In this document: positions 1 to 64,000 of the stretch, piece after piece | How positions within the stretch are numbered: position 1 is the first letter of the stretch | How the letters are laid out: every line of letters begins with the position of its first letter | Source of the DNA: Escherichia coli | GTDB taxonomy: Bacteria; Pseudomonadota; Gammaproteobacteria; Enterobacterales; Enterobacteriaceae | Strand: one strand, 5' to 3' | Length of the DNA: 64,000 nucleotides | Assembly (NCBI RefSeq): GCF_002854065.1 | Contig: NZ_CP024147.1 | Notes under the pieces: generated by a model | Databases searched by the model: none | The model's input: only the letters and a program-made list of their open reading frames with translations | Told to the model about the DNA's origin: nothing | Made by a program: the position numbers and the translations under genes

Positions 1-73
1 CTGTACGGCAGCGCCAATTTTCTGGGGGCGCACAAAGTCAGACTTTATCTATATTTGTAAGGGGTGAATCTTG

Positions 74-695
74 ATGACAAAAATGAGTCGCTACGCCTTG
101 ATTACTGCGCTGGCGATGTTTCTCGCCGGGTGTGTGGGGCAACGTGAACCTGCACCGGTAGAAGAAGTGAAACCAGCGCCGGAACAACCAGCCGAGCCAC
201 AACAGCCTGTCCCCACAGTGCCCTCGGTGCCGACGATCCCTCAGCAGCCAGGCCCAATTGAGCACGAAGATCAAACTGCACCGCCTGCGCCGCATATTCG
301 CCATTATGACTGGAATGGCGCAATGCAGCCGATGGTCAGTAAGATGCTTGGGGCTGACGGGGTGACTGCGGGTAGCGTCCTTCTGGTTGATAGCGTTAAC
401 AACCGTACTAACGGTTCGCTGAATGCCGCAGAAGCGACCGAAACGCTGCGAAATGCGCTGGCTAATAACGGTAAATTTACCCTGGTTTCCGCCCAGCAGC
501 TGTCGATGTCTAAGCAACAGTTAGGTTTGTCGCCGCAGGACAGTTTAGGTACCCGTAGTAAAGCCATAGGCATTGCCCGCAATGTCGGCGCTCATTACGT
601 GCTGTACTCCAGCGCCTCTGGCAACGTTAACGCTCCGACCCTACAAATGCAGCTGATGCTGGTGCAGACGGGCGAAATTATCTGGTCAGGTAAAG

Positions 696-715
<20 letters not shown>
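74..715 (+). CDS. lpoB: LpoB, outer-membrane lipoprotein activator of PBP1B
   Basis: ORF with lipoprotein signal (lipobox LAGC) followed by Pro/Gln-rich linker; matches recalled E. coli YcfM/LpoB; position upstream of thiK-nagZ. Confidence 0.88.
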
Positions 716-2556
<1,841 letters not shown>

Positions 2557-2578
2557 CCCTGGCTTATGTGAGGAAGCG

Positions 2579-3121
2579 ATGATTATCTATTTACACGGTT
2601 TTGACTCTAACAGTCCGGGTAACCACGAGAAAGTCTTACAATTGCAGTTTATTGACCCGGATGTACGCTTGATAAGCTACAGTACGCGGCATCCGAAACA
2701 TGATATGCAGCATCTGCTTAAAGAAGTGGACAAAATGTTGCAACTGAACGTTGACGAGCGTCCGCTAATTTGCGGCGTTGGCCTGGGCGGATACTGGGCT
2801 GAACGGATTGGTTTTCTTTGCGACATCCGCCAGGTGATCTTCAACCCTAATTTGTTCCCTTATGAGAACATGGAAGGCAAGATTGATCGCCCGGAAGAGT
2901 ATGCCGATATTGCCACTAAGTGTGTGACCAACTTCCGTGAGAAGAATCGCGATCGTTGCCTGGTGATTTTGTCGCGTAATGATGAAGCGCTTAACAGCCA
3001 GCGGACATCTGAAGAGTTGCATCATTATTACGAGATTGTCTGGGACGAAGAGCAGACGCACAAATTCAAGAATATCTCCCCGCATTTACAGCGCATTAAA
3101 GCGTTCAAAACCCTCGGGTAA
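2579..3121 (+). CDS. ycfP: UPF0227 family esterase-like protein YcfP
   Basis: 180-aa ORF from internal ATG ([11 protein letters not shown]...), alpha/beta-hydrolase-like HGF motif. Confidence 0.85.
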
Positions 3122-3129
3122 ATGCCCTC

Positions 3130-3260
3130 GTCGCATCAGGTAACCTTGCCGGTACCTGATGCGCTCCGAATTCTGTAAGTCGGATAAGGCGTTTACGCCG
3201 CATCCGACAGTCGAGCATCAATGCCTGATGCGCCTCTTATCAGGCCTACCGAACGCCCTG
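3130..3260. repeat. REP/BIME-type palindromic repeat cluster
   Basis: Tandem imperfect palindromes of the gcctgatgcgc...gcatccg type characteristic of E. coli REP elements, in ycfP-ndh intergenic region. Confidence 0.6.
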
Positions 3261-3521
3261 CATACACCCCTCACTCTATATCACTCTCACAAATTCGCTC
3301 AAATAATAAACAATAAACTCTGTTTTTTGATCTCACCCGGTAAAGTCGCCTATCTTTTCAGCAACAAAACTTGATTAACATCAATTTTGGTATGACCAAT
3401 GCACCATTCATGTTATTCTCAATAGCGAAGAACATTTTTCATTGCTGTAACCTGTTGTTAATTAAGAGCTATGTTAATAACCATTAATTAACAATTGGTT
3501 AATAAATTTAAGGGGGTCACG

Positions 3522-4826
3522 TTGACTACGCCATTGAAAAAAATTGTGATTGTCGGCGGCGGTGCTGGTGGGCTGGAAATGGCAACACAGCTGGGGCATA
3601 AGCTGGGACGCAAGAAAAAAGCCAAAATTACGCTGGTCGATCGTAACCACAGCCACCTGTGGAAACCGCTGCTGCACGAAGTGGCGACTGGCTCGCTTGA
3701 TGAAGGCGTCGATGCGTTGAGCTATCTGGCCCATGCGCGCAATCATGGTTTCCAGTTCCAGCTGGGTTCCGTCATTGATATTGATCGTGAAGCGAAAACA
3801 ATCACTATTGCAGAACTGCGCGATGAGAAAGGTGAACTGCTGGTTCCGGAACGTAAAATCGCCTATGACACCCTGGTAATGGCGCTGGGTAGCACCTCTA
3901 ACGATTTCAATACGCCAGGTGTCAAAGAGAACTGCATTTTCCTCGATAACCCGCACCAGGCGCGTCGCTTCCACCAGGAGATGCTGAATTTGTTCCTGAA
4001 ATACTCCGCCAACCTGGGCGCGAATGGCAAAGTGAACATTGCGATTGTCGGCGGCGGCGCGACGGGTGTAGAACTCTCCGCTGAACTGCACAACGCGGTC
4101 AAGCAACTGCACAGCTACGGTTACAAAGGCCTGACCAACGAAGCCCTGAACGTAACGCTGGTAGAAGCGGGTGAACGTATTTTGCCTGCATTACCGCCAC
4201 GTATCTCTGCTGCGGCCCACAACGAGCTAACGAAACTTGGCGTTCGCGTGCTGACGCAAACCATGGTCACCAGTGCTGATGAAGGCGGCCTGCACACTAA
4301 AGATGGTGAATATATTGAGGCTGATCTGATGGTATGGGCAGCCGGGATCAAAGCGCCAGACTTCCTGAAAGATATCGGTGGTCTTGAAACTAACCGTATC
4401 AACCAGCTGGTGGTGGAACCGACGCTGCAAACCACCCGCGATCCAGATATTTACGCTATTGGCGACTGCGCGTCATGCCCGCGTCCGGAAGGGGGCTTTG
4501 TTCCGCCGCGTGCTCAGGCTGCACACCAGATGGCGACTTGCGCAATGAACAACATTCTGGCGCAGATGAACGGTAAGCCGCTGAAAAATTATCAGTATAA
4601 AGATCATGGTTCACTGGTATCGCTGTCGAACTTCTCCACCGTTGGTAGCCTGATGGGTAACCTGACGCGCGGCTCAATGATGATTGAAGGACGAATTGCG
4701 CGCTTTGTATATATCTCGCTATACCGAATGCATCAGATTGCGCTGCATGGTTACTTTAAAACCGGATTAATGATGCTGGTGGGGAGTATTAACCGCGTTA
4801 TCCGTCCGCGTTTGAAGTTGCATTAA
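3522..4826 (+). CDS. ndh: type II NADH:quinone oxidoreductase (NDH-2)
   Basis: 434-aa product [19 protein letters not shown]... with two GxGxxG FAD/NAD folds; non-ATG start in frame. Confidence 0.93.
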
Positions 4827-4834
4827 TCGACGTA

Positions 4835-4930
4835 CACTGGCGGATGTGGCATAAACGCCTCATCCGCCCTGGACAAATGGTACGAACGGTAGGCCTGATA
4901 AGACGCGTTAAGCGTCGCATCAGGCATTCC
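4835..4930. repeat. REP-type palindromic repeat
   Basis: gcctgataagacgcg...gcgtcgcatcaggc REP consensus downstream of ndh. Confidence 0.55.
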
Positions 4931-5052
4931 TTCAGACTCCTCCGAATCCTTAAGTATTTCCAGCCATTCCCGCGCTTTTCATCTTCTGTCTGATAGCTGC
5001 TTTTCTCCTTCGCTTGCATGATTGGCATAACTGCAAAGAAGGAGGTATTCCC

Positions 5053-5592
5053 GTGAATAAATCAATGTTGGCGGGTATCGGGATTGGTGTCGCAGCTGCG
5101 CTTGGCGTAGCGGCAGTGGCCAGTCTGAACGTGTTTGAACGTGGCCCGCAATACGCTCAGGTTGTTTCTGCAACCCCAATCAAGGAAACGGTTAAAACAC
5201 CGCGTCAGGAGTGTCGCAACGTCACAGTGACCCATCGTCGACCGGTGCAGGATGAAAATCGCATTACCGGGTCGGTGCTCGGCGCTGTTGCTGGCGGCGT
5301 GATAGGGCATCAGTTTGGTGGTGGTCGTGGTAAAGATGTCGCCACTGTTGTGGGGGCGCTGGGTGGTGGATATGCCGGTAACCAGATCCAGGGCTCTCTC
5401 CAGGAAAGCGATACTTACACGACTACGCAACAGCGTTGTAAAACGGTGTATGACAAGTCAGAAAAAATGCTCGGTTATGATGTGACCTATAAGATTGGCG
5501 ATCAGCAGGGCAAAATCCGCATGGACCGCGATCCGGGTACGCAGATCCCGCTAGATAGTAACGGGCAACTGATTTTGAATAACAAAGTATAA
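5053..5592 (+). CDS. ycfJ: glycine-zipper outer membrane protein YcfJ
   Basis: 179-aa product MNKSMLAGIGIGVAAALG... (GTG start), Gly-rich zipper segments. Confidence 0.85.
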   Translation: MNKSMLAGIGIGVAAALGVAAVASLNVFERGPQYAQVVSATPIKETVKTPRQECRNVTVTHRRPVQDENRITGSVLGAVAGGVIGHQFGGGRGKDVATVVGALGGGYAGNQIQGSLQESDTYTTTQQRCKTVYDKSEKMLGYDVTYKIGDQQGKIRMDRDPGTQIPLDSNGQLILNNKV

Positions 5593-5615
5593 CAAGGCTG
5601 TACTCTGCAATTTGG

Positions 5616-5648
5616 CCCCTCATTCGCTCAGGCTGAGGGGCTTTTTTT
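5616..5648 (+). terminator. rho-independent terminator after ycfJ
   Basis: cccctcattcgctcaggctgagggg hairpin followed by T7 run. Confidence 0.65.
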
Positions 5649-5653
5649 GCGAC

Positions 5654-6286
5654 TTATTTCACCAGTTCGGGCCATAAACGCAAAGTCGTTCCGGCAATCT
5701 GCATCAGTTTTTCCAGCGATGCACCTTCGCGTGCGCTGATCGACATCCCCTGAATAATACAATTAAGGAATTCTGCCAGATGTGTCACGTCACAGTGGGT
5801 CGGGATTTCCCCGCGCGCTTGTCGTTGACATAAAAACTGCTGCAAAGTGCGCTCTTGCATCGCATGGCGTGATTTCAACGTATTGGCGATATCTCCTGAA
5901 TCTGGGGAGAGGGTGGTGCAGTTGTTGATCATGAAGCAGCCTGCCGGGGTGTCTTTGCTGGTAAAGCAGTTGGCGATGGCAGCAAAATAGTCAGCCAGCG
6001 CAGACTCCACGCTTTTCTCTTCACAAAACAGTTGTGCTTCATGCTTAGCGGCAAAACGATCGATATAGCGGTCGAGAACGGCACGAAATAACCCCTCTTT
6101 GTTGGTAAATTCCGCGTATAGCGTGGGCGCTTTGGCTCCGGTCGCTTCGACGAGGTCCGCAAGAGAAGTCGCTTCATAACCGTGTTGCCAGAACAATTTC
6201 ATGGCCTTATCAAGCGCGGCATCTCTGTCGAACACTTTTGGGCGGCCACGGCTTTTTTTTACACATTGTGTTGAGTCAGTTGCCAT
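5654..6286 (-). CDS. comR: TetR-family transcriptional repressor ComR (YcfQ)
   Basis: 210-aa product with N-terminal TetR HTH (RGRPKVFDRDAALDKAMKLFWQHGYEATSL), divergent to bhsA. Confidence 0.85.
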   Translation of the reverse strand: MATDSTQCVKKSRGRPKVFDRDAALDKAMKLFWQHGYEATSLADLVEATGAKAPTLYAEFTNKEGLFRAVLDRYIDRFAAKHEAQLFCEEKSVESALADYFAAIANCFTSKDTPAGCFMINNCTTLSPDSGDIANTLKSRHAMQERTLQQFLCQRQARGEIPTHCDVTHLAEFLNCIIQGMSISAREGASLEKLMQIAGTTLRLWPELVK

Positions 6287-6526
6287 GATGCCGTTGTACC
6301 TGGTGACTGTGAATGAAAGGTTATTATAAAAATAATCACCTCCGTTCACCAGTCCAGATCCCATAAAAATAATTGCTTTCTATTTAACTGAAATTTAAAG
6401 ATTTTTAAATTAATTAATGATTGTTATAAAAAATATCTTGTATGTGATCCAGATCACATCTATCATTTAGTTATCGATCGTTAAGTAATTGCTTGCGACG
6501 TCATTCATCTGCATAAGGCCACTATT

Positions 6527-6784
6527 ATGAAAAACGTAAAAACCCTCATCGCTGCGGCGATTTTAAGCTCCATGTCATTTGCCAGCTTTGCGGCTGTCGA
6601 AGTTCAGTCAACGCCAGAAGGCCAACAAAAAGTCGGTACAATCAGTGCTAACGCGGGGACAAATCTGGGATCGCTGGAAGAGCAGCTGGCGCAAAAAGCG
6701 GATGAGATGGGCGCAAAATCTTTCCGTATTACTTCTGTAACCGGTCCGAATACCCTCCATGGAACAGCAGTAATTTATAAATAA
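6527..6784 (+). CDS. bhsA: multiple stress resistance outer membrane protein BhsA (YcfR)
   Basis: 85-aa secreted YhcN/DUF1471-family protein, signal peptide ...SFASFA. Confidence 0.88.
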   Translation: MKNVKTLIAAAILSSMSFASFAAVEVQSTPEGQQKVGTISANAGTNLGSLEEQLAQKADEMGAKSFRITSVTGPNTLHGTAVIYK

Positions 6785-6823
6785 GCATTAACCCTCATTA
6801 ATGCCTGCTACTGCTGATTTTTT

Positions 6824-6857
6824 CCCCGCGACATGCCGTGTAGCGGGGATTTTTTTT
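6824..6857 (+). terminator. rho-independent terminator after bhsA
   Basis: ccccgcgacatgccgtgtagcgggg hairpin followed by T9 run. Confidence 0.65.
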
Positions 6858-6866
6858 ATCCAGGAT

Positions 6867-7829
6867 TTACAGAGTTTGTGGGCTCACTTGATGACGGCGG
6901 ACATCCACCGGCATCCCGGAACGGACATCCATCACAAGTTGCATCACTTCAGCGTCAGTTTGTGCTGCATCTTTAAATGATTGCATTGCGCTATTCAGCG
7001 TAATTGGCAGCAGCTGCGGATCGTCATCAATCTTCTCTGACAGCGGCTGATGTACTTCAACCAGACGTGCACCGTTTGGTTCGGCAGAGACTTTTATCGG
7101 AGTGTTGATGATATTCACTTTGGTGCCTGGGGTGACCTGGCTAAAGAGTGTTTTGATATCGTCATCCCGCAGACGAATACAGCCAGAACTTACCCGCATG
7201 CCAATGCCGAAATCGGCGTTCGTACCGTGAAGCAAATAAACGCCGCCATAGGCCGCCAGACGAATCGCATGATGGCCCATTGGATTATCCGGTCCAGCCG
7301 GCACTACCGCAGGCAACTCAATTCCTTGTGCCTTATATCGCGCGCGAATGTTTGCCGTTGGCGTCCAGGTTGGGTTTGCACGCTTGTCAGAAACGGTGGT
7401 CACCATTGTCGGTGTCAGCGTGTCACCACCTAACTGACCAATACCTATTGGATACACGGTTACCGAATTTTTACCCGGCGGGTAGTAATAGAGACGAAGC
7501 TCCGCAATGTTGATCACAATGCCTTCGCGCGGCGCGTCTGGAAGTAGGGTTTGCAACGGGATCGTTAACACGCTGCCCGCGCGCGGTACGTAAGGATCAA
7601 CGCCGGGGTTAGCCTGTAATAGAGCGAGAAAGCCGACGTTATATTTTTTGGCGATGGCTTCCAGAGAACCACCGTCATTTTCCACCACATGAAATTTGTT
7701 TTCGCCAACCAGACGACTGCCCGCTGGCGGCAGCGGCCAGGTGTTGGCTTTTGCCGGTAGCGCCAGCGCCACGGCAGCGGCGAACGTAAAAAACGTTAGC
7801 CAGCGAGAAAAACGCGTTTTGATCATCAC
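6867..7829 (-). CDS. ldtC: L,D-transpeptidase LdtC (YcfS)
   Basis: 320-aa ORF with signal peptide, LysM-like region and YkuD catalytic motif (HGT...SSGCIRL). Confidence 0.88.
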   Translation of the reverse strand: MMIKTRFSRWLTFFTFAAAVALALPAKANTWPLPPAGSRLVGENKFHVVENDGGSLEAIAKKYNVGFLALLQANPGVDPYVPRAGSVLTIPLQTLLPDAPREGIVINIAELRLYYYPPGKNSVTVYPIGIGQLGGDTLTPTMVTTVSDKRANPTWTPTANIRARYKAQGIELPAVVPAGPDNPMGHHAIRLAAYGGVYLLHGTNADFGIGMRVSSGCIRLRDDDIKTLFSQVTPGTKVNIINTPIKVSAEPNGARLVEVHQPLSEKIDDDPQLLPITLNSAMQSFKDAAQTDAEVMQLVMDVRSGMPVDVRRHQVSPQTL

Positions 7830-7972
7830 CAAAAATCCATAATAAATATAAGGTTATTGTAATAAACAGATAAGCCTGAATTATGGATGGTGACAGTGTC
7901 GGATAGTGCAGGGAAGTGCAAAGAATTTGTAAATGTTGCAGATGGGGGCGCAGAAACGCCCCCGATTTACCA

Positions 7973-10900
7973 TTAAGCGATCGCGTTTTCTTCCAGTTCA
8001 CGCATAAACTGGCGTACCCATTCGATACGCGTTTTCCGCTCACTCAAATCCTGAATAAATTTCAGGCGCGTCGGACCATCAAGGCGGTAATGCTGCGGCT
8101 GTTTTTGCAGCAAACCAATCAACCAGGCCGGATTAACGTGATTCTTCTCGGCAAATTCGATCACCCCACCTTTCTCATTACCTTCCAGCTTCCTGATCCC
8201 CAGTTTCTGCGCTTGCTGGCGCAGACGGGCAATATCCAGCAGGGTACGCGCCGGATCCGGCAGCAGGCCGAAGCGATCGATAAGCTCGACTTTGATCTCT
8301 TCCAGTTCGTTTTCCGTTTTGGCGCTGGCAATACGTTTGTAGAACGACAGACGCGTGTTCACGTCAGGGATGAAATCATCTGGCAATAGCGACGGCATCC
8401 GCAGCTCGACTTCTGTTTGCTGGCTGGTGAGATCTTCCAGCGACGGCTCGCGTCCGGCTTTCAGTGCATCGACGGCGTTTTCCAGCAACTCCATATACAG
8501 CGAGAAACCGATGGTTTCCATCGAGCCACTTTGTTCTTCGCCAAGCAGTTCACCCGCGCCGCGAATCTCCAGATCGTGCGTTGCCAGCGCAAAACCTGCC
8601 CCGAGATCTTCCAGCGAGGCAATCGCTTCAAGACGTTTTTGTGCATCGGTAGTCATCGCTTTTGGATGCGGTGTCAGCAACCATGCATATGCCTGATGAT
8701 GCGAACGTCCGACGCGACCGCGTAACTGGTGCAGCTGCGCCAGACCGAAGTGATCCGCGCGTTCAATGATAATGGTGTTGGCTGTCGGGATGTCGATCCC
8801 GGTTTCGATAATGGTTGTACAAACCAGCACGTTGAAACGTTGATGATGGAAATCATTCATCACCCGTTCCAGTTCGCGCTCGCGCATCTGCCCGTGACCG
8901 ATGGCGATCCGCGCTTCTGGCACCAGTTCTGCCAGCCGTTCGGCGGCTTTCTGAATGTTTTCCACATCATTGTAGAGATAATAAACCTGTCCTCCGCGCA
9001 AAATTTCACGCAGGATCGCCTCCCGGACCACCAGGCTGTCATACTCACGGACAAAGGTTTTAACTGCCAGACGACGGGCGGGCGGCGTGGCGATAATCGA
9101 CAGGTCACGCATTCCGCTCATTGCCATATTCAGCGTACGTGGGATCGGCGTTGCAGTAAGCGTCAGAATATCCACGTTCGCGCGCATCGCTTTAATGCGC
9201 TCTTTATGACGCACCCCGAAGCGGTGTTCTTCATCGACAATCAGCAGGCCTAAATCTTTAAACTTGACGTCACTTTGCAGCAGTTTGTGCGTACCGATCA
9301 GAATATCGATTTTCCCTTCCGCCACTTCCGCAAGGATTTGCGTCTGCTCTTTGGCGCTGCGGAAACGGGAGATCATTTCGATACGTACCGGCCAGTTGGC
9401 GAAACGGTCGCGGAAGTTGTCGTAATGCTGCTGCGCGAGAAGGGTGGTAGGCACCAGCACCGCCACCTGCTTGTGGTTATCTACTGCCAGGAAAGCGGCG
9501 CGCATCGCCACTTCTGTTTTACCAAAGCCAACATCGCCGCACACCAGACGATCCATTGCCAGCGGCTGACACATGTCGCTAAGTACCGCATTAATGGCCT
9601 GCGCCTGATCCGGCGTGGTTTCAAACGGGAAGCTGTCGCAGAACAACTGATACTGCTCACGATCGTGTTTAAACGCGAAGCCCTCTTTGGCGGCGCGTTG
9701 CGCGTAGATATCCAGCAATTCCGCCGCCACATCACGCACTTTTTCCGCCGCTTTCTGCCGCGCGCGTGACCACGCATCGCCGCCAAGTTTATGCAGCGGG
9801 GCGTTTTCTTCCGCGCCACCTGCGTAACGGCTAATCAGATGCAGTGACGACACCGGAACATACAGTTTGGCGTCGTTGGCATAGGTGAGCATCAGGTACT
9901 CGCCAGTAATGCCGCCAGCTTCCAGCGTGGTCATTCCGGCATAGCGACCGACGCCGTGCTCCAGATGGACCACCGGCTGGCCAATATGCAGCTCCGCGAG
10001 GTTGCGGATCAGTGTATCGGGGTTGATGGTGCGGCGAGAATCCTGACGACGGCGGGCAACACGTTCACCGAGCAGATCGCTTTTGCAAATCAGCGCCAGG
10101 TTACGCACCTTATCGACAAAACCATGTTCGGCAGCGCCAATCATCAGATAACGCCCACGGTCGCTGGCTTCATCAAGACGCATAATGCGTTGCGGAGCAA
10201 TTTTAATTCGTGCGAGCAGTTCACCCAGCGCTTCACGGCGACCTTCACTTTCTACCGAGAACACCACCGGACCGTCGAAAGTCTCGAGGAACTTACGCAG
10301 CGCATCCAGCGGCGCTTTTTGTTGTGCCTGAACGGCCAGGTCTGGCAGTTTCTGGAAACCTAAATTGGCATTCGCGGCTTTTGTCGGTAAATGTTCAGTT
10401 TTTAGCTGCACTCGGGGCCAGTTTTTCAGCTCTGAGAAGAGCTCGTCCACCCGCAGCCAGAGCGATTGTGGTGGCAACAGTGGGCGCATCGGATCGACGC
10501 CGCGATTCTCAAAACGCGCCAGCGTGTCAGCCTGGAAACGTTCGGCACTGTTTTCCAGATCGCCAGTATTCACCAGCAAGGTATTGGCAGGGAAATAACT
10601 GAACAGCGGCGGCAGTGGTTCGCTGAAGAACAATGGCTGCCAGTACTCGATCCCGGCAGGTAATGTGCCTTTACTCACTTGCTGGTAAATATGTTCCGGA
10701 TCGCGCTTCACTTCGAAGGTATCGCGCCACTGGCTGCGGAACAGTTCAATTGCCGCTTTATCGGTCGGAAATTCGTGCGCGGGCAGCAGATTGATCGCTT
10801 CTACTTCCTCCAGCGTGCGCTGGCTGTCGACGTCAAACACCCGCAGGCTGTCGATTTCATCATCAAAGAAATCAAGACGATAAGGCAGCTCACTCCCCAT

Positions 10901-11419
10901 CGGGAAGAGATCCAGCAACGCGCCGCGCGTGGCGTATTCGCCGTGCTCCATCACCTGGTCAACATGGCGATAACCGGCGCTGTCCAGTTGGGTTCGTAAT
11001 GCATCTCGTGACAGGCGCTGACCTTTTTTCATCACCAGCGCATGACCGTGGAGAAAACTGTGTGGGCAAACGCGCTGCATAAGCGTATTCACCGGAACAA
11101 TCAGTACGCCACGCTGCATCGTCGGTAGCTGGTAAAGGGTGGAAAGGCGCGAGGAGATAATGTCCTGATGAGGCGAAAAACTGTCGTAAGGGAGGGTTTC
11201 CCAGTCCGCCAGATTCATCACCATCTGATCGGTGAACTGGCTGATTTCATCATGCAAACGCAGAGCATTTTGCATATCTGGTGCAATGAGTACCACCGGA
11301 CCGGCGTGACGTTCGGCAATTTCCGCCACCAGCGTCGCGCAGGCAGCGCCGGTTAACTCGCCCAGCAGACGCTGCTCACCCGCTTTGACGGGCAGCGTAT
11401 AACGATATTGTTCAGGCAT
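7973..11419 (-). CDS. mfd: transcription-repair coupling factor Mfd
   Basis: 1148-aa product from MPEQYRYTLPVKAGEQRL...; superfamily-2 helicase motifs (GDVGFGKTEVA, DEEHRFG). Confidence 0.95.
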   Translation of the reverse strand: MPEQYRYTLPVKAGEQRLLGELTGAACATLVAEIAERHAGPVVLIAPDMQNALRLHDEISQFTDQMVMNLADWETLPYDSFSPHQDIISSRLSTLYQLPTMQRGVLIVPVNTLMQRVCPHSFLHGHALVMKKGQRLSRDALRTQLDSAGYRHVDQVMEHGEYATRGALLDLFPMGSELPYRLDFFDDEIDSLRVFDVDSQRTLEEVEAINLLPAHEFPTDKAAIELFRSQWRDTFEVKRDPEHIYQQVSKGTLPAGIEYWQPLFFSEPLPPLFSYFPANTLLVNTGDLENSAERFQADTLARFENRGVDPMRPLLPPQSLWLRVDELFSELKNWPRVQLKTEHLPTKAANANLGFQKLPDLAVQAQQKAPLDALRKFLETFDGPVVFSVESEGRREALGELLARIKIAPQRIMRLDEASDRGRYLMIGAAEHGFVDKVRNLALICKSDLLGERVARRRQDSRRTINPDTLIRNLAELHIGQPVVHLEHGVGRYAGMTTLEAGGITGEYLMLTYANDAKLYVPVSSLHLISRYAGGAEENAPLHKLGGDAWSRARQKAAEKVRDVAAELLDIYAQRAAKEGFAFKHDREQYQLFCDSFPFETTPDQAQAINAVLSDMCQPLAMDRLVCGDVGFGKTEVAMRAAFLAVDNHKQVAVLVPTTLLAQQHYDNFRDRFANWPVRIEMISRFRSAKEQTQILAEVAEGKIDILIGTHKLLQSDVKFKDLGLLIVDEEHRFGVRHKERIKAMRANVDILTLTATPIPRTLNMAMSGMRDLSIIATPPARRLAVKTFVREYDSLVVREAILREILRGGQVYYLYNDVENIQKAAERLAELVPEARIAIGHGQMRERELERVMNDFHHQRFNVLVCTTIIETGIDIPTANTIIIERADHFGLAQLHQLRGRVGRSHHQAYAWLLTPHPKAMTTDAQKRLEAIASLEDLGAGFALATHDLEIRGAGELLGEEQSGSMETIGFSLYMELLENAVDALKAGREPSLEDLTSQQTEVELRMPSLLPDDFIPDVNTRLSFYKRIASAKTENELEEIKVELIDRFGLLPDPARTLLDIARLRQQAQKLGIRKLEGNEKGGVIEFAEKNHVNPAWLIGLLQKQPQHYRLDGPTRLKFIQDLSERKTRIEWVRQFMRELEENAIA

Positions 11420-11546
11420 AACGGTTGTCAGATTCTCGTTAGGATATGCCTCAACATATGGGGGCATATCTCTGATAAGCAATGCTGTTCATTATCCGTA
11501 ATCGACATGGTTTAGCAAATTGAATCGCCCCGGCTGGGGCGATGGC

Positions 11547-12620
11547 TTAGCGGGAGTAACTGACGGCAGCGGGCAGTGAAGGCGGGGAGAACAACAGATC
11601 GCTGAATGCACGCTGTGAAAATTTTCTTACCAGCAAGCCCGCAACAGTACAGATGAACAAACTGACAAAGGGATAAACCAGCAGGAGTGTCAGTTCGACT
11701 TGCGGCGACCAGCGTGCTGCGTTCATTTGCGCAAGCAGAGTTAAGCTGAATATTTCAACCAGAATGCGATGGGTGGTGTAGATAGCAATGGTGTTGGAGC
11801 CAATCACATTCAGCAGGCTGGTGGAGCGCATACCGAATCGTTGCTCGTATTGATAAAACAGCTTCATGATCACCACAATCGATACCAGCGACAACAGCAG
11901 CGAGATAGTAAACAACCAGGCACTGACCGCCAGAACGGTCAGCAAAGAAGCCATCAGCAGATAGCGGCGCAACGGCACCTCTTTAACACAGGTCATTAAT
12001 GTTGCGCCAAACCATGCGCCAAGGCTGTAATAAGGCAAATTGCGGATCACACTGTTCATTCCCCACCACGGCGTGGGAACGAAATTAACCGCCACACTCA
12101 GCAGTACAAACAAGGCGAATAGTGGCAGCGCCAGACGGCTAAAAATTTTACATACCACGAAATAGACAATTAACGCATACAGATACCACAAGCTGGTGCT
12201 GGCGGTGATCATCCCGTGCAGGAACTCACCGGTGGAATCGGCATACGCGGCATTGGAAGCGTTGCTTAAATCGCGCTCAGGTGCCAGCCACTGGTTCAGC
12301 GCACTTAACGCCAGCCACTGCACCACGCCCCAAAGCGCCAGCACCCAAAAGATGCTCCAGATGCGTTTATCGAGACAATTTCCCCACGGTACGCTGTCGA
12401 TATAGCGGCGAATCAAATAGCCGGAAATAAAGAAAAAAACCGGCATACGAAAGGGGGCAAGGTAAAGATTGAAATAGATCCAGCATTTGCTCAGGACTTC
12501 CGATAACGGATGCTGAAAAGTGGTCATATGCGGATAAAAGGTAATGACCGAGTGATAAATCACGACCAGACAAATACATAACCCTTTGATCTGGTTAATC
12601 CATAGCTCTTTTTGTTTCAT
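11547..12620 (-). CDS. ycfT: inner membrane acyltransferase-family protein YcfT
   Basis: 357-aa polytopic membrane ORF. Confidence 0.82.
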   Translation of the reverse strand: MKQKELWINQIKGLCICLVVIYHSVITFYPHMTTFQHPLSEVLSKCWIYFNLYLAPFRMPVFFFISGYLIRRYIDSVPWGNCLDKRIWSIFWVLALWGVVQWLALSALNQWLAPERDLSNASNAAYADSTGEFLHGMITASTSLWYLYALIVYFVVCKIFSRLALPLFALFVLLSVAVNFVPTPWWGMNSVIRNLPYYSLGAWFGATLMTCVKEVPLRRYLLMASLLTVLAVSAWLFTISLLLSLVSIVVIMKLFYQYEQRFGMRSTSLLNVIGSNTIAIYTTHRILVEIFSLTLLAQMNAARWSPQVELTLLLVYPFVSLFICTVAGLLVRKFSQRAFSDLLFSPPSLPAAVSYSR

Positions 12621-12770
12621 CAGGACAACACGCTCTTTTTTAATTTACATGCGGTTGATCCTGCGGGTTATGACCCGAGGTGTAATGGGTATCTGTCTGT
12701 ATTGGATAATTTTTCAGATTAAGATCAGGCGGCAAGATTGATGATAAAACATGGCAATTTAGCCGATTGA

Positions 12771-16019
<3,249 letters not shown>

Positions 16020-16047
16020 AGGCAGTACATTAAAACAAGGAGCGGCA

Positions 16048-16959
16048 ATGTATTACGGGTTTGATATTGGTGGAACAAAAATTGCGCTTGGCGTGTTTGA
16101 TAGCGGTCGGCAGTTGCAGTTGGAAAAGCGGGTGCCGACACCGCGTGACAGCTATGACGCATTTTTAGATGCAGTGTGTGAGCTGGTAGCTGAAGCTGAC
16201 CAACGTTTTGGCTGTAAAGGTTCTGTCGGCATCGGTATTCCGGGAATGCCGGAAACAGAAGATGGTACGCTGTATGCCGCCAATGTCCCCGCTGCCAGCG
16301 GTAAACCGCTGCGTGCCGACCTGAGCGCACGTCTTGATCGCGATGTACGCCTTGATAACGATGCCAACTGTTTTGCCCTTTCAGAAGCCTGGGATGATGA
16401 ATTTACGCAATATCCACTGGTGATGGGGTTGATTCTCGGCACCGGCGTTGGCGGCGGGCTGATTTTCAACGGCAAACCGATTACCGGTAAAAGCTACATT
16501 ACCGGCGAGTTTGGCCATATGCGTCTGCCGGTTGATGCGTTAACCATGATGGGGTTGGATTTCCCGTTACGCCGCTGCGGCTGTGGTCAGCATGGCTGCA
16601 TTGAAAATTATCTGTCTGGTCGCGGTTTTGCGTGGCTGTATCAACACTATTATCATCAACCGTTGCAGGCTCCCGAAATTATTGCGCTTTATGATCAAGG
16701 CGATGAGCAGGCAAGGGCGCACGTTGAGCGTTATCTGGATTTATTAGCGGTTTGTCTGGGAAATATCCTGACCATTGTTGACCCTGACCTGGTCGTCATT
16801 GGTGGTGGTTTATCGAATTTCCCGGCAATCACAACGCAACTGGCGGACAGGCCGCCTCGTCATCTCTTACCTGTAGCTCGTGTTCCGCGCATTGAACGCG
16901 CGCGCCACGGTGATGCGGGAGGAATGCGTGGTGCGGCCTTCCTACATCTAACCGATTAA
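16048..16959 (+). CDS. nagK: N-acetyl-D-glucosamine kinase
   Basis: 303-aa ROK-family product [18 protein letters not shown]... Confidence 0.9.
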
Positions 16960-16974
16960 ACAACAGAGGTTGCT

Positions 16975-17796
16975 ATGCTGTCGCGTCGGGGTCATCGGTT
17001 AAGTCGTTTTCGTAAAAATAAACGCCGCCTGCGCGAGCGTTTGCGTCAGCGTATTTTTTTCAGAGATAAAGTGGTGCCGGAAGCAATGGAAAAACCAAGA
17101 GTACTCGTACTGACAGGGGCAGGAATTTCTGCGGAATCAGGTATTCGTACCTTTCGCGCTGCAGATGGCCTGTGGGAAGAACATCGGGTTGAAGATGTGG
17201 CAACGCCGGAAGGTTTCGATCGCGATCCTGAACTGGTGCAAGCGTTTTATAACGCCCGTCGTCGACAGCTGCAGCAGCCAGAAATTCAGCCTAACGCCGC
17301 GCATCTTGCGCTGGCTAAACTGCAAGATGCTCTCGGCGATCGCTTTTTGCTGGTGACGCAGAATATAGACAACCTGCATGAACGCGCAGGTAATACCAAT
17401 GTCATTCATATGCATGGGGAACTGCTGAAAGTTCGTTGTTCACAAAGTGGTCAGGTTCTCGACTGGACCGGAGACGTTACCCCAGAAGATAAATGCCATT
17501 GCTGCCAGTTCCCGGCACCCTTGCGCCCGCACGTAGTGTGGTTTGGCGAAATGCCACTCGGCATGGATGAAATTTATATGGCGTTGTCGATGGCCGATAT
17601 TTTCATTGCCATTGGTACTTCGGGGCATGTTTATCCGGCGGCTGGGTTTGTTCACGAAGCGAAACTGCATGGCGCGCACACCGTGGAACTGAATCTTGAA
17701 CCGAGTCAGGTTGGTAATGAATTTGCCGAGAAATATTACGGCCCGGCAAGCCAGGTGGTGCCAGAATTTGTTGAAAAGTTGCTGAAGGGATTATAA
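16975..17796 (+). CDS. cobB: NAD-dependent protein deacylase (sirtuin) CobB
   Basis: Sir2 motifs [10 protein letters not shown], zinc-binding CxxC...CC, catalytic region HMHGEL. Confidence 0.9.
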
Positions 17797-17806
17797 AGCA
17801 GGAAGC

Positions 17807-17908
17807 ATTGCCTGATGCGCTACGCTTATCAGGCCTACAAGGGGACGCAATTAATTGAATTTGCGGTGTTGTGGGCCGGATAAGGCGTTCGCGTCGCATC
17901 CGGCATAA
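17807..17908. repeat. REP-type palindromic repeat cluster
   Basis: gcctgatgcgctacgcttatcaggcctac ... gccggataaggcgttcgcgtcgcatccggc REP consensus. Confidence 0.55.
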
Positions 17909-17932
17909 TACACACGCATTTTACTATCTCTT

Positions 17933-18718
17933 TTACCGTTTACTCGTCAATAACAACGCGGCAATAAACGTACAGACACCAATCAGCCCTGCCCAGAGTG
18001 GCGATATTCTGGTAATCGCAAAGCTATTATCGATATACAGGCATAAAGCCTGATAGCCCATATTGGCAATAGTCATCGCCACTGCAAATTTTAATGCATA
18101 ATTAAGGCGCGTCGTGTAGTTAAAAAATGCAGTAAAGACGATAAATGCAACCGCCCAGGCAAAAAGGCCTAATGTCGTGGTGCTGCCGGGAGGATCATTC
18201 TCCTGCTGTTGTCCGGGATGCGGATAATATGTCAGTGGCGGCGTCGGTTGTTTTAATATCTGTGCTTGTAAAACAGCCAATGCATTATTGATTCCCTGAT
18301 ACCAGAGATCCGCATGTAAATAAGCCAGCGTGTGATTTTCTACCAGAAGGCCGAGATGCTTATCGTCCATGCTGCTTTCAACATGGCCGTTGGTTATCAT
18401 AATTAACCGTGGCTCGCGTGTAGTAAAAAGTAACAGAACACTTCCTTTTACATCACTCAATGAAGATGACGCATGCGCCAGCATCGCTTTGCCATTTTGC
18501 CTGAAGCTTGCTTCATTAACGCCAGGTACAACCACGATAAACGGCGCAATCCCTGTTTGTTGACGAAAAAGCTCCGCTTTCCGCGCAATCTCCTCAGCAT
18601 CCGGTACAGTACCTGTAACATCCGTAAAAAGTGTCTTCATTATTGGGATTAAGGGCTTACTGGTTACCGTCAGAGGCAGAAGTATCAGTAAACTGAGCAG
18701 TATTGTGATTTTTTTCAT
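17933..18718 (-). CDS. ycfZ: inner membrane protein YcfZ
   Basis: 261-aa ORF with signal/TM N-terminus; synteny ymfA-ycfZ. Confidence 0.8.
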
Positions 18719-19176
18719 GGACGGGACTTCCGTTTCCTGCGTGATTTTTTAGAGGAGGGCATACTGATTAATAAACCGACGGCGATAAAAATAACGCCCA
18801 TAATGCCGATAAACCCCCATTTAAAAAAATTAACCCACGGGTTATTTATCTCAGCCTTTTCAGGATGCCCGGGAGAATAATAAACATTAACTTTATCACC
18901 TTCGCTGTCTTCATAAAAATCGCTGCCAATACTCGAATTGAAAATTAGCGTGTAATCTGGCGTCGGTCGAAAGGCAACGACGGGATACCACGAACCATTT
19001 TTACCCGTGCGATGAGAATGACTGGAGTGCAAGACGGTATCAACAATGACGCCTTCGGTATGAATCGCGTCTTTGCTATAGGTGAACTAGTTATAAAAGA
19101 TAACAACAGAAATGAGGATCAGTAACAGACCGATACCGAAGAATATACGAAAGAAAACTTTACTGTCCTGACTCAT
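18715..19176 (-). pseudogene. ymfA: ymfA interrupted by in-frame TAG (codon 30 of a 153-codon frame)
   Basis: Continuous frame from ATG (rc of 19174-19176; [29 protein letters not shown]) is broken by TAG (rc of plus 19087-19089) then continues [25 protein letters not shown]... to stop at 18715; total length equals the 153-aa YmfA I recall. Confidence 0.7.
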
Positions 19177-19196
19177 TAGTCACATCCTTGCTAACT

Positions 19197-19223
19197 AAAA
19201 AACGGGCGGTAATACCACCGCCC
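19197..19223 (-). terminator. rho-independent terminator downstream of potD
   Basis: gggcggtaataccaccgccc hairpin followed on the minus strand by a T-run. Confidence 0.6.
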
Positions 19224-19233
19224 GCTTGCTGAA

Positions 19234-20280
19234 TTAACGTCCTGCTTTCAGCTTCTGATAATACTCTTCATAAATGCTGCTGGCTGCGCCAACGTCATTC
19301 TGCCATTCGCCATTTTTAATGGTTTCAGCATCCGGGTAGAGCGTCTTATCGTTCGCCACTTCTGGACTTAACAGCTTACGCGCCGCAAGGTTTGGCGTTG
19401 GATAACCGATAGTTTCAGCAACCTGTTTTGCCACATCCGGGCGCAGCAGGAAGTTGATCAATTTCAGCGCGCCTTCTTTGTTTTTGGCATTTGCCGGGAT
19501 CGCCAGGCTGTCCATCCAGAATATGCCGCCTTCTTTCGGCCACACCACGTCAATAGGCGTACCCGCCTGGCGTGCAACGAAAGCAGAACCGTTCCAGATC
19601 ATGCCGAGGTTAACTTCGCCTTCCATGTACGGGTTAGCCGGGTTATCGGAGTTAAACGCTGCGACGTTTGGCATCAGTTTTTTCAGCTCGTTATATGCAG
19701 CTTCAATCTCTTTCGGATCGGTGGTGTTACCGGAGTAGCCCAGCTTACGCAGCGCCATCTGGAACACTTCACGGGCATCGTCGGTCAACAGCAGGCTGCC
19801 TTTGTACTCTGGCTTCCACAGATCGGCCCAGCTGGTGACAGATTTTGGATCCACCGCATCACCGTTAACACCAATCGCCGTCGCACCCCAGATATACGGA
19901 ATGGAGTAATCGTTATTCGGGTCAAACGGCTTATTGAGCATGTCTGGATCGAGATTGCTGAAGTTCGTTAACTTCGACTTGTCGATCTTCTGGATCATCC
20001 CTTCTTTACGCATTTTATCGACGTAATAGGTTGAAGGAACCACCAGGTCATAGGCACCGTCTTTGTACGTTTTCAGCTTGGCATACATGGTTTCGTTCGA
20101 CTCGTAAGTCGAATAGATAACCTTAATACCGGTTTCTTTGGTGAACTGTTCAAGCAGTCCTGGCGGCACGTACTCGGTCCAGTTGTAGAAATACAGCGTG
20201 TTGTTGTCATCGGCGTGAGCGGCGCTCATGCCCAGTGCCAGAGCACCCGCCGCGAGCAGGTGGCGTGACCATTTTTTCAT
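19234..20280 (-). CDS. potD: spermidine/putrescine ABC transporter periplasmic binding protein
   Basis: 348-aa product with signal peptide; final gene of the potABCD operon. Confidence 0.95.
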   Translation of the reverse strand: MKKWSRHLLAAGALALGMSAAHADDNNTLYFYNWTEYVPPGLLEQFTKETGIKVIYSTYESNETMYAKLKTYKDGAYDLVVPSTYYVDKMRKEGMIQKIDKSKLTNFSNLDPDMLNKPFDPNNDYSIPYIWGATAIGVNGDAVDPKSVTSWADLWKPEYKGSLLLTDDAREVFQMALRKLGYSGNTTDPKEIEAAYNELKKLMPNVAAFNSDNPANPYMEGEVNLGMIWNGSAFVARQAGTPIDVVWPKEGGIFWMDSLAIPANAKNKEGALKLINFLLRPDVAKQVAETIGYPTPNLAARKLLSPEVANDKTLYPDAETIKNGEWQNDVGAASSIYEEYYQKLKAGR

Positions 20281-21071
20281 TTAACGTCCCCTGTGTTACC
20301 TTTCGTTTTATCACGAGCAATAAGCTGGCTGGCAATAACCATCACCAGCGACAGCACCAGTAATATGGTTGCCAGCGCGTTAACTTCCGGCGATACGCCG
20401 ACTTTGACCATCGAATAAATTTTTAACGGCAGAATTTCATAACTCGGCCCGGTGACGAACGAAGAAACCACCACATCGTCCATCGACAGGGTAAAGCTTA
20501 ACACCCAGCCCGCCGCCACCGCTGGCATTGCCAGTGGCAGAATGATTTTTCGCAGAATGGTAAATTCGCTGGCACCGAGATCTTTCGCCGCTTCCAGCAT
20601 TCGCACGTCAAAACCTTTCAGGCGCGAATACACCGTCACCACCACAAATGGCAGGCAGAAGGTGATATGCGAGAACAGCAGCGACCAGAAGCCAAGCTGA
20701 ATACCCAGCAGCATAAACAGCACCAGCAGCGAAATTGCCATCACGATATCTGGTGACATCATTACCACAAACAGCATTCCGCTAACGAACGGCTTACCAC
20801 GAAAGCGATAACGGTACAGTGCAACTGCCGTCAGTGAACCGATAAGCGTAGCAAACGTCGCCGAAAACACCGCCATTGTTAGTGAATGCTGCGCTGCCTG
20901 TAACAGGCTGTCGTTGTTCATCAGCAAGCTATACCATTTAGTGGTAAAACCCTGCCAGTTGATGCCAAAGCGCGAGCTGTTAAAGGAGTTCACAATCAAA
21001 ATAATGATTGGGATATACAGGTACGCGTAGATAGCGGTCATAAAACCGCCGCGAAGCAGTCGACCGATCAT
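20277..21071 (-). CDS. potC: spermidine/putrescine ABC transporter permease
   Basis: 264-aa permease; stop overlaps potD start (ATGA). Confidence 0.95.
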   Translation of the reverse strand: MIGRLLRGGFMTAIYAYLYIPIIILIVNSFNSSRFGINWQGFTTKWYSLLMNNDSLLQAAQHSLTMAVFSATFATLIGSLTAVALYRYRFRGKPFVSGMLFVVMMSPDIVMAISLLVLFMLLGIQLGFWSLLFSHITFCLPFVVVTVYSRLKGFDVRMLEAAKDLGASEFTILRKIILPLAMPAVAAGWVLSFTLSMDDVVVSSFVTGPSYEILPLKIYSMVKVGVSPEVNALATILLVLSLVMVIASQLIARDKTKGNTGDVK

Positions 21072-21925
21072 TCGAGTTCCACCTTTTTATTCAGCAGACG
21101 AGAAGCGCGCCAGTAAACCAGCAACATCAGGCCCATTACGATAGTCAGCGTAATGCTGGTGGCTGCACCAAACGGCCAGTCACGAATATTGAGGAACTGT
21201 ACCTTGATGACGTTACCGATCAGCAGGTTTTTCGCACCGCCCATCAGGTCGGACACATAGAACAGGCCCATCGCTGGCAGCATCACCAGCAGACATCCGG
21301 CAATAATCCCCGGCATCGTCAGTGGAATAATGATGCGGATAAAAGTCTGTAACTTGCTGGCACCGAGATCGCGCGCCGCCTCAAGCAACGGCTTATCCAG
21401 TTTTTCGATACTGGAGTACAGTGGCATCACCATAAACGGCAGCAGAATGTAAACCAGACCGATAATCACCGCACTGGGCGTGAACATGATACGAATTGGT
21501 GTGTCGATAACGCCCAGCCAGAGCAAAAACTCGTTGAGATAGCCTTTGGTGCTGAGGAAAATTTTCAGCCCGTAGATGCGAATCAGTGAGTTGGTCCAGA
21601 AGGGAACAATCAGCAGAAACAGCAGCAGCGGACGCACCTTGTGTGGCAGCTTCGCCAGAAACCAGGCAAACGGGTAGCCCAGCACCAGGCAGGCGAGGGT
21701 GGCGATCAGCGCCATATTCAGCGAGTGCAATAGCACTTCAAAATAGAGCGGATCGAGCAGACGCGTGTAGTTATCCAGCGTAAAGACCATTTTGACAAAA
21801 CTGGCGTCGTCGCGGGTCAAAAAGCTGGTGCCAATGATCATCAGGTTGGGCAGAAAGACAAACAACACAAGCCAACCGACAATAGTGACAATCACTACAT
21901 TCTGGAACTTACTTGTGTTCTTCAT
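21068..21925 (-). CDS. potB: spermidine/putrescine ABC transporter permease
   Basis: Permease ORF overlapping potA stop and potC start; true start may be about 10 codons inside the ORF. Confidence 0.9.
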
Positions 21926-23045
21926 CAGCCAGTACGACCTCCCAGCTTTCTACCCAATTAATGGCCATTTTTTGGTCGAGAGAGTGGTCAAAGTCAGGAT
22001 CGTCTTCATTGAAGAATTCGCTGACCATCACCATCTTGCCATTTTCCAGTTCAACAACCGACTCCAGCGTCATGCCTTTGTAGTTACGCTCGCGAACGTA
22101 ACCAATCAGCCCTTCAGCGTGGTTGTCGTCGTTAATCTCTTCAACACGTAAGTCTTCCGGGCGCAGCAGAACATGCAGTTTTTGCCCCGGTTCAACGGCG
22201 AAGTTAACGTAGATATTACATTCGCGGCCTTCAACGTTGGCGCGTACGCGCTGCTCGTCGAGACGTTCGATGACAGTGGCGTTAAACATATTGATTTCGC
22301 CAATGAACCCGGCAACAAACAGGTTTTTCGGCTCTTCATAGATTTCACGCGGCGTGCCGTCTTGCTCAATGCGACCATCGCGCATCACCACAATCCTGTC
22401 CGACATGGTGAGTGCTTCTTCCTGGTCGTGAGTCACGAAGACGAATGTAATGCCAAGCTTACGCTGTAACGCTTTCAGCTCGTTCTGCATTTGCTTGCGC
22501 AGTTTGTAATCCAGCGCTGAGAGCGACTCATCCAGCAACAACAGACGAGGCTTGTTAACTACCGCGCGAGCAATGGCGACGCGTTGCTGTTGACCACCAG
22601 AGAGCTGATGCGGTTTACGTTGAGCGAAGGTTTCCAGCTGCACCATCCGCAGGGCTTCCATCACGCGGGGCGTAATTTCAGCAGCGGGGGTTTTTTGCAT
22701 GCGCAACCCAAAGGCCACATTTTCGAACACGGTCATGTGGGGGAAAAGTGCGTAGCTTTGGAAAACAGTGTTCACATAGCGGTTTTCCGCCGGAACGTGG
22801 GTGATGTCCTCGTTATCCAACATGATGCGTCCGGAATCAACAGTTTCCAGACCTGCAATCAGGCGAAGAACGGTTGTTTTACCGCAGCCAGAAGGGCCAA
22901 GCAGCGTGAGGAACTCGCCATTGTTGATAGTCAGATCCAGCTGGGGAATGACCTCTTTACCATCAAAGCATTTGCGAATTCCCGCCAATTGCACCAGCGG
23001 TGAAAGCGAACTCGGTTGTTTATTCAATTTTTTACTCTGTCCCAT
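21909..23045 (-). CDS. potA: spermidine/putrescine ABC transporter ATPase
   Basis: 378-aa product, Walker [10 protein letters not shown], signature LSGGQQQR, Walker B LLLLDE. Confidence 0.95.
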
Positions 23046-23294
23046 GTAAACGCAACGGATGGCTTACCGATGCGGGGTTTGTGGTTAACCACCTTGGTGA
23101 CTCTTAATGAGGGCGGTAATTCTACGGCAAACCGCTTGAATCGCCAATCTTTGTTGTGAATTACTGGCTTAGCTTTATATTCATTAAGGTAATGCTGATA
23201 AATATTCCCGCTTGCAGGGGTAAAAGTGACCTGACGCAATATTTGTCTTTTCTTGCTTCTTAATAATGTTGTCACAAAAAGTGAGGGTGACTAC

Positions 23295-24521
23295 ATGGAT
23301 AAACTACTTGAGCGATTTTTGAACTACGTGTCTCTGGATACCCAATCAAAAGCAGGGGTGAGACAGGTTCCCAGCACGGAAGGCCAATGGAAGTTATTGC
23401 ATCTGCTGAAAGAGCAGCTCGAAGAGATGGGGCTTATCAATGTGACCTTAAGTGAGAAGGGCATTTTGATGGCGACGTTACCGGCTAACGTCCCTGGCGA
23501 TATCCCGGCGATTGGCTTTATTTCTCATGTGGATACCTCACCGGATTGCAGCGGCAAAAATGTGAATCCGCAAATTGTTGAAAACTATCGCGGTGGCGAT
23601 ATTGCGCTGGGTATCGGCGATGAAGTTTTATCACCGGTTATGTTCCCGGTGCTGCATCAGCTACTGGGTCAGACGCTGATTACCACCGATGGTAAAACCT
23701 TGTTAGGTGCCGATGACAAAGCAGGTATTGCAGAAATCATGACCGCGCTGGCGGTATTGCAACAGAAAAACATTCCGCATGGTGATATTCGCGTCGCCTT
23801 TACCCCGGATGAAGAAGTGGGCAAAGGGGCGAAACATTTTGATGTTGATGCCTTCGATGCCCGCTGGGCTTACACTGTTGATGGTGGTGGCGTAGGCGAA
23901 CTGGAGTTTGAAAACTTCAACGCCGCGTCGGTCAATATCAAAATTGTCGGTAACAATGTTCACCCGGGCACGGCGAAAGGAGTGATGGTAAATGCGCTGT
24001 CGCTGGCGGCACGTATTCATGCGGAAGTTCCGGCGGATGAAAGCCCGGAAATGACAGAAGGTTATGAAGGTTTCTATCACCTGGCGAGCATGAAAGGCAC
24101 CGTTGAACGGGCCGATATGCACTACATCATCCGTGATTTCGACCGTAAACAGTTTGAAGCGCGTAAACGTAAAATGATGGAGATCGCCAAAAAAGTGGGC
24201 AAAGGGTTACATCCTGATTGCTACATTGAATTGGTGATTGAAGACAGTTACTACAATATGCGCGAGAAAGTGGTTGAGCATCCGCATATTCTCGATATCG
24301 CCCAGCAGGCGATGCGTGACTGCGATATTGAACCGGAACTGAAACCGATCCGCGGCGGTACCGACGGCGCGCAGTTGTCGTTTATGGGATTACCGTGCCC
24401 GAACCTGTTCACTGGCGGTTACAACTATCATGGTAAGCATGAGTTTGTGACTCTGGAAGGTATGGAAAAAGCGGTGCAGGTGATCGTCCGTATTGCCGAG
24501 TTAACGGCGCAACGGAAGTAA
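23295..24521 (+). CDS. pepT: peptidase T (tripeptide aminopeptidase)
   Basis: 408-aa M20-family product [18 protein letters not shown]... Confidence 0.93.
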
Positions 24522-24569
24522 GCGAAAAGGGATGCGGCATGTGATGCCGCATCCGGCTTAAATCCAAAC

Positions 24570-25691
24570 TTACCCTTCGAAGAACCAATACCCGCTATTG
24601 ACCAGCGCCGCGAGCATCGCGAGGAATGACGGATCTTCCAGCGCATCGCCAAAATTCTCCGCAGTCAGCGCAATGTTGCTGGCGAGTGCATCCAGTGCCG
24701 GACGGTGCGGGGAATCGATCTTCTCACCATTGGCATACACGTCGTCGCCAATGCGCAATACGCGCAGACCACCCAGGCGCACCAGCACATCACCTTGTTT
24801 CAGCGCATCGTAGATTTCATCCGGCTGATAAGGCGGCTCTGGCGGAGCGATATCCAGTTCATGACGTGACTGGGATATAAACTCGCCAAACCATTGCTTA
24901 AAGTGTTCCGGCTGGTTGATCAATTCGAGCATCATCTCACGCAGTTTATCCATCTCTTGCGGCAGAACGTCCGCAGGATGAGCGCGAGGTGGAACATCCG
25001 GATCGCTGTAGTAGTTGCCGCCCAGTTCACGTTGCAGCACATAATCGGCAAATCCGCTAATTAATTCCCGCGTATTTGGCGCGCGAAAACCCACGGAATA
25101 GTTCATCGCATTTTCCAGCGCGTAGCCTTCATGCGGGAATCCTGGCGGAATATAAAGAATATCGCCAGGCTCCAGCTCTTCATCGATGATGGCTTCGAAC
25201 GGATCGACCTGTAACAGATCCGGGTGCGGACAGTGCTGTTTCATTTGCAGCTTTTCGCCCACTCGCCAGCGACGACGTCCGGTACCCTGAATGATAAACA
25301 CGTCGTACTGATCGAGATGCGGGCCGACGCCGCCGCCAGGTACAGAAAAAGAGATCATCAGATCATCAATACGCCAGTCCGGTAGTTCACGGAACGGTCG
25401 CATCAGCGCGGCGGTCGGCTCATGCCAGTGGTTCACTGCCTGTACCAGTAATGACCAGTTGGTTTCACCGAGATGATCGTAGCTTTCGAACGGACCGTGG
25501 CTGACCTGCCATTTGCCATCCTGGTGACTGACCAGTCGACTGTCGACTTCGCTTTCCATCGCCAGACCCGCCAACTCGTCTGGAGAGATCGGGTCAATAA
25601 AATTATTAAACCCGCGTTTTAACACCACCGGGCGTTTCTGCCAGTGACGTTCAAGAAAATCGGGCCAGTTAAGAGTGAGTTGGTATTCCAT
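24570..25691 (-). CDS. roxA: ribosomal protein uL16 arginine hydroxylase RoxA (YcfD), JmjC/cupin
   Basis: 373-aa product MEYQLTLNWPDF...; cupin-type 2OG-oxygenase fold. Confidence 0.87.
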   Translation of the reverse strand: MEYQLTLNWPDFLERHWQKRPVVLKRGFNNFIDPISPDELAGLAMESEVDSRLVSHQDGKWQVSHGPFESYDHLGETNWSLLVQAVNHWHEPTAALMRPFRELPDWRIDDLMISFSVPGGGVGPHLDQYDVFIIQGTGRRRWRVGEKLQMKQHCPHPDLLQVDPFEAIIDEELEPGDILYIPPGFPHEGYALENAMNYSVGFRAPNTRELISGFADYVLQRELGGNYYSDPDVPPRAHPADVLPQEMDKLREMMLELINQPEHFKQWFGEFISQSRHELDIAPPEPPYQPDEIYDALKQGDVLVRLGGLRVLRIGDDVYANGEKIDSPHRPALDALASNIALTAENFGDALEDPSFLAMLAALVNSGYWFFEG

Positions 25692-25766
25692 GTTAAGCAT
25701 CCACAGGCTGGTATCTGCAACCGATTATAACGGATGCTTAACGTAATGCGTGAAGTATGGACATAT

Positions 25767-27227
25767 TTATTCATCTTTCGGCGCAGAATGCTGGCGACCA
25801 AAAATCACCTCCATCCGCGCACCGCCCAGCATGCTCTCTCCGGCGACGATTTTACCCTCATATTGCTCGGTGATTTCGCGGGCTACCGCCAGCCCCACAC
25901 CTTGCCCAGGGCGTAAAGTATCAACCCGTTGACCACGGTCGAAAATGACCTCTCGCTTGCTTAATGGAATACCGGGTCCATCATCCTCGACCACAATATA
26001 GAGATGCTCGTCGGTTTGCCTTGCAGAAATTTCGACAAACTCGAGGCAATATTTACAGGCATTATCCAGCACATTGCCCATCACCTCGACAAAATCGTTC
26101 TGCTCACCGACAAAGCTGATCTCTGGCGAAATATCGAGAGAGATATTGACCCCTTTGCGTTGATACACTTTGTTCAGCGCCGAGGTGAGATTGTCCAGCA
26201 GTGGGGCGACCGGATGCAGCTCGCGGCTGAGCAATGTCCCGCCGCGCATACTGGCACGATGCAGGTAGTAGCCAATTTGCTGTGAAATGCGGCTGATTTG
26301 CTCCAGCATTACCGGTTCAGCATCACTGACGCTCATCTTTTCACTACGCAGAGAACGCAGCGTACTTTGCAGCACCGCCAGTGGCGTTTTCAGACTATGG
26401 GTCAGGTCGGTGAGCGTTGTACGGTATTTGTCGTAACGTTCGCGTTCGCTTTTTAACAATCGGTTCAGGTTTCGTACCAGACTGGTCAGTTCTCGCGTTG
26501 TGGCTGGATTGAGCAATTCGCGGTTATGTTCTTCCAGTTCGCGGACTTCTTTTGCCAGGGCTTCGATGGGGCGTAAACTCCACCAGGCGGCGACCCACAG
26601 CAGCGGGATCACTAACAGCAGATTGGCTGAGAGCACATAGATAAACCAGCTCCAGACCATATAGGAACTTTTTAGCTCCACCGGAATGGTATCCACCACC
26701 ACAATGGTTAACTTTGGCATCCGCGATGTTGCCGGGTAGACGTTTACCGCCACCGAGTGGGTCATCTCCGCGTCGTCATCATCTTCCCGCACTTCCTGCA
26801 ACTGTTGCTGTATCGAATGATCTCCACTCAGCAAGAGGCTGGTATCGTTAACATCCGCTTCAATTTCATGAAAACCATTCGATTTCAGCCAGTCAGGCTG
26901 GATCATCTTCATCAGCCAGGGCACGTCACGTTGCGCCCATAAAAGCTGCCCGTTCTCATCATAAATTAGCGTCATGGTGGGGCTTTGCTTGTCGATATTT
27001 TCGGGTAACTCGACATGCAACTTATTGTTTTCCCACTTCGCAAGGGTATAGAACAGATTGCTCTCGCCACGTAACAGCCGAAACGTAGTTTTATCGAAAC
27101 TGACGCTATAACCGATCAGCGCGACCATTCCGTAGGCAAGCGAAAGCACCAGTACTACCGCTGCCGTTGCCAACAGAAAACGTACCCGCAGCGAGAGCGG
27201 GAAAAAAAGACGCAGTAATTTTTTCAT
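25767..27227 (-). CDS. phoQ: sensor histidine kinase PhoQ
   Basis: 486-aa product with two TM segments, periplasmic sensor domain, H-box ([12 protein letters not shown]) and ATPase motifs. Confidence 0.95.
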
Positions 27228-27898
27228 CAGCGCAATTCGAACAGATAGCCCTGGCCGCGAACGGTGGTAATCACTTCTTGGGGATATTGTGCCTGAATTT
27301 TTTTGCGCAGACGTCCCATCAGTACATCAATGGTATGGCTTTCCCGCAGCTCCGCATCCGGATAGAGTTGGAGCATTAACGAATCTTTGCTCACCACTTT
27401 GCCATTATTGCGTATCAACGTTTCCATAATGGTGTATTCGAATGCGGTCAGTTTGATCACTTCGTCATTAATAGATAATTCACGGCGAGAGAGATCAACC
27501 TGAAACGGGGGGAGCGAAATGACCTGTGAAGCCAGGCCGCTATTACGCCGCATTAATGCCTGCATTCGCGCCATCACCTCTTCAATATGAAACGGTTTAG
27601 TCACGTAATCATCAGCACCGGCACTTAATACTTCGACTTTGTCCTGCCAGCTTTCACGGGCGGTTAATACCAGAATCGGCAGTGAAACATCATTGCTACG
27701 CCAGCGGCGAATCAGTGACAGACCGTCCTCGTCTGGCAATCCGAGATCGACAATCGCAATATCCGGTAAATGTTCATTGAGATAATAATCGGCTTCTTTG
27801 GCATCTTCTGCATCATCGACCTGATGACCAGCATCCTGAATCTGAACTTTAAGGTGGTGACGTAACAACGCATTGTCTTCAACAACCAGTACGCGCAT
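27227..27898 (-). CDS. phoP: response regulator PhoP
   Basis: 223-aa OmpR-family product [16 protein letters not shown]...; stop overlaps phoQ start. Confidence 0.95.
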
Positions 27899-27957
27899 TT
27901 TTATTTCTCCCTGTCTTAATTATTAAAATAGTGTAACGCGATTATGTGGTTATGGGG

Positions 27958-27975
27958 GTAAACATTAAATAAACC
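27958..27975 (-). promoter_or_regulatory. PhoP box (direct repeat GGTTTA-N5-TGTTTA) upstream of phoPQ
   Basis: Minus-strand reading GGTTTATTTAATGTTTAC about 60-77 nt upstream of the phoP start; matches the (T/G)GTTTA-N5-(T/G)GTTTA consensus. Confidence 0.65.
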
Positions 27976-28065
27976 AGCGGGGAGGGGAGGTAAAGTGAAA
28001 AAATAAAAAGCGGATAATCTTAATAAGCAGGCCGGACAGCATCGCCATCCGGCACTGATACGAGT

Positions 28066-29439
<1,374 letters not shown>

Positions 29440-30081
29440 TCACAACTCCGGGGTTAAATGAGCAAGAATTTGTTTTGCCTGAGTGGTCAGGCGATTACGA
29501 GAAAACATCAGTTGCAGACGTCCGCCGCCGACCTGGTGCCAGAGCACGGCGGCGCGAATGCCTGCCAGCAGGGTTGCGCGAACTTTCGCCTGCACTTGTG
29601 GGCTTTGCAGTACAGCAGGGGAGCCGGTGACCTGAATGCGCGGGCCAAGCGGGCTAATCACATCAACATAGATAGCAGCCATCGCGCTCATCAGCGTTTC
29701 GGACTGTAAATCGAAGTGTTCGAGCTGGCGTTGCAGGCCGTTGATCCGGTTGCCCAGAGTGTCGAGCGCACCTTTCGCTGAGGAGAGTTTGCGCTCAAGC
29801 ACCATCAGGCTGAGTGTGTAGCGGGTTAATTCGGCGTTTAAGCCCTGGCGACTGCTGGCATTGAGCACGCCGAGCAGGGTTTCCAGCCCGACGCGCAGGT
29901 TGGCTTCGCTACCGCCAAAAACCGCCAGCGTCGAGCTGGGGTTCATATCAATAATACTGTTGAGTGAGACGTGTAGCGCATCGGCATCACAATGCCCCTG
30001 GTGAGCGAGTTGTTGCACCAGGCGTGCCGACTGACAAATACCGGCCAGGGCGAGGGTGATGTCATAGTAATTCTTTGCCAC
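29440..30081 (-). CDS. hflD: high-frequency lysogenization protein HflD
   Basis: 213-aa product ...[21 protein letters not shown]...; adjacent to purB/mnmA. Confidence 0.9.
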
Positions 30082-30116
30082 GTTCACTGCTTCCTTGTTT
30101 TAAGTAAAGATAATAA

Positions 30117-31738
<1,622 letters not shown>

Positions 31739-31747
31739 TTTGCATCC

Positions 31748-32398
31748 TTAATCTGTCACTTCTCGCCATTCGCCATTAGCAAGATTATCCAAAGAGTAAT
31801 CACCCATCGCATAACGAATCAGTCGCAGCGTGGGGAAACCAACATGGGCGGTCATGCGGCGCACCTGGCGATTACGTCCTTCAAATAAGGTGATCTTCAG
31901 CCAGCTGGTGGGAATACTTTTGCGTTCACGAATTGGTGGATTCCGCGGCCATAACCACGCAGGTTCGTCAACCAGCTCCGCGCCGGCGGGCAGGGTAGGG
32001 CCATCATTTAAGGTTACGCCATTGCGCAAGGCTTCAAGTGCGTCTTGTGTGGGAATACCTTCCACCTGCACATAATAGATTTTTCCGGTGCGTTTACCCG
32101 GCTGGGTTAAACGCGCCTGCAACGCGCCGTTATTGGTCAGCACCAGTAACCCTTCGCTATCGCGGTCAAGACGACCTGCTGCATAAACGCCCTGAACCGG
32201 GATGAATTCTTTTAATGCTTTGCGTCCGGCTTCATCGGTGAACTGCGGAAGAACATCGTAGGGTTTATTGAACAGGATCACACGCGTGGGCTGGTTTTCA
32301 GGTTTACGCTTAGTGGAGTGTTGCGAGTTTAGTCGACTAACCTGTTTTTTTCTAAAAGAAGATTTAGAATCGCTAAAGTATTTCATGGTAAATTCCAA
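31748..32398 (-). CDS. rluE: 23S rRNA pseudouridine synthase RluE
   Basis: 216-aa RsuA-family pseudouridine synthase (catalytic region [18 protein letters not shown]). Confidence 0.87.
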
Positions 32399-32718
32399 AT
32401 AGAGCTATACGCAGAGGGTAGCACAGTGTCGGATTGCATTGGACTTTGAAGGTACTCGTTAGAGGTTCAGGGTTCAGGCTCTTCAGCGCGGTTTCATCAA
32501 TACCTGGGTTAGTGAGCAGCGGTTGTGTGGCTGCATGGTGATAAATATGGCCCAATGAACACATTTTACATTGATGAATTGAATAAATATTGGTATGAAA
32601 AATAGTGTTTCTGTATTACTGATGGGTGACAGCACTTCACTGTTCAAGTTCAGGATGATGCTTTACCACTACCATCATCAGCAGTAATAAGAGGGGCATC
32701 GCAGCCTTCTTTTTTATT

Positions 32719-33054
32719 CTACTGATACAGCCATTTTCCCGCTTCTGCTGATTCCGCAAACATCCGTACAGTTAACGGTAAACGTGTTGTTTCTACCTCT
32801 TCCCGCTTGAGCTTGAACCATCGTTGAAGCAATGGTGCAGACTCCCACGGAAGGTACAAAGACCAGTCCAGATTATCCAGGTTAATCCCAAACCTCTCTT
32901 TGTATTTCCGTATAGCGTCCTCTAAATCATCTCGTGGATAGTCGAACAAATCAGAGTCCAGTTCTAACGGAATTTCCTTCCCGTGGTCATCCTGATAACC
33001 TGGAATCTCATCACGGAACAGTGCTAAAACTTCGTCTGTGATTGTTGTTGCCAT
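32719..33054 (-). CDS. hypothetical acidic 111-aa protein (family unassigned), translationally coupled to upstream ORF
   Basis: ATG overlaps the stop of the upstream ORF as TAATG; D/E-rich product MATTITDEVLALFRDEIPGYQDDHGKEIPLELDSDL...; an alternative GTG start at 33069 is possible; not a K-12 gene I recognise at this locus. Confidence 0.5.
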   Translation of the reverse strand: MATTITDEVLALFRDEIPGYQDDHGKEIPLELDSDLFDYPRDDLEDAIRKYKERFGINLDNLDWSLYLPWESAPLLQRWFKLKREEVETTRLPLTVRMFAESAEAGKWLYQ

Positions 33055-33503
33055 TAGAAGGAAGTCCACTTAATACGGTCTTGAGGTTTGGCAATCAGAT
33101 TGTATTTTTCCTGGGTACGAGTCGAAACCCTGTAAAGACTCATCGACAGTGAAACCCAACCAATCCACGGGACCCAACGAGCGATAATTGCAGCAAGCTT
33201 ATTAGATTTCTGCATCCTTACACCCACTGGTGTATGAACAGAAATACCAAAAGGCATGCGTGCATCTCTCATCAGTATACGCGCATACTTTGAGACAACA
33301 CTTGTTCCCAGGGTTGCCCCTTGCGGCTTCGCTCTTGTACCCAGCCAAGGTTGACCAGATAAGATTGCTGCACCTGATACCGAATCAATCCCCAATTCCT
33401 TACAGAATTCTTCAAGGAATATGACGTTGAGTAGTTCTATTTTGGACAGGTTCGGGTGTCCTCTATAGAAATATGTTCCATTGCGTTCTTCGGTAGTATC
33501 CAT
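33054..33503 (-). CDS. hypothetical 149-aa protein with C-proximal hydrophobic segment (family unassigned)
   Basis: ATG preceded by GGAG at a 9-nt spacing; hydrophobic stretch LAAIIARWVPWIGWVSLSMSLY; AGA/AGG Arg codons (atypical for E. coli core genes). Confidence 0.5.
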   Translation of the reverse strand: MDTTEERNGTYFYRGHPNLSKIELLNVIFLEEFCKELGIDSVSGAAILSGQPWLGTRAKPQGATLGTSVVSKYARILMRDARMPFGISVHTPVGVRMQKSNKLAAIIARWVPWIGWVSLSMSLYRVSTRTQEKYNLIAKPQDRIKWTSF

Positions 33504-33536
33504 TTTTCAACACTCCATTGTTATATAGTGTTTCTG

Positions 33537-33629
33537 TTACTTGAAGTTGATTTCTTCGGTTGCAGCAGATGCAGAACTAGAACCAGTAAAGGCAACGAGT
33601 GTCACAGCTATCAGTGCAAAGCGTTTCAT
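33537..33629 (-). CDS. putative 30-aa small ORF with signal-peptide-like N-terminus
   Basis: ATG preceded by GAGG at a 5-nt spacing; product MKRFALIAVTLVAFTGSSSASAATEEINFK; lies 33 nt upstream of the 149-aa ORF on the same strand. Confidence 0.3.
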   Translation of the reverse strand: MKRFALIAVTLVAFTGSSSASAATEEINFK

Positions 33630-34089
33630 GTGAACCTCAAAAAGGGTGGATGCCATAATTTACTCGTTGCTTGTCGCTTCAACCATGACTTTTGATAATT
33701 TTCCCAATAGTGCTCAAAGTGAGTTAGTCGCTGAATCGAGTAATGTCAAATTTTGACCAAATAGCACCCTGTTAGTTATCTCTGGTGGTTTTTTTATTGC
33801 TTAAAATCTGGTGTAACTAATTGATATTTAATACTTTATTTGAAGGTCGGGAAAATACTGTCTTTGGTCTAAAAGAAGTTTTTTGCATGGTATTTTCAGA
33901 GATTATGAATTGCCGCATTATAGCCTAATAACGCGCATCTTTCATGACGGCAAACAATAGGGTAGTATTGACAAGCCAATTACAAATCATTAACAAAAAA
34001 TTGCTCTAAAGCATCCGTATCGCAGGACGCAAACGCATATGCAACGTGGTGGCAGACGAGCAAACCAGTAGCGCTCGAAGGAGAGGTGA

Positions 34090-35340
34090 ATGGAAAGTAA
34101 AGTAGTTGTTCCGGCACAAGGCAAGAAGATCACCCTGCAAAACGGCAAACTCAACGTTCCTGAAAATCCGATTATCCCTTACATTGAAGGTGATGGAATC
34201 GGTGTAGATGTAACCCCAGCCATGCTGAAAGTGGTCGACGCTGCAGTCGAGAAAGCCTATAAAGGTGAGCGTAAAATCTCCTGGATGGAAATTTACACCG
34301 GTGAAAAATCCACACAGGTTTATGGTCAGGACGTCTGGTTGCCTGCTGAAACTCTTGATCTGATTCGTGAATATCGCGTTGCTATTAAAGGCCCGCTGAC
34401 CACTCCGGTTGGTGGCGGTATTCGTTCTCTCAACGTTGCCCTGCGCCAGGAACTGGATCTCTACATCTGCCTGCGTCCGGTACGTTACTATCAGGGCACT
34501 CCAAGCCCGGTTAAACACCCTGAACTGACCGATATGGTTATCTTCCGTGAAAACTCGGAAGACATTTATGCGGGTATCGAATGGAAAGCTGACTCTGCCG
34601 ACGCCGAGAAAGTGATTAAATTCCTGCGTGAAGAGATGGGCGTGAAGAAAATTCGCTTCCCGGAACATTGCGGTATCGGTATTAAGCCGTGTTCTGAAGA
34701 AGGCACCAAACGTCTGGTTCGTGCAGCGATCGAATACGCAATTGCTAACGATCGTGACTCTGTGACCCTGGTGCACAAAGGCAACATCATGAAGTTCACC
34801 GAAGGCGCGTTTAAAGACTGGGGCTACCAGCTGGCGCGTGAAGAATTTGGCGGTGAACTGATCGACGGCGGCCCGTGGCTGAAAGTTAAAAACCCGAATA
34901 CCGGCAAAGAGATCGTCATTAAAGACGTGATTGCTGATGCATTCCTGCAACAGATCCTGCTGCGTCCGGCTGAATATGATGTTATCGCCTGTATGAACCT
35001 GAACGGTGACTACATTTCTGACGCCCTGGCAGCGCAGGTTGGCGGTATCGGTATCGCCCCTGGTGCAAACATCGGTGACGAATGCGCCCTGTTTGAAGCC
35101 ACCCACGGTACTGCGCCGAAATATGCCGGTCAGGACAAAGTAAACCCAGGCTCTATTATACTCTCTGCTGAGATGATGTTACGCCACATGGGTTGGACCG
35201 AAGCCGCAGACCTGATTGTTAAAGGTATGGAAGGCGCAATCAATGCGAAGACCGTAACCTATGACTTCGAACGTTTGATGGAAGGCGCTAAACTGCTGAA
35301 ATGTTCAGAGTTTGGTGATGCGATCATCAAGAATATGTAA
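34090..35340 (+). CDS. icd: isocitrate dehydrogenase (NADP)
   Basis: 416-aa product [38 protein letters not shown]...; preceded by GGAGAGG RBS. Confidence 0.97.
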
Positions 35341-35364
35341 TCACTACATGTGTTAAATATTTAA

Positions 35365-35396
35365 ACGGGCGTATAACACGCCCGTTGTTTTATTTA
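35365..35396 (+). terminator. rho-independent terminator of icd
   Basis: acgggcgt-ataac-acgcccgt hairpin (8-bp stem) followed by a T-rich run. Confidence 0.7.
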
Positions 35397-35442
35397 TGTA
35401 GATATTATTAATAGCATATCGAGCATATTTATATAAAACCCA

Positions 35443-35766
35443 TTACTTGAGCCCATACGGGCATATTTTTATAATACAACTCTTATGCAAACATTTATTT
35501 GTTATTTCGCTTTCTCCTGGAGGACACTCTTGACTGCTTTTGAGTAAACTCCATAAATTCTTGTTGAATGGTGCAATGTTATAAATAGTAATAGGATATT
35601 CTTTATCCTTAAGGATAATACCAGGCTTAACAGGTGTAAATATACTTCCAGGAGGAAGAAATATAGTAGATTGATACCAGATGATCATTTTCATATCACC
35701 CCATATGGCTGAAAAAGATATGCCGCATGTAGGTTGAATTACCGTGTCAATTACTACCCACTTCAT
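35443..35766 (-). CDS. iraM: anti-adaptor protein IraM (RpoS stabiliser)
   Basis: 107-aa product [32 protein letters not shown]... matching my recollection of IraM/YcgW; AT-rich context. Confidence 0.82.
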
Positions 35767-36461
35767 TTGTTATGTCTTATCCCACGGTATTTAATATAGT
35801 TCATTTGGATGTTCATTTCTTTATTTTGCATATGAGTATATTACCCCTTCAAAAAATAAATTAATTAAAACGATTGCTTATATAAAACAAAACTTAAAGC
35901 AAGGAATCTCAATGGATGTTAAACAAAATGAGATTTAGTGAAAACAATAAATTATTCACTTCGTTTTAGATTTGTTTAGCTATAATGTTATACATTCAAA
36001 TGACTGAACATCCTGTAATTAAAACATAGCCTTTATGCTACTTTGTGCCAATTTGCTAAACATTATGGTTGCCTTTTTATATAACGATAATAATGAATAT
36101 AAGCATGACATGAGAATAAGGTTTCAATTTTTGAGTTATATAGGAAAGGTTTAACCTGTTCCTGGCTAAAATACATATAACTGGATGATGACTAAACCAA
36201 AACACATGTGCGTTAAGTATTGAAACGGGCGTATGGCACGCCCGTTGGTTTTATAAATATATTAACCGTTATAAAATAACGTATAGAAAGTCAAGTGATC
36301 ACATTTCAAATATCAATTTGATAGTATTGGCCTGGTGATTATTTATGGGTAGCAATAAAAGGACAGTATTTATCATCCATAGGGATAGTCTCTGTACTTT
36401 TATTCCCATTATGCTAATGCCTTACTGAATTATGAAGCATTTCTTAAGCATCCAACTTAAG

Positions 36462-36866
36462 CTAGATTAATGGTTTATTATTTTCTACATCTTCAATATA
36501 TAAAAGCGTATTATCAATGGCGTAGTAACTGCGTTTGTTATGATTAACATCAGTAACCCAACGGAAAACGCCCGCGTCTGCCAGTGTTGAACAGTATTCC
36601 CGAAATGTAGATTTTCCGCAAATATGAAGCAATGCGGCCTCTTTTATTTTAGCAGGGTTCTTGGTCGTACTAACTTTTAACAGGTTCCTGGTTCCTCTTA
36701 ATAACAAAACCGTGTCATCGTGAGTAATAATTCTGATGTTATCCGTAGCCAGATAATAAATGTAATGTGCAATACGGTGATGTTTTAATTCTGAATAAAA
36801 CCAGGAGAAGTTTTGCTCTTTTCTCACTTGCTCAAACATCTTTTGAAAAACAACGACCTGATCCAT
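36462..36866 (-). CDS. ycgX: uncharacterised protein YcgX
   Basis: 134-aa ORF at the conserved position between iraM and bluR. Confidence 0.75.
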   Translation of the reverse strand: MDQVVVFQKMFEQVRKEQNFSWFYSELKHHRIAHYIYYLATDNIRIITHDDTVLLLRGTRNLLKVSTTKNPAKIKEAALLHICGKSTFREYCSTLADAGVFRWVTDVNHNKRSYYAIDNTLLYIEDVENNKPLI

Positions 36867-37086
36867 CAGGATAATAACCTCTTGTTAGTTGTGAGACTGC
36901 GTAGTGTGCACGATCGGTTTTACCACTTCAATCTGGTCTGTCCTTTGGCTGTGATATGTACAAAGTGTGAAAGGGGGATTACCTGAATTCTCCCGGTGAG
37001 CATTTTGTAATGGACCAGCTCCGGTACAAACGCTGTTGTGGGTTCAGATTATAACATTCTGTCTAAGGGGCGGGATAAAGGTGAAA

Positions 37087-37818
37087 TTAGGGGGCATGAA
37101 AGATGACTTTATAACCTTGCTCACCCCAGTGTTGTAAAAGTTCATTTTGCCTTCTCGTTGGTGCCATGCCTGTCCAGACAATCAATGTTTGCGTCGGGAA
37201 CAGTTCCGGGCGCGGTGATTCAATGGGATCAGCAAGAACAGAAATATGCCATCCTGACAATGATAAACGCCATGCTTCCAGCCACAATCGAGCTCTCTCT
37301 TCAACATTCCACGCCATCAGAATGGCTTCTTTACCGGGCTTACGGCGCATTTCGAAAAGCGAGGCTGCTGCGTATTCAATTAGTGCGCCGTCAAACATAC
37401 TGCTCATAATGCGGGAGGTGTTGTGATCAAGCACGAGACGCTGGCGAACAGGAAGGTAAACATGATTAATCAATTGATCTACTGGGTACTCTCGACCCAG
37501 TGAAATAATTCTCGCGCGTAGTTTGGCAGGATTAGCCATACGAAGAATTGACATCATCTCTTCTTGCAGGCGGCTCCAGTCATCTTCCGTATCCTGGCTG
37601 GTGGTTTCCAGTAATGCTTTAACTTTGCCTACAGGGACGCCATTACTTATCCAACGCTTGATCTCTTCGATACGTTGTATGTCTTCTTCATCAAAGAGTC
37701 GGTGTCCGCCTTCACTGCGCTGTGGTTTTAACAAACCGTAGCGGCGTTGCCAGGCCCGGAGAGTGACAGGATTAATCCCGCAACGTTCAGCAACATCACC
37801 AATGCTGTAATAAGCCAC
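37087..37818 (-). CDS. bluR: MerR-family repressor BluR (YcgE)
   Basis: 243-aa product with N-terminal MerR HTH ([32 protein letters not shown]). Confidence 0.9.
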
Positions 37819-37868
37819 AATTCCTCCTTGCGGTCACAAATCTCCGTCGCCTGTACACGACCCAATAA

Positions 37869-37904
37869 TACTTTGTACAATATACGCTAAAATTGTACAA
37901 AGTA
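37869..37904. promoter_or_regulatory. inverted repeat (13-bp arms) in bluR upstream region, candidate operator
   Basis: tactttgtacaat - 10 bp - attgtacaaagta, perfect 13-bp inverted repeat 50-85 bp upstream of the bluR start. Confidence 0.35.
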
Positions 37905-38022
37905 TAAATAAGATTTCAGCTAAATTGGATGAAACATTATTTTTAATGTGGATTAAATTAAAACATAACGTATTCATTTTCACGATGATTTCCAGAAAAC
38001 TTGCAAAATAATGTGCTGAAAA

Positions 38023-39234
38023 TTATTTTTTCTCCGGCCACGCAACTGAAGGGATACCATTCAATTTAGCTTTAGCAAACAGATCCCCCTGAAACATCTC
38101 AATTCCTGCGGATTCAAGCCACATCCACTCTTCTGGTGTTGCCACGCCCATAGCACTGACTTGAATTTCAAGTGATGTACAGCATTTTATGATCGCCTGA
38201 ATAATTGCCTGCCGTGGTCCGCTTTTATGAACATTGGTAATCAATTCCTGACTGATTTTAATTCTGTCAGGCTGGAAGCGTGACAGGAGTAACAAACCAG
38301 CAAAACCTGCGCCAAAATGATCAATTGCTACACTGATACCGGCAGCCTTTAGCGATTTAACCGCTTCGGCAAACTCATCAAACCGAGATATGACTTCACT
38401 TTCAGTAAATTCAACGATGATTTGTTCAGGCACCAGACCATTGGCCTTTATTTCATCAAGTAAAAAAGAGACTGCGTCAGGCTCGTTAACCAGGGTCATA
38501 GGTAATAGATTGATAGATATCATTTTATCACCGAGCTCAAGTGCGTGTGCCATCGCGAATACAAGCGCCTTACTTTTGAGATCCGCTGTGTAGATTTCCC
38601 CGTCTTTACGCTGCCCAACCGCTATAGCTGACGGGCTGTCTTCATTTTTTTGCACAATGGCTTCAAAAGCGATTATCCGCCGCGATAAGGGATCAACAAT
38701 AGGATGAAAGGCAAAGTGGTCGTTTATATTTGGTGAAAGGGTACAGGAATCAAGTTCTTTATCAGATCTGTCAGCGATAAAAAGCCAGGAGTCTTCAGCA
38801 GGGATCTCGAAATAGGTTGATTGTTCGGTTGCAAGGACAAAAGTACGAAAAAATTGTAGCGCTCTGTCATCATAAGTTAGCTGAAATTTTGATGTGCCTT
38901 TGTCGAATACGGCCTGTAAAACGTCATCTCGCTCGTGCAGGCGTAAATCAAATAATTCCATTCCTGCTTTACCAAAACGGCGAGCAGGCGCGTAATCGCA
39001 CAACAGTTCAACAATATTATAGTGCCGAGGATCCTGGCATATAGCCCGATATATCATTTGAACCTGTTCTTCCGGACCTTCCAGAAGCTGGAAAAAATGA
39101 GAACCATTAAACAGTAAGATCCCTGTTACGTCAGACTGCATGTTCCTGCGATTTGCTATCGAAACCATTTCTTCGATTTTTTTGACAGGTTCGTCGTCAC
39201 GTATATGGCTACGATAAATAAGGGTGGTAAGCAT
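38023..39234 (-). CDS. bluF: blue-light sensor BluF (BLUF plus degenerate EAL domain; YcgF)
   Basis: 403-aa product from MLTTLIYRSHIRDD...; BLUF N-terminus and EAL-like C-terminus. Confidence 0.9.
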   Translation of the reverse strand: MLTTLIYRSHIRDDEPVKKIEEMVSIANRRNMQSDVTGILLFNGSHFFQLLEGPEEQVQMIYRAICQDPRHYNIVELLCDYAPARRFGKAGMELFDLRLHERDDVLQAVFDKGTSKFQLTYDDRALQFFRTFVLATEQSTYFEIPAEDSWLFIADRSDKELDSCTLSPNINDHFAFHPIVDPLSRRIIAFEAIVQKNEDSPSAIAVGQRKDGEIYTADLKSKALVFAMAHALELGDKMISINLLPMTLVNEPDAVSFLLDEIKANGLVPEQIIVEFTESEVISRFDEFAEAVKSLKAAGISVAIDHFGAGFAGLLLLSRFQPDRIKISQELITNVHKSGPRQAIIQAIIKCCTSLEIQVSAMGVATPEEWMWLESAGIEMFQGDLFAKAKLNGIPSVAWPEKK

Positions 39235-39547
39235 TAACTGTCCAGGGTAATGGGAGAGGCGAGAGTAAGACGGTAACAGACATATCTTCCGGTGTCTTTC
39301 TTTTAATACCAAAACATAACTGTTTCTTTACATTGATAAAAAATGGAAAAAGTTGAACACGAGTTGGCGAAAAATCTTGTATAGGTTGTCAGTTAAATGA
39401 TGCAATATGTTTTATCATAACGTATTGTTTTATATGCATTAGCACTAATTGCAAAAAATTAATTTATCATTCTGTACACATATTTCGTACAAGTTTGCTA
39501 TTGTTACCTCACTTAACATTGATTAACATTTTTAACAGAGGCGTAGC

Positions 39548-39784
39548 ATGCATCAAAATTCAGTGACTTTAGATTCTGCGGGAGCAATCACTCGTTACTT
39601 TGCAAAAGCTAACTTGCCTACTCAGCAGGAAACTCTCGGGGAAATTGTGACTGAGATTTTGAAAGATGGACGTAATCTGAGTCGAAAGTCGCTTTGTGCC
39701 AAACTTCTTTGCCGACTGGAACAAGCGACAGGGGAAGAGGAACAGAAACATTATAATGCACTAATTGGGTTGCTTTTTGAATAA
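39548..39784 (+). CDS. ycgZ: small protein YcgZ (connector of two-component signalling)
   Basis: 78-aa ORF with good RBS, divergent from bluF. Confidence 0.85.
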   Translation: MHQNSVTLDSAGAITRYFAKANLPTQQETLGEIVTEILKDGRNLSRKSLCAKLLCRLEQATGEEEQKHYNALIGLLFE

Positions 39785-39813
39785 TGCAACAGCCTGATTA
39801 TTTGGATTTGCCC

Positions 39814-40719
39814 CTATATTTCCAGACATCTGTTATCACTTAACCCATTACAAGCCCGCTGCCGCAGATATTCCCGTGGCGAGCGATAACCCAGCGCACT
39901 ATGCGGATGCCATTCGTTATAATGCTCGAACGCCTCTGCAAGGTTCTTTGCTGCCGTTAACCCGTCTGGTTTGGGCATGATACTGATGTAGTCACGCTTT
40001 ATCGTTTTCACGAAGCTCTCTGCTATTCCGTTACTCTCCGGACTCCGCACCGCCGTGTTCTTCGGTTCAAGTCCCAACATCCGGGCGAACTGGCGTGTTT
40101 CATTAGCCCGGTAGCATGAACCATTATCCGTCAGCCACTCCACTGGAGACGACGGAAGATCGTTGCCGAAGCGGCGTTCCACCGCTCCCAGCATGACGTC
40201 CTGTACTGTTTCACTGTTGAAGCCGCCGGTAGTGACCGCCCAGTGCAGTGCCTCACGATCACAGCAGTCCAGCGCGAACGTGACACGCAGTCTCTCTCCG
40301 TTATCACAGCAGAACTCGAACCCGTCAGAGCACCATCGCTGATTGCTTTCTTTCACGGCCACTCTGCCTGTATGTGCCCGTTTCGATGGCGGTACAGCAG
40401 GTTTTCGCTCAAGCAACAGCGCATTCTAGCGCATGATCCGGTAAACACGTTTGGCATTGATCGCAGGCATACCATCAAGTTCTGCCTGTCTGCGAAGCAG
40501 CGCCCATACCCGACGATAACCATACGTGGGCAGCTCTCCGATAACATGGTGTATACGGAGAAGCACATCCGTATCATCAGTGTGACGACTGCGGCGGCCA
40601 TCCATCCAGTCATCGGTTCGTCTGAGAATGACGTGCAACTGCGCACGCGACACCCGGAGACAACGGCTGACTAAGCTTACTCCCCATCCCCGGGCAATAA
40701 GGGCGCGTGCGCTATCCAC
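39814..40719 (-). pseudogene. insD: IS2 transposase OrfB (InsD) interrupted by in-frame TAG at codon 98
   Basis: Frame [12 protein letters not shown]...AKRVYRIMR / TAG (rc of plus 40426-40428) / [20 protein letters not shown]...; canonical IS2 has Gln at this position as I recall. Confidence 0.75.
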
Positions 40720-41042
40720 TTTTTTGCCCGTCCATATTCAACGGCTTCTTTGAGGAGTTCATTTTCCATCGTTTTCTTGCCGAGCAGGCGCTGGAGTTCT
40801 TTAATCTGCTTCATGGCGGCAGCAAGTTCAGAGGCAGGAACAACCTGTTCTCCGGCGGCGACAGCAGTAAGACTTCCTTCCTGGTATTGCTTACGCCAGA
40901 GAAATAACTGGCTGGCTGCTACACCATGTTGCCGGGCAACGAGGGAGACCGTCATCCCCGGTTCAAAGCTCTGCTGAACAATTGCGATCTTTTCCTGTGT
41001 GGTACGCCGTCTGCGTTTCTCCGGCCCTAAGACATCAATCAT
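40677..41042 (-). CDS. insC: IS2 transposase OrfA (InsC)
   Basis: 121-aa product [34 protein letters not shown]... Confidence 0.9.
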
Positions 41043-41162
41043 CTGTTCTCCAATGACTAGTCTAAAAACTAGTATTAAGACTATCACTTATTTAAGTGAT
41101 ATTGGTTGTCTGGAGATTCAGGGGGCCAGTCTATTATTTAACAGGTTAGCTATGAAGTCGTT

Positions 41163-41435
41163 ATGAAGACATCTGATAATGAAAGTATAAAATATGAAAT
41201 TACTGGCCAGGCGGTGCTCCAGATACTGCGCATGAAGATAAATTTTTCGGTGCAGACTCTTATTAAGCAATTACTCGTAATGAAATCGGCTGAGGAAAAT
41301 GCTTTCCGACGAGATTTAATTGACAGCATAATTCGTGATTTTAGCAACAGTGATACAGGAGGGCCAAACCGAAGAACAGCGATAGCTGACAATAAAAGTA
41401 TGTTCAATGGTAAGAAAATAAACAGAATACATTAA
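41163..41435 (+). CDS. ymgA: small protein YmgA (connector/biofilm-related)
   Basis: 90-aa ORF, first gene after the IS2. Confidence 0.82.
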   Translation: MKTSDNESIKYEITGQAVLQILRMKINFSVQTLIKQLLVMKSAEENAFRRDLIDSIIRDFSNSDTGGPNRRTAIADNKSMFNGKKINRIH

Positions 41436-41463
41436 AATTTCATAAGTAAGATGAGAGGTTACC

Positions 41464-41730
41464 ATGCTTGAAGATACTACAATTCATAATGCAATAACTG
41501 ATAAAGCGTTATCAAGTTACTTTCGCAGTTCGGGTAATTTGTTAGAAGAAGAGTCAGCAGTGTTAGGGCAGGCTGTGACTAATTTAATGCTTTCAGGCGA
41601 TAATGTTAATAATAAAAATATTATCTTAAGTCTGATACACTCCCTGGAAACAACAAGTGATATTCTCAAAGCTGACGTGATCAGAAAAACACTGGAAATC
41701 GTGTTGCGATACACAGCGGATGACATGTAA
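41464..41730 (+). CDS. ariR: AriR (YmgB), regulator of acid resistance/biofilm
   Basis: 88-aa ORF with GAGAGG RBS. Confidence 0.85.
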
Positions 41731-41842
41731 CTTTTAATTATTAAGTATAAGTTTATAGAAAACTCATTCATCTTATTTTTGTCTGTCGCTTTAGACTATA
41801 CACAGCATAATTTTATTGGGTTAATATTTCTACGAGGCTGAC

Positions 41843-42091
41843 ATGAATAATTCAATCCCAGAGAGATTTATTTTTCAATGTGCTTTGTTTAAAAATCTCG
41901 AGAGGGAGGTATTCATGACGCATGGGTATGTTGATAGTCATATTATTGATCAGGCTTTACGCTTGCGTTTAAAAGATGAAACCAGTGTGATTCTTTCTGA
42001 TCTCTATCTGCAAATCTTGCAGTACATTGAAATGCATAAGACTACACTAACGGATATCATTATTAATGACAGGGAATCCGTGCTCTCTTAG
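41843..42091 (+). CDS. ymgC: small protein YmgC
   Basis: 82-aa ORF, TAG stop. Confidence 0.78.
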   Translation: MNNSIPERFIFQCALFKNLEREVFMTHGYVDSHIIDQALRLRLKDETSVILSDLYLQILQYIEMHKTTLTDIIINDRESVLS

Positions 42092-42426
42092 AACTTGAGT
42101 AAGGTTATAGAATAAACATCAGCTGTATCATCATGCTGGTGCAAAGTGAGCATTTCAGGCGTTATGCTTTCTTAATATATCCGCAATATCAGGGGGCAAA
42201 CAGGAATGGAGAGCGCTCGTTTTCCATTCTTGACGCCTGATATCCCACCTAATTTGTTTAATTCTGCCTACATTGTGCTCAATAATTAATAGGTTAGATG
42301 AAGATGGAGAAAATTTTATCTTCGGCGTGGATATTTCTTATGCTCTCTACCATGCTCTCTGTAGACGCCAGCGCGAGCGAATGAACGTCATTTTCATGTA
42401 TTAAACCCTTTGTTCGGGACAAGCGA

Positions 42427-43950
42427 ATGCGCAATACACTCATACCCATCCTCGTTGCGATATGCTTGTTTATAACCGGTGTCGCTATTTTGAACATCCA
42501 GCTCTGGTATTCCGCAAAAGCAGAGTACCTGGCGGGAGCAAGATATGCCGCCAACAATATCAATCATATACTTGAAGAAGCGTCACAGGCGACTCAAACA
42601 GCGGTTAACATTGCCGGGAAGGAATGCGACCTCGAGGAGCAATATCAGCTTGGCACTGAAGCAGCTCTGAAACCTCACCTGCGCACAATCATCATTCTCA
42701 AACAGGGTACGGTCTGGTGTACATCCTTACCGGGGAATCGGGTCCTGCTGTCTCGTATTCCTGTTTTCCCGGACAGTAATTTACTGTTGGCTCCGGCAAT
42801 CGACACCGTTAATCGATTACCTATCCTGCTCTATCAGAGCCAATTTGCAGATACGCGCATTTTGGTTACGATAAGTGATCAGCATATTCGCGGGGCGCTT
42901 AATGTACCCTTGAAAGGGGTAAGGTATGTATTACGCGTGGCGGATGACATTATTGGACCTACGGGTGATGTGATAACGCTTAATGGACATTATCCCTATA
43001 CCGAGAAGGTTCACTCCACAAAATATCATTTCACTATTATCTTTAACTCGCCGCCACTCTTTAGCTTCTACAGACTTATCGATAAAGGCTTTGGGATTTT
43101 GATCTTTATTCTGTTAATCGCCTGCGCCGCTGCCTTCCTGCTAGATAGGTATTTCAATAAAAGCGCAACGCCTGAAGAGATCCTGCGGCGGGCTATAAAT
43201 AATGGGGAGATCGTCCCTTTTTACCAACCAGTGGTGAATGGTCGGGAAGGGACATTGCGGGGAGTTGAGGTGTTAGCCCGCTGGAAACAACCTCACGGTG
43301 GATATATTTCACCCGCGGCATTTATTCCACTTGCTGAAAAATCCGGATTAATCGTTCCGCTTACGCAAAGCCTGATGAATCAGGTTGCCAGACAGATGAA
43401 CGCTATCGCGAGTAAATTGCCGGAAGGTTTTCATATTGGAATTAATTTTAGCGCCTCGCATATTATTTCGCCGACGTTTGTCGACGAGTGCTTAAATTAC
43501 CGTGACAGTTTTACCCGCCGCGATTTAAACCTCGTTCTGGAAGTTACCGAGCGTGAGCCATTAAATGTTGATGAAAGTCTGGTTCAGCGGTTGAACATTC
43601 TGCATGAAAATGGTTTTGTCATCGCGCTGGATGATTTCGGTACTGGCTACTCAGGGCTTTCTTTTCTGCATGACCTGCATATTGATTATATCAAAATTGA
43701 TCACAGTTTCGTTGGCCGCGTAAACGCAGACCCAGAATCAACTCGGATTCTGGATTGTGTATTGGATCTGGCGCGTAAACTTTCGATCAGTATCGTCGCT
43801 GAAGGTGTCGAAACCAAAGAACAACTTGACTATCTGAACCAAAATAATATCACATTTCAGCAGGGTTATTATTTCTATAAACCTGTTACATACATCGACC
43901 TGGTCAAAATTATCCTTTCTAAACCGAAGGTGAAGGTTGTGGTTGAGTGA
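42427..43950 (+). CDS. pdeG: c-di-GMP phosphodiesterase-family protein PdeG (YcgG), CSS-motif plus EAL domain
   Basis: 507-aa product with N-terminal TM, periplasmic domain, second TM and C-terminal EAL domain. Confidence 0.87.
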   Translation: MRNTLIPILVAICLFITGVAILNIQLWYSAKAEYLAGARYAANNINHILEEASQATQTAVNIAGKECDLEEQYQLGTEAALKPHLRTIIILKQGTVWCTSLPGNRVLLSRIPVFPDSNLLLAPAIDTVNRLPILLYQSQFADTRILVTISDQHIRGALNVPLKGVRYVLRVADDIIGPTGDVITLNGHYPYTEKVHSTKYHFTIIFNSPPLFSFYRLIDKGFGILIFILLIACAAAFLLDRYFNKSATPEEILRRAINNGEIVPFYQPVVNGREGTLRGVEVLARWKQPHGGYISPAAFIPLAEKSGLIVPLTQSLMNQVARQMNAIASKLPEGFHIGINFSASHIISPTFVDECLNYRDSFTRRDLNLVLEVTEREPLNVDESLVQRLNILHENGFVIALDDFGTGYSGLSFLHDLHIDYIKIDHSFVGRVNADPESTRILDCVLDLARKLSISIVAEGVETKEQLDYLNQNNITFQQGYYFYKPVTYIDLVKIILSKPKVKVVVE

Positions 43951-44081
43951 AAATCGATCACTAAGGCCATGATGCGGTGTAATTATAGACAGCTAATTAG
44001 CTCGTTGCCTCTTGTTACTATTGTTCATTATTTTGTTTGCTATAATTGTTTGAAAGTTTTGACAGGATTGCCATTAGTAGC

Positions 44082-44300
44082 ATGAACAATAGTAATAATC
44101 TGGATTATTTCACTCTCTATATCATCTTTTCCATTGCATTTATGCTGATCACTCTCCTGGTCATCCTTATTGCAAAACCCAGTACCGGGCTGGGAGAAGT
44201 GCTTGTGACGATAAATTTGCTTAATGCCCTTGTTTGGCTGGCGATCAATCTGGTTAATCGATTAAGGGAAAGACTCGTCAGCCACAGGGATCAGCAATAA
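44082..44300 (+). CDS. ymgF: small inner membrane protein YmgF
   Basis: 72-aa product MNNSNNLDYFTLYIIFSIAFMLITLLVILIA... with two hydrophobic helices. Confidence 0.75.
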   Translation: MNNSNNLDYFTLYIIFSIAFMLITLLVILIAKPSTGLGEVLVTINLLNALVWLAINLVNRLRERLVSHRDQQ

Positions 44301-44699
44301 TCTTTCAGTTTCTCACTGTCAGCATGCGGCTGAATGGGGTGCTGACAGTGAACGCCTGGATCATTGAAGGAAAGGAATTATTGCGCAAATAGTTGTCAAC
44401 CCTGGTGTTATCACAGTTGTTTTTATATATCATTGAAATAATTTCTATGGCAACTATCAATGATTGTGATGTCGAAGAGTTATTTGTTAAACAAAATCGT
44501 CACCTCAAAGTGATCAATGTCATGAAAATAAGGTGAAAAATAATAATGCCGACTTATTTATCATTTATATATTGTTGCTGTTTATCTATTTAAATTTCTT
44601 GTGCTTTTGTTTTTGTCTTTACCCTCCGTTTTGGTAATCTGAACTCATAGGTTATTTGACCAGGAATGTTTGTTAATCCAATGAATGGATGGTTAATCT

Positions 44700-47363
44700 A
44701 TGAAACTGAAAAAACTCCCCGGGTTTAGTTTAGGACTTATTGCTCTGGCGGTGGGTAATGCATATGCAACACAATTGTTGGATGATTATAGTATAATTTC
44801 CTATATAACCGATGAAGAATCGCCGATTCAAATCAAAGATAATACTTTGAAAAGTAATGAAGAATATCTAACCACTGAAGACGAAAGCCATGCTGTGAAA
44901 GTGGATGACGGTGTAACTGGATATATAAATAATGCCAGTGTGATGACTAGTGGTGATGGATCTTATGGTATTTCTGTTGATAGTCAAAACAAAGTATTAT
45001 ATATAAGCGATAGCGATATTAAGACCTCTGGAAGCGTATCTAACAAAGAAAATAACCAAGATGTTAATGGAGGGATAACAGCCAGCGCAGTAGTCAGTGA
45101 ATTTGGTGGCACCATCGTTATGAATGGTGATAATTTAGTCGAGACGGGGGGGGCATATTCAGCGGGACTTTTAAGTCAGGTTAATGATTCTGGAAATGTG
45201 GAAAATAACACTCGTCTTGAAACCACAGATAAAACGATCATTGTTACCTCTGGGGAAAATGCAGTAGGTGTTCTTGCATGTTCAAGACCTGGAGAGTCTC
45301 GAACATGTGTCGATGCTGTAGATGATGAAGTTAGTGATTCTAACAGTTACGAAGTTATTAGCCGTGCTGATTTAAAAATGAATGGTGGTTCCATAACAAC
45401 TAATGGCATTAATAGCTATGGTGCTTATGCTAATGGGAAAAAAGCATATATTAATTTAGATTATGTGGCACTTGAAACTGTGGCTGATGGAAGTTATGCA
45501 GTTGCTATTCGACAAGGTAACATTGATATAAAAAATAGTTCTATTACAACAACAGGCACTAAAGCCCCCATTGCAAAAATATACAATGGTGGAGAGTTAT
45601 TTTTTTCCAATGTCACCGCGGTATCAGTAAAAGATAAAGGAATATCAATTGATGCATCAAATATCGATTCTCATGCCAAAATAGCACTATCAAGTGTTGA
45701 ACTTTCAAGTGCTTTGGATAGTATTGATGTTAACAAAACTACAACGAATTTAAGCATCCTTAATCGAAGTATTATCACGCCTGGTAATAATATTCTGGTT
45801 AATAATACTGGGGGTGACTTAAACATAATTTCGTCCAACTCTACTCTAAATGGAGCGACTAAACTCGTTAGCGGCACAACCACGCTGAAGCTTTCAGAAA
45901 ACACAATCTGGAATATGAAAGATGACTCCGTTGTTACCCATCTGACTAATTCAGACAGTATTATCAATCTTTCGTATGATGATGGTCAAACATTTACCCA
46001 GGGAAAAACGTTAACCGTAAAAGGTAATTATGTCGGTAATAATGGTCAGCTTAATATCCGCACTGTATTAGGTGATGATAAATCAGCTACGGATAGACTT
46101 ATTGTGGAGGGTAATACTTCGGGTTCAACTACCGTCTATGTGAAAAATGCTGGAGGAAGCGGCGCGGCCACGCTAAATGGGATCGAACTCATAACTGTGA
46201 ATGGCGATGAATCTCCAGCAGATGCCTTCAGACAAGGTGATGCAAGGATTGCAGCTGGAGCTTTCGAATATCAACTAAAACAACAAGGCAAAAACTGGTA
46301 TTTGACAAGTTATCAGTCAGTGAATGAGGAGGATAACAGCTCAGAGGGAAATTCAGAATCAACAGAAACGCCCACCCCCGTCCTGCGCCCCGAAGCTGGA
46401 AGTTACGTCGCCAACCTGGCAGCCGCTAACACTCTTTTTGTTATGCGTCTGAATGACCGTGCAGGTGAAACGCGCTACATCGATCCTGTAACTGAACAGG
46501 AGCGTTCAAGCCGACTTTGGCTACGTCAAATTGGCGGGCATAATGCCTGGCGTGACAGCAACGGACAGTTGAGAACGACCTCGCATCGCTACGTCTCGCA
46601 GTTAGGGGCCGATCTGTTAACCGGTGGTTTTACCGACAGTGACAGTTGGCGTTTGGGAGTGATGGCTGGTTATGCCCGCGACTACAACTCAACTCATTCC
46701 AGCGTGTCGGATTATCGTTCGAAAGGGAGTGTCAGAGGCTATAGCGCAGGGCTGTATGCCACCTGGTTTGCCGATGACATCAGTAAAAAAGGCGCATACA
46801 TTGACGCCTGGGCGCAATATAGCTGGTTTAAAAACTCGGTGAAAGGGGATGAATTAGCCTATGAATCCTATAGCGCGAAAGGCGCAACCGTCTCGCTGGA
46901 AGCGGGTTACGGCTTTGCCCTGAATAAATCCTTTGGTCTGGAAGCGGCGAAATATACGTGGATCTTCCAGCCACAGGCACAGGCTATCTGGATGGGCGTC
47001 GATCATAATGCGCACACCGAAGCCAATGGCTCACGTATTGAGAATGACGCAAATAACAACATCCAGACCCGACTTGGTTTCCGCACTTTTATTCGTACTC
47101 AGGAGAAAAACAGCGGTCCGCACGGTGACGACTTTGAACCTTTTGTTGAAATGAACTGGATCCATAACAGTAAAGATTTTGCTGTCTCAATGAACGGCGT
47201 GAAAGTCGAACAAGACGGGGCGCGTAATTTGGGGGAAATTAAACTTGGCGTAAATGGCAATCTGAATCCGGCGGCCAGCGTCTGGGGTAATGTGGGCGTG
47301 CAGCTGGGTGATAATGGCTACAATGACACCGCAGTGATGGTGGGCCTGAAATATAAGTTCTGA
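44700..47363 (+). CDS. ycgH: autotransporter (type Va) adhesin-like protein YcgH, full-length ORF
   Basis: 887-aa ORF: signal peptide MKLKKLPGFSLGLIALAVGNAYA, Ser/Thr/Gly/Asn-rich passenger, C-terminal beta-barrel ending ...VGLKYKF. Confidence 0.85.
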   Translation: MKLKKLPGFSLGLIALAVGNAYATQLLDDYSIISYITDEESPIQIKDNTLKSNEEYLTTEDESHAVKVDDGVTGYINNASVMTSGDGSYGISVDSQNKVLYISDSDIKTSGSVSNKENNQDVNGGITASAVVSEFGGTIVMNGDNLVETGGAYSAGLLSQVNDSGNVENNTRLETTDKTIIVTSGENAVGVLACSRPGESRTCVDAVDDEVSDSNSYEVISRADLKMNGGSITTNGINSYGAYANGKKAYINLDYVALETVADGSYAVAIRQGNIDIKNSSITTTGTKAPIAKIYNGGELFFSNVTAVSVKDKGISIDASNIDSHAKIALSSVELSSALDSIDVNKTTTNLSILNRSIITPGNNILVNNTGGDLNIISSNSTLNGATKLVSGTTTLKLSENTIWNMKDDSVVTHLTNSDSIINLSYDDGQTFTQGKTLTVKGNYVGNNGQLNIRTVLGDDKSATDRLIVEGNTSGSTTVYVKNAGGSGAATLNGIELITVNGDESPADAFRQGDARIAAGAFEYQLKQQGKNWYLTSYQSVNEEDNSSEGNSESTETPTPVLRPEAGSYVANLAAANTLFVMRLNDRAGETRYIDPVTEQERSSRLWLRQIGGHNAWRDSNGQLRTTSHRYVSQLGADLLTGGFTDSDSWRLGVMAGYARDYNSTHSSVSDYRSKGSVRGYSAGLYATWFADDISKKGAYIDAWAQYSWFKNSVKGDELAYESYSAKGATVSLEAGYGFALNKSFGLEAAKYTWIFQPQAQAIWMGVDHNAHTEANGSRIENDANNNIQTRLGFRTFIRTQEKNSGPHGDDFEPFVEMNWIHNSKDFAVSMNGVKVEQDGARNLGEIKLGVNGNLNPAASVWGNVGVQLGDNGYNDTAVMVGLKYKF

Positions 47364-47380
47364 TCCCCGTTAGCTAAAAT

Positions 47381-47405
47381 ACCGCGTCGAATTCATCGAC
47401 GCGGT
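47381..47405. terminator. bidirectional hairpin terminator between ycgH and ymgD
   Basis: accgcgtcga-attca-tcgacgcggt perfect 10-bp stem. Confidence 0.6.
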
Positions 47406-47418
47406 AACATATGAAATA

Positions 47419-47748
47419 TTATTTTTTGCCGATAGCACGCATGGTGTCATCAATTGCCGTGATCAACAGCATTTGCGGGTCTTTAGCGCAAACCTGATTC
47501 AGTTTTTCTACCACTTTGGCGCTCAGTTCCGGAGATTGCTCAATTTTTAAATCACGGCTGGCAACGCTGGCATTACCCATTACCGCAACAATTTCTGCAA
47601 CCTGTGCGCTGTCAGTTTTTGCCATTTCGTTGGCTTCTGCGCAAGTAATATAGGTTTCTGACGGCAAACCGTTTTTAATATTGTAGTCCTGCGCCCAGGT
47701 CATTGGTGCGAAAACAAACAGGCCCGCCAGTAAAGCAAATTTTTTCAT
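47419..47748 (-). CDS. ymgD: periplasmic protein YmgD
   Basis: about 109-aa secreted ORF (signal peptide ...PMTWA). Confidence 0.8.
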   Translation of the reverse strand: MKKFALLAGLFVFAPMTWAQDYNIKNGLPSETYITCAEANEMAKTDSAQVAEIVAVMGNASVASRDLKIEQSPELSAKVVEKLNQVCAKDPQMLLITAIDDTMRAIGKK

Positions 47749-47757
47749 CATCATTCC

Positions 47758-48102
47758 TTATTTCATTTTACCCAGAATTGCACCACCCGTACCGCCAATC
47801 ACGGCACCTTTAATCGCCCCTTCGAGGCCATTGCCGGTCAGAACGCCAGTGACAGCACCAACGGCGGCACCCACTTTTGCACCTTTACGTGCATTTTTAC
47901 CGTCGCGGCCTTTTTCTGTTACTGCACCAACACCAGCGCCAACAGCTGCACCTTTCAGTACGCCATTAACACCATTGCCAGTAAGTAATCCAACGCCTGC
48001 GCCTAGCAATGCACCTTTCGTGGTGCGGTTCATATCCGCCATCGCTGGCGTGGAGCAGAACAATGCTGAGATAAGCCCGAAGGCAAGTATTTTTTTCTTC
48101 AA
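47758..48102 (-). CDS. ymgG: glycine-zipper protein YmgG
   Basis: 114-aa Gly/Ala/Val-rich secreted ORF immediately downstream of ymgD. Confidence 0.8.
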
Positions 48103-48578
48103 CTTAGATGTCCGGTATTAAGTAAGTTGCACACACAATAATTTCGTCTTCAATTAAGATCTGCTTAACTAAAGAACGCTCGCTATTATTCAGATAATTC
48201 AAAATGAGCGTGGCTGTGATGATAGGAATTATGTTTTTTACGTGAATGAGAATAATCTTAAATGAGGAATAACTCATTGATTGACAATATTTTTATTCAA
48301 GAAGTGTCATTGACTGTTAACGCAATGTTGTAATGGTAAGATAATCTGATTTATCAATATTATTGTGTGATTTTTATGTGAGCAGAAGATATTCATCAGC
48401 AACGATTACATTAGTCATTTTATTTTGCCGACGGCCTCATTGTCGAAAGATAAGCGTACGACAGTATTATCTGAAAAGAGTGATTTTTTATCCAACCACA
48501 CTTCAGCGCACTGCGTTTAAAAAATGCCTCTTTCTTATGCGGGATATCATCATTTCATCATGATGTCTTTGGTGAGCG

Positions 48579-49022
48579 GTGAACACAATACACCTGCGCT
48601 GTCTCTTCAGGATGAATCCCCTGGTCTGGTGCCTGCGGGCTGATGTTGCAGCCGAGCTAAGGTCACTTAGACGCTACTATCATTTATCCAATGGCATGGA
48701 ATCGAAATCAGTCGATACCCGCAGTATATATCGTGAACTGGGTGCAACGCTGAGTTACAACATGCGTCTGGGGAACTGTATGGAAGTTGAGCCGTGGCTG
48801 AAGGCGGCTGTGCGCAAAGAATTTGTCGATGATAACCGGGTGAAAGTGAATAATGACGGTAATTTCGTCAATGATTTGTCGGGCAGACGTGGAATATACC
48901 AGGCAGGTATTAAAGCCTCATTCAGCAGTACGTTAAGCGGGCATCTCGGGGTGGGGTATAGCAACGGTGCCGATGTGGAATCCCCGTGGAACGCGGTGGC
49001 TGGTGTGAACTGGTCATTCTGA
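48579..49022 (+). pseudogene. ycgI: autotransporter beta-domain C-terminal remnant (ycgI-like)
   Basis: 147-codon frame lacking ATG and signal sequence, ending in typical autotransporter barrel terminus ...AVAGVNWSF. Confidence 0.6.
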
Positions 49023-49342
49023 CCATCAACGATTAAACTGCACTTCGGCACAGTTTTCGTTTACAGGATGTTAAAAGAGAAAATTCTGGGGTAAAAAAAG
49101 CCCGCCAGTTACGGCGGGAAACCTCATCCTATGGGAGAACAATGAATAATGAATAATGAAATTGCGGGGTTATCATCTCCCAGTATATCCATACCAACAA
49201 TAAGGTTATTTACTCAACCAGGCATAAACATTTTTTTTTGTGCGTGGGAACATCCTTAAGGTGTAAAGGGGGAGGTGGAAATAGCAATGAGGAGTATCAG
49301 CAAGAATACTCGCCGCTTTACCACAACGTGGATGAGAGGGAT

Positions 49343-49376
49343 GAAAAACTCAAGGCAGAGATAACTCTGCCTTGAA
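49343..49376 (-). terminator. rho-independent terminator downstream of minE
   Basis: tcaaggcagag-ataa-ctctgccttga 11-bp stem with adjacent T-run on minus strand. Confidence 0.6.
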
Positions 49377-49400
49377 GATAAATGCGCTTTTACAGCGGGA

Positions 49401-49667
49401 TTATTTCAGCTCTTCTGCTTCCGGTAAGGTCACGTTCAGCTCAAGAATAGAAATATCGCCATCTTTTTGCTCAAGCTGTACGGTTACCATCTCAGGATCA
49501 ATTTGTACGTATTTACAAATGACCTCAAGAATATCTTTACGCAACTGCGGCAGATAATGCGGTTCTGCATCGCTGCGACGGCGTTCAGCAACAATAATCT
49601 GCAGCCGTTCTTTTGCAATGTTGGCTGTGTTTTTCTTCCGCGAGAGAAAGAAATCGAGTAATGCCAT
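49401..49667 (-). CDS. minE: cell division topological specificity factor MinE
   Basis: 88-aa product [31 protein letters not shown]... Confidence 0.95.
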
Positions 49668-49670
49668 AAC

Positions 49671-50483
49671 TTATCCTCCGAACAAGCGTTTGAGGAAGCC
49701 TTTCTTCTCTTCTTCAATGAAGCGGAAAGGACGTTCTTCTCCCAACAGACGTTCTACGGTATCTGCGTAGGCTTTACCCGCATCGGCGTTAATGTCGAGA
49801 ATGACCGGTTCACCCTGGTTAGAGGCGCGCAATACTGATTGATCCTCTGGGATCACGCCGACGAGTTTGATGCGCAGGATCTCCAGCACATCTTCCATGC
49901 TCAGCATGTCACCTCTGCTTACGCGGCCTGGGTTATAGCGCGTTAACAGCAGGTGCTCTTTAATAGGCTCTTCGCCATTTTCTGCGCGGCGTGATTTTGA
50001 CGCCAGAATGCCTAAAATACGGTCAGAGTCGCGTACTGAGGAGACTTCCGGGTTGGTGGTAATAATGGCTTCGTCTGCAAAATAGAGTGCCATTAACGCA
50101 CCGGTTTCAATCCCTGCCGGGGAGTCACAAACGATAAATTCAAAATCCATCGCTTTCAGATCATCAAGAACTTTAGCGACCCCTTCACGGGTGAGGGCAT
50201 CTTTATCGCGTGTTTGCGATGCCGGCAGAATATAGAGATTTTCAGTACGCTTATCTTTAATTAACGCCTGATTTAGCGTTGCATCGCCCTGAATGACGTT
50301 GACGAAATCGTAAACGACCCGGCGTTCGCAACCCATAATCAGGTCGAGATTACGCAGGCCGATATCAAAATCTATCACGACAGTTTTCTTTCCCTTCTGG
50401 GCCAAACCAGTGGCGATGGCCGCGCTGGAGGTTGTCTTACCAACACCCCCTTTGCCCGAAGTAACAACAATAATGCGTGCCAT
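49671..50483 (-). CDS. minD: septum site-determining ATPase MinD
   Basis: 270-aa product MARIIVVTSGKGGVGKTTSSA... (deviant Walker A). Confidence 0.97.
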   Translation of the reverse strand: MARIIVVTSGKGGVGKTTSSAAIATGLAQKGKKTVVIDFDIGLRNLDLIMGCERRVVYDFVNVIQGDATLNQALIKDKRTENLYILPASQTRDKDALTREGVAKVLDDLKAMDFEFIVCDSPAGIETGALMALYFADEAIITTNPEVSSVRDSDRILGILASKSRRAENGEEPIKEHLLLTRYNPGRVSRGDMLSMEDVLEILRIKLVGVIPEDQSVLRASNQGEPVILDINADAGKAYADTVERLLGEERPFRFIEEEKKGFLKRLFGG

Positions 50484-50506
50484 AGAAATTCCTTGTTAAA
50501 AAGGGA

Positions 50507-51202
50507 TCAATTTAACGGTTGAACGGTCAAAGCGTTTTCGACTAACTGCAGTCGCGCCGCTTTGCCATAAAATTCTGCTGGGATTTGATCACTCAGCCAG
50601 TATTCACCTGCGATGGACACCAATTCCGCCATCAGGTTCGTACAAAATATTTGCGTTTCCCGGTCACCACTTGCCCCTGCAAGCGCACGACCGCGCATCA
50701 TGCCATAGACATGAATGTTCCCATCGGCAATCAATTCGGCCCCAGCGCTAACGTGGCTTGTAACAATCAGATCACATTGTGGAGCATAAATACGCTGACC
50801 GGAACGCACCGGGGTATCTATTAAACGCGTTTTTGTGACTGGCGTTGTATTTTGCGCTGGAACCTGCGGTGCGGGAGCTGGACGTGGCGCTTTTTCCTTT
50901 CCTTCCGTCAGGATAGGCAGCCCCATTTTTTCAATTTCGGCTTTAAGTTGCGCATCTTTGCAGCCACTTACGCCAATAACCCGCAAACCGGTTGCCGAAA
51001 CCGCCTTATGCATCGCTGACCAGTTTACCGGGTCTTCCAGTGCACTGACGTTGAGTACAACGGGGGCATGTTTTAAAAATGCGGGGGCCTGAGCGATTTT
51101 GTCTTCCAGCGCCTGATGGATAACCTTAGGTTCTGCCTCATGCAGATGAACCACAGATAAAGTGAAGCTACTGCCTTTAAGCTCGATTGGCGTGTTTGAC
51201 AT
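50507..51202 (-). CDS. minC: septum site-determining protein MinC
   Basis: 231-aa product [20 protein letters not shown]... Confidence 0.93.
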
Positions 51203-51721
51203 CCTGGCCTTACTCAATTAGCTATTAATCATCGCCAGCGCGCGATGATGTTCCGAAGACTATAAGGCATGTTATAGTCTGGATTATATTGAGGCAAGTC
51301 ACCCTCCCATTTATTCAGAGTAAAAGTCTATTCTGTGATAAATGGCGCTGATTCATAGCTTAAAAAATACCCTTGTCAATCAACCCATTGCCGTCGTACT
51401 TTTGATTCTTCTTATTTACGCTTCCTTTTTCCGCACCCTAATCGTGACAGCATCTTTAGACCTGTTTAAATATCCAGTATTGAGGCAAGTGTATTTTTTC
51501 ACCATGCCAGGCTTTCTTAACTTTCCATTTTTTGCAGCATCATTAAAGAACAGATACCCGTTATCTTAATATCCGCCACAGAATTGCTCTATCATAGAAA
51601 CCGCAGAAGACGTCTGATACTTCTGTCAGGTCATCGTAACTCGTCCAGGTCAGCGGTTTTGATTACGGATTGATGATGAAATGAGCATAAGTGTTGTACG
51701 GTTGGATTATCAGGATGTGCT

Positions 51722-52090
51722 ATGAATATGATGCGTATTTTTTATATCGGATTGTCAGGTGTGGGGATGATGTTCTCATCAATGGCGTCTGGAAATGACG
51801 CTGGCGGACTTCAATCTCCGGCGTGCGGCATTGTTTGTGACCCGTATATTTGTGTGAACTCAGATGGCATTTCCCCAGAGTTAACAAGGAAATATCTCGG
51901 CGAAAAAACCGCTGAAAACTTACAATCATTACAAGGCTACGATCCCAGCGAATTTACATTCGCTAACGGTGTATTTTGCGATGTTAAAGAAAAATTATGC
52001 CGTGATGATCGTTATTTTGGTGTAGATGGTAAGCGGAGTGGAAAAATCAATCAAACCACCACAAAGATGTTATTTATGTGTCGTGAGTGA
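51722..52090 (+). CDS. ycgJ: uncharacterised secreted protein YcgJ
   Basis: 122-aa ORF with signal peptide. Confidence 0.8.
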   Translation: MNMMRIFYIGLSGVGMMFSSMASGNDAGGLQSPACGIVCDPYICVNSDGISPELTRKYLGEKTAENLQSLQGYDPSEFTFANGVFCDVKEKLCRDDRYFGVDGKRSGKINQTTTKMLFMCRE

Positions 52091-52192
52091 TGTCTTGTTT
52101 ACATTATGTTCTATTCGTCATTAACCTCTTGAGCGACAGAGAGGAGTGGGGCGTTAACGTTTATGACGGGGAGAGTCCCCGTCGGTTGACAT

Positions 52193-52594
52193 TTACTTAA
52201 TTTGAATATCGACGTTATATTTTTTAGTTTTGTTTTTACGGGCGTCGTTTCGGGTTTGCAGCACTCGCAGCTCATATTTGCCAGAAGCAGGGAGTGAGTA
52301 TTGTCCGTGACTATCGAGTTCTGGGGAATATCTGGATAAATCAACAGAATCATCGATTCCTGGCCCGAAGAGGTAAGTATCAGCACCTTCATTAGAGATA
52401 CTCACATGCACTTTCTGACCTTTTTTGGCATAGAAGGTATATGTATCGTAATCGTATCCCTTTATTTCGCCGGAGTACTGAGCGCTGCTATGGCCTTTTC
52501 TGAACTCAACATTGACATTCTTACCCGCAGCAAAGCTCGTGGAGGTTAGCAGTGCAAGCAGCAATACAGCCTTACTGATGCTCTTGATTTTCAT
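52193..52594 (-). CDS. pliG: periplasmic inhibitor of g-type lysozyme PliG (YcgK)
   Basis: 133-aa secreted ORF (signal peptide ...SFAAG). Confidence 0.82.
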
Positions 52595-52801
52595 TGGTAG
52601 TCTCCTGTTCAGAATGAGTACGATGAACTGTTATAATATAACAATCCATTACGGGAGAATTCCAGTGGCTTTCCTGCGTTCGGTAAAATCCCGTCGCGGC
52701 ATTTTTGCCGGGGGGATTACTTATAAAGGGGGCATGGACTCAACAAACCGTAGAATCTACAGCTGGCTGGCTTGTGGCGCGGGTTTCATTGATGTTAGCT
52801 T

Positions 52802-53128
52802 ATGCCAAAACCTGGCATCTTAAAGAGTAAAAGTATGTTTTGTGTGATTTATCGAAGCAGCAAGCGTGACCAGACCTATTTATATGTCGAAAAAAAAGAC
52901 GATTTTTCGCGTGTTCCTGAGGAACTGATGAAAGGTTTTGGTCAGCCTCAGTTAGCGATGATTCTGCCGCTGGATGGGCGGAAGAAACTGGTCAATGCCG
53001 ATATTGAAAAGGTTAAACAGGCATTAACCGAGCAAGGTTACTATTTGCAGTTACCGCCACCACCCGAAGATTTGCTGAAGCAACATCTTTCCGTCATGGG
53101 GCAGAAAACAGACGACACTAACAAATAA
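52802..53128 (+). CDS. ycgL: YcgL domain protein
   Basis: 108-aa ORF. Confidence 0.8.
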
Positions 53129-53199
53129 CCGATATCCGGCGGTGGCATTATCTTTGTCGGCGCGGGTTTTCATATCCACGATAAGGTGAGGGGAACGTT

Positions 53200-53859
53200 A
53201 TGTATCAACATCACAACTGGCAAGGTGCGCTGCTGGATTATCCGGTGAGTAAAGTAGTCTGTGTTGGCAGTAACTATGCCAAACATATTAAAGAGATGGG
53301 CAGCGCAGTGCCCGAAGAGCCAGTGCTGTTTATTAAACCAGAAACGGCACTGTGCGATCTGCGGCAGCCATTGGCGATCCCATCCGATTTCGGTTCAGTT
53401 CATCATGAAGTCGAACTGGCGGTGTTGATTGGCGCGACGCTGCGTCAGGCTACGGAAGAGCATGTCCGCAAAGCCATTGCCGGTTACGGCGTGGCGCTCG
53501 ATCTGACGTTGCGTGATGTTCAGGGAAAAATGAAGAAAGCCGGGCAGCCGTGGGAAAAGGCTAAAGCGTTTGATAACTCTTGTCCGCTTTCCGGGTTTAT
53601 TCCCGCGGCGGAATTCACCGGCGATCCGCAAAATACAACGCTGGGCCTGAGCGTAAACGGCGAACAACGCCAGCAAGGTACGACTGCGGACATGATCCAT
53701 AAAATCGTTCCGCTGATCGCTTATATGAGCAAGTTTTTTACCCTCAAGGCTGGTGACGTTGTGCTGACAGGCACGCCTGATGGCGTCGGCCCGTTGCAAA
53801 GCGGTGATGAGCTGACAGTCACTTTCGATGGGCATTCTTTGACAACTCGCGTTTTGTAA
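53200..53859 (+). CDS. ycgM: fumarylacetoacetate hydrolase-family protein YcgM (oxaloacetate decarboxylase-like)
   Basis: 219-aa FAH-fold product. Confidence 0.85.
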
Positions 53860-53935
53860 TACTTTTTGCCGCCTGAAAGCGGCGGCAAAACTTGCATCGC
53901 TGTGCCAGACTGGTTATAAGGTGCGTTTTAACGTA

Positions 53936-54397
53936 ATGGCGGAACACCTGATGAGCGATGTACCTTTCTGGCAAAGTAAAACCCTGGACGAAATGAGCGA
54001 TGCGGAATGGGAGTCGTTGTGTGATGGTTGCGGTCAGTGTTGCCTGCATAAACTGATGGATGAAGACACCGACGAAATCTACTTCACTAACGTCGCCTGT
54101 CGCCAGCTCAATATTAAAACCTGTCAATGTCGGAACTACGAACGTCGTTTCGAGTTTGAACCCGACTGCATTAAATTAACCCGTGAAAATCTGCCAACAT
54201 TCGAATGGCTGCCAATGACCTGCGCTTATCGTTTGCTGGCGGAAGGTAAAGATTTACCTGCGTGGCATCCGCTGCTTACTGGTTCGAAAGCGGCAATGCA
54301 TGGTGAACGTATCTCTGTGCGTCATATCGCAGTGAAAGAATCAGAAGTGATTGACTGGCAGGATCATATCTTAAATAAACCTGACTGGGCGCAGTGA
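53936..54397 (+). CDS. ycgN: UPF0260 Cys-rich protein YcgN
   Basis: 153-aa product [15 protein letters not shown]... with CxxC...C motifs. Confidence 0.8.
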
Positions 54398-54603
54398 TAA
54401 ATTTAATAGATGTTGATGGGGGCTTTCTTAATATACGTCTGGATGCTCGCCATTTCGTAGCCCTGTTTTTGAAAGCGCTCTGTCATAATGAGAGTTACCC
54501 GATACCTTATTATCAACAGGTAACTCTCAATCTTTAAAAAACGTCTGTATTTTTAAATGTGATAAACTTTATACCTTGAGTACATGGAGAGAATAATCGC
54601 TGA

Positions 54604-55515
54604 TCAGACTTCAGGTACCTCAAAGAGTGTCTTTTTACCGTGTCTTTTCTGATACTCATTACAGGTGTTAATCATTTTTTTTGCCGCTTCTTTTAGCAAA
54701 GAAAGCATTAAATCATCATAATCAACATAGAATCTGGTTGTTTCAGTTTCCGTTTTTATCTCCCCGATGGCGGCTATTTCGGTGGTTAATTTCAATTTGG
54801 CGGCATCGATATCTTTATTCGCTTGTTTAACCGTGTTAGACAGGGTGGTAAAGAAACTCTGCACAGATTTTAACTTGTTCTTCAATTCTGGAATCAGTTT
54901 CCCTTCAACTACGCCCGCGGCAATAGAATAGGAAATGATTAATCCAAATGGACCGGCGACGACACCGGCTGCGGCACCGGCATACGCTTCCTTCCTGATT
55001 TTATCTACCTGTGACTGGAAATAGCTGCTTTTTTCTGAAAAATCATTGGTTAACTGGCTATCTAACGCCAGCAGTTTCCCGGAAGCGTTGTTGAAACTTT
55101 GTGAGCTTACCAGCAGGGATTTTTGCGCTTCATTCAGCTTCGTGATGCCGTCATCCAGTACCTTAATGAGAATGTCTTTCTGGGCGGATGCTTTCTTCTC
55201 ATTGTACTCATCAAATAGCAAAATATACGCTGCGAGCAATTGCGTCGCAACACCACACCATTCATACACTGTTTGGGTTGCTTCAAAATACTTATCCTGG
55301 CTATCCATAAGTAAGGTTTTAATATCGCCAACTAAAACGGAGGCTGCCTGTGAATACTCCTGTTTAAAGCGACTTAACTCTTTTATGGTTTCATCAAAGG
55401 TCTGCCAGGGGATGACCTGATCGAGATATTTATTATAAAGATCCAATGCTCCATCTGCGGTTTCGATTGCGTTTTTAACTACCTCTACCGTTTTATCTGC
55501 AACGATTTCAGTCAT
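54604..55515 (-). CDS. hlyE: pore-forming cytolysin HlyE (ClyA)
   Basis: 303-aa product MTEIVADKTVEVVKNAIETADGALDLYNKYLDQVIPWQ...; intact frame. Confidence 0.9.
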   Translation of the reverse strand: MTEIVADKTVEVVKNAIETADGALDLYNKYLDQVIPWQTFDETIKELSRFKQEYSQAASVLVGDIKTLLMDSQDKYFEATQTVYEWCGVATQLLAAYILLFDEYNEKKASAQKDILIKVLDDGITKLNEAQKSLLVSSQSFNNASGKLLALDSQLTNDFSEKSSYFQSQVDKIRKEAYAGAAAGVVAGPFGLIISYSIAAGVVEGKLIPELKNKLKSVQSFFTTLSNTVKQANKDIDAAKLKLTTEIAAIGEIKTETETTRFYVDYDDLMLSLLKEAAKKMINTCNEYQKRHGKKTLFEVPEV

Positions 55516-55848
55516 AATCATTCGCCTCTTTAAATATATAAATTGTAATGAAACTCCTGTTTTACAACTATTAATGAATTTTACTTCATCTAATTCATAG
55601 TTAGCCGGGAGAGATGCGTCAATGTCTTTATTTATATTAATATGATAAATATCAAACAATGTTTAATGTCATTATGGCGAATGCTTCTATTCTATTTTTT
55701 AGCCGGGTGATATTTTTCATTTCTGCTGGATGAGCGTCGTCGCCAGAAGGCCGCGTGAGCACAGGATAAGAGAACGAAAAATCAGCAGTCTATGCAGCGA
55801 CAAATATTGATAGCCTGAATCAGTATTGATCTGCTGGCAAGAACAGAC

Positions 55849-55868
55849 TACTGTATATAAAAACAGTA
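55849..55868 (+). promoter_or_regulatory. LexA (SOS) box upstream of umuDC
   Basis: TACTGTATATAAAAACAGTA: perfect CTGT-N8-ACAG palindrome 20 nt upstream of the umuD start. Confidence 0.85.
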
Positions 55869-55887
55869 TAACTTCAGGCAGATTATT

Positions 55888-56307
55888 ATGTTGTTTATCA
55901 AGCCTGCGGATCTCCGCGAAATTGTGACTTTTCCGCTATTTAGCGATCTTGTTCAGTGTGGCTTTCCTTCACCGGCCGCAGATTACGTTGAACAGCGCAT
56001 CGATCTGAATCAACTGTTGATCCAGCATCCCAGCGCGACTTACTTCGTCAAAGCAAGTGGTGATTCTATGATTGATGGTGGAATTAGTGACGGTGATTTA
56101 CTGATTGTCGATAGCGCTATTACCGCCAGCCATGGTGATATTGTCATCGCTGCTGTTGACGGCGAGTTTACGGTGAAAAAATTGCAACTACGCCCGACGG
56201 TACAGCTTATTCCCATGAACAGCGCGTACTCGCCCATTACCATCAGTAGTGAAGATACGCTGGATGTCTTTGGTGTGGTGATCCACGTCGTTAAGGCGAT
56301 GCGCTGA
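55888..56307 (+). CDS. umuD: DNA polymerase V accessory subunit UmuD
   Basis: 139-aa LexA-like S24 peptidase fold (CGFPSPA...ASGDSM). Confidence 0.95.
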
Positions 56308-57575
56308 TGTTTGCCCTCTGTGATGTAAACGCGTTTTATGCCAGCTGTGAGACGGTGTTTCGCCCTGATTTATGGGGTAAACCGGTGGTTGTGCTATCGA
56401 ATAATGACGGTTGCGTTATCGCCCGAAACGCTGAGGCAAAGGCGCTTGGCGTTAAAATGGGCGATCCCTGGTTCAAACAAAAAGATCTGTTTCGTCGCTG
56501 TGGCGTGGTTTGCTTTAGCAGCAATTATGAGCTTTACGCAGACATGAGCAATCGGGTGATGTCGACGCTGGAAGAACTATCGCCCCGCGTCGAGATTTAC
56601 AGTATTGATGAGGCATTCTGCGATCTGATAGGTGTGCGTAATTGTCGCGATCTGACTGACTTTGGCAGAGAAATTCGCGCAACGGTGCTACAACGTACCC
56701 ATCTTACTGTTGGTGTGGGGATCGCCCAGACCAAAACGCTGGCTAAGCTTGCCAATCATGCGGCAAAAAAATGGCAGCGGCAGACGGGTGGGGTGGTGGA
56801 TTTATCAAATCTGGAACGCCAGCGTAAATTAATGTCTGCTCTCCCCGTGGATGACGTCTGGGGGATTGGACGGCGGATCAGCAAAAAACTGGACGCGATG
56901 GGGATCAAAACCGTTCTCGATTTGGCGGATACAGATATCCGGTTTATCCGTAAACATTTTAATGTCGTGCTCGAAAGAACGGTGCGTGAACTGCGCGGTG
57001 AACCCTGTTTGCAACTGGAAGAATTTGCACCGACAAAGCAGGAAATTATCTGTTCCCGCTCGTTTGGTGAACGCATCACGGATTATACGTCGATGCGGCA
57101 GGCCATTTGTAGTTACGCTGCCCGGGCGGCGGAAAAACTTCGCAGTGAGCATCAATATTGTCGGTTTATCTCCACATTTATTAAGACGTCACCATTTGCG
57201 CTCAATGAACCTTATTACGGCAATAACGCGTCGGTAAAACTGCTGACGCCCACTCAGGACAGCAGGGATATCATTAACGCCGCTACGCGATCTCTGGATG
57301 CCATCTGGCAAGCGGGCCATCGCTACCAAAAAGCGGGCGTGATGCTGGGGGATTTCTTCAGTCAGGGAGTCGCGCAGCTCAATTTATTCGATGACAACGC
57401 ACCGCGCCCCGGGAGTGAGCAATTGATGACGGTAATGGATACACTGAATGCTAAAGAGGGCAGAGGAACACTCTATTTTGCCGGGCAGGGGATCCAGCAA
57501 CAATGGCAGATGAAGCGAGCCATGCTTTCACCACGTTATACAACGCGAAGTTCTGATTTACTGCGGGTCAAATAA
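56307..57575 (+). CDS. umuC: DNA polymerase V catalytic subunit UmuC
   Basis: 422-aa Y-family polymerase [15 protein letters not shown]...; start overlaps umuD stop. Confidence 0.95.
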   Translation: MFALCDVNAFYASCETVFRPDLWGKPVVVLSNNDGCVIARNAEAKALGVKMGDPWFKQKDLFRRCGVVCFSSNYELYADMSNRVMSTLEELSPRVEIYSIDEAFCDLIGVRNCRDLTDFGREIRATVLQRTHLTVGVGIAQTKTLAKLANHAAKKWQRQTGGVVDLSNLERQRKLMSALPVDDVWGIGRRISKKLDAMGIKTVLDLADTDIRFIRKHFNVVLERTVRELRGEPCLQLEEFAPTKQEIICSRSFGERITDYTSMRQAICSYAARAAEKLRSEHQYCRFISTFIKTSPFALNEPYYGNNASVKLLTPTQDSRDIINAATRSLDAIWQAGHRYQKAGVMLGDFFSQGVAQLNLFDDNAPRPGSEQLMTVMDTLNAKEGRGTLYFAGQGIQQQWQMKRAMLSPRYTTRSSDLLRVK

Positions 57576-57620
57576 ATATAGCGGCAGGAAAAAAGCGCTC
57601 CCGCAGGAGCGCCGAATGGA

Positions 57621-58151
57621 TTAGCGACCGAACAGATCACGTTTTTTCGCTTTAAACGGCTGGGAAATCACCACCAGCACTGCGACAATCAGGTAAGCGA
57701 TAAAAATACCGAGCAGCCACTGCGGCATTTCCAGACCTAAAAAATCCCACTGACGCTCGGCGCAATCGCCAGAGGCGACAAACACTTGCGGCACCCATTT
57801 ATCCAGCGGCAGCCATTCCGGGAAACGAACCATAAAATCACAGGTCGCAAACGGCGAAGGATAGAGCTGAAGCATGGTGTGCTCGTAAGTTAACTGCACA
57901 CCGCGGAACGCACTATACAACCAGATAACCATCGCTACATAACGCAGTGGCGTTTTTGGAGCGATCGCGCCAATCAGCGCAGCACCCAGAACGCCGAATA
58001 ACGCGCAGCGTTCATAAATACAGAGCACGCAAGGTTTCAGTAACATCACATGCTGGAACCACAGCGCCGTCAGTTCCAGTGCCAGAGCAGTAAACGCCAT
58101 CAACAGCCACGCGCCCCGGCCTTGTGAACATTGGTTCAAAAATCGCAACAT
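57621..58151 (-). CDS. dsbB: disulfide bond formation protein B
   Basis: 176-aa product [17 protein letters not shown]... Confidence 0.93.
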
Positions 58152-58296
58152 AATCATTTCCCTGCAATATGCATAGAGTGCGCAGTTTAAACCAATTCAT
58201 TCGCTGCGCCACCAGGAGGCAGCAAAAATAGGACGCAATTGGACAATTATCGGGCGAAAAGGCAAACCGGGCATTTATATGCCCGGTAAGTTGTTA

Positions 58297-59838
58297 TCAA
58301 AGCGTTGCTATCCAGCCCATTTGCATAAACCATTCGGTTACAGGGGCAAGCGTAAACTCGACGCAGAGCAGTCCGACGAGTGTCAGGACGAGGGTGTAAG
58401 GCAGGGCCATCCACACCATGCGGCCATAAGAGAGGCGAATCAATGGCGCGAGTGCAGAGGTCAGCAGGAACAGGAACGCAGCCTGACCGTTCGGCGTAGC
58501 GACAGAGGGCAGATTGGTACCGGTATTAATGGCGACCGCCAGCAGCTCGTATTGCTTCAACGTGATAGCGCCACTTTCCATTGCCGCTTTCGCTTCGTTG
58601 ATATAAATCGTCCCCACGAAGACGTTATCCGAAATGGATGACAGCAGTCCGTTGAAAATATAGAACAACGACAGCTGAGCATGTTCCGATGCCTGCAACA
58701 CAAACTGAATAATCGGCGAAAACAGTTGTTGGTCGATAATCACCGCGACTACCGAGAAAAACACCGTCAACAGTGCGGTGAATGGCAGAGATTCGGTGAA
58801 GGCTTTACCGATAGCATGTTCATCGGTGACACCGGTCAATGATGTTGCCAGAATAATGACTGACAAACCAATCAAGCCAACTTCCGCCAGATGCAACGCC
58901 AGCGCAGTCACCAGCCAGACGCCAATAATCGCCTGGACAATCAGACGGATTTTATCCTGACGGGTACGCTGGTGGCGGCTTTGATCGTCAAACTGTTGCA
59001 GCACTTCGCGGACTTTCTCCGGCAGCGTTTCACCGTAGCCAAACCAACGCAGCTTCTCTACCAGCAGGCAGGTTAACAGGCCACAAATCAGAACCGGAAC
59101 GGTCACCGGCGACATGCGCAGGAAGAAATCGCCAAAATGCCAGCCAGCCGCTTTAGCGATGATCAGGTTCTGTGGTTCGCCCACCATGGTCATCACGCCG
59201 CCTAATGCGGTGCCGACACCGACATGCATCATCAGGCTACGCAGAAAGCCACGGAACTGTTCCAAAACTACTTTGTAATGCTTGTCGATATGACTATCGT
59301 CTTGCAGGTCGGTGTCTTCGGTACGGGAAGAGGCTACGCGATGATAAATACCATAAAAACCGACTGCAACGCTGATCACCACCGCCACGACGGTTAAGGC
59401 ATCGAGGAACGCGGAGAGGAATGCTGCCGCCACGCAAAAAGAGAGCGACAGCAGCATTTTGGAGCGAATGCTTAACAGCAAACGGGTAAATATGAACAGC
59501 AACAGCTGTTTCATAAAATAGATACCCGCCACCATAAACATCAATAACAGCAAGACTTCAAGATTTGCCGCCACCTCTTCACGGACGTGTTCCGCGCTGG
59601 TCATGCCGATGAATACCGCTTCGATAGCCAACAGACCACCGGGGAGTAGCGGGTAGCATTTCAGGGCCATCGCCAGAGTGAAAATAAATTCCGCTACCAG
59701 CAACCAGCCAGCGACGAAAGGGCTGATGAGGAAAATTAACGGATTTACGATTAAGAAAATGATGAGGGCGAGTTTGTACCAGTCGGGGGACTGGCCCAAA
59801 AAATTGCGCCATAGCGCGCGGCCCCAGGAGATCTCCAT
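58297..59838 (-). CDS. nhaB: Na+/H+ antiporter NhaB
   Basis: 513-aa polytopic membrane product [23 protein letters not shown]... Confidence 0.93.
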
Positions 59839-60059
59839 GATGGTTTCCCTTACCTTACAAATAATCAATGATGTTTTTATGTTTAAACGCAAAGCTTAAC
59901 GGTCAGGCAGGAGTGAGGCAAGTCTTGATAGTCAAGGGGAAAGAGATGCGGAAAATGAAGCCTTGATCCCTTTTTTCTTCTTTTTGTCTGCTATCAGCGT
60001 AGTTAGCCCTCTGGTATGATGAGTCCAACTTTGTTTTGCTGTGTTATGGAAATCTCACT

Positions 60060-60779
60060 ATGGTCATTAAGGCGCAAAGCCCGGCGGGTTTCGCGGAAGA
60101 GTACATTATTGAAAGTATCTGGAATAACCGCTTCCCTCCCGGGACTATTTTGCCCGCAGAACGTGAACTTTCAGAATTAATTGGCGTAACGCGTACTACG
60201 TTACGTGAAGTGTTACAGCGTCTGGCACGAGATGGCTGGTTGACCATTCAACATGGCAAGCCGACGAAGGTGAATAATTTCTGGGAAACCTCTGGTTTAA
60301 ATATCCTTGAAACACTGGCGCGACTGGATCACGAAAGTGTGCCGCAGCTTATTGATAATTTGCTGTCGGTGCGTACCAATATTTCAACTATTTTTATTCG
60401 CACCGCGTTTCGTCAGCATCCCGATAAAGCGCAGGAAGTGCTGGCTACCGCTAATGAAGTGGCCGATCACGCCGATGCCTTTGCCGAGCTGGATTACAAC
60501 ATATTCCGCGGCCTGGCGTTTGCTTCCGGCAACCCGATTTACGGTCTGATCCTTAACGGGATGAAGGGACTGTATACGCGCATTGGTCGTCACTATTTCG
60601 CCAATCCGGAAGCGCGCAGTCTGGCGCTGGGCTTCTACCACAAACTGTCGGCGTTGTGCAGTGAAGGCGCGCACGATCAGGTGTACGAAACAGTGCGTCG
60701 CTATGGGCATGAGAGTGGCGAGATTTGGCACCGGATGCAGAAAAATCTGCCGGGTGATTTAGCCATTCAGGGGCGATAA
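60060..60779 (+). CDS. fadR: fatty acid metabolism regulator FadR (GntR family)
   Basis: 239-aa product [55 protein letters not shown]... Confidence 0.95.
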
Positions 60780-60791
60780 TCCCTTCCGTTT

Positions 60792-60830
60792 AAAAAACAA
60801 ACCCCTCAAACGAGGGGTTTTTGTTGTTTT
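60792..60830. terminator. bidirectional rho-independent terminator between fadR and ycgB
   Basis: A-run, cccctc-aaac-gagggg hairpin, T-run. Confidence 0.65.
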
Positions 60831-62362
60831 TACAGATTTCCCATTCTCGGCGGGCAACGTTCCAGCAACTCGACGCTGCCGTCTTCGTTTTGCTGTTCCA
60901 GCATCACATCAAATCCCCACAGGCGATGCACATGCTTCAGTACTTCTTTGCGCCCCCGATCCAGCGGTGCGCGATTATGTGGAATGTAACGCAGCGTCAG
61001 CGAACGGTCGCCGCGCAAATCCACGTTCCAGATCTGAATATTCGGCTCCAGATTACTTAAGTTATATTGCGACGATAGCCGGTTACGGATCTCCCGATAA
61101 CCTTCTTCATTATGAATAGCGGAAATCTCCAGATAATTATGCCGATCGTCATCCAGCACGGTGAAGAAGCGGAAATCACGCATCACTTTCGGCGACAGGA
61201 ACTGGCTGATAAAACTCTCATCTTTGAAATCACGCATCGCGAAATGCAGCGTTTCCAGCCAGTCGGAACCGGCGATATCCGGGAACCAGTATTTGTCTTC
61301 TTCCGTTGGCGACTGACAAATCCGTTTAATATCCTGGAACATGGCGAACCCGAGGGCATACGGGTTGATGCCGCTGTACCACGGGCTGTTATAGGGCGGC
61401 TGGAAGACCACATTGGTGTGGCTGTGCAAAAACTCCAGCATAAAACGTTCCGTTACTTTCCCTTCATCATACAGATGGTTAAGGATGGTGTAGTGCCAGA
61501 AAGTCGCCCAGCCTTCGTTCATCACCTGAGTCTGTTTTTGCGGATAAAAATACTGGCTCACCTTACGCACAATACGCAGGATTTCACGCTGCCATGATTC
61601 CAGCAGTGGCGCATTTTTCTCCATAAAATAGAGCAGGTTTTCTTGTGGTTCGGACGGATAACGGCGCGCTTCAGCAACCGTTTTCTCTTCCTCGCGCTTC
61701 GGCAGGGTACGCCAGAGCATATTGACCTGACTTTGCAAATACTCTTCGCGACTTTTCTGCCGGGCTTTCTCTTCTTGCAGCGAGATTTTTTGCGGGCGTT
61801 TGTACCGGTCCACGCCGTAGTTCATCAGCGCGTGACACGAGTCCAGAAGCCGTTCTACTTCATCAACGCCATAACGTTCTTCGCACTCGGTAATATATTT
61901 ACGGGCAAAAATCAGATAATCGACAATCGAACTGGCGTCGGTCCAGCTACGGAATAAGTAATTGTTTTTGAAGAAAGAGTTATGCCCATAGCAGGCATGA
62001 GCCATCACCAGCGCCTGCATGGTAATGGTGTTCTCTTCCATCAAGTAAGCGATACACGGGTTAGAGTTAATGACGATTTCATAGGCCAGTCCTTGCTGAC
62101 CGTGCTTATACAGCCGTTCAGTCTCGATAAACTTTTTACCGAATGACCAGTGCGGATAGTTAATTGGCATGCCGACGCTGGAGTAGGCATCCATCATCTG
62201 TTCTGAGGTTATCACTTCAATCTGGTGCGGGTAGGTATCCAGCCGGTAGAGTTTCGCCACCCGGTCTATCTCTGCCAGATAAACATCCAGCAGGTCGAAC
62301 GTCCAGTCGGGTCCATCGCTCAAACGTGTGGTGTCCTTATTCATAGAATCGATCGTCGCCAT
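60830..62362 (-). CDS. ycgB: SpoVR-family protein YcgB
   Basis: 510-aa ORF. Confidence 0.88.
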   Translation of the reverse strand: MATIDSMNKDTTRLSDGPDWTFDLLDVYLAEIDRVAKLYRLDTYPHQIEVITSEQMMDAYSSVGMPINYPHWSFGKKFIETERLYKHGQQGLAYEIVINSNPCIAYLMEENTITMQALVMAHACYGHNSFFKNNYLFRSWTDASSIVDYLIFARKYITECEERYGVDEVERLLDSCHALMNYGVDRYKRPQKISLQEEKARQKSREEYLQSQVNMLWRTLPKREEEKTVAEARRYPSEPQENLLYFMEKNAPLLESWQREILRIVRKVSQYFYPQKQTQVMNEGWATFWHYTILNHLYDEGKVTERFMLEFLHSHTNVVFQPPYNSPWYSGINPYALGFAMFQDIKRICQSPTEEDKYWFPDIAGSDWLETLHFAMRDFKDESFISQFLSPKVMRDFRFFTVLDDDRHNYLEISAIHNEEGYREIRNRLSSQYNLSNLEPNIQIWNVDLRGDRSLTLRYIPHNRAPLDRGRKEVLKHVHRLWGFDVMLEQQNEDGSVELLERCPPRMGNL

Positions 62363-62646
62363 ACGCGCACCTCATTGTTGTCGGCGCTCTCTGTGTGGAG
62401 CACCTCATTTCAAGCATAGAACACCTGTTAAAAACCGCGTCGCCGGAGAATTTTTTTCTTTGCGATTTCTTATTATCAGAGTGCCACTAATCCGCTTCTG
62501 AACGGAATTTTATGCTGGATAAAAAGGGCGTTCAGCAGGAGATACTAAAGACGCCATATTGCCGCAGAGTCAGGGAGATGTGAGCCAGCTCACCATAAAA
62601 AAGCAGTATGTTGAATAATATTTTCAACTGAGTTATCAAGATGTAA

Positions 62647-63990
<1,344 letters not shown>

Positions 63991-64000
63991 GGAAACGAGA

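Follow-up and report, generated by a model that had tools for sequence, protein, structure and literature searches.

The adjacent Escherichia coli genes ymfA and ycfZ appear in the searchable literature in lists only, and a function has been assigned to neither of them. Both genes were included in the list of an ASKA over-expression screen (PMC10299036) and counted among the membrane-protein genes that differ between strain groups of unlike susceptibility to amoeba grazing (PMC10304320); ycfZ occurs once among the mutations of phage-resistant APEC17 mutants (PMC12057083). Additionally, ymfA is found in indole/SdiA and MNNG expression tables (PMC1899176, PMC6505713), which indicates that it is transcribed in K-12. 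A full-text literature search for DUF3592, the Pfam domain of YmfA, returned three papers, with passing mentions only. Homologs of YmfA are confined to Escherichia (75% identity in E. albertii) and a small number of Klebsiella-like sequences (~50%), and an alignment of such homologs has 51 invariant columns.

In K-12 MG1655, ymfA (b1122), annotated as a "putative inner membrane protein", is a gene of 153 codons that overlaps the start of ycfZ in an ATGA motif. The locus described here lies in a 64-kb stretch of an E. coli genome (64,000 nucleotides of NZ_CP024147.1), referred to below as the window. Its ymfA has the same number of codons, the same position and orientation, and the same overlap with ycfZ, and the gene order cobB/ycfZ/ymfA/potD/potC is that of K-12. 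In K-12 and in strains 100416 and CUWW06, as in the window, ymfA is found on the same strand and has potD on one side and ycfZ/cobB on the other. The two alleles differ at codon 30, which is CAG in K-12 and TAG in the window. This nonsense allele is already known: the identical TAG is flagged in RefSeq as a pseudogene in CUWW06 (NZ_CP182139.1), a genome from Thai wastewater, where ymfA is annotated by PGAP as ACNHKQ_RS09820, a pseudogene with an "internal stop". In this work, we describe the lesion, its distribution and order of appearance, and its predicted effects on ymfA and ycfZ.

The ymfA Frame and Its Amber Codon

The ymfA frame, which carries the DUF3592 domain, occupies positions 18715..19176 on the minus strand and consists of 153 codons, with a TAG inside, followed by a terminal TGA. 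The nonsense codon is codon 30 (19087..19089, minus strand; cta on the plus strand), and the next base is T. Conceptual translation of 18715-19176 on the minus strand ends in SRRKRKSRP* and contains this single internal stop. The product aligns colinearly with the 153-aa K-12 MG1655 YmfA from end to end, and apart from the stop 148 of 153 residues are identical, the five amino-acid differences being F13L, L18V, I26V, L49W and N60D. Two pieces of the frame appear in the ORF list, both on the minus strand: a 29-codon ORF from the ATG, which holds most of transmembrane helix 1 only (19090..19176, or 19087..19176 with the stop), and a downstream fragment of 105 aa that begins at an in-frame TTG, codon 49 (18715..19032). 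An earlier note made from the sequence alone had described a TAG at codon 30 of a 153-codon ymfA frame and a 105-aa fragment with a non-ATG start; the translation and the ORF list bear out the former, and the ORF at 18715..19032 is the latter.

Codon 30 is CAG (Gln) in K-12 MG1655 and in the closest intact alleles, those of strains 100416 and 88-3493. Because K-12 and the nearest intact alleles carry CAG, the lesion is a C>T transition of the coding strand, CAG>TAG, which corresponds to G>A at position 19089 of the plus strand. Chance is not at issue, since the lesion is one defined base difference from a gene that other strains carry intact. The earlier note had given AAG (Lys) as the codon of K-12, which is actually CAG (Gln). 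The class II ymfA allele of strain SE11, described below, has CAT (His) at this codon, and Gln or His occupies position 30 in 12 of 12 aligned full-length YmfA homologs. Since sister and outgroup alleles have a sense codon there, the stop is derived. Every reference YmfA examined is 153 aa long and starts at the upstream ATG, so that a naturally 105-aa protein, the alternative named in the earlier note, was found among none of them. The suggestion of a pseudogene or strain-specific nonsense allele is upheld by these full-length references and by the derived, clade-limited stop. We conclude that ymfA in the window is very probably a nonsense pseudogene and an ordinary case of lineage-specific gene loss. 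Programmed read-through or recoding of the stop codon was considered and rejected, because the stop is not conserved and TAG is confined to one small clade.

Carriers of the Stop Codon and Their Phylogeny

The distribution of the allele was followed with Megablast, which requires an exact 28-base word, so that a 31-mer centred on the variant base matches only genomes with that base. Among 5,426 complete E. coli genomes, the TAG 31-mer was found in one (CUWW06) and the CAG 31-mer in 1,465. CUWW06 carries the identical CAG>TAG change in a ymfA that is one synonymous base apart from that of the window, and the flanking 24 kb are ~100% identical. It has gone beyond the state of the window in having an IS1 in ycfZ, the ycfZ substitution V213M and two more IS insertions nearby. 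Over a 701-bp region CUWW06 is also the closest complete genome, with 1 mismatch, and none matches at 100%. An exact look-up of the 105-aa fragment retrieved the draft genome GCA_000713815.1 (contig JOSR01000041.1) and two gut-metagenome contigs (ERZ943753/ERR1449740 and ERZ28625313), and the sequence TATAACTAGTTCACC is present in the draft and in both contigs. GCA_000713815.1 differs from the window at 3 of 6,318 bp. The other TAG carriers differ from the window at 17160, 18082 or 18651, and a window-private synonymous SNP in ymfA (GGC>GGT, position 18898, minus strand) separates the window strain from them. Because each pair is set apart at other sites, the five TAG sequences are not copies of each other. 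The TAG may be used to mark a small E. coli clade cleanly, with members in Thai wastewater, human-gut metagenomes and a draft genome.

Strain 100416, obtained from human stool in The Gambia and carrying CAG, differs from the window at 8 sites over ~36 kb, and CUWW06 differs from the window at 10 sites over ~37.7 kb, in addition to its three IS insertions. In the three-way comparison over ~36 kb, three sites (5840, 7338 and 19089, the last being the TAG) group the window and CUWW06 against 100416, and five SNPs occur in the window alone and three in CUWW06 alone. The TAG appears to have arisen once, in the ancestor of a small clade with an intact sister lineage (100416), because the three shared sites unite the window and CUWW06 against that strain. 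The window-private SNPs (509 G>T, 6032 C>T, 10084 C>T, 17160 C>T and 18898 G>A) each replace the plus-strand base by T or A (n = 5), and those at 17160 (in cobB) and 18898 (in ymfA) are synonymous.

Several further changes affect ycfZ within the TAG clade. V213M (plus-strand 18082 C>T) is common to GCA_000713815.1 and CUWW06. The IS1 lies in ycfZ codons 93-96, with a target duplication at 18433-18441, and occurs with an identical junction in CUWW06 and in metagenome contig L008. The corresponding regions are L006:18343-19111 in CUWW06 and L008:729-852 in the gut metagenome (ERR1449740). As this junction is common to a Thai wastewater genome and a gut contig, a doubly hit sub-lineage circulates in gut communities. 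Metagenome contig L009 carries the substitution L23S. None of the three ycfZ changes in the TAG clade is synonymous, each of them altering an amino acid or disrupting the gene. The nested distribution indicates an order of decay in which the TAG would have come first, followed by ycfZ V213M and then by the IS1 in ycfZ. In the proposed mechanism, ymfA would have been broken first, and ycfZ would then have gained V213M, L23S and IS1 within the TAG clade. With three events only, these changes fit relaxed constraint on ycfZ after the break in ymfA. The clade may thus represent a small natural case of stepwise operon decay, in which the first gene suffers a nonsense mutation and its coupled partner then acquires missense changes and an IS1. 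Commonly quoted clock rates for E. coli are about 2e-7 to 1e-6 per site per year. Since divergence inside the TAG clade is ~2.7e-4 per site, these rates imply, as a rough estimate, that the age of the allele is a matter of centuries and not of years.

The comparison with these strains also revealed differences elsewhere in the window. An IS2 at 39802-41133 is located in the spacer between the intact small genes ycgZ (39548-39784) and ymgA (41163-41435), where it may affect expression of the downstream genes ymgA-ariR-ymgC. It is 99.9% identical to the IS2 of CUWW06, which occupies another site. The locus retrieved from the otherwise near-identical strain 100416 lacks the segment 35978-46151 (~10 kb); there, the sequence from iraM to a truncated ycgH contains IS3 fragments and a group II intron (ltrA). 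In the window, an uninterrupted ORF of 887 aa (44700-47363) spans the part that matches ycgH.

Predicted Effect on YmfA

With Gln restored at codon 30, YmfA matches Pfam DUF3592 (PF12158) over residues 40-112, at 30.2 bits against a cutoff of 25.3. Hydropathy analysis delineates two hydrophobic segments, ~4-33 and ~114-143. An AlphaFold2 model built with 12 homologs (mean pLDDT 72) contains a helix at residues 2-35, five beta-strands between 38 and 111, and a second helix at 113-138. Together, hydropathy and model fit an architecture of transmembrane helix, beta-domain and transmembrane helix. The positive-inside rule is the established basis for calling the topology of membrane proteins, and the C-terminal tail of YmfA is strongly basic, which makes an N-in/C-in topology with a periplasmic beta-domain likely. 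A Foldseek search of the model against the PDB gave no match at E <= 0.001. Reading a function from the fold was also tried and rejected: the best candidates were a topology like that of the two-transmembrane-helix beta subunit of BK channels and weak OB-fold/SSB-like matches, which offer no basis for a claim.

On this model, the stop at codon 30 is predicted to fall within helix 1, ahead of the whole beta-domain (DUF3592, ~38-111) and of the second helix. Translation from the normal ATG would end after 29 residues, within the first transmembrane helix, and none of the DUF3592 domain lies inside the hydrophobic 29-aa product. Between the stop and codon 126, the frame offers neither an ATG nor a GTG, and its sole TTG is at codon 49, which begins 54 nt past the stop. 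The 20 nt upstream of this TTG, GCGTCATTGTTGATACCGTC, lack a Shine-Dalgarno-like sequence. The 105-aa fragment that it opens is devoid of the first transmembrane helix (TM1) and of the first ~9 residues of DUF3592, and the residues H39, G42, I44 and V45, which are invariant across homologs, are encoded between the stop and the TTG. Re-initiation at codon 49 is predicted to be unlikely, because a Shine-Dalgarno sequence, TM1 and these four invariant residues are all missing. Gene callers nevertheless report a spurious 105-aa "protein" from the TTG, which should be taken as a warning for annotation.

The amber codon could in principle be read by a suppressor tRNA, a point that the earlier note had raised with supE and supF in mind. 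No tRNA gene is present within the 64-kb window according to ARAGORN. Suppressor 31-mers were built from K-12 tRNA genes for six alleles, namely supE (glnV CUA), supF (tyrT/V CUA), supD (serU CUA), supP (leuX CUA), supB (glnU UUA) and supC (tyr UUA); trpT, lysT, tyrU and leuZ were left out. Matches were found in 158 of 5,426 complete E. coli genomes, and among the 60 matches listed all are K-12 laboratory derivatives with supE, apart from DSM 498. Without the supE segment, two of the 5,426 genomes match, DSM 498 (supD-type serU) and OV2 (supF-type tyr), and CUWW06 is not one of them. In the best 60 of the 158 matches, the classic amber and ochre suppressor alleles are thus essentially a property of laboratory strains. 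In CUWW06, the sister genome that shares the TAG, the anticodons of the four tRNA-Gln genes of the glnX-glnV-metU-glnW-glnU operon are wild-type (CTG, CTG, TTG, TTG), and none of supE, supB, supF, supC, supD and supP is present. The check for a suppressor was consequently negative in the window and, for the six alleles, in CUWW06. We infer that the allele yields no functional YmfA: a suppressor was found neither in the window nor, for the six alleles, in CUWW06, and the sole restart, the TTG at codon 49, is without a ribosome-binding site and without TM1. Low-level natural read-through of the UAG at codon 30 may occur.

ycfZ and Transcription of the Locus

The ycfZ gene of the window (17933..18718, minus strand) is intact and encodes a protein of 261 aa, identical to that of strain 100416, with a TPM domain (PF04536, residues 41-151, 27.4 bits against a cutoff of 22.1). 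In the ORF map, the pair is flanked by cobB on the plus strand (16975-17796) and by potD (19234-20280) and then potC on the minus strand. The TGA of ymfA and the ATG of ycfZ share the ATGA overlap at 18715..18718 (minus strand). Stop/start overlaps of this type are typical of translationally coupled genes. The Shine-Dalgarno sequence of ycfZ itself is weak (GGAAG, 8 nt upstream). That of ymfA is AAGGA (19185..19189, minus strand), located 8 nt before the ATG at 19176-19174. Directly upstream of it lies the strong terminator-like hairpin of potD (19200..19227, minus strand), which resembles an intrinsic terminator: its stem has 12 pairs, of which 7 are GC, and a T-run comes after it. A promoter scan gave 3 sites against 4.2 expected by shuffling and thus no sign of a dedicated ymfA promoter.

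In the window, ribosomes that initiate at the ymfA start would stop 372 nt before the end of the gene. As the ycfZ start codon is embedded in the end of ymfA, through the ATGA overlap, it would then not be reached by ribosomes translating ymfA. Expression of ycfZ is probably reduced in the TAG background, through lost translational coupling and possibly through Rho-dependent polarity over the 372 untranslated nucleotides. The first ~80 nt past the stop in ymfA are C-rich and G-poor (29% against 18%), whereas the remainder is not; such a stretch is compatible with Rho loading and suggestive of it. Some translation of ycfZ from its own weak GGAAG may persist.

Allele Classes and Losses across E. 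coli

A search for the ymfA ORF in the 5,426 complete genomes distinguished two classes. Class I, with an identity to the window of 95% or more, comprises ~3,371 genomes, and class II, ~78% identical and represented by SE11, comprises ~1,472; ~579 of the 5,426 have no ymfA match. Between the window (18715-19176) and SE11 (L016:2501-2962), dS is ~0.88 and dN ~0.16. Because the resulting dN/dS between classes is ~0.18, ymfA appears to be under purifying selection where it is kept. The genes on either side of this deep dimorphism, potD and cobB, are conserved. The sequences suggest that the two classes reflect an ancient polymorphism or an imported allele. They are as diverged as genes of E. coli and Salmonella, which, with the frequent loss, may hint at the role of the DUF3592/TPM pair.

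Losses of one or both genes take several forms. In the O157:H7 strain TR01, ymfA and ycfZ are cleanly deleted between potD and cobB, with the first 44 nt of ymfA left (L017:3944-4097). In SE11, ycfZ is a frameshifted pseudogene (L016:2959-3743) and ymfA is intact, which is the reverse of the window. The protein database holds a YmfA frameshift form of 135 aa that reads NFLNGG... (P0014, 201 members), another frameshift form (P0028, 53 members), junction truncations of YmfA (P0019 with 160 members, P0035 with 85 members, and P0034), and a ymfA-ycfZ fusion of 196 aa (P0025, 13 members). A run of seven T in ymfA (18823-18829) is an apparent frameshift hotspot, and P0014 reads as expected from the loss of one T. 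Some of the aberrant forms may be assembly artefacts, although several come from large contigs. The ymfA-ycfZ pair appears to be dispensable, because lineages have deleted or broken it independently and because ycfZ decays in the TAG clade.

Alternative Explanations

It is very likely that the TAG is a loss-of-function allele of ymfA produced by one C>T change in the common ancestor of a small natural clade. In the proposed history, the Gln30 codon CAG would have mutated to TAG once, and the clade would comprise the window strain, CUWW06, GCA_000713815.1 and two gut-metagenome populations. The alternative that the TAG is an artefact of sequencing or assembly, hiding a true sense codon, has in its favor that no complete genome is 100% identical over the 701-bp region and could serve as a cross-check of the source assembly. 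The identical TAG and its context recur in CUWW06, GCA_000713815.1 and the two metagenome contigs, all of which differ from the window elsewhere, and site 19089 is consistent with the local SNP phylogeny. As the TAG recurs in four other independent sequences, we regard an assembly error as excluded, and the chance of any such error is practically negligible. Suppression of the codon, which would keep ymfA functional, has in its favor that a supE-type tRNA-Gln(CUA) would restore exactly the Gln30 lost by CAG>TAG and that suppressor alleles do exist in complete genomes (158 of 5,426). Nevertheless, the carriers among the matches listed are K-12 laboratory derivatives and DSM 498, with DSM 498 and OV2 alone when supE is set aside; CUWW06 reads the same TAG with wild-type tRNA-Gln anticodons and none of the six alleles; the window is free of tRNA genes; and decay of the downstream gene ycfZ is under way within the TAG clade. 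Poole, Brown and Tate are also said to have found, in 1995, that TAG followed by T is a comparatively efficient terminator, which likewise counts against suppression. We consider it extremely improbable. Very improbable, too, is a split gene in which the 29-aa TM1 peptide and a re-initiated 105-aa product, jointly or each by itself, keep the function. An in-frame TTG does open the 105-aa frame 54 nt past the stop, and a survey of gene remodelling in E. coli lists the YmfA family as having fission-like variants (PMC8788219). The restart, however, has no Shine-Dalgarno sequence in the 20 nt before it, and no in-frame ATG or GTG precedes codon 126. Its product would contain neither TM1 nor the domain's first strand region, so that the beta-domain could presumably not reach the periplasmic side, and the four invariant residues H39, G42, I44 and V45 would be lost in the gap.

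A different question is whether the null allele was fixed not by neutral decay but since loss of ymfA-ycfZ is advantageous, for example in escape from phage, toxin or predator. The many independent inactivations of the pair by unlike mechanisms would agree with this, as would the ycfZ mutation in phage-resistant APEC17 mutants (PMC12057083), the presence of both genes in the amoeba-grazing table of gene differences (PMC10304320), and the deep dimorphism of ymfA, which could point to unusual selection. Yet both literature links are single list entries without follow-up, and repeated loss is equally expected of a dispensable gene. The dN/dS of ~0.18 and the intact ymfA kept in most lineages also speak against it, as does the rarity of the TAG allele (1 of 5,426 complete genomes). 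Overall, adaptive loss is unlikely. A broader proposal, that ymfA-ycfZ is under conflicting selection as an envelope module that serves as a target or entry factor for phage, toxin or grazer, with two ancient classes, repeated knockout and the TAG as a selected escape, is a speculative and quite unlikely one.

Comparison with Other Losses of the Pair

Under the preferred reading of a lineage-specific loss-of-function allele, the finding itself matters little, as it adds one more pseudogene in an uncharacterised, dispensable two-gene membrane module. Similar to the other inactivations of ymfA-ycfZ, the lesion in the window abolishes one or both genes of the pair. Unlike those cases, which arose in other lineages by deletion, frameshift, insertion or fusion, the inactivation in the window is a very early point nonsense mutation.

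Follow-up and report, generated by a model that had tools for sequence, protein, structure and literature searches.

A conserved PhoP box in the autoregulated phoPQ promoter of an Escherichia coli genome, with a counterpart of a prophage attachment site in the promoter core

The window analyzed here is a 64,000-nucleotide stretch of the Escherichia coli contig NZ_CP024147.1 (assembly GCF_002854065.1), in which the genes pepT, roxA, phoQ, phoP, purB, hflD, mnmA, nudJ, rluE, icd, and iraM follow one another in this order. The purB stop codon lies at 28066 and a spacer of 167 bp (40% G+C) separates it from phoP. The stop codon is directly followed by a terminator-like hairpin, detected by pattern scan and folding (-20.3 kcal/mol and z = -4.1 for 28020-28066 on the minus strand), which would shield phoPQ from purB read-through, so that the operon would need its own promoter. 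An Rfam scan of 27000-29000 returned no match at E ≤ 1. The features of the locus are as follows:

25767-27227, minus strand: phoQ (open reading frame; annotated in RefSeq on E. coli DNA that is 100% identical)
27227-27898, minus strand: phoP (same basis; ATG at 27898)
25767-27898, minus strand: phoPQ operon driven by the promoter
27907-27912, minus strand: Shine-Dalgarno sequence AGGGAG of phoP (read directly)
27934, minus strand: predicted transcription start, approximately 7 nt past the -10 hexamer, which implies a leader of about 36 nt (placed from the -10 position)
27941-27946, minus strand: -10 hexamer CATAAT of the PhoP-activated promoter P1 (5/6 match to TATAAT, exactly 12 nt from the box)
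27947-27958, minus strand: 12-nt gap CCCCCATAACCA between the box and the -10 hexamer (read directly)
27959-27975, minus strand: PhoP box GGTTTA-TTTAA-TGTTTA, GGTTTATTTAATGTTTA, 17 nt (read directly, exact (T/G)GTTTA-N5-(T/G)GTTTA)
27975-27970, minus strand: half-site 1, GGTTTA
27969-27965, minus strand: spacer of the box, TTTAA
27964-27959, minus strand: half-site 2, TGTTTA
28031-28053, minus strand: terminator-like hairpin after the purB stop codon

The minus strand reads ...ccccgcT GGTTTA TTTAA TGTTTA Cccccataacca CATAAT cgcgtta...; a longer reading has cccccataacca between TGTTTA and CATAAT and continues to cgcgttacac.... A preliminary description of this DNA had assigned the repeat to 27958-27975; the box is indeed present there, but this range takes in one extra base, the C after the box, and the true extent is 27959-27975, a trivial offset. 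The claimed fit to the (T/G)GTTTA-N5-(T/G)GTTTA consensus on the minus strand is exact, and when both strands of the 64 kb were searched with the exact consensus KGTTTANNNNNKGTTTA the phoP box was the single match, where 0.01 would be expected by chance; any exact match at all appeared in only 1 of 100 dinucleotide shuffles. If up to two mismatches are allowed, the window holds 31 matches against 17.5 expected, and these fall largely in AT-rich stretches.

Two position weight matrices (PWMs) were applied, the broader of them built from 25 Salmonella activation boxes of 23 promoters (PMC3335776 Table 1) with phoP excluded. The phoP box scored 14.1 bits with this broad matrix and ranked fifth of approximately 128,000 positions (leave-one-out median of the training sites, 13.9 bits), and it scored 15.9 bits and ranked fourth with a 12-site “S1” matrix (leave-one-out median, 14.5), which bears out the earlier expectation that a PWM scan would recover it. 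The second-best site in the purB-phoP spacer reached 1.1 bits with the broad matrix, i.e., the spacer contains no second box, and local shuffles of the spacer equaled the score of the phoP box with the “S1” matrix in 4 of 2,000 cases. Across the whole window, an equally high-scoring site was present somewhere in 28-64% of shuffles with both matrices, and the PWM score alone is not significant at the scale of 64 kb. Because the matrix by itself does not discriminate window-wide, the significance of the site rests on the exact consensus, its location, and the promoter geometry. Near-consensus matches cluster in the AT-rich stretches 35880-36160 and 37900-49300; 4 of the top 21 PWM matches lie upstream of iraM and others at 38720, 43153, 45729, and 49057, a clustering that is probably explained for the most part by local base composition. 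The often-quoted PhoP matrix is thus too degenerate for site calls made on score only, even in 64 kb, and geometry and conservation decide.

With respect to geometry, the box has the same, direct orientation as phoP, its end lies 60 nt upstream of the phoP ATG, and among the 33 window sites with at least 10.5 bits it is the best-scoring one that has a 5/6 -10 hexamer 11-13 nt downstream. The site does stand at the distance from phoP that had been anticipated. In the published classification, architecture I has one direct box that overlaps the -35 position and lies 12 nt away from the -10 hexamer; class II activation is predicted for it, and a PhoP box works only in the right orientation and at the right distance (PMC3335776). 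The phoP site has a single direct box, lies over the -35 position, and is 12 nt from CATAAT, where 11-12 nt are required. A sigma70 consensus scan found no -35/-10 pair of consensus quality in 27700-28300, and the constitutive promoter P2 was thus not located by that scan; the absence of a consensus -35 element fits an activator-dependent promoter.

The same promoter has been studied in close relatives. When aligned from the purB stop codon to the first codons of phoP, the sequence is identical to phoPQ P1 of E. coli K-12 MG1655 in box, gap, -10 hexamer, leader, and start codon, and differs only by a 1-bp deletion immediately behind the purB stop codon and some 90 nt before the box. For the K-12 promoter, the PhoP box goes back to Kato, Tanabe and Utsumi 1999, as cited in PMC8355897, PMC5775216, and PMC3750022, and the last of these, again citing Kato 1999, attributes to E. 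coli phoPQ one PhoP-P-activated and one constitutive promoter. For Shigella flexneri phoP an identical 19-mer, tGGTTTAtttaaTGTTTAc, is given, the promoter fragment was shifted by PhoP-P in EMSA, a pphoP::lacZ reporter was made, and autoregulation was reported (PMC5775216). The Salmonella enterica phoP promoter shares GGTTTA and TGTTTA in direct orientation, the 12 nt to CATAAT, and a single box over the -35 position, whereas its box spacer is TTAAC rather than TTTAA and its 12-nt gap and leader differ at several positions (PMC3335776); the Salmonella leader measures 34 nt (PMC3335776 Table 1), and deletion of the Salmonella box caused a low-Mg2+ growth defect equal to that of a phoP mutant (PMC2650801). 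Yersinia pestis phoP also shows positive autoregulation through a PhoP box, via the y1795 promoter (PMC2650801), although there the box lies upstream of the preceding gene, while here it is promoter-proximal to phoP. More distantly, class II activation in the OmpR/PhoB family, as by PhoB at pho boxes, likewise uses a tandem direct repeat in place of the -35 element and a winged-helix dimer bound head to tail (PMC3335776), but half-site sequence and spacing are different, and for PhoP the sigma contact is only predicted.

The box is also strongly conserved. No interruption of the 401-nt stretch comprising the end of purB, the promoter, and the start of phoP is seen in 5,424 of the 5,426 complete E. 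coli genomes, and the 17-nt box is unchanged in four sampled E. coli variants and in representatives of four other Escherichia species, with substitutions only around it. For a wider comparison, loci of 80 Enterobacteriaceae species were gathered by the PhoP protein alone and compared with anchored, ungapped methods; a MAFFT alignment was blurred by misalignment and by prophage-bearing loci. A box was present 50-75 nt from the phoP ATG in 58 of the 80 species. Among these, half-site 2 is TGTTTA in 55 and half-site 1 is GGTTTA in 40, while 23 different spacers occur. The information per position averages 1.78 bits for the half-sites, against 0.78 for the spacer and 0.51 for the flank upstream. 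The distance from box to -10 hexamer is 12 nt in 54 of the 58 species and 11 nt in the other 4, and the hexamer is CATAAT in 49. Conserved half-sites, a free spacer, and a fixed position are the sequence footprint expected of a site bound by a dimer. The remaining 22 species have no box at the usual position, mostly because of prophage integration (see below), so not all genomes retain a proximal box at precisely this position.

Two further variants were noted. E. coli P276M (locus L083) carries a natural 9-bp deletion, aligned to window positions 27950-27958, which brings an intact box to 3 nt from the -10 hexamer rather than 12 nt; given the published distance dependence, P1 should be disabled in this strain. 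In Pseudocitrobacter (L058, L061, and L064) another gene lies upstream, and just a TGTTTA half-site is present, close to a TAGTATAAC motif.

On the basis of sequence, uniqueness, geometry, identity with the K-12 promoter, and the phylogenetic footprint, the repeat is almost certainly the PhoP box that belongs to P1, the PhoP-activated promoter of phoPQ. Its earlier reading as an autoregulation site is supported by the near-identity to the MG1655 promoter, the identical Shigella 19-mer (PMC5775216), the architecture I geometry, and the promoter pair reported in PMC3750022; binding of PhoP-P and PhoP-dependent, Mg2+-responsive transcription are taken from published work (PMC5775216; PMC3750022; PMC2650801). 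The box is real, conserved, and an already known textbook site, and nothing in the data contradicts this.

Two other explanations were weighed, and one of them draws on the antisense RNA AsphoP, whose position was transferred from MG1655 (1190165-1190508) without indels between the sequences:

27616-27959, plus strand: antisense RNA AsphoP

The repeat could be a chance match without function in an AT-rich intergenic spacer. A spacer of 40% G+C, the 31 window matches with at most two mismatches, and the 28-64% of whole-window shuffles in which degenerate matrices score equally well would all be compatible with this, but the exact consensus is expected only 0.01 times, local shuffles reach the score in just 4 of 2,000 cases, the geometry to the -10 hexamer is exact, and binding has been published for the identical sequence. 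Above all, half-sites that are conserved around a free spacer in 58 species effectively refute a fortuitous origin, and we give it a negligible probability. It is also very improbable that the repeat mainly serves another role, either as part of the constitutive promoter P2 or as a PhoP-P roadblock that sets the 3' end of AsphoP. The former would draw on the TTTAAT inside the box, a 5/6 match to a -10 hexamer, and on the reported existence of P2 (PMC3750022), but no spaced -35/-10 pair was detected in 27700-28300. The latter would draw on the annotated AsphoP 3' end, 1190508, which maps to 27959, the last base of the box; yet the AsphoP ends are approximate, having been mapped by RNA-seq in an rnc mutant, and the AsphoP promoter is not conserved outside E. 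coli (PMC9600491), whereas the box is conserved family-wide. As an observation in its own right, AsphoP starts 282 nt inside phoP, and the edge of the PhoP box nearer the promoter is where its 3' end has been mapped.

If the repeat is the PhoP box of P1, low Mg2+, antimicrobial peptides, acid pH, or osmotic upshift would be sensed by PhoQ and lead to the phosphorylation of PhoP, and a PhoP-P dimer would then bind both GTTTA half-sites head to tail. With the box in the place of the -35 element and 12 nt from CATAAT, PhoP-P would substitute for -35 recognition and recruit RNA polymerase by class II activation, most likely via region 4 of sigma70, a contact predicted in PMC3335776; we infer this contact and the exact start site. 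Transcription of phoPQ would thereby be raised, i.e., positive autoregulation on top of a basal, PhoP-independent supply from P2. For this window, the presence of the box confirms that the strain has the standard phoPQ control region, with its textbook positive-feedback cis-element.

In sister genera the promoter has an additional association. Directly upstream of phoP, 16 of the 22 boxless species among the 80 carry a tyrosine integrase of 429 aa or its remnants (loci L008, L012, L017, L018, L020, L021, L024, L029, L031, L033, L040, L041, L050, L053, L054, and L070; also the related loci L090-L095 and L124/L192). The integrase has Arm-DNA-bind_2 and Phage_integrase domains and belongs to a Rac-like lambdoid prophage found in Citrobacter, Enterobacter, and Lelliottia. 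A small DUF1233 protein, possibly an excisionase, is encoded just upstream of int, and the element further encodes RecE, sometimes RecT, YdaS/YdaT, and a cI-like repressor, and also terminase, portal, capsid, and tail proteins. A close relative of the integrase was absent from the phage collection searched, the best match being 52% identical and the Rac integrase IntR approximately 50%. A metagenome contig with the integrase ends inside the tail genes, before the far end of the prophage.

The attachment core was derived from IMG/VR contigs, one of which holds both ends of the element. On this contig attL reads GGTTTAcgaaaTGTTTA tccccgccgcaa CATAATCAGCGTTAAACTA followed by phage DNA, and attR reads from the end of int, ...gttatttaatttcagggcgctggtttcaagtta CATAATCAGCGTTAAACTA, into ttctga... 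and the ATG of phoP. The core common to attL and attR measures 19-20 bp, and the att core aCATAATCAGCGTTAAACTA therefore corresponds to the -10 hexamer and start-site region of phoP P1. Ten additional viral contigs likewise represent attL ends, and 44 of 46 integrase-side junctions read CATAATCAGCGTTAAACTA and then phoP. After integration, purB keeps beside it the PhoP box and an entire -10 and start-site region, which at attL face into the prophage, while at attR phoP adjoins the 3' end of int in place of the box. The corresponding site of the window is unoccupied:

27929-27947, minus strand: aCATAATC-GCGTTACACTA, the E. coli counterpart of the core aCATAATCAGCGTTAAACTA

One indel and one substitution separate it from the core, and at most 2 of the 5,426 complete E. 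coli genomes could have the site occupied. Our literature search found no paper on a prophage at phoP or purB. At the level of sequence, the P1 core is the counterpart of the bacterial attachment site of this prophage family, and we give about even chances that lysogeny would abolish or rewire proximal PhoP autoregulation and put genes at the prophage end under PhoP control. If true, lysogeny would be connected with how a system associated with virulence and polymyxin resistance is controlled.

Several observations accompany these loci. At the attL end, the prophages begin with different genes (454-1134 in L185 and 14053-14403 in L192), and the displaced PhoP promoter has no constant cargo; judged by eye only, the gene in L192 resembles a UmuD/LexA-type peptidase, and it is convergent with P1. 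In Citrobacter amalonaticus S646 (L014) and Intestinirhabdus alba (L068) the box, the -10 hexamer, and the core are kept, and approximately 125-150 nt of extra sequence before phoP, which looks like a decayed insertion, gives a longer leader.

The second PhoP-related gene of the window is iraM (35443-35766, minus strand; ATG at 35766). The preliminary description had also named it a PhoP target, which is a fair statement given its reported PhoQ-dependent induction of approximately 20-fold (PMC5740661), and had been unable to locate its box confidently in 35767-36200. A box is indeed not obvious there, and the PWM scan offers two candidates:

35909-35925, minus strand: candidate iraM box TGTTTA-ACATC-CATTGA, direct orientation, 143-159 nt upstream of the iraM ATG and 12 nt upstream of TAAGTT
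35962-35978, plus strand: candidate iraM box CGTTTT-AGATT-TGTTTA, reverse orientation, 196-212 nt upstream of the iraM ATG

The minus-strand candidate scores 13.3 bits and ranks sixth with the broad matrix. Local shuffles scored with the “S1” matrix reach its value in 559 of 2,000 cases, and scores upstream of iraM are inflated because the region has only 30% G+C. In five divergent E. coli sequences its half-sites are kept or improved (CATTGA to TATTGA), its spacer varies, and TAAGTT becomes TAAATT. The plus-strand candidate ranks third to fourth, local shuffles reach its score in 24 of 2,000 cases, and it is invariant in five aligned divergent E. coli sequences. Both are candidates only, and they provide two concrete targets for mutation. 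In this window iraM directly follows icd (35340-35443), so there is no e14 prophage at the 3' end of icd, unlike in K-12. The region upstream of iraM occurs in 3,932 of the 5,426 E. coli genomes at 90% to 100% identity and is far more variable than the phoP promoter.

Follow-up and report, generated by a model that had tools for sequence, protein, structure and literature searches.

Closest described systems

In Rhs/YD-repeat polymorphic toxins of the RhsA/RhsB type, variable C-terminal toxin domains are paired with downstream immunity genes, and the extreme C-terminus of the Rhs protein, after the DPxGL motif, is the slot that holds the toxin. Homologs of a 149-aa DUF8209 protein encoded beside icd in the Escherichia coli DNA analyzed here (a single stretch of 64,000 nucleotides, hereafter the window) occupy this slot and are followed by a DUF1493 gene. 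The E. coli protein, in contrast, stands alone, with neither an Rhs shell nor a PAAR or any other domain for delivery.

The small T6SS effectors offer a second comparison, the toxin Tse2 being ~158 aa in length. Tse2/Tsi2 (PMC3325213; 10.64898/2026.06.15.732508) and Tce1 (PMC13323088) of Pseudomonas aeruginosa are presented as Hcp-dependent T6SS cargo effectors, and Hcp cargo is described as being without recognizable signals (10.64898/2026.06.15.732508). The window pair resembles Tse2/Tsi2 in that a 149-aa protein is encoded together with a small acidic, predicted cytoplasmic immunity protein, and DUF8209 relatives resemble Hcp cargo effectors in being encoded directly after hcp and in having a size that fits Hcp rings. 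However, no sequence or fold similarity of DUF8209 to Tse2 or Tce1 was returned and, unlike the described cargo, the family bears a conserved N-terminal tag. In the Hcp-ET effectors of E. coli, Hcp carries an extended toxin domain (reviewed in PMC6730261, PMC6099711). The arrangement is shared in that a variable toxin and its immunity gene come after a conserved Hcp module, in many cases on orphan islands away from the main T6SS cluster, but in hcp-linked relatives of the window protein the putative toxin is not a fusion and has its own gene, whose start lies 10-14 nt past the hcp stop. Ssp6 of Serratia marcescens is a small membrane-depolarizing T6SS effector (PMC6889166); it is likewise a small helical protein with no enzyme-like fold, although a shared mode of action is only proposed for DUF8209 and homology between the two is undetectable.

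The family takes its name from STM2901–STM2902 of Salmonella Typhimurium, also a two-gene unit without hcp but located beside invH at the edge of SPI-1, a chromosomal site different from that of the E. coli island. In the literature these two genes appear only as cloning landmarks or with unchanged expression. We found no published function for the DUF8209 or DUF1493 families, and likewise no data on toxicity, neutralization or secretion.

A foreign segment within rluE

Relative to K-12-type genomes, the window contains 1517 bp of extra DNA (32362-33878, counting one repeat copy; pairwise alignment and repeat search), with junctions at ~32361 and 33868 in the alignment to the K-12-type locus. 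A first-pass annotation of this DNA had noted a ~1.69-kb gap between rluE and icd and supposed the extra DNA to be absent from K-12. The segment is indeed missing from K-12-type genomes and the gap is large (1703 bp from the rluE ATG at 32386 to the icd ATG at 34090), but the insertion point lies within the rluE coding sequence, at about codon 17 of the native gene, and not in the rluE–icd spacer. The K-12 spacer, put there at ~100 bp, is 171 bp in the annotation of the K-12-type strain DL21. The icd promoter and RBS region was correctly described as intact, 33868-34100 being identical to a K-12-type strain at 233/233 positions.

The search for flanking direct repeats proposed at that stage was successful: an imperfect 20-nt repeat bounds the island, its copies 1517 bp apart and built around an exact 11-nt core (Table 1). 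In the junction alignment this 11-nt repeat represents homologous rluE codons of the native and imported copies. An integrase-mediated island, which would combine an integrase or recombinase gene with att-type repeats, was considered and rejected; the ORF list and three-frame translation of the island yielded two genes and a 30-codon ORF, with no integrase or recombinase gene. An Rfam scan of 32200-34150 at E<=1 returned zero matches.

Table 1. Features of the rluE–icd region, in window positions.
Feature	Position	Strand	Details and evidence
rluE, form in this strain	31748-32386	-	212 aa, ATG 32386; ORF list; same 639-nt rluE in RefSeq carriers
Diverged rluE 5' end, travels with island	32310-32386	-	Anchored alignment to K-12-type genomes
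Junction direct repeat, left copy	32346-32365		TTTTTTCTAAAAGAAGATTT; exact core TCTAAAAGAAG at 32351-32361; repeat search and junction alignment
Island left flank, non-coding, between DUF1493 stop and new rluE start	32387-32718	-	No long ORF in three-frame translation
DUF1493 gene, predicted cytoplasmic immunity protein	32719-33054	-	111 aa; Pfam PF07377, RefSeq
STM2901-family/DUF8209 gene, predicted toxin (effector)	33054-33503	-	149 aa; family HMM, Rhs C-terminal relatives
30-codon ORF, signal-peptide-like sequence	33537-33629	-	MKRFALIAVTLVAFTGSSSASAATEEINFK; absent from RefSeq annotation
Island right flank, AT-rich, island-specific	33630-33867	-	GC 0.33-0.39
Junction direct repeat, right copy	33863-33882		TTTGGTCTAAAAGAAGTTTT; repeat search and junction alignment
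Stranded native rluE 5' end, 17 codons	33868-33918	-	100% identical to K-12-type locus from 33868 on
Putative sigma-70-like promoter of native rluE	33917-33945	-	ATGAAA, 17-nt spacer, TATAAT; consensus scan, 10/12 matches
icd, intact, upstream region unchanged	34090-35340	+	ORF list, RefSeq, alignment

The island is a horizontally acquired, accessory and compositionally foreign segment, as its use of AGA/AGG codons had suggested at first pass. These codons account for 5/11 arginines in the 149-aa gene compared with 0-1 in rluE, nudJ, mnmA and icd, and GC content is 0.32-0.47 over the segment versus 0.50-0.58 in the flanking genes. Homology to 49 other Enterobacterales loci is restricted to the two coding sequences and absent from the island flanks.

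Translation of rluE from this strain and from K-12-type strains gives products with different N-termini. Between 32230 and 32365 there are 14 mismatches to K-12-type genomes in 136 aligned bases, clustered in 32310-32365, and K-12 has no equivalent of the final ~20 bases of the rluE 5' end, in which the new start codon lies. Identity to this 5' end is bimodal across 5426 E. coli genomes, 376 falling at >=95% and 5043 at 80-90%; a search for the donor of the diverged RluE N-terminus returned no closer relative. On the icd side, the native rluE stub continues into island sequence as a 33-codon ORF (33817-33918), and in non-carrier genomes it is the annotated rluE that underlies the match to this stranded 5' end. 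The island has left a stub and putative promoter of rluE beside icd and given rluE a new 5' end, and probably exchanged the promoter context of the gene likewise. The AT-rich putative promoter region originally drawn at 33640-33950 must be divided accordingly: 33868-33950 belongs to native rluE and comprises its 5' end and putative promoter, the latter now directed into the island, whereas 33630-33867 is AT-rich island DNA that possibly harbors the cassette's own promoter.

We suggest that the cassette arrived as a ~1.56-kb foreign block including the diverged rluE 5' end, its integration probably anchored by homology in rluE on one side and by an 11-nt microhomology joint on the other. Because the cassette is co-directional within the rluE transcription unit, the old rluE promoter could transcribe through the putative toxin and immunity genes and the rebuilt rluE. 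Read-through from the cassette into rluE may also be possible since a terminator scan detected no minus-strand terminator in the left flank.

Distribution and variation in E. coli

Among 5426 complete genomes of E. coli, 374 (6.9%) contain the whole segment, whereas 33868-34089 is matched in 5425 of them. It is a presence/absence polymorphism, as had been anticipated, and its ORFs are not conserved core genes. Among plasmid records, one from E. coli has an incomplete copy, and the Salmonella and Klebsiella homologs that matched (~68% identity) lie on records of very large size. Carriage by phage was considered and rejected, the single phage-collection record being an e14-like prophage call over-extended into chromosomal hflD–icd DNA.

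The first-pass annotation had described a minus-strand operon of three ORFs. The ORFs and the TAATG overlap are as described, but we rejected the 30-codon ORF as the leading gene. It is unlikely to be a gene, because it is the most variable part of the island (10.8% variable columns) and has alleles with an in-frame 6-bp deletion (L001) and a 1-bp frameshift (L018). It is unconserved and gave weak profile hits only.

The decay of this small ORF is one of several observations that would fit the whole E. coli cassette being a decaying remnant, in which neither protein has a current role and the genes are kept passively because the insertion supplies the 5' end of rluE and perhaps its transcription. 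The rluE start codon does come from the island haplotype, the hcp gene linked to many relatives is missing, and substitutions between Escherichia alleles are nonsynonymous at least as often as synonymous (6:4 in the putative toxin gene, 5:5 in the putative immunity gene), so constraint within Escherichia is not strong. IS elements have also entered the toxin gene in IAI39 and its 3' junction in CUWW06, with the immunity gene intact in both. We nevertheless regard a remnant as unlikely: both genes are full length in each of three island alleles 2-3% apart, 370 of the 374 carriers align over at least 80% of the island as one piece, and the two coding regions vary least within the island (2.2% and 3.3% variable columns, compared with 4.5-10.8% in the flanks).

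The encoded proteins

The larger protein (16.8 kDa, pI 10.0) is encoded by a gene with GGAG 10 nt ahead of its ATG and a stop that overlaps the next ATG by one base. It scores 157 bits (cut-off 110) with the STM2901 family model NF045926 of NCBIfam, the alignment running over residues 8-142 and positions 1-140 of the 140-position profile. PF26636 (DUF8209) is assigned from precomputed annotation of the 99%-identical P0001 and all relatives, a local Pfam-A search giving only an insignificant KELAA-motif match. The suggestion that the island encodes an undescribed accessory system holds in so far as it is accessory and we found no published function for it, but RefSeq already names both families, as 'STM2901 family protein' and 'DUF1493 family protein', with no function recorded.

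Searches of PDB sequences with single proteins and profiles found no relative of the 149-aa protein, the only match being to a 33-residue motif of a phage tape-measure protein (E=3.7e-4), and no known toxin fold or solved structure resembling it was returned. A first AF2 model built from 14 sequences was unusable (pLDDT 59); a second, from 78 sequences (pLDDT 80.6), predicts two long antiparallel helices and two small beta-hairpins. The most hydrophobic 19-mer, residues 103-121, is borderline (KD 1.37), and a value of 1.6 is reached by 20 of the 78 relatives. Residues invariant across the family are polar (T67, S68, S71, R109), and would also fit an active site. AFDB homologs bear 'membrane protein' annotations, in some cases 'phage membrane protein'. 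The window protein is standalone and has no recognized trafficking domain, a point that counts against an inter-bacterial toxin.

The smaller protein (pI 4.5) matches PF07377 at E=1.3e-29, with residues 4-110 aligned to positions 3-107 of the 108-position model, and contains the conserved C-terminal motif PLTVxMFAESAKAGKWLY. Its hydropathy profile shows no hydrophobic run of 19 residues that would suit a signal peptide or TM segment. ACPs are the top sequence hits in the PDB, none significant (E=0.24, 0.72, 0.79), and hhalign against E. coli AcpP gave a probability of 3.8%; ACP-likeness of DUF1493 is suggestive only.

Relatives in Rhs proteins and behind hcp

A profile search of 1.84 billion representatives gave 408 relatives of the 149-aa protein. 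An N-terminal extension of at least 60 aa is present in 36 of the 213 that were retrieved, and in every case DUF8209 ends <=13 residues from the C-terminus. About 10 of these 36 carry DPxGL and at least two are bona fide RHS-repeat/YD-shell proteins, P0193 (787 aa) and P0167 (612 aa), in which the core ends in DPxGL and DUF8209 follows. Many AFDB relatives are 'RHS repeat-associated core domain' proteins, and on a Bacteroidota-like contig (L017) a DUF1493 gene follows the Rhs-type 548-aa P0129. None of the 36 extended homologs is an Hcp–DUF8209 fusion. The family occurs in many Enterobacterales genera, and as a candidate Rhs warhead in Bacteroidota, Burkholderia and others.

Among 49 Enterobacterales loci, DUF1493 lies directly downstream of DUF8209 in 48, the 49th ending at a contig edge. 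An hcp gene (PF05638) in the same orientation immediately precedes the pair in 28 of the 49 and lies within ~2 kb in 8 more, at differing chromosomal sites. The window differs: no hcp, vgrG, PAAR or other T6SS gene was found in the island or detected in the window, tblastn and blastn revealed no hcp remnant in the island flanks, and tblastn with Hcp gave nothing significant across the window. Hcp-family genes were found in 1350 E. coli genomes by DNA search with a Citrobacter hcp.

Such an overlapping two-gene operon, encoding a small basic and a small acidic protein with no secretion gene on the island, could also be an intracellular toxin–antitoxin, addiction or abortive-infection module that acts in phage defense or stabilization of the locus independently of secretion. 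Both proteins match PHROGs of unassigned function (phrog_21993 at 1.3e-36, phrog_20802 at 1.1e-10), and some homologs have phage-related names. In a typical type II module, however, the antitoxin gene is usually upstream and its product has a DNA-binding domain. Here the toxin gene would come first and the neutralizer second, the DUF1493 protein has no HTH or RHH match in Pfam, and the putative toxin has no TA match in Pfam, PDB or PADLOC. PADLOC defense models gave zero matches for all three island ORFs, the sole phage-collection record is an over-extended prophage call, and neither C-terminal Rhs fusions nor hcp linkage in 28-36 of 49 loci would be expected of such a module. We judge it quite unlikely.

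The linked genes diverge at different rates. Across 25 comparable loci, the upstream Hcp is 61-100% identical (median 91%) and the toxin 40-98% (median 72%); at one locus (L045) the values are 100% for Hcp and 52% for the toxin. Identity of the immunity protein drops together with that of the toxin. Several genomes hold multiple paralogous pairs, for example three each in Raoultella terrigena and Erwinia typographi. Effector–immunity diversification is marked by such features, namely a conserved hcp beside a fast-diverging pair and more than one paralogous pair in a genome, and the position after DPxGL is the toxin slot. These patterns argue against a non-toxic membrane-associated pair, that is a small membrane protein with a cytosolic partner or chaperone, merely co-occurring with hcp islands. 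The 'membrane protein' annotations, a helical fold with one moderately hydrophobic helix and the lack of similarity to known toxin folds would suit such a pair, but we consider it very unlikely.

Standalone forms share a strongly conserved N-terminal tag, MDTTEExNGTYFY, that is absent from Rhs-fused forms. Standalone toxins <50% identical overall are 83% identical in residues 1-13 versus 37% elsewhere, although conservation of the motif among the 49 loci is inflated because it served as the search pattern by which they were retrieved.

A probable toxin–immunity pair

From these comparisons, we favor the view that DUF8209/DUF1493 is a polymorphic inter-bacterial toxin–immunity pair, which seems to us reasonably probable. 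At the family level DUF8209 is the C-terminal domain of large delivery proteins, the window protein being standalone, and a cognate small gene lies directly downstream and covaries with it. The persistence of both genes in three diverged island alleles, and of an intact immunity gene in the two strains with IS insertions, also speaks for such a pair. The E. coli pair would be an orphan copy because hcp is missing. We predict that the basic 149-aa protein acts as the toxin, and that the acidic DUF1493 protein, translated from the overlapping downstream gene, remains in the cytoplasm of the producer, where it would bind and neutralize the toxin. The cargo limit of the Hcp lumen is roughly 20-25 kDa or less, a size into which the 149-aa protein falls. 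Since most related Enterobacterales have the pair 10-14 nt downstream of a conserved hcp, the toxin would most likely be carried in the lumen of the Hcp tube and shot into neighboring bacteria, with the N-terminal tag as a candidate signal for loading. Rhs/YD-repeat proteins of Bacteroidota and other phyla would instead bear DUF8209 as their C-terminal warhead. In E. coli the pair has lost, or never possessed, its linked hcp, and would either use an Hcp from elsewhere in the genome or serve, through its immunity gene, to protect against toxin-firing neighbors.

How such a toxin might act is the least secure part of this explanation. The helical hairpin, whose second helix contains GRxxPxxGWxxLAxD, could insert into the inner membrane of the target from the cytoplasmic side and collapse the membrane potential, with DUF1493 masking the hairpin; we hold this step to be doubtful. 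Observations of a membrane character are the helical AF2 model, the 19-mer at 103-121, the 'membrane protein' homologs and the tape-measure motif match. Against it, the immunity protein of a membrane-targeting effector usually resides in the membrane or periplasm, whereas DUF1493 has the look of an acidic cytosolic protein, as is more often found with enzymatic toxins that act in the cytoplasm. A more novel reading, in our estimation rather unlikely, is that DUF8209 represents a toxin fold not seen before, aimed at a new target, and that the tag directs standalone forms into a dedicated, conserved orphan Hcp. Speculatively, an ACP-like, highly acidic DUF1493 may in addition be a decoy for the true target, ACP or an ACP-dependent enzyme.

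Implications

The island is a clean example of an acquired cassette that entered a housekeeping gene and exchanged its start codon and N-terminus without destroying it, and provides a presence/absence marker for ~7% of complete E. coli genomes. The modules of hcp, putative toxin and immunity gene with a near-invariant 13-residue tag are a tractable system for the study of Hcp cargo choice; if the loading role of the tag is true, Hcp cargo would have a label defined by sequence, something that current work describes as missing. Should the toxin–immunity reading be confirmed, DUF8209 and DUF1493 would together make up a widespread family of effectors and immunity proteins, and the E. coli island may influence competition in the gut with Citrobacter, Enterobacter and Klebsiella.

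An Island within rluE

By megablast, 32399-34089 matched 5425 of 5426 complete E. coli genomes, with at least 80% query coverage in 374 only; in the remaining matching genomes query positions 1470-1691 alone aligned, equivalent to 33868-34089 of the window. A search with the island interior alone (32400-33860) recovered the same 374 genomes, indicating a genuine presence/absence polymorphism, with the segment present in 6.9% of complete genomes. IAI39 is a carrier, as is a cryptic-clade Escherichia (L018, 97% identical). The first-pass annotation had proposed that this DNA was horizontally acquired and missing from K-12, which the 374 carriers among 5426 genomes bear out. A comparison with the flanking genes shows the segment to be foreign by composition, its GC content being 0.32-0.47 as against 0.50-0.58, and AGA/AGG codons, remarked on earlier in the coding DNA, making up 5 of 11 arginine codons in the 149-aa gene and 0-1 in rluE, nudJ, mnmA, and icd. 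The rluE and icd start codons are 1703 bp apart in the window, whereas the annotated distance in the K-12-type strain DL21 is 171 bp rather than the ∼100 bp given in the first-pass annotation. Eleven matches to the rluE–icd region fell on records typed as plasmids in the E. coli genome searches.

The extra DNA had been placed in the rluE–icd spacer. A first sign of insertion outside the spacer is that the short shared match overlaps annotated rluE in noncarrier genomes, and an anchored alignment with the K-12-type locus, in which rluE-side homology reaches ∼32361 and icd-side homology begins at 33868, overturns that placement. Both island ends carry TCTAAAAGAAG inside an imperfect 20-nt direct repeat (spacing 1517 bp), as the search for flanking repeats revealed, and the right-hand copy corresponds to native rluE codons 13-17. 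The native rluE start (17 codons) is stranded adjoining icd, where its promoter-like site could direct transcription into the island, and a predicted 33-codon hybrid ORF could be translated (see table). The working rluE starts at a new ATG at 32386, yielding the 212-aa form annotated by RefSeq in carriers.

Comparison of 32230-32365 with K-12 gives 14 mismatches in 136 aligned bases, clustered in 32310-32365, which is homologous to K-12 rluE yet much more diverged. This 5' allele cosegregates with the island (376 genomes at ≥95% identity, 5043 at 80-90%), pointing to an imported block of ∼32310-33867 that included its own rluE 5' end. An intermediate allele (90-95% identity) occurs in eight genomes, which may be recombinants between island and nonisland haplotypes. 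Neither the ORF list nor three-frame translation revealed an integrase or other mobility gene in the island. Import would have been from a relative having the cassette upstream of its own rluE, using one homologous anchor within rluE and an illegitimate join at 11-nt microhomology on the other side; no closer relative was found as donor of the diverged rluE N-terminus. Within the island, an exact 13-nt direct repeat, ATAGTGTTTCTGT (32602-32614 and 33525-33537, spacing 923 bp), brackets the two-gene cassette, one copy lying 22 nt ahead of the toxin ATG and the second ∼105 nt beyond the immunity stop. We estimate the chance expectation for such repeats in 1.9 kb at ∼0.03-0.1, and the pair could mark an older nested insertion.

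Features of the island and its surroundings
Feature	Coordinates	Strand	Basis or remark
nudJ	31277-31738	minus	ORF list
rluE	31748-32386	minus	ORF list
111-aa ORF, DUF1493 (predicted immunity protein)	32719-33054	minus	E=1.3e-29
149-aa ORF, STM2901 family/DUF8209 (predicted toxin)	33054-33503	minus	157 bits against NCBIfam (cut-off 110)
30-codon ORF	33537-33629	minus	Most variable part of island
33-codon hybrid ORF, native rluE start running into island	33817-33918	minus	ORF list
Promoter-like site of native rluE, stranded	33945-33917	minus	ATGAAA, 17-nt spacer, TATAAT
icd	34090-35340	plus	ORF list
iraM	35443-35766	minus	Downstream of icd

Gene Content and Database Status

By HMM the pair belongs to the STM2901/DUF8209 and DUF1493 families, and precomputed annotation likewise places the 149-aa protein in Pfam PF26636 (DUF8209). 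The predicted toxin (16.8 kDa, pI 10.0) has a GGAG 10 nt ahead of its ATG, and its stop shares one base with the ATG of its partner (TAATG). The DUF1493 protein has a pI of 4.5, no hydrophobic N-terminus, a strongly conserved C-terminal PLTVxMFAESAKAGKWLY motif, and a similarity to acyl carrier proteins that is subthreshold only. The minus-strand operon of three ORFs described in the first-pass annotation is retained for these two; we reject the 30-codon ORF as a gene because it is so variable; one allele has lost 6 bp, another is frameshifted, and RefSeq does not annotate it. In the island flanks (32387-32718 and 33504-33867) there is neither a convincing ORF nor an Rfam match, and other genera have nothing corresponding to them. 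The terminator scan gave no minus-strand hit between the DUF1493 gene and rluE, so read-through into rluE from the cassette or the old rluE promoter is plausible. Downstream of icd (35300-36500) the DNA is very AT-rich (GC 0.24-0.35), and carriers and noncarriers alike annotate iraM, ymgK, ymgL, and ycgX there; at icd itself the window has no integrated e14 prophage.

The supposed undescribed accessory system is accessory (374 of 5426 genomes) and its genes are functionally blank, though already catalogued in families. PADLOC holds no model for the two proteins, and both match PHROG families of unknown function. The literature searched made no functional statement on STM2901, STM2902, DUF1493, or DUF8209, these genes serving there solely as landmarks for cloning beside SPI-1 or being listed among transcripts whose level did not change. 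A single phage-collection record (L067, ON470584.1, “Escherichia phage vB_EcoM-689R6”) contains the island within chromosomal hflD–mnmA–nudJ–rluE–island–icd adjoining an e14-like integrase and excisionase; we reject phage carriage, the e14-like prophage call being over-extended into chromosomal DNA. The same record labels as “alpha-amylase” an ORF of 132 nt lying in the spacer between rluE and icd.

Rhs Fusions and Linkage to hcp

Searching 1.84 billion representative proteins with a profile built from 14 family members yielded 408 matches, many of them longer proteins. Among 213 retrieved proteins, 36 are extended N-terminally by ≥60 residues, and the DUF8209 domain ends ≤13 residues from the C-terminus in all 36. 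Two (P0193, 787 aa; P0167, 612 aa) are RHS-repeat/YD-shell proteins with the core-end DPxGL motif directly before DUF8209, and numerous AFDB50 neighbors of the toxin model, from Flavobacterium, Pedobacter, Apibacter, and others, are named “RHS repeat-associated core domain” proteins. The C-terminal position after an Rhs core is the toxin slot of polymorphic toxins. A nontoxic membrane pair is very improbable, leaving both this position and the diversification pattern described below unexplained. The pairing holds across phyla, since a contig of Bacteroidota-like character (PorP/SprF, DUF6443 giant protein) has a DUF1493 gene after an orphan module of 548 aa that ends in DUF8209.

A scan of one genome per species, with the N-terminal motif as search pattern, gave 49 loci, all in Enterobacterales. 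DUF1493 directly follows the toxin gene in 48, the remaining locus being cut off. In 28 of the 49 an hcp gene, confirmed by Pfam PF05638, lies directly upstream on the same strand, its stop 10-14 nt before the toxin start, and eight further loci have hcp in another arrangement within ∼2 kb. The modules occupy different chromosomal sites (yajR–cyoE in Citrobacter, beside a DUF3413–sulfatase gene in Winslowiella), and some genomes hold several paralogous pairs. Across 25 comparable loci the upstream Hcp is much more conserved than the genes behind it: relative to the Citrobacter reference, Hcp has a median identity of 91%, the toxin 72%, and the immunity protein 68%, and at one locus an Hcp of 100% identity precedes a toxin of 52%. 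This combination of a conserved delivery gene with a rapidly diverging toxin–immunity pair behind it is a hallmark of T6SS effector islands. The Rhs fusions and hcp linkage, together with the order of the genes and the lack of any PADLOC or TA-fold match, make an intracellular toxin–antitoxin or abortive-infection module improbable. In Mangrovibacter plantisponsor (L049, 5848-9045) and locus L048, one accessory region resembles an array of exchanged effector cassettes: it contains two diverged DUF8209–DUF1493 pairs together with a complete hcp on the other strand and a further hcp that is truncated or hybrid.

Standalone toxins less than 50% identical overall share 83% identity in residues 1-13 (MDTTEExNGTYFY) versus 37% elsewhere, and Rhs-fused forms lack this tag, starting at the YxYxG after it. 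The tag is a candidate Hcp-loading element, bearing in mind that the locus scan itself used the motif as its pattern. Residues S68, S71, and R109 are invariant family-wide, and T67, G50, P112, and G115 nearly so. A conserved segment of the toxin family at residues ∼110-142 (GRxxPxxGWxxLAYDxxxIxY) matches a phage tape-measure segment (LTRLIPIVGWALLAYDIGAIMYDQSQTF, PDB 8vjh chain Q residues 764-796) with E=3.7e-4.

Proposed Function

Together, family architecture and gene neighborhoods suggest that the window pair is probably an effector–immunity pair of the polymorphic-toxin class. Counting against an effector are the absence of any T6SS gene from the island, none being detected in the 64-kb window either, where tblastn with Hcp gave no significant match, and weak constraint between Escherichia alleles (nonsynonymous:synonymous 6:4 in the toxin gene, 5:5 in the immunity gene). 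In IAI39 (L068, NC_011750.1, 4155-5917) the toxin gene is interrupted by an IS3-family element, and in CUWW06 (L069, 979-2207) IS2 separates the 3' end of the toxin gene from the immunity gene, the DUF1493 gene being intact in both, which fits toxin–immunity biology but also decay. It is nevertheless unlikely that the cassette is a nonfunctional relic in decay, retained because rluE has come to rely on the island haplotype: its two coding regions vary less than any other part of the island, and in 370 of 374 carriers ≥80% of the island length aligns.

As an effector, the toxin might, tentatively from its model, insert a helical hairpin in the membrane and dissipate the membrane potential; the acidic, cytosolic immunity protein and the polar nature of the invariant residues would be just as compatible with a cytoplasmic toxin that acts as an enzyme or by binding. 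A reading in which the family joins a new toxin fold to an Hcp cargo tag defined by its sequence, perhaps with an immunity protein that mimics ACP, is rather unlikely. The proposed working would resemble that of Rhs-CT/RhsI pairs and of the Hcp-cargo effectors Tse2/Tsi2 and Tce1 (PMC3325213; PMC13323088; bioRxiv 10.64898/2026.06.15.732508). The islands are like E. coli Hcp-ET modules (PMC6730261), but the DUF8209 toxin is a separate gene. This toxin–immunity/T6SS reading is new as far as the searched literature shows, and unsurprising in kind. In the hcp-linked relatives the toxin would be delivered as Hcp cargo by the T6SS, and the E. coli island would be an orphan pair that borrows an Hcp encoded at another locus or persists chiefly because its immunity gene may be protective.

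Follow-up and report, generated by a model that had tools for sequence, protein, structure and literature searches.

Modules that pair an Rhs C-terminal toxin with an RhsI immunity protein, orphan cassettes of such modules, and polymorphic toxin systems in general have reportedly been described by Koskiniemi et al. in 2013 and by Zhang et al. in 2012. Tse2 of Pseudomonas aeruginosa is a small Hcp-dependent effector with a cytoplasmic immunity protein, Tsi2, and the lumen of Hcp accommodates cargo of roughly 20 kDa or less. The concept of Hcp-dependent cargo effectors has been reviewed (PMC8262886). Ssp6 of Serratia marcescens is an ion-selective pore-forming type VI effector that is most toxic from the periplasm and whose gene is unlinked to any type VI gene. 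Its immunity protein, Sip6 (67 aa, from a 204-bp ORF), has two transmembrane helices, and the sip6 gene overlaps that of Ssp6 by a few nucleotides (PMC6889166).

A translationally coupled gene pair in an Escherichia coli window (the whole 64,000-nucleotide stretch of DNA that was analysed) was compared with these systems. Judged from its sequence and that of its relatives, the pair is probably an orphan cassette for an effector and its immunity protein, from a polymorphic-toxin family that is uncharacterised (rough probability 0.75). This toxin-immunity reading is favoured because the first protein occurs elsewhere as an Rhs C-terminal fusion, because homologous pairs adjoin hcp, and because the DUF1493 gene is nearly always found downstream. 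The two products are called the toxin and the immunity protein below, and their features are as follows.

33054..33503, minus strand: putative toxin gene, 149 aa, 16.8 kDa, pI 10.0; STM2901 family, DUF8209
32719..33054, minus strand: putative immunity gene, 111 aa, pI 4.5; DUF1493
33052..33056, minus strand: TAATG stop/start overlap (putative translational coupling), read from the sequence
33513..33516, minus strand: GGAG, putative ribosome-binding site with a 9-nt spacer to the toxin ATG, read from the sequence

The sequence features listed in the preliminary description were re-read and found as it gave them. The 149-aa ORF runs on the minus strand from its ATG at 33503 to its TAA at 33054, and the GGAG (33516-33513) is separated from the ATG by 9 nt. 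The hydrophobic stretch of about 22 residues, LAAIIARWVPWIGWVSLSMSLY, occupies residues 103-124, and the rare codons comprise three AGA and two AGG. Because TAATG spans 33052-33056, the toxin stop and the immunity ATG have base 33054 in common. The 111-aa product is strongly acidic, with 24 D+E against 14 K+R.

On sequence criteria, both ORFs are genuine genes and not chance ORFs, because they match curated families, have low dN/dS, and keep their abutting arrangement in 79 of 80 loci of the one subfamily defined below. A search of family models, which had been suggested as a check, matched both proteins. The toxin scored 157 bits against NF045926, the STM2901 family (curated cut-off 110; residues 8-142 on positions 1-140 of a 140-position model), and near-identical proteins have precomputed matches to PF26636, which is DUF8209. 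The immunity protein matched Pfam PF07377, DUF1493, with an E-value of 1.3e-29 (residues 4-110 on positions 3-107 of 108); this was the sole family in its Pfam scan, with no PP-binding match, and NCBIfam gave no match to it. Neither protein was matched by PADLOC, both match PHROGs (families of unknown function only), and an Rfam scan of 32000-34200 found nothing. Values of dN/dS against other genera were 0.03-0.18 for both genes, indicating purifying selection; against Escherichia sp. E1V33 the toxin value was 0.45, from few substitutions. The pair had been described as of unknown family. Both families are in fact named, STM2901/DUF8209 and DUF1493, and the part of that description that stands is that neither has been characterised. 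Literature searches found no functional study of STM2901, DUF1493/PF07377 or DUF8209/PF26636, and the mentions of STM2901 concern cloning or transcription only.

The likeness to Rhs/RhsI modules begins with the toxin domain, which in other bacteria follows the Rhs core-end DPxGL motif. An exhaustive HMMER search placed DUF8209 at the C-terminus of proteins of 220-612 aa with Rhs core-end motifs (...DPxGL; P0166, P0196 and P0198), and P0166 has precomputed TEN_YD-shell and RHS_repeat matches. Relatives in AFDB bear the name RHS repeat-associated core protein, one of them a Flavobacterium Rhs protein of 1,128 aa. The likeness extends to the immunity gene, which is immediately downstream of the toxin gene. 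Co-occurrence of the two genes, the analysis of which had also been proposed, was near-complete: of 80 Enterobacterales loci, 79 (all except L063) have a DUF1493 gene directly against that of the toxin, in a set that was retrieved by the N-terminal peptide pattern MDT[TVI]EE and therefore represents one subfamily only. The overlap between the two genes is 1 or 7 nt in 77 of 79 homologous pairs. The immunity gene is likewise immediately downstream in L091-L097, and DUF1493 follows three distant stand-alone homologues that were found without the peptide pattern. In one further locus (L004) it lies directly downstream of a protein fragment that has the Rhs core end and terminates in DUF8209 (present twice; Pfam gave the fragment no Rhs match), and in another (L006) the protein encoded directly upstream of it has a DUF8209 tip and an N-terminus that resembles a signal peptide. 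The next genes of two distant Rhs-linked members (L005 and L007) were without detectable DUF1493 similarity.

Orphan cassettes and arrays are also shared with Rhs/RhsI modules (L004, L039 and L042), and the cassette forms tandem arrays in L039, L042 and L072. Toxin and immunity proteins co-diversify as in those modules: their divergences co-vary (Spearman 0.55), and immunity identity drops to about 30% where toxin identity is 30-60%. The family is distributed across E. coli, Salmonella (STM2901, beside SPI-1), Yersinia pestis, Klebsiella, Enterobacter and Serratia, and it also occurs on plasmids, in loci that are more distant (stand-alone or Rhs-linked) and in at least one phage. The E. coli gene differs from the Rhs/RhsI modules in that it stands free, with an ATG and a ribosome-binding site of its own and without an Rhs fragment upstream, and DUF8209 and DUF1493 lie outside the characterised Rhs toxins. 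The 149-aa basic protein would be the free-standing form of a toxin domain that elsewhere forms the warhead at the C-terminus of Rhs/YD-repeat proteins.

Apart from DUF1493, the one neighbour that recurred was hcp. An Hcp/TssD gene (TIGR03344, 132-190 bits) was found in the flanks of 45 of the 80 loci and was missing from those of the other 35. In most of the 45 it lies either upstream, with its end about 10 nt short of the toxin ATG, or downstream, with its start 5-85 nt beyond the immunity stop. The hcp beside the pair is an orphan hcp, and the neighbours other than DUF1493 and hcp are unrelated housekeeping genes. The same arrangement of hcp and pair, with a PF05638 match, was seen in L092-L094. 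In Enterobacterales and in at least one unrelated genome, the toxin is typically encoded directly beside such an hcp. Among 5,426 complete E. coli genomes hcp was contiguous with the pair in none, nor is it present in the islet that carries the pair in the window. The region of the PapRG-06-5 genome that corresponds to the window contains no type VI genes; its 1.6-kb islet region is identical to that of the window. No DNA homology was detected by blastn between the islet flanks and the hcp-bearing loci of other genera, and no link to the pair was found in the Proteus hcp-vgrG operons or the Hcp-cargo paper.

The Hcp-cargo model suits the toxin because of its small size, 16.8 kDa being within the rough Hcp-lumen limit of about 20 kDa. 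Loaded inside the Hcp tube, the toxin would be delivered into neighbouring bacteria by a type VI secretion system. A putative effector of about 17 kDa with homologues beside hcp, together with an acidic, soluble and predicted cytoplasmic immunity protein, resembles the cargo effectors of the Tse2/Tsi2 type; the toxin differs from these in that searches by sequence and by fold matched it to no characterised effector, and the E. coli locus is without hcp. The E. coli copy, lacking an adjoining hcp, may use an Hcp encoded elsewhere in the genome or may be kept mainly for immunity.

The immunity protein is predicted to be soluble, acidic and cytoplasmic, without a signal peptide or hydrophobic segment. 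It would be produced by coupled translation from the same mRNA as the toxin, would bind and neutralise the toxin in the cytoplasm of the producer, and would also guard against the same toxin delivered by kin. A cytoplasmic site of toxin action is implied by an acidic, soluble, cytoplasmic immunity protein, and since that protein has no signal peptide or membrane segment the toxin probably acts in the cytoplasm or at the cytoplasmic face of the inner membrane. The pair resembles Ssp6/Sip6 as a small enterobacterial effector encoded away from a type VI cluster with an overlapping immunity gene, and the partly hydrophobic helices predicted for DUF8209 could, like Ssp6, act on a membrane. Sip6, however, is a membrane protein, whereas the 111-aa DUF1493 protein is soluble with a predicted carrier-protein fold. 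Pore-forming or membrane-depolarising type VI effectors such as Ssp6, Tse4 and Tse5-CT are typified by hydrophobic helices that insert into the membrane and by an immunity protein located there. Identity with Ssp6/Sip6 was rejected on the difference in immunity architecture, the two systems being compared by their descriptions.

The AlphaFold2 model of the toxin was of moderate confidence (pLDDT 77, pTM 0.55) and gave no specific fold match and no characterised structural relative. Single-sequence searches of the toxin and the immunity protein against PDB returned noise only, with no similarity to a characterised effector. The one match of the toxin profile in PDB covered 32 residues in a hydrophobic part of a phage tape-measure protein and is suggestive only. 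The maximal Kyte-Doolittle value of the toxin was 1.37 in a 19-residue window, under the usual transmembrane threshold of about 1.6; across the family the median maximum was 1.45, and 32 of 79 members reached 1.6 or more. Two long, partly hydrophobic helices are predicted in the toxin, and disruption of the membrane or of the proton-motive force by these helices is the preferred candidate activity, rated somewhat short of an even chance. This suggestion is weakened by the immunity protein, since a soluble one is atypical for membrane-targeting toxins. Alternatively, the toxin may bind or act as an enzyme in the cytoplasm, with a conserved TRxKxxGATxGTSxxSK loop and an RxxPxxGW helix at the centre of this activity.

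The DSDL motif of the immunity protein (residues 33-36) had been likened to acyl-carrier-like small proteins. The protein is predicted to have the four-helix carrier fold of acyl carrier proteins (ACPs), and the acidic surface is a further likeness to acyl and peptidyl carrier (PP-binding) proteins. Ser34 of the motif varies among homologues (S, F, Y, T or D), and helix II does not start with the conserved serine (DSL motif) that bears phosphopantetheine. The best PDB sequence matches of the immunity profile were ACPs, which were not significant (E about 0.7). Helix II begins at residue 41, and the hhalign register, in an alignment that is itself not significant, sets ACP Ser37 opposite R41. 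Homologues have G, A or T at the carrier-serine position (PGDD, TGDD, DADD). In comparison with acyl and peptidyl carrier proteins, the carrier serine is replaced by R or G in the immunity family, and a C-terminal region of about 30 residues is added. It is conceivable, and considered quite improbable, that DUF1493 is an ACP mimic, a serine-less decoy, and that DUF8209 toxins kill by acting on ACP itself or on a step that depends on it, such as the synthesis of fatty acids, lipid A or phospholipids. In that case recognition of the acidic surface of helix II, or of the phosphate of phosphopantetheine, would fall to the conserved basic, glycine-rich TRxKxxGATxGTSxxSK loop. If true, interbacterial toxins would have a target of a new class, and immunity by substrate mimicry would be a new principle.

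In the window the pair lies on a short islet inserted into the 5' end of rluE, next to icd, with the following features.

32366..33867, no strand: 1,502-bp islet with the pair, from alignment with the empty site in APEC O1
32351..32365, no strand: left 15-bp direct repeat TCTAAAAGAAGATTT, inside the 5' end of rluE
33868..33882, no strand: right 15-bp direct repeat TCTAAAAGAAGTTTT, in the stranded original rluE start (MQKTSFR...)
33917..33945, minus strand: promoter-like site ATGAAA-17-TATAAT, upstream of the stranded rluE start and directed towards the toxin gene, a consensus match only

The G+C content of the islet is 42%, against 48-53% in its flanks. It was found in 370 of 5,426 complete E. 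coli genomes (6.8%), most E. coli being without it. Homology to the loci of other genera is restricted to the two-gene cassette (32712-33510), which moves as a unit and occupies many unrelated chromosomal sites as well as plasmids.

The preliminary description had read the layout of the pair as that of a toxin-immunity module, a toxin-antitoxin-like module or a phage moron. The first of these is favoured by the Rhs fusion, hcp and the DUF1493 linkage, and the other two were not sustained. A moron at the E. coli locus was rejected, as the one E. coli phage record with the pair, ON470584, includes icd, rluE, nudJ and mnmA and is host DNA beside a prophage at icd. Like type II toxin-antitoxin systems, the pair forms an operon of two genes with coupled translation, one for a basic toxin and one for its acidic partner, but here the toxin gene is first in the pair and the toxin domain is elsewhere fused to export scaffolds. 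The classical form of such a system was rejected on the partner, which has no DNA-binding fold, and on the lack of a PADLOC match. A broader version, in which the pair is a selfish, addictive intracellular toxin-antitoxin or abortive-infection module, the toxin is never exported, and phage infection or stress frees it from the acidic partner so that the producer is killed or arrested, is unlikely. It would accommodate a tightly coupled cassette that enters unrelated chromosomal sites and plasmids as a unit, the absence of hcp from 35 of 80 loci and from all E. coli copies, and the PHROG matches of both proteins. It would also accommodate the P2-like Erwinia phage EtG, in which a homologous pair is located between the tail sheath and tail-fibre assembly genes, a position at which P2-like phages are recognised to carry accessory or defence genes. 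The pair is present, however, in just 3 of 50,697 phage records, one of which is host DNA; PADLOC is without matches; the second protein is modelled with a carrier-protein fold and no DNA-binding antitoxin fold; and an intracellular role fails to explain the Rhs/YD-repeat C-terminal fusion or an hcp adjacency that is far above chance.

That the E. coli cassette is a decaying relic, its toxin unsecreted and on the way to loss and its immunity gene kept against the DUF8209 toxins of other Enterobacterales, is improbable. The restriction of the islet to 6.8% of E. coli genomes, the unlinked state of hcp in every one of those examined, a 132-aa toxin homologue in IAI39 and several clusters of truncated E. 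coli toxins (P0047, 111 aa, 35 members; P0058, 99 aa, 10 members; P0051; P0053) are in keeping with decay. The majority of E. coli toxin copies are nevertheless intact (a cluster of 274 members), the toxin ORF of the window is full length with its ribosome-binding site and coupling intact, its dN/dS against Escherichia sp. E1V33 is below 1, and type VI systems commonly have effectors encoded at a distance from hcp or vgrG, as for Ssp6. A cooperative pair with a housekeeping or accessory role, such as a carrier-like adaptor or chaperone and a small membrane-associated client, is very improbable. The modelled ACP-like fold of the second protein and the name 'membrane protein' that some databases give to the first are compatible with it. 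The carrier serine is missing, however, the patchy, multi-copy, plasmid- and phage-borne spread with tandem arrays is unlike that of housekeeping genes, and Rhs C-terminal fusion and hcp adjacency are hallmarks of exported toxins.

Confirmation of the effector-immunity reading would make DUF8209/DUF1493 a new effector-immunity family, and a widespread one, in warfare mediated by type VI systems and Rhs proteins. It would also assign a role to two long-standing domains of unknown function and account for the strain-variable islet that about 7% of E. coli have beside icd. A small toxin without a known fold relative, paired with immunity on an ACP scaffold, would be attractive for work on mechanism and structure. 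The finding would extend the catalogue and open no new category, since this kind of system is already well understood.

Minor features of the islet region were also noted. The putative promoter at 33917..33945 is a possible driver of co-transcription of toxin, immunity gene and rluE, a role that is put forward tentatively because such sites in the region are not above shuffled expectation. A small signal-peptide-like ORF at 33537-33656 (minus strand) lacks conservation, is disrupted in Escherichia sp. E1V33 and was therefore rejected as a third gene. A GTG at 33069 provides an alternative start for the immunity gene, which would give a product of 116 aa; the RefSeq annotation has the 111-aa form.

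The pair lies in the chromosomal order phoQP-purB-hflD-mnmA-nudJ-rluE, pair, icd-iraM, and its features were placed as follows.

33503-33054, minus strand: 149-aa ORF, proposed toxin, read from the sequence
33054-32719, minus strand: 111-aa ORF, proposed immunity protein, read from the sequence (the 111-aa form is used by RefSeq)
32366-33867: islet of 1,502 bp and 42% G+C holding the pair, delimited by comparison with APEC O1, a genome with the empty site

The ORF features listed in the preliminary description were reproduced. The 149-aa ORF has a ribosome-binding site (GGAG at 33516-33513, 9-nt spacer to the ATG), a hydrophobic stretch at residues 103-124, and rare codons (three AGA, two AGG); in the TAATG at 33052-33056, base 33054 is common to its stop and the next start. 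The 111-aa product is acidic (24 D+E vs 14 K+R, pI 4.5) and carries DSDL at residues 33-36; a GTG at 33069 is an alternative start giving 116 aa. Both proteins had been called members of an unknown family, which holds for function but not for assignment. The 149-aa protein matched NCBIfam NF045926 'STM2901 family' (157 bits, cut-off 110), its relatives belong to Pfam PF26636 (DUF8209), and the 111-aa protein is DUF1493 (PF07377, E 1.3e-29), while the literature searched under these family names held incidental mentions only and no described function. A PADLOC search of both proteins gave no match, and PHROGs matches were solely to families of unknown function.

Related loci were scanned using one genome per species, which yielded 80 Enterobacterales loci; these were retrieved by the N-terminal peptide MDT[TVI]EE and sample one subfamily. 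Within this one-subfamily set, 79/80 loci have a same-strand ORF with a DUF1493 profile match immediately at the 3' end of the toxin gene, the overlap being 1 or 7 nt in 77 of the 79 pairs. Because of this sampling, distant stand-alone homologues without the motif were also examined, and DUF1493 was directly downstream in all three. Across loci, the identity of the toxin and that of the immunity protein vary together (Spearman 0.55), the latter falling to about 30% where the former is 30-60%. Locus L004 contains an Rhs-core-end fragment ending in DUF8209 (its sole precomputed Pfam match), followed after 2 nt by a DUF1493 gene and then by a second one, a setting that resembles an array of orphan toxin/immunity cassettes. 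At L006, DUF1493 comes after a DUF8209-tipped protein of 432 aa whose N-terminus resembles a signal peptide. No DUF1493 similarity was detectable in the genes downstream of the very distant Rhs-linked loci L005 and L007; deep branches of toxin families usually have unlike downstream genes. Tandem cassettes were found at L018, L039, L042, L046, and L072. Some genomes carry extra immunity-only copies (e.g., one toxin and two DUF1493 genes at L092-L094), and some species have as many as four separate loci (Erwinia typographi: L020, L044, L048, L071). Arrays, extra immunity copies, and multiple loci per species are what arms-race gene families typically show.

When 1.84 billion representative proteins were searched exhaustively with HMMER, 175 toxin relatives were found, about two dozen of which are longer proteins (220-612 aa) with the match at the extreme C-terminus. 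Directly upstream of the toxin domain, an Rhs/YD core-end signature could be read in these longer relatives, such as P0198 (...YYVRARWYDPKTRRFMVEDPIGL...NDPINLSDPDGL), P0196 (...YQARYYSPALGRFLSRDPL...VDPLGL), and P0166, the last with precomputed matches to TEN_YD-shell and RHS_repeat, of which RHS_repeat was also recovered by our own scan. Foldseek with the toxin against AFDB50 returned family members only, among them several bearing the name 'RHS repeat-associated core domain-containing protein' and a Flavobacterium Rhs protein of 1,128 aa. Polymorphic toxin systems follow an established logic, under which a domain that recurs as the variable Rhs tip is a toxin domain; DUF8209 recurs in this way and by the same logic would be one.

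Every ORF flanking one of the 80 loci was included in a clustering for recurrent neighbours. Exactly one further family emerged, in 45/80 loci, and was identified as the type VI secretion tube protein Hcp/TssD (132-190 bits against TIGR03344, cut-off 59). In most of the 45, hcp either lies on the toxin's strand, with its end about 10 nt ahead of the toxin ATG, or starts 5-85 nt past the immunity stop on either strand, and the independent loci L092-L094 show T6SS_HCP, DUF8209, and two DUF1493 genes in order. Since the remaining neighbours are unrelated (ABC exporter, OlsF, BioH, fimbrial genes), the hcp-linked loci are small orphan hcp-effector-immunity islands, not parts of main type VI clusters. 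The E. coli toxin has a mass of 16.8 kDa, and the Hcp tube is established to carry small effectors, of up to about 20 kDa (PMC8262886). Among 5,426 complete E. coli genomes, none had hcp contiguous with the pair. At L045 (Enterobacter hormaechei), the gene at 6540-7628 adjoining an hcp-linked cassette gave partial matches to anti-phage AAA ATPases (MADS3, retron Eco8 effector), both below cut-off; this cassette may lie in a defence or accessory island.

The pair is read here, with a probability of roughly 0.75, as an uncharacterised effector-immunity cassette of the type VI/Rhs kind, present as an orphan copy; its toxin would act in the cytoplasm or at the cytoplasmic side of the inner membrane. 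Systems of this kind are well known, and the DUF8209/DUF1493 family is unstudied. That the pair is instead an intracellular toxin-antitoxin or anti-phage module is unlikely; the main support for this lies in the many copies without hcp and in the temperate P2-like Erwinia phage EtG (L089, MF276773.2), where a pair of this type (EtG_24 and EtG_23, 3001-3761) sits between the tail sheath and tail-fibre assembly genes, which is the accessory-gene position of P2-like phages and a known hotspot for defence genes. It is very unlikely that E. coli retains an immunity-only relic. A cooperative pair without toxicity is likewise very unlikely.

Homologues also occur on 153 plasmid records. The suggestion that the E. 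coli locus is a phage-derived moron was not upheld, as the sole E. coli 'phage' match, ON470584.1 ('Escherichia phage vB_EcoM-689R6', L088), is host DNA at 3169-9064. This record runs beyond the integrase into the host chromosome (icd, pair, rluE, nudJ, mnmA, hflD), and phage-database matches to the pair region are thus boundary artefacts of an icd-integrated prophage.

The toxin has a pI of 10.0 and two partly hydrophobic segments. Its Kyte-Doolittle maximum of 1.37 (19-residue window) is below the usual transmembrane threshold; 32/79 homologues reach 1.6. Its AF2 model (pLDDT 77, pTM 0.55) has long helices at 21-50 and 103-137 on either side of a small beta/loop region. Positions conserved family-wide fall in the central loop and second long helix, with S71 and P112 invariant and L24, G38, G50, T67, S68, R109, and G115 nearly so. 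The family profile matched a 32-residue segment (RLIPIVGWALLAYDIGAIMY) of the phage tape-measure protein 8vjh_Q (E 8e-4), thin evidence suggestive of a membrane-active helix. In this match, residues 765-796 of PDB 8vjh chain Q (TRLIPIVGWALLAYDIGAIMYDQSQTF) closely resemble toxin residues ~108-139, where the RxxPxxGWxxLAYD helix is conserved in the family; the likeness may reflect a shared element for membrane insertion.

In the immunity protein, neither a hydrophobic segment nor a signal peptide was found. DSDL had been likened to an acyl-carrier motif; the AF2 model (pLDDT 87, pTM 0.78) does predict an ACP-like fold, but Ser34 varies among homologues (S/F/Y/T/D) and there is no carrier serine. 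The first residue of helix II is 41, and in the hhalign register, which is not significant, ACP Ser37 stands opposite R41, where homologues have G, A or T. On the predicted structure, the resemblance to ACP is thus real and a carrier role impossible, and the predicted ACP fold is an unusual trait of the family. There is a slim chance that the protein mimics ACP and that the toxin targets ACP-dependent metabolism. The last ~11 immunity residues (ESAKAGKWLYD, 32719-32760) are ~89% conserved, vs 34-59% elsewhere (79 pairs, L009-L087), and the pattern LT..(M/D)L..A...G.W is kept in the distant homologues of L004 and L006; this end may serve as a functional surface that the proteins share, or as a handle for recombination. 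The toxin N-terminus (MDTTEELNGTYFY) is similarly conserved, in part as an artefact of locus retrieval.

The islet is present in 370/5,426 complete E. coli genomes and shares only the two-gene cassette with loci of other genera. The dN/dS of the pair against other genera is 0.03-0.18. The islet is flanked by a 15-bp direct repeat, single-copy in the empty site of APEC O1. It entered rluE within the first codons, leaving the original start (MQKTSFR...) stranded at ~33868-33890, and the present 5' end of rluE consists of islet-derived codons (32351-32398). Upstream of this stranded start (33868-33945 region), a promoter-like site is directed into the cassette, and no terminator was found on the minus strand ahead of rluE, so that co-transcription of cassette and rluE is possible. 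The RluE N-terminus consequently differs between islet-bearing and islet-free E. coli, and, judging from the sequence, rluE transcription probably differs too. A minus-strand ORF at 33537-33656 (30-39 aa), considered as a third gene, is probably not one, since other genera lack it and it is split in Escherichia sp. E1V33. This ORF, in the interval from the stranded rluE start to the toxin gene, encodes a signal-peptide-like sequence (MKRFALIAVTLVAFTGSSSASAATEEINFK).

Follow-up and report, generated by a model that had tools for sequence, protein, structure and literature searches.

The stretch of DNA analysed here (the window: 64,000 nucleotides of one strand of Escherichia coli contig NZ_CP024147.1) very probably carries, at 35176–35393, an unoccupied attachment site (attB) in the 3' end of icd for tyrosine integrases of the e14 and phage 21 type, in a non-K-12 strain closest to E. 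coli CUWW06. There, icd runs without interruption through its terminator into the chromosomal flank, and the 218-bp cassette formed by the icd end and the sequence behind it occurs once, which is the arrangement of an unoccupied attB; nothing within the 64 kb visible is at odds with this reading. An empty icd attachment site is an ordinary, already known state, since icd, iraM and ycgX are contiguous in no fewer than 3002 of the 5425 complete genomes of the species.

The icd gene, encoding NADP-isocitrate dehydrogenase, is an intact open reading frame of 416 aa on the plus strand (34090–35340); its product matches Pfam Iso_dh at 5.5e-92, and its DNA is 100% identical to that of genomes in which the icd product is annotated as WP_000444487.1. 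An intrinsic terminator is predicted at 35364–35396 on the same strand, comprising a hairpin (35364–35386) with a 9-bp stem of which six pairs are GC, a 5-nt loop and a T-tract, with a folding energy of -19.8 kcal/mol (z = -4.15 against shuffles). A GC-rich hairpin and U-tract directly 3' of the stop codon would correspond to a Rho-independent terminator. Reading frame and hairpin agree with an earlier note on this DNA, according to which icd ends at 35340 with an uninterrupted 3' end and its own terminator next. The flank 3' of the terminator (35394–35442, no strand assigned) resembles the K-12 sequence downstream of icdC, unlike a phage P arm, with 4/67 differences from K-12 against 51/67 from the e14 arm. 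It leads to iraM (35443–35766, minus strand), an anti-adaptor gene convergent with icd, whose product is identical to K-12 IraM at 101 of 107 aa; this 107-aa protein is the IraM ortholog, in the K-12-like position between icd and ymgK/ycgX. The earlier note also had iraM starting about 100 bp after icd: the spacing is right, at 102 nt from stop codon to stop codon, but because the genes are convergent it is the end of the minus-strand iraM that lies there, not its start. Farther along, beyond a second terminator copy described below, lies the phage-family gene ycgX (36462–36866, minus strand), whose product matches Pfam DUF1398 at 1e-47 and phrog_413 at 1e-41. An Rfam scan of 32000–42000 at E up to 0.1 returned zero matches.

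Absence of e14 was assessed with blastn, by which the hflD–ariR locus of K-12 MG1655, complete with its e14 element, was compared with all 64 kb of the window. Positions 1–2416 of the K-12 locus matched 29950–32365 of the window, positions 2402–3925 matched 33868–35391 and positions 18914–23545 matched 35176–39803, while the e14 interior (3926–18913) had zero matches anywhere in the 64 kb. The e14 genes lit, intE, xisE, the ymf genes, pinE and mcrA were not found between icd and iraM. An nhmmer search of the window with a profile of ten icd-end cassettes, each of 218 bp, recovered a single full copy (35177–35393, E 7e-80) and no icdC-like second copy of the 165-bp coding fragment in the 64 kb. 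Neither the icd end and terminator of e14 nor its arm of GTTATCAAAA repeats was present directly after icd; relative to the e14 end, the window has 15/165 coding and 16/53 post-stop differences, and its terminator is of the chromosomal type (AACGGGCGTATAACACGCCCGTT) as opposed to the e14 type (AACGGGAGCGTAACGCTCCCGTT). Nor were a 21-type P arm (CCCCAAAAC repeats), int, xis or phage genes found 3' of the cassette, where the native flank lies instead. Core chromosome, running from mfd to nhaB, makes up the entire window; more than 5300 genomes cover at least 80% of the window, in which no prophage is present.

These results bear out, for the 64-kb window, the e14-free reading put forward in the earlier note, with chromosomal flank up to iraM and with neither e14 at icd nor an integrase, excisionase or other e14 gene; the alignment to K-12 icd, icdC and e14 that the note had proposed revealed no e14 sequence or icdC duplicate adjoining icd. 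Its statement that no icdC-like coding fragment is duplicated likewise stands, as only one full cassette was recovered by nhmmer, but a duplicated terminator had been missed. In comparison with icd::e14 of K-12, the window shares the outer gene order, the attachment site in the last 165 bp of icd and the flank from terminator to iraM; it differs in lacking e14 and icdC and in having a single cassette.

Both e14 and 21-type phages integrate, by means of tyrosine integrases, at an attB that lies within the icd 3' end; Hill et al. 1989 and Wang H et al. 1997 are reportedly the sources for the integration of e14 and phage 21 in this gene. The phage brings its own 218-bp spare icd end with terminator, and integrase-mediated exchange near the left edge of the cassette (probably at about 35182–35186) replaces the host end with the phage end, so that icd remains functional while the displaced host end becomes the icdC fragment at the far side of the prophage. 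Upon excision by the integrase, the resident icd end is regained. In the window, where icd, the cassette and the terminator at the icd end each occur once, no such exchange has happened, or none has left a trace.

The position of strand exchange was approached by comparing attP (phages 21 and ev017), attL (Sakai, 20KM0223N and K-12), attR (LF82, GDSC2227PM and K-12) and attB (the window and BL21) sequences. The switch between phage-type and host-type bases falls between icd nt 1092 and 1098, and the exchange region of the 21-type and e14 integrases therefore probably lies within CGCCA, at 35182–35186 on the plus strand. From CGCCA rightwards, the window is identical to LF82 and GDSC2227PM at their attR junctions, and the ATGTTA to the left of CGCCA equals attL of Sakai, 20KM0223N and ECOR38. 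The putative exchange region is thus shared with sites of established use, and the attB of the window would be competent for integration. The occupied counterpart is seen in GDSC2227PM, in which a block containing mcrC and a gene for an AAA ATPase has been inserted next to icd, and the cassette of the window occurs at 100% identity (query nt 7–285) as a displaced pseudogene fragment beside iraM; GDSC2227PM is the occupied state on a near-identical background.

When phage genomes were searched with window positions 35040–35460, the stretch carried by lambdoid phages proved to be 35176–35393 (plus strand), namely the last 165 bp of icd with 53 bp of post-stop sequence including the terminator, present in the window as a single resident copy of a 21-like class. 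Its counterparts are the icd fragments of 21-type phages (21, ev017, 4A7, D2, Sakai Sp8 and NC-SV), which are 92–98.6% identical to the 218 bp. The fragment of phage 21 (OL657228) is annotated as a pseudogene, together with a terminator, and the CCCCAAAAC repeats of its P arm are annotated as attP subsites; the window has no such arm. Integration of NC-SV at the phage 21 site within icd has been described (PMC12803456). Identity to the cassette was 98.6% (215/218) for the phage-21-like copy of ECOR38 (AF017626.1), which is followed there by int, 96–97% for phages ev017, 4A7, 1W, 3W and Perceval, 92.5% for phage 21 itself and about 91–92% for both K-12 ends. The window tracks the phage-type sequence to ...GTTGTTTTAT (35393) and then continues as the K-12 chromosomal flank, not as a P arm. 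One record labelled as a phage, ON470584, contains full-length icd but is uninformative on phage-borne fragments because it includes host flank (rluE, DUF1493).

Empty sites and second copies are both frequent in the species. The cassette and a flank of the window type are contiguous in 3839 genomes, and 7327 copies of the 218-bp cassette were counted across 5422 genomes, so that many genomes must hold a second copy and thus be lysogens. The best cassette copy per record was at least 99% identical to that of the window in 53 records, 95–99% in 2901 and 90–95% in 2466, a spread that implies many cassette allele classes. About 30 complete genomes have the cassette at 99% identity or more, in single copy and at an unoccupied locus.

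The e14-free state could in principle stem from a K-12 laboratory strain cured of the element ('e14-'), since e14 is absent and the gene order from icd to ycgZ is as in K-12. This origin is practically impossible, being ruled out by divergence, by an insertion between rluE and icd and by a mismatch to icdC. The window is merely 96.7–98% identical to K-12; a cured strain would be expected to carry the icdC sequence, from which the window differs at 14/165 nt and 2 aa; and both the 1.5-kb rluE-icd insertion and an IS2 between ycgZ and ymgA are missing from K-12. The closest genome is instead that of E. coli CUWW06, a wastewater isolate from Thailand, with 100% identity and IS copies placed differently. 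The unoccupied icd-iraM locus of BL21 (E. coli B) and other non-lysogens resembles the window in the succession of icd, about 102 bp, iraM, ymgK, the second terminator copy, a ymgL-like ORF and ycgX, and BL21 shares the Icd accession WP_000444487.1. BL21 differs at 10 nt in the 218-bp cassette and 17 nt in the first 1050 bp of icd, and the insertion of the DUF1493/STM2901 family found upstream of icd in the window is absent at the BL21 site.

The earlier note had also drawn on the Icd C-terminus, giving two residues of difference from the K-12 lysogen allele. That count is correct: the window has E398, D410 and K414, and thus differs from the K-12 lysogen protein by D398E and E414K. The argument taken from it, that the end is consistent with the native, non-lysogen form, is flawed, as this is not the native end of K-12: comparison with icdC likewise gives two changed residues (E410D and E414K), and in the 165 coding nucleotides the window has 15 differences from the end carried by e14 and 14 from icdC. 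The window therefore carries a third, strongly diverged icd end, distinct from both K-12 ends. The same ...GDAIIKNM end is found in phage-borne attL copies of the lysogens Sakai (Sp8), 20KM0223N and ECOR38 and in the free phages ev017, 21 and D2, and WP_000444487.1 is also annotated as the Icd of the non-lysogen BL21. With one and the same end encoded by resident as well as phage-borne copies, the C-terminus cannot separate lysogens from non-lysogens; it is a poor marker of lysogeny and should not serve as one. The C-terminus of the window is nevertheless a genuine resident allele, given the displaced icdC copies in GDSC2227PM (100%, beside iraM) and LF82 (98.6%) and the Icd accession shared with BL21.

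The cassette stands apart from the remainder of the gene in its divergence, which reaches 5–9% as against 1–1.8% in the rest of icd. From K-12, the window differs at 16/1050 positions upstream in icd (about 1.5%) and at 14–15/165 in the coding part of the cassette; K-12 and BL21 are at similar distances in the first 1050 bp (16 and 17 positions), yet differ from the window at 14 and 7 positions, respectively, in the cassette. In DSM 103246, the cassette equals that of the window (0/218) but the upstream haplotype is another one, with 3 differences in the 36 bp immediately before the cassette and 7 over the first 1050 bp; in the lysogen LF82, the resident fragment matches the window cassette at 98.6%. 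From the identity in DSM 103246, the near-identity in LF82 and the discordance between cassette and rest of icd, the segment appears to move horizontally. Phages are the obvious vehicle, and the high diversity of the cassette would reflect exchange with them. The cassette of the window is one of many E. coli allele classes, in a pool common to phages and chromosomes. Phage-driven replacement of icd 3' ends in ECOR strains is said to have been described by Wang, Whittam and Selander 1997 (J Bacteriol 179:6551), the study from which we take AF017626.1 (ECOR38) to come. The window would be one more example of this pattern, with nothing essential different: excess mosaic diversity is limited to the terminal cassette, and alleles are common to prophages and chromosomes.

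How this particular cassette came to lie next to the native flank can be read in more than one way. It may be the scar of a past lysogeny, left when a 21-like prophage was lost not by integrase excision but by RecA-type recombination between the phage cassette and the displaced host cassette, an account that we regard as a serious candidate although short of probable. The crossover would have fallen in the terminator, which is the longest perfect-identity stretch of the cassette alignment (about 47 bp, as judged by eye), and an icd end of phage origin would have been left adjoining the native flank. Such a scar would suit the closeness of the cassette to the ECOR38 prophage copy (215/218) and to lambdoid phages (96–97%), against only about 91–92% to the K-12 ends, and the similarity to phages does end exactly where phage–host homology ends (35393) and the native flank begins. 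The identical cassette of DSM 103246 on another upstream haplotype, and near-identical ones on backgrounds such as LF82, point the same way. The direction of transfer, however, is unreadable from similarity, as phages must have captured host alleles, and the allele predates the integrations in GDSC2227PM and LF82, where it is the displaced resident copy. In addition, no P arm or int remnant is left at the locus, and four differences between the window and K-12 fall at icd nt 1056–1077, upstream of the phage homology. The 337-bp icd fragment of phage D2, considered as their source because it is longer, has the K-12 bases there.

That the cassette is simply the ancestral icd end of this lineage, vertically inherited, and that similar phage copies were captured from such hosts, seems to us slightly less likely than a scar, although several observations fit it. 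The roughly 30 complete genomes with a single, unoccupied cassette at 99% or more are what vertical descent would leave; close relatives such as PS10-3 agree with the window in upstream icd haplotype and cassette alike; and the closely related lysogen GDSC2227PM keeps the same end as its displaced resident copy. Against inheritance of this kind stand a cassette divergence several-fold above that of the rest of icd and cassette relationships that disagree with the rest of the gene and with the flanks, which speak for horizontal movement.

The terminator missed in the earlier note is a second, diverged copy of the segment that follows the icd stop codon, located by repeat search and nhmmer at 36206–36254 on the plus strand, with its hairpin at 36224–36246. 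It was recovered as a 43-nt repeat at 86% identity and as a 46-nt nhmmer match (36206–36251, E 1.4e-7), its local alignment scored 64, where shuffled sequences reached 28 at most, and it scores as terminator-like. The copy is also present in K-12, where its stem has acquired a mismatch, and in BL21, FDAARGOS_448, PS10-3 and CUWW06. No residual similarity to icd coding sequence was found upstream of it, local alignment stopping 5 nt after the position of the stop codon.

Between the two terminator copies lies an AT-rich iraM-ymgK segment of 861 bp (35394–36254, no strand assigned; GC 0.27–0.35), which is polymorphic for presence, occurring in 3943/5426 genomes and missing from about 27%. Either insertion of the segment or its deletion between the terminator repeats could have produced this polymorphism. 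A query for the junction expected without the segment, made by joining the cassette and terminator to the flank after the second copy, was at least 80% covered in 1039 genomes, among them Z1323CEC0015, LF82 and NC101. In Z1323CEC0015 the site is unoccupied, and icd runs straight into the ymgL-like ORF and ycgX, without iraM; derivation of this genome by recent deletion from a BL21-like strain was not supported, its identity to BL21 being only 98.8%. A terminator-hairpin scan of one genome per species returned no E. coli or E. fergusonii locus; its relevant matches were all lysogens, with a 21-like arm in E. albertii and an e14-like arm in two Citrobacter among the outgroups. The flank after the second copy shows a weak likeness to the e14-type arm in the same register, marginal by shuffling (p about 0.02), and no similarity to the 21-type arm; the flank after the first copy resembles neither the e14- nor the 21-type arm.

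Homologues of IraM at 65% aa identity were found in 46 phage records, mostly of Stx2-converting phages; in the one phage examined, the iraM homologue lies between stx2B and a nanS-like esterase gene, and IraM of the window matches phrog_4407 at 1e-50. A segment that is bounded by terminator copies and polymorphic, the phage families of IraM and YcgX and the weak e14-arm likeness together suggest, tentatively, that the DNA 3' of icd may consist of layered prophage leftovers, with iraM a domesticated phage gene from an earlier integration at the same attB and the second terminator copy a fossil att end; we hold this to be a fair speculation and not a probable history. The gene iraM has been placed on the e14 prophage (PMC4045071). 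Contrary to that placement, it is not part of e14, because it is present in the window, which is without e14.

The empty site is by itself of little weight, the e14-free state being found in over half of the E. coli sequenced. What the locus does illustrate is the way in which phages target the 3' end of a gene and keep the gene working by means of a spare end; because they bring this spare icd end with them, the end of icd is unusually diverse. IraM is a PhoPQ-controlled stabiliser of RpoS, and the polymorphism of the segment that carries its gene offers a modest, testable lead on the acquisition of an RpoS-stabilising gene by E. coli.

The post-stop terminator of icd (35346-35393) recurs in diverged form 860 bp downstream, at 36206-36254 in the window, and the two copies enclose the iraM-ymgK segment between them. 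The second copy is kept in K-12, BL21, FDAARGOS_448, PS10-3 and CUWW06, the genome closest to the window; the K-12 copy carries a non-compensated mismatch in the stem. The iraM-ymgK segment (35394-36254) is subject to presence/absence polymorphism, and 3943 of the 5426 E. coli genomes carry it; in approximately 1000 genomes, exemplified by LF82, NC101, NRG 857C and Z1323CEC0015, the icd terminator is joined straight to the flank that follows the second copy in the window, without the segment. Such a polymorphism is compatible with either insertion or deletion. The flank itself (36255-36305, TAACCGTTATAAAAT...CAAGTGATCA) bears a weak likeness to the e14-type integrase arm TAACGGTTATCAAAAT...AAGTTATCA (p ~0.02 by shuffling), located at equal distance from the terminator in both. 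This flank may be a fossil attL arm.

The iraM gene (35443-35766 in the window) was placed on e14 in a previous report (PMC4045071), whereas in the window it is present at a locus without e14. Full-length IraM homologues, 65% identical, occur in 46 phage records, the majority being Stx2-converting phages. In the one phage examined (locus L014, 5001-5324), the homologue has stx2B on one side and a nanS-like esterase gene on the other, and is encoded on the opposite strand from these two neighbours.

Upstream of icd, the window carries a 1.5-kb insertion relative to K-12 (32366-33867, between rluE and icd), with the 11-bp direct repeat TCTAAAAGAAG on both sides, where K-12 has a single copy. The insertion contains a DUF1493 gene (32719-33069) and an STM2901-family gene (33054-33503), both on the minus strand, whose products match PHROG families of unknown function. 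Between these two genes CUWW06 harbours an IS2, which differs by one mismatch from the window IS2, inserted instead between ycgZ and ymgA (39804-41132). The latter is bordered by a 5-bp target duplication (TTATT), and its orfB is broken into ORFs of 97 and 200 aa. CUWW06 further differs in having one IS1 between icd and iraM and another in bluF.

GDSC2227PM, a close relative of the window strain, has DNA inserted at icd; at the insert end examined (locus L044, 1-2300), the region immediately upstream of the displaced icd fragment contains a gene for an AAA ATPase together with mcrC. Among species-representative genomes, phage arms directly 3' of the icd terminator were found in Escherichia albertii, Citrobacter braakii and Citrobacter sp. 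Cu233 (loci L016, L022 and L024), the arm being 21-like in E. albertii and e14-like, with GTTATCAAAA repeats, in the two Citrobacter genomes. Since phage arms follow the icd terminator in both E. albertii and Citrobacter, the icd site is used across genera.

Follow-up and report, generated by a model that had tools for sequence, protein, structure and literature searches.

In the window, by which we mean the whole 64-kb stretch of Escherichia coli DNA analysed here, icd leads straight to iraM without a prophage at icd, as it also does in many other genomes, and ymgL, ycgX and bluR lie beyond (Table 1). iraM is a well-studied regulator of RpoS stability. The IraM protein of the window matches the NCBIfam model NF007393 over its full length with 169 bits (cutoff 121); its precomputed database label is PF11183 (PmrD-like), and our own Pfam scan returned no match at E<=0.01. 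The G+C content of the interval between the two repeat copies that are termed L and R in the following is 27-35%, as compared to 50-54% in icd. The earlier note on this DNA had described the interval as an AT-rich segment of roughly 860 bp with iraM as its sole gene. The segment is indeed AT-rich and iraM is the only sizeable gene in it, but RefSeq also annotates the 14-codon ORF ymgK.

Table 1. Features of the icd-iraM-ycgX locus (window coordinates)
Feature	Position	Strand	Basis or remark
icd (isocitrate dehydrogenase)	34090-35340	+	416-aa ORF; RefSeq annotation of matching genomes
Left copy (L), icd 3' UTR and predicted working icd terminator	35346-35396	+	sequence, repeat search
L hairpin, AACGGGCGT-ATAAC-ACGCCCGTT, then GTTTTATTT	35364-35386	+	terminator-like score, folding
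Inserted AT-rich segment, present or absent as one unit	35397-36203		found in 3,872 genomes; 1,037 lack it and have one repeat copy
iraM, anti-adaptor stabilising RpoS	35443-35766	-	NCBIfam NF007393
ymgK, 14-codon ORF within the iraM upstream region	36019-36063	-	RefSeq annotation
Right copy (R), putative relic of icd 3' UTR and terminator	36204-36258	+	sequence, repeat search
R hairpin, AACGGGCGT-ATGGC-ACGCCCGTT, stem intact in the window	36224-36246	+	-15.3 kcal/mol
Flank common to filled and empty forms	36259-36461		runs on from the single copy in iraM-less genomes
ymgL	36299-36409	-	inside the 36259-36461 flank
ycgX (DUF1398), far-side neighbour	36462-36866	-	Pfam PF07166, 1e-47
bluR	37087-37818	-	

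The 3' flank of icd, a brief 3' UTR followed by a hairpin and a T-run, exists in two paralogous copies, L and R. A direct-repeat search aligns 35349-35391 with 36209-36251 over 43 nt without gaps at 86% identity and a start-to-start spacing of 860 bp, and when a 2-nt CG indel is allowed the match reaches left to 'acatgtg' at 35346 and 36204, which in L begins 5 nt past the icd stop codon. The second-best direct repeat in the 1.6-kb interval comprises 25 nt at 76%. The sequences which the earlier note had placed at 35346-35396 and 36204-36258 are present there, and its estimate of about 85% identity agrees with ours. It had also assigned to both copies the same hairpin with differing loops, which holds true (ATAAC in L, ATGGC in R), but the stem of this hairpin, AACGGGCGT-N5-ACGCCCGTT, measures 9 bp and not 8, around a loop of 5 nt. 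The hairpin occurs at these two sites only in the 64-kb window (35364-35386 and 36224-36246), where the expected count is 0 (100 shuffles). Besides the stem, the similarity of L and R covers the unpaired UTR (catgtg..ttaa.tattga) and the T-run. Terminator scoring of the window finds both copies terminator-like on the + strand, and L folds with -17 kcal/mol (z -4.5; minus strand -15.4), R with -15.3 kcal/mol on both strands. Both copies thus have the G+C-rich hairpin and T-run of a rho-independent terminator; conservation or compensation of the stem, however, is found on the icd side and fails for R. A search of Rfam gave chance-level matches only.

Among 5,426 complete E. coli genomes the whole icd-iraM-ycgX arrangement is present in 3,852 and the interior of the segment (35398-36203) in 3,872, whereas 1,037 genomes lack iraM and carry exactly one copy of the repeat, in the order icd or prophage-displaced icdC, copy, ymgL-ycgX. 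One copy and not two is what the earlier note's reading of the locus had led it to look for in genomes devoid of iraM, and GN02050, one of them, has an icd-ycgX interval shortened by exactly 860 bp relative to the window. The single-copy group takes in the type strain ATCC 11775 and Nissle 1917, both of phylogroup B2. In GN02050 and Nissle the single copy is L-like up to the T-run and then continues with the right-hand flank of R, and neither of the two single-copy classes that were read (GN02050/Nissle; AR_0089/AVS0193) carries R-specific bases. The flank itself (36259-36461) shows 92.9% identity between the window and a B2 genome. L and R now bound a presence/absence polymorphism of iraM and give it exact boundaries, about 71% of complete E. 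coli genomes having the gene and 19% being cleanly without it. A further 19 of the 5,426 genomes have at this site a 6.3-kb island whose iraM is diverged. In O157:H7 the whole iraM-ycgX stretch is lost, MIN9 has an IS1-linked deletion that extends from 46 nt past L to pdeG, and in CUWW06, the closest relative of the window, an IS1 has inserted into the iraM segment. IS1 offers a second way of losing iraM.

Per E. coli genome, the L sequence has a median of 1 and a maximum of 4 locations, and every copy read adjoins the 3' end of icd or icdC, or iraM. The repeat is therefore not a widespread dispersed terminator family unrelated to icd, a finding which the earlier note had named as one that would speak against its reading; a REP/ERIC-like family was rejected on the same counts, there being 2 copies in 64 kb and at most 4 places per genome. 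A hairpin scan of public genomes returned only 8 unrelated matches (beta-proteobacterial and Aeromonad), which is weak evidence as the scan missed E. coli itself: it reported no Escherichia genome, yet the E. coli type strain contains the exact hairpin pattern.

On the icd side the hairpin is well preserved. We read 15 icd-side or single copies from six E. coli lineages, E. albertii, E. marmotae, Escherichia sp. 93.0816, phage 4A7 and the O157 prophage. Fourteen of them have the same hairpin and loop, and the remaining one, in the E. marmotae-like contig L038, has a fully compensated stem, AACGGGAGC-GTAAC-GCTCCCGTT. The phage 21 copy has the same stem as the fourteen. The L stretch of BKQWHE, of EC42405 and of the GN02050-class single copy is identical to the copy in the attP of phages 21 and 4A7 and to the O157 prophage copy, and the L of the window is one base off the phage 21/4A7 attP copy, just before the hairpin. 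Judged from this pattern of sequence conservation, L is predicted to be the working icd terminator, with a hairpin as expected under selection. All R copies, on the other hand, have a CG insertion and taaGtatt, both of which are missing from the icd-side copies. The stem of R is intact and its loop changed in the window and in BKQWHE (AACGGGCGT-ATGGC-ACGCCCGTT), one pair is broken in K-12 (AACGGACGT-GTGGC-ACGGCCGTT; -10.2 kcal/mol, z -1.06), a mismatch affects the 3' arm in IAI39 (...ACGCCCATT) and the 5' arm in N96 (AACGGGCAT...), and in EC42405 there is no R hairpin, the copy having been lost. Because the stem changes in K-12, N96 and IAI39 are uncompensated and the copy is lost in EC42405, R has the appearance of a decaying relic rather than of a maintained terminator.

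The last ~165 bp of icd form the known attachment region of e14 and phage 21. About 165 bp of the icd 3' end, together with the same terminator and followed by int, are present in phage 21, phage 4A7 and the O157:H7 prophage, and the phage-borne icd homology stops at '...cccgttgtttt', that is, at the same base at which L ends in the window. Three junction types start just past the terminator hairpin and inside the short T-run: the phage-21 type 'atgatgatgtaaaatcttcccc', a type 'ctaacggttatcaaaa' shared by N96, EC42405 and a pair of E. marmotae-type islands, and the iraM type 'atttatgtRgatattattaatagc'. In L038, which belongs to that pair, an island with a ParA-like gene follows the icd terminator, and an integrase and an excisionase are encoded further downstream at the same locus. 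IAI39 has three stacked copies (icd, copy, sit-prophage, icdC, copy, iraM, copy, ycgX), showing that the icd site stacks successive elements. In K-12 the order behind e14 is mcrA, icdC, iraM, ymgK, ymgL, ycgX, and since iraM stands beyond icdC it lies outside e14. The published placement of iraM 'on the e14 prophage' (PMC4045071) is corrected by this order, which puts the gene beyond the e14 end in K-12, and by the presence of iraM in many prophage-free icd loci. The R-specific string has 28 matches in IMG/VR, all of them prophage predictions that run on through icdC-iraM-R-ymgL, and a free phage or element with an R-type copy was not found among the 28. Twenty-six of these predictions stop exactly at the start of ycgX and therefore represent host DNA filed as viral; prophage predictors routinely overrun into the host DNA of this locus.

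Phage 21 and e14 integrate at icd and bring a substitute icd 3' end and terminator (PMC6379469; PMC12803456), and their integration leaves an icdC (icd') pseudogene copy (Hill et al. 1989 and Wang et al. 1997, both via PMC12803456; summarised in PMC6379469). The iraM segment resembles these prophages in its locus, in the direct repeats from a displaced icd 3' end that flank it, in the homology that ends at the T-run of L and in the single-copy, unoccupied site of related genomes, and in K-12 and IAI39 the iraM scar is stacked directly behind such a prophage. It differs from them in that its repeat is only about 50 bp long and starts after the stop codon (13 nt before the stop in N96), whereas the crossover of e14 and phage 21 lies ~165 bp inside icd, where the prophage-displaced icdC copies start and R does not. 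Moreover, the insert measures 0.8 kb and has no int, xis or phage structural genes left, nor an integrase or excisionase by its icd-side junction, unlike the O157 prophage and phage 4A7, in which int is present. We class the iraM segment as a decayed member of a wider icd-integrated group and not as a prophage of the 21/e14 type. Insertion behind icd is an ordinary kind of event, and the understanding of integration at this gene is unchanged by the iraM scar.

A phage affinity is also evident in the genes themselves. The IraM family comprises 24 clusters and is found in Escherichia only. Where the context of phage and prophage relatives was examined, the gene is antisense and situated between Q (or stx2AB) and the nanS-p/lysis genes of lambdoid and Stx prophages; these relatives include the gene downstream of stx2B in Stx2 phages (71% nt identity) and proteins of a stx-bearing prophage (70% aa) and of an E. 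albertii prophage (62% aa). Similarity between chromosomal and phage iraM DNA is restricted to the coding sequence. As to the far-side neighbour, the YcgX homologue of E. albertii belongs to a lambdoid prophage, where lysis genes and Nu1 flank it, and that of Escherichia sp. E10V10 lies in the fliT-yedF region. Like the lambdoid 'morons' downstream of Q/pR' (stx2AB, for example), iraM is AT-rich and self-contained and has its own promoter region, but different from these the chromosomal gene is without adjoining phage late genes. An IraM homologue, iraL, is carried on a genomic island of the UPEC strain CFT073 (Hryckowian et al. 2014, PMC4045071); the same paper reports that CFT073 lacks iraM and that the presence of iraM varies among isolates. 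iraL is thus likewise a strain-variable IraM homologue, situated however at the potB island and not at icd.

We consider it likely that a phage-derived element integrated at the icd 3' end, duplicating the terminator, and later decayed to iraM. Such an element would have entered with a substitute icd end and terminator, like phage 21 and e14, and a recombinase presumably carried out the insertion. L would then be the element-borne copy, which remained on the icd side as the working terminator, and R the former host copy, which was displaced downstream to its place beside ymgL-ycgX and would now be decaying. Nearly all of the element would subsequently have been lost except for iraM and its regulatory region, which the host may have co-opted for RpoS control. 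The earlier note had read the locus as an integration scar with iraM as cargo, and this reading has gained from the single-copy empty sites, the IraM relatives in prophages, the second island described below and the coincidence of the L edge with the end of the attP homology. On this account iraM would have a concrete origin as a lambdoid-phage accessory gene that became stranded at the icd attachment hot spot, and the insertion of phage-derived DNA would account for many E. coli strains being without it. Our literature search on an iraM bracketed by a duplicated icd terminator found no paper.

The 6.3-kb island has the order icd, a 455-aa ORF, IS fragments, trkG, an iraM allele (79% nt identity), a ymgB-like gene, ycgX, and in N96 it is likewise bracketed by hairpin copies. 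In N96 the right copy matches the icd end over 66 nt (82%, E 5e-14); the match starts with ATCAAGAATATGT, the final 13 nt of the ORF, and takes in UTR and hairpin. This copy also has taaGtatt in common with R. Further icd coding similarity next to the right-hand repeat, for which the earlier note had suggested to search, is therefore found in N96 but not at the R of the window itself, where upstream similarity to icd coding sequence is at chance level in local, anchored-global and tblastn comparisons. The diverged block of this second haplotype reaches from the icd stop codon into ycgX, its identity with the window being 79% in iraM, 71% in the iraM upstream region, 58-66% in the flank between R and ycgX, 89% in ycgX and 98% in bluR; within the inserted segment, homology is found at 35398-35771 and 35795-36160. 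Although its divergence far exceeds that between B2 and K-12, the second haplotype keeps iraM, copy, flank and ycgX in this order. No integrase, excisionase or other recombination gene is present in the 6.3-kb island or in the 0.8-kb segment, which holds only iraM and ymgK. At the spot equivalent to L, N96 has a different hairpin and T-run, gcccctctacgaaggggcagttttt, similar to the hairpin after stx2B (gcccctctccggaggggcttttt), and homology between the window and N96 starts just past both T-runs, which suggests that the window form could derive from the larger island by short-homology deletion. The hairpin located 3' of the diverged N96 iraM (gcccctctacgaaggggc and T-run; L033 9690-9724) resembles the one that an Stx2 phage has between stx2B and the iraM-like gene (L012 5955-5985) and may be a remnant of a phage context. 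As a separate observation, the sequence that adjoins R, or the single copy, on the right (taaccgttataaaataacgtatcaaaag; L001 2025-2150, window 36259-36300) is similar to 'ctaacggttatcaaaattttatcaaaac', the arm at the left end of the islands in N96 and E. marmotae; an old element arm may stand at the start of the ymgL-ycgX block, or else the N96 and E. marmotae elements may mimic the flank.

Could the two copies have arisen without integration of an element at icd? The alternative raised in the earlier note, that the right copy is simply a recycled terminator, which would serve ymgL-ycgX or insulate iraM and resemble L by convergence of terminators, agrees with the terminator-like score and the -15.3 kcal/mol fold on both strands of R in the window, and also with the same position relative to ymgL/ycgX being occupied by the single copy of iraM-less genomes. 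Convergence on a hairpin, however, leaves aside that the similarity of L and R extends into the unpaired UTR and the T-run, that the right copy of N96 holds icd codons, that R has uncompensated breaks in its stem in three lineages and is missing from EC42405, and that the hairpin is not dispersed but found at no more than 4 places per genome and 2 in the window. We regard this explanation as hardly credible, R sharing non-hairpin UTR with L and eroding in several lineages. A transposon or insertion sequence with target-site duplication was rejected as well: the duplication amounts to ~50 bp (about 110 bp in N96) where 2-14 bp would be expected, a repeat search found that inverted repeats do not border the insert, and the list of its ORFs contains no transposase.

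The segment might instead have come by ordinary homologous or short-homology recombination or by import, on a donor fragment that included an icd-flank copy, with no site-specific event at all. This would be in keeping with there being no recombinase left, with the sharp drops of identity at the ends of the second haplotype, which resemble recombination tracts, and with the left junction of the window at the T-run and its N96 equivalent gcccctctacgaaggggcagttttt, which are compatible with a short-homology deletion that joined T-runs. It leaves the first icd-flank duplicate unexplained, however, so that an ancestral insertion at icd would still be needed, and it is at odds with three unrelated junction types within the terminator T-run, which all start just after the hairpin and therefore point to a preferred recombination site. 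For these reasons we think ordinary recombination improbable as an account of the locus, and we retain integration of a phage-derived element as our preferred reading. A much bolder view of the same junctions would be that recombination is still active at the T-run of the icd terminator, a site separate from the 21/e14 site within icd and used by at least three element families, at which the iraM cassette could be removed and re-inserted in trans by the integrases of resident icd prophages. If this were so, prophage carriage would toggle a PhoP-controlled input into RpoS stability; we hold it to be very unlikely.

But did the iraM-less genomes lose the segment or did they never have it? In our opinion the balance tilts towards loss, the B2-type genomes having probably been freed of the segment by recombination between L and R. 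The opposite polarity, in which the single-copy form is ancestral and the segment entered after the split of B2, bringing R with it or displacing the host copy, requires no deletion. It would fit with the lack of any R-specific base in either single-copy class, and with the requirement that a deletion crossover fall within the last ~10 nt of the homology; in the lineage of the window the divergence of R from the single copy (11.6%) compared with that of the flank (7.4%, p 0.36) is consistent with R being an in-place descendant of the single copy. In K-12, however, R differs from the single copy far more than the flank does (18.6% versus 5.1%, p 0.005). IAI39, a member of phylogroup F, the sister group of B2, has the filled form with iraM present, and the same succession of iraM, copy, flank and ycgX recurs in the much more diverged second haplotype, whose right copy has the taaGtatt of R. 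Finally, the search of IMG/VR yielded no free element with an R-type copy that could have brought it in. Late entry of the segment into an ancestrally empty site therefore appears doubtful to us, and L x R recombination is the route by which we would explain the clean absence of iraM. The outgroups give no clean ancestral state because in E. albertii, E. marmotae and Escherichia sp. 93.0816 the icd flanks, of which 5.5 kb were read, contain other prophage or island remnants directly following icd; in Citrobacter there is no recognisable hairpin copy.

Two further insertions were observed in the window at some distance from the iraM segment. At 32400-33870 an insertion of ~1.5 kb in the 5' end of rluE contains ORFs for a DUF1493 protein (32719-33069, minus strand) and a STM2901-family protein (33054-33503, minus strand); the N-terminus of RluE is replaced, and a remnant of the original N-terminal coding sequence (MRQFIISENTMQKTSF...) is left at 33817-33918. 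The same DUF1493/STM2901-family pair is also found between icd and rluE in IAI39. Downstream of bluF, a stretch of about 1.33 kb at 39805-41132 is absent from N96 and EC42405 and represents an IS3-family insertion sequence, as it encodes ORFs with HTH_Tnp_1 and rve domains.

Follow-up and report, generated by a model that had tools for sequence, protein, structure and literature searches.

The AT-rich icd-min region of the Escherichia coli chromosome is known and well studied, and the stretch analyzed here is a largely ordinary example of it. Its BluR/BluF blue-light cassette is kept together as a unit in Citrobacter, Klebsiella and Enterobacter, among others, BluF is missing from Salmonella and Yersinia, and a phage-associated transfer was proposed in 2012 (Tschowri 2012, PMC3509220). 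Expression of genes in the region is conditional and depends on BluR/BluF, MarA, sigma-S and PhoP (PMC3509220, PMC6900184, PMC10948607). Genomic SELEX, which reports in-vitro binding to K-12 DNA and not to DNA of the present strain, placed H-NS sites in the iraM-ycgX, bluR-bluF, bluF-ycgZ, ymgC-pdeG and ymgF-ycgH spacers (Shimada 2014, PMC3946193). H-NS has also been described as a transposon-capture protein (PMC11335895). The small proteins YmgK and YmgL of the iraM-ycgX gap were found in 2018, YmgK being detected by epitope tagging (PMC6001520). One report places iraM in prophage e14 (PMC4045071).

The window is a stretch of 64,000 nucleotides from E. coli (assembly GCF_002854065.1, contig NZ_CP024147.1), in which an initial annotation had singled out positions 35341-48580, here called the block. 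All genes named in that annotation were found, with 95-100% nucleotide identity to E. coli K-12 and with the expected Pfam domains (BLUF+EAL, CSS+EAL, MerR/MlrA, autotransporter). The features are as follows.

35349..35391, no strand: terminator hairpin of icd, first copy of a 43-nt direct repeat, serving both icd and iraM as a bidirectional terminator (terminator scan, repeat family, alignment)
35443..35766, minus: iraM, anti-adaptor of RssB, 107 aa, GC 34.6% (95% nt identity to K-12 iraM; phrog_4407, E=1e-50)
36019..36063, minus: ymgK, 14-aa small protein (100% identical to K-12 b4738)
36209..36251, no strand: second copy of the 43-nt repeat (copy 2), with 86% identity to the first, marking the right end of the 860-bp iraM-ymgK indel
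36299..36409, minus: ymgL, 36-aa small protein (91% nt identity to K-12 b4739; Pfam PF23691, E=7e-24)
36462..36866, minus: ycgX (DUF1398), prophage-family gene (Pfam PF07166; phrog_413)
37087..37818, minus: bluR, MerR/MlrA-like repressor (K-12 identity and Pfam)
38023..39234, minus: bluF, BLUF-EAL blue-light anti-repressor (K-12 identity and Pfam)
39235..39547, no strand: spacer with the divergent bluF/ycgZ promoter, 32% GC (promoter control by BluR and MarA and an H-NS site known from the literature; PMC3946193, PMC3509220, PMC6900184)
39548..39784, plus: ycgZ (K-12 identity and Pfam)
39803..41133, minus: IS2 (IS3 family), 1,331 bp, between ycgZ and ymgA (TTATT duplication at 39798-39802 and 41134-41138)
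41163..42091, plus: ymgA (41163-41435), ariR (41464-41730) and ymgC (41843-42091), distal part of the ycgZ-ymgABC operon (K-12 identity and Pfam)
42427..43950, plus: pdeG, CSS-motif and EAL phosphodiesterase (K-12 identity and Pfam)
44082..44300, plus: ymgF (K-12 identity)
44301..44699, no strand: the only long spacer that is a true one, 399 bp with 34% GC, lying upstream of ycgH (H-NS site and RpoD promoter known from the literature)
44700..47363, plus: ycgH autotransporter, intact 887-aa ORF, a pseudogene in K-12 (K-12 identity and Pfam)
47419..48102, minus: ymgD (47419-47754) and ymgG (47758-48102) (K-12 identity and Pfam)
48104..48277, minus: ymgI, 57 aa (100% identical to K-12 b4593)
48378..48563, plus: ymgJ, 61 aa (98% identical to K-12 b4594)
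48579..49022, plus: ycgI pseudogene, a remnant that keeps the C-terminal part of an autotransporter beta-barrel (Pfam PF03797, match confined to profile positions 152-254; pseudogene also in K-12)

The block had been described as more AT-rich than the flanking core, and this is clearly the case. Without IS2 its GC content is 40.8%, compared with 51.4% in the left flank (1-32365) and 48.4% in the right flank (49401-64000; Mann-Whitney on 500-bp windows, p=2e-9 and p=8e-5, respectively), an AT content as expected for H-NS-bound, horizontally acquired DNA. Block genes also differ in median GC3 (0.38 versus 0.55 in the flanks, p=4e-8) and lie at a greater codon-usage distance from flank genes (p=2e-4). 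The left edge is sharp and coincides with the icd stop codon, whereas the right edge is fuzzy, with low GC running on through the ycgI remnant to about 49400. A further AT-rich islet (32366-34089, 42% GC) is found upstream of icd. The proposal that the block is horizontally acquired and H-NS-silenced agrees with the composition, the codon bias, the phage homologs, the cassette contexts described below and the published H-NS sites, but "silenced" is too simple a term for conditionally expressed genes. Low expression and functional constraint could account for part of the AT-richness.

The block had further been credited with long non-coding spacers. The 399-bp stretch at 44301-44699 is a true spacer, but 35767-36461 and 48103-48578 are not free of genes, since they contain ymgK and ymgL, and ymgI and ymgJ, respectively, all four already annotated in the K-12 RefSeq record. 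The 1,331-bp IS2 (53% GC) inside the block had also been overlooked. With these small genes and IS2 counted, the non-coding share of the block is 19.6%, versus 7.6% in the left and 16.2% in the right flank; when they are ignored, it is 33.6%. The largest true spacers measure 399, 335 and 313 bp and are not longer than some flank spacers (400, 519 and 586 bp). Most of the seemingly empty DNA thus consists of annotated small-protein genes and IS2.

The suggestion that spacers hide unannotated small ORFs or sRNAs is mostly answered by ymgK, ymgL, ymgI and ymgJ, and no new gene was found. An explanation of spacer length by unannotated sRNAs or small proteins in the true spacers (44301-44699, 42092-42426, 39235-39547, 35767-36018 and 36064-36298) appears unlikely to us. 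The late recognition of two small proteins in the iraM-ycgX gap speaks for it, as do a slight excess of promoter-like sites (42, against 33.7 with an sd of 5.2 in shuffled sequence) and a strongly folding element at about 42150-42245 in the ymgC-pdeG spacer, which shows G-U to G-C differences between strains. The hairpin in this spacer was among the top matches of a folding z-score scan of all spacers, together with the minE and icd terminators and the bluF 3' end. On the other side, an Rfam 15 scan of 33000-51000 (E<=1) gave no family at threshold and a single chance-level snoRNA match (30.6 bits versus a gathering score of 43, E=0.46), a terminator scan of the true spacers detected no orphan terminator except the duplicated icd hairpin, and the K-12 RefSeq record lists no ncRNA in the block, although it lists bhsB and asphoP nearby. 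A search of 44301-44699 and 42092-42426 revealed no convincing new small ORF. Candidates in 44301-44699 were rejected because their frames are not conserved: indels between strains shift them, and the non-synonymous changes are clustered. A 47-aa ORF that matches a PGAP 'hypothetical protein' of B2 strains was rejected on account of a 1-bp indel that alters the start from strain to strain and clustered non-synonymous differences from K-12.

We consider it probable, at roughly 80%, that the icd-minE neighbourhood is a fixed-position AT-rich mosaic that arose by several separate acquisitions beside the icd phage-integration site. A first module would be iraM-ymgK (860 bp), which has a relative among phage cargo genes and lies between two icd terminator copies, and a second ymgL-ycgX, with ycgX a member of a lambdoid-prophage gene family. 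The third would be the self-contained bluR-bluF/ycgZ-ymgA-ariR(-ymgC) light-sensing cassette, which would move between enterobacterial genomes as a unit, and the fourth would comprise pdeG, ymgF, the ycgH autotransporter, ymgD-ymgG-ymgI, ymgJ and the ycgI remnant. According to the literature, the AT-rich spacers act as H-NS-bound promoter regions and expression is conditional and not off: in blue light, BluF relieves BluR repression of ycgZ-ymgABC, MarA and sigma-S also act at this promoter, and PhoP induces iraM.

The distribution of the modules among 5,426 complete E. coli genomes did not bear out a single accessory block. The position is the same in nearly all of them. Some DNA matching 35341-39802 (the iraM-ycgZ side) is present in 5,411 (99.7%; at least 80% covered in 4,842); for the right half the count is 5,385, with strain-to-strain variation in ycgH. 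Within this frame iraM-ymgK was found in 3,945 genomes (73%) and ycgZ-ymgC in 4,970 (92%). The block is therefore a near-universal, species-wide mosaic and not a strain-specific island, and because it is near-universal, any acquisition must be old. In 38 other Enterobacterales species the bluR-bluF/ycgZ-ymgA-ariR cassette lies in 17 flanking contexts, a number that blastn flank clustering may overcount between distant genera; none of them is icd/min. Its synteny is kept in about 45 loci of other genera, never beside icd or min, for example between ychF and gdh/dhaKLM in Citrobacter youngae. A patchy distribution or differing genomic contexts are seen for iraM-ymgK, the cassette and ycgX. No homolog of pdeG, ymgF, ycgH, ymgD-ymgG-ymgI, ymgJ or ycgI was found beside the cassette loci in other genera. 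Block proteins include no integrase or recombinase, no tRNA or att site bounds the whole block, and repeats flank the 860-bp iraM unit only, so that, outside iraM and the cassette, the case for transfer of the modules depends on their composition and on the fact that cassette loci of other genera lack them as neighbours.

Alternatively, the block might be native DNA whose AT-richness follows from function, with short regulatory genes that are weakly expressed and little shaped by codon selection and with AT-rich promoter and curvature regions kept for control by H-NS, BluR and sigma-S. The fixed, nearly universal position would fit, and so would the median gene length (299 bp versus 819 bp in the flanks) and the GC content of the cassette, which is below that of its flanks in nearly every host and partly follows host GC (0.43-0.55). 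This explanation is nevertheless improbable in view of the phage homologs of iraM and ycgX, the many unrelated contexts of the cassette, the lack of BluF in Salmonella and Yersinia (PMC3509220), and the presence or absence of iraM among strains, with repeat-bounded edges. A single genomic island, acquired once and then silenced by H-NS, is very unlikely even though GC stays low all the way from 35341 to about 49400, the left edge falls sharply at the icd phage-attachment site and phage-family genes lie at the left end, since module frequencies are unequal (73%, 92% and >99%), other genera carry only the five- or six-gene cassette without pdeG, ycgH or ymgD/G nearby, and neither an integrase nor whole-block terminal repeats are present.

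The iraM-ymgK unit is an 860-bp insertion/deletion between two 43-nt copies of the icd terminator; in the B2 strains ABU 83972 and AVS0223, alignment shows a single copy joined straight to the ymgL-side flank. It is a separate repeat-bounded unit, independent of prophage e14, which is a new detail. Upstream of repeat copy 2, homology to the icd 3' end does not extend past about 50 nt. The event may have been an insertion and not a deletion in strains without the unit. IraM homologs with 65% identity occur in 46 phage records, mostly of Stx2-converting phages, and in the record inspected the gene adjoins stx2AB; the Stx2 phage locus and the chromosomal unit share no homology beyond the coding sequence, which matches at 71%. 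A contig scan for the outgroup state of the icd-ycgX junction gave a single Escherichia-labelled locus, a 67%-identical one from 'Escherichia sp. ESNIH1', and no orthologous locus. YcgX (DUF1398) has a 70%-identical homolog in E. albertii lambdoid prophages, between the lysis genes and terminase. YcgX homologs were rejected as outgroup orthologs, as they are paralogs in prophages or other loci.

The IS2 at 39803-41133 is complete, with terminal inverted repeats, orfA/orfB organisation and a 5-bp TTATT target duplication. It is 99.9% identical to four IS2 copies from other genomes (1-2 mismatches), which carry the RefSeq label 'IS3-like element IS2 family transposase, programmed frameshift'. 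The one base unique to the present copy, G>A at 40428, creates an amber codon in orfB (CAG to TAG), so that the transposase is not intact and a full-length protein can probably not be made. IS2 was found at exactly this site in none of the complete RefSeq E. coli genomes. In other strains the ycgZ-ymgC operon has repeatedly received IS2 or IS3-family elements of its own in independent events, and 98 of the 4,970 genomes with ycgZ-ymgC have it split or truncated. The control lolCD was intact in 5,425 of the 5,426 genomes; as lolCD is essential, the comparison is not a fair measure of how often IS elements insert. AT-richness and H-NS binding may make the operon an IS target. In this isolate IS2 probably uncouples ymgA-ariR-ymgC from the BluR-controlled ycgZ promoter, and the loss of BluR/BluF light control that would follow could affect its biofilm and Rcs phenotypes.

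We tentatively advance a joint proposal, which we regard as doubtful at present, that (a) iraM-ymgK is a discrete, terminator-insulated insertion derived from phage cargo at the icd terminator, independent of e14 and with its own diverged 43-nt hairpin, and (b) ycgZ-pdeG is an orientation-biased IS2 capture hotspot. If (a) holds, the terminator, and not just the icd coding end, would be a recombination target. If (b) holds, IS2 in the AT-rich, H-NS-bound ycgZ-pdeG region would, in natural isolates, repeatedly break the connection between blue-light sensing and ymgA and ariR, the genes for Rcs and biofilm control. The region, its genes, regulation, likely phage-associated origin and H-NS sites are already in the literature and RefSeq, so that little new biology is added; new are the description of iraM-ymgK as a terminator-bounded indel and the repeated IS2 insertion in the operon.

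In comparison with known systems, the locus is closest to the K-12 region (icdC-iraM-ycgX-bluRF-ycgZ-ymgABC-pdeG-ymgF-ycgH-ymgDG-ymgIJ-ycgI; b1160-b1172, b4519-b4521, b4593/4, b4738/9), where gene content, order and orientation agree and nucleotide identity is 91-100%. It differs in that e14 is absent from icd, IS2 lies between ycgZ and ymgA, ycgH is intact, and rluE, which lies upstream of icd, carries a 1.5-kb islet in its 5' end. Contrary to PMC4045071, iraM lies outside e14. Like phage cargo ('moron') genes, whose iraM homologs adjoin stx2AB in Stx2 phages, and like e14-type integrations, the chromosomal iraM lies beside the att region of icd, and a duplicated segment of the icd 3' flank delimits it; however, e14 duplicates the 165-bp icd coding end, the iraM unit instead the 43-nt terminator after the stop codon, and no integrase or other phage gene is left there. 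The block resembles H-NS-bound xenogeneic DNA in its GC content, about 10 points lower, atypical codon usage, five published H-NS sites, phage-related cargo and repeated IS capture, but it is not strain-specific, has no mobility genes of its own, and carries conditionally expressed regulators, not permanently silent cargo. The insertion element matches IS2 of the IS3 family in size, inverted repeats, 5-bp duplication and orfA/orfB, and differs by the TAG in orfB. Finally, as in the cassette described by Tschowri (2009, 2012), a BLUF-EAL gene lies beside a MerR/MlrA-like gene, with the same domains, and bluR/bluF are divergent from ycgZ-ymgA-ariR; unlike in the BluR/BluF pathway described there, the target operon is physically broken by IS2 after ycgZ.

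The window runs from ycfL/lpoB to dadA on the E. coli chromosome. Mapping of K-12 genes identified 68 that are collinear with it, nearly all at 95-100% nucleotide identity; only ycfZ (89%) and ymgL (91%) fell below 95%. This mapping, together with domain searches, bore out all gene names given in the initial annotation. Prophage e14, which lies inside icd in K-12, is absent from icd in the window strain, and the icd stop codon leads straight into the icd terminator and iraM. In the window, cobB (16975-17815) has one base inserted at nt 820, leaving its protein 6 residues shorter, ymfA (18715-19176) is a pseudogene with an amber codon at position 30, and ycgH (44700-47363), a pseudogene in K-12, is an intact 887-aa autotransporter ORF. 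The main features are as follows.

32366-33867, 1.5-kb AT-rich islet of 42% GC in the 5' end of rluE, absent from K-12
32719-33069, DUF1493 ORF within the rluE islet
33054-33503, 149-aa ORF within the rluE islet, annotated as an STM2901-family protein in the closest genome, CUWW06
34090-35340, icd
39803-41133, complete IS2 (1,331 bp, 53% GC, IS2 inverted repeats), transposase genes on the minus strand
49401-51202, min operon

The block between icd and the min operon (35341-48580) had been described as more AT-rich than the flanking core, and the GC, GC3 and codon tests were all significant, confirming both this and an atypical codon usage. Without IS2, its GC content is 40.8%, compared with 51.4% in the left flank (1-32365) and 48.4% in the right flank (49401-64000; 500-bp windows, p=2e-9 and p=8e-5, respectively). 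Median GC3 was 0.38 for block genes versus 0.55 for flank genes (p=4e-8), and the codon-usage distance from the flank pool was greater for block genes (p=2e-4). GC content changes sharply at the left boundary, but the right boundary is blurred, GC staying low across the ycgI remnant as far as about 49400, and the right flank has further AT-rich genes (ycgJ, pliG, hlyE). The separate 42%-GC islet upstream of icd is flanked by a duplicated 15-bp piece of rluE and provides rluE with a new N-terminus.

The description of the region as one accessory block did not hold. Module frequencies were counted over 5,426 complete E. coli genomes. DNA matching 35341-39802 was found in 5,411 of them (at least 80% covered in 4,842) and DNA matching 41139-48580 in 5,385, although many genomes cover only 70-78% of the latter. 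In the matches of lower coverage that were inspected, the place of ycgH was taken by an autotransporter with a different annotation or by several hypothetical proteins. The 817 bp with iraM and ymgK were present in only 3,945 genomes (73%), leaving about 27% without the iraM-ymgK unit, and ycgZ-ymgC in 4,970 (92%). Since the module frequencies differ in this way, the block is a mosaic that keeps its position across the species, not a single island, and its modules differ in history.

The iraM module is bracketed by a repeat. A 43-nt sequence with the icd terminator hairpin is present at 35349-35391 (copy 1) and again, 86% identical, at 36209-36251 (copy 2); the copies are 860 bp apart and enclose iraM and ymgK. 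These 860 bp are missing in the B2 strains ABU 83972 and AVS0223, in which a single hairpin links the icd 3' end to the sequence found to the right of copy 2. This single hairpin is like copy 1 over its whole length, while copy 2 has four or five private differences, and the two copies are 14% diverged versus roughly 3% for the flanks. The resemblance and the excess divergence suggest that copy 2 came in with the inserted DNA, deletion being a possible alternative. IraM matches phrog_4407, and 65%-identical homologs occur in 46 phage records, mostly of Stx2-converting phages; in the one record inspected, the homolog immediately adjoins stx2AB. Nucleotide similarity between chromosome and phage is limited to the iraM coding sequence. 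Although iraM has been placed on the e14 prophage (PMC4045071), in the K-12 RefSeq annotation e14 stops at 1211412, with icdC and iraM further downstream, and the e14-free window strain has iraM. The gene therefore lies outside e14, and the published statement looks wrong. We also note that phoPQ (25767-27898), the product of which induces iraM, is only about 8 kb away from iraM (35443-35766) in the window.

YcgX is a DUF1398 protein (phrog_413). A 70%-identical homolog is located between lysis genes and terminase Nu1 in lambdoid prophages of E. albertii, and a 77%-identical one near fli genes, beside yedE/yedF-like genes (Sulf_transp, TusA), in another Escherichia lineage. Judged by where these homologs sit (loci L095/L096 and L092-L094, 7001-7405), ycgX resembles phage cargo that moves from place to place.

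The blue-light sensing cassette, bluR-bluF divergent from ycgZ-(ymgA)-ariR(-ymgC), retains its synteny in about 45 loci of other genera, including Citrobacter, Klebsiella, Enterobacter, Kosakonia, Atlantibacter and Pectobacterium. Neither icd nor a min gene lay less than 10 kb from the cassette in any of these loci; icd was nearby only for two lone bluF homologs in Erwinia. In Citrobacter youngae, for instance, the cassette is flanked by ychF and gdh/dhaKLM. Clustering by shared flanks gave 17 cassette contexts among 38 species, none of them matching the window, and cassette GC was below flank GC in almost every host. The search of 10 kb around the cassette in other genera yielded no pdeG, ycgH or ymgD/G homologs, only a single weak EAL match, which was paralogous; ymgC, pdeG and ymgF have been reported to be absent from other enteric bacteria (Tschowri et al., PMC3509220). 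A scan of genome contigs for BluF, using peptide patterns exact for E. coli, did not pick up any closely related locus from Escherichia or Shigella, and only "Escherichia sp. ESNIH1" (67% identical) carried the Escherichia label.

The IS2 copy, which had not been mentioned in the initial annotation, lies between ycgZ and ymgA, in an intergenic gap of 42 bp, and is flanked by the target duplication TTATT (39798-39802 and 41134-41138). Compared with copies in other genomes it has one unique base, at 40428, which converts a Gln codon in orfB to an amber codon, and this copy is therefore probably unable to make full-length transposase. IS2 was found at exactly this site in none of the complete RefSeq E. 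coli genomes. Other strains have independent IS2/IS3-family insertions in the same ycgZ-pdeG stretch, each flanked by a separate 5-bp duplication; two are in ymgA, one is in the ariR/ymgC gap and one at the pdeG 5' end. The insertions compared, with L-numbers denoting loci from other genomes, are listed here.

L002, 8893-10223
L089, 2706-4036
L090, 3214-4544
L091, 2835-4165
window, 39803-41133

All five have the same orientation, with the transposase antisense to the operon; the stretch may be an insertion hotspot, or orientation may be under selection. The ycgZ-ymgC genes are split or truncated in 98 of the 4,970 genomes that bear them, and CUWW06 has three IS1 copies within the block. The recurrent insertions are compatible with a published proposal in which AT-rich DNA bound by H-NS acts to capture transposons (PMC11335895).

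The description of the spacers as unusually long and non-coding was overstated: of the three named, only 44301-44699 (399 bp) is a genuine gap, and the other two bear genes. Spacer 35767-36461 holds ymgK (14 aa) and ymgL (36 aa), both in the K-12 annotation and both detected as proteins via epitope tagging (PMC6001520), and ymgI and ymgJ nearly fill 48103-48578. With small genes and IS2 counted, the non-coding share is 19.6% in the block, 7.6% in the left flank and 16.2% in the right flank; ignoring them raises the block value to 33.6%. Some spacers in the flanks are equally long (400, 519 and 586 bp). An Rfam scan of the block region found no family at threshold, its single match being a chance-level snoRNA. 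Promoter predictions in the spacers were in small excess over shuffled sequence, and the terminator scan of the spacers found no orphan terminator except the duplicated icd hairpin. ORFs in 44301-44699 were rejected as new genes because the frame is not conserved between strains. The ymgC-pdeG spacer had a folding z-score of -3.55. Its hairpin region (42150-42245) contains a 14-bp stem at 42201-42232 without a U-tract, with G-C pairs in K-12 where the window strain has G-U, and overlaps the -35 element published for the pdeG promoter. Besides the minE terminator, a strong terminator-like hairpin (CCCGCCGTAACTGGCGGG, then a T-run) occurs on the minus strand at 49101-49118, about 230 nt further downstream, and may mark the end of ycgI on the other strand or of a minE 3' transcript.

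H-NS regulation of IraM was reportedly described by Battesti et al. in 2012. H-NS sites and RpoD promoters have been reported in the iraM-ycgX, bluR-bluF, bluF-ycgZ, ymgC-ycgG and ymgF-ycgH spacers (Shimada et al., 2014, PMC3946193). BluR is antagonised by BluF at the ycgZ promoter (PMC3509220), on which MarA and sigma-S also act (PMC6900184), and iraM is induced by PhoP/PhoQ (PMC10948607). Regulation of the block genes is conditional, not silent. The reading of the region as horizontally acquired, H-NS-silenced DNA was broadly right and already published, but "silenced" is too simple a term for conditional expression, and a single island is not what was found. What this analysis adds is modest: iraM belongs to a unit bounded by repeats, and IS2 insertions recur. 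The block itself is a known mosaic H-NS-associated neighbourhood, of which the minimal conserved cassette unit and the prophage relatives of ycgX were described by Tschowri et al. (2012, PMC3509220).
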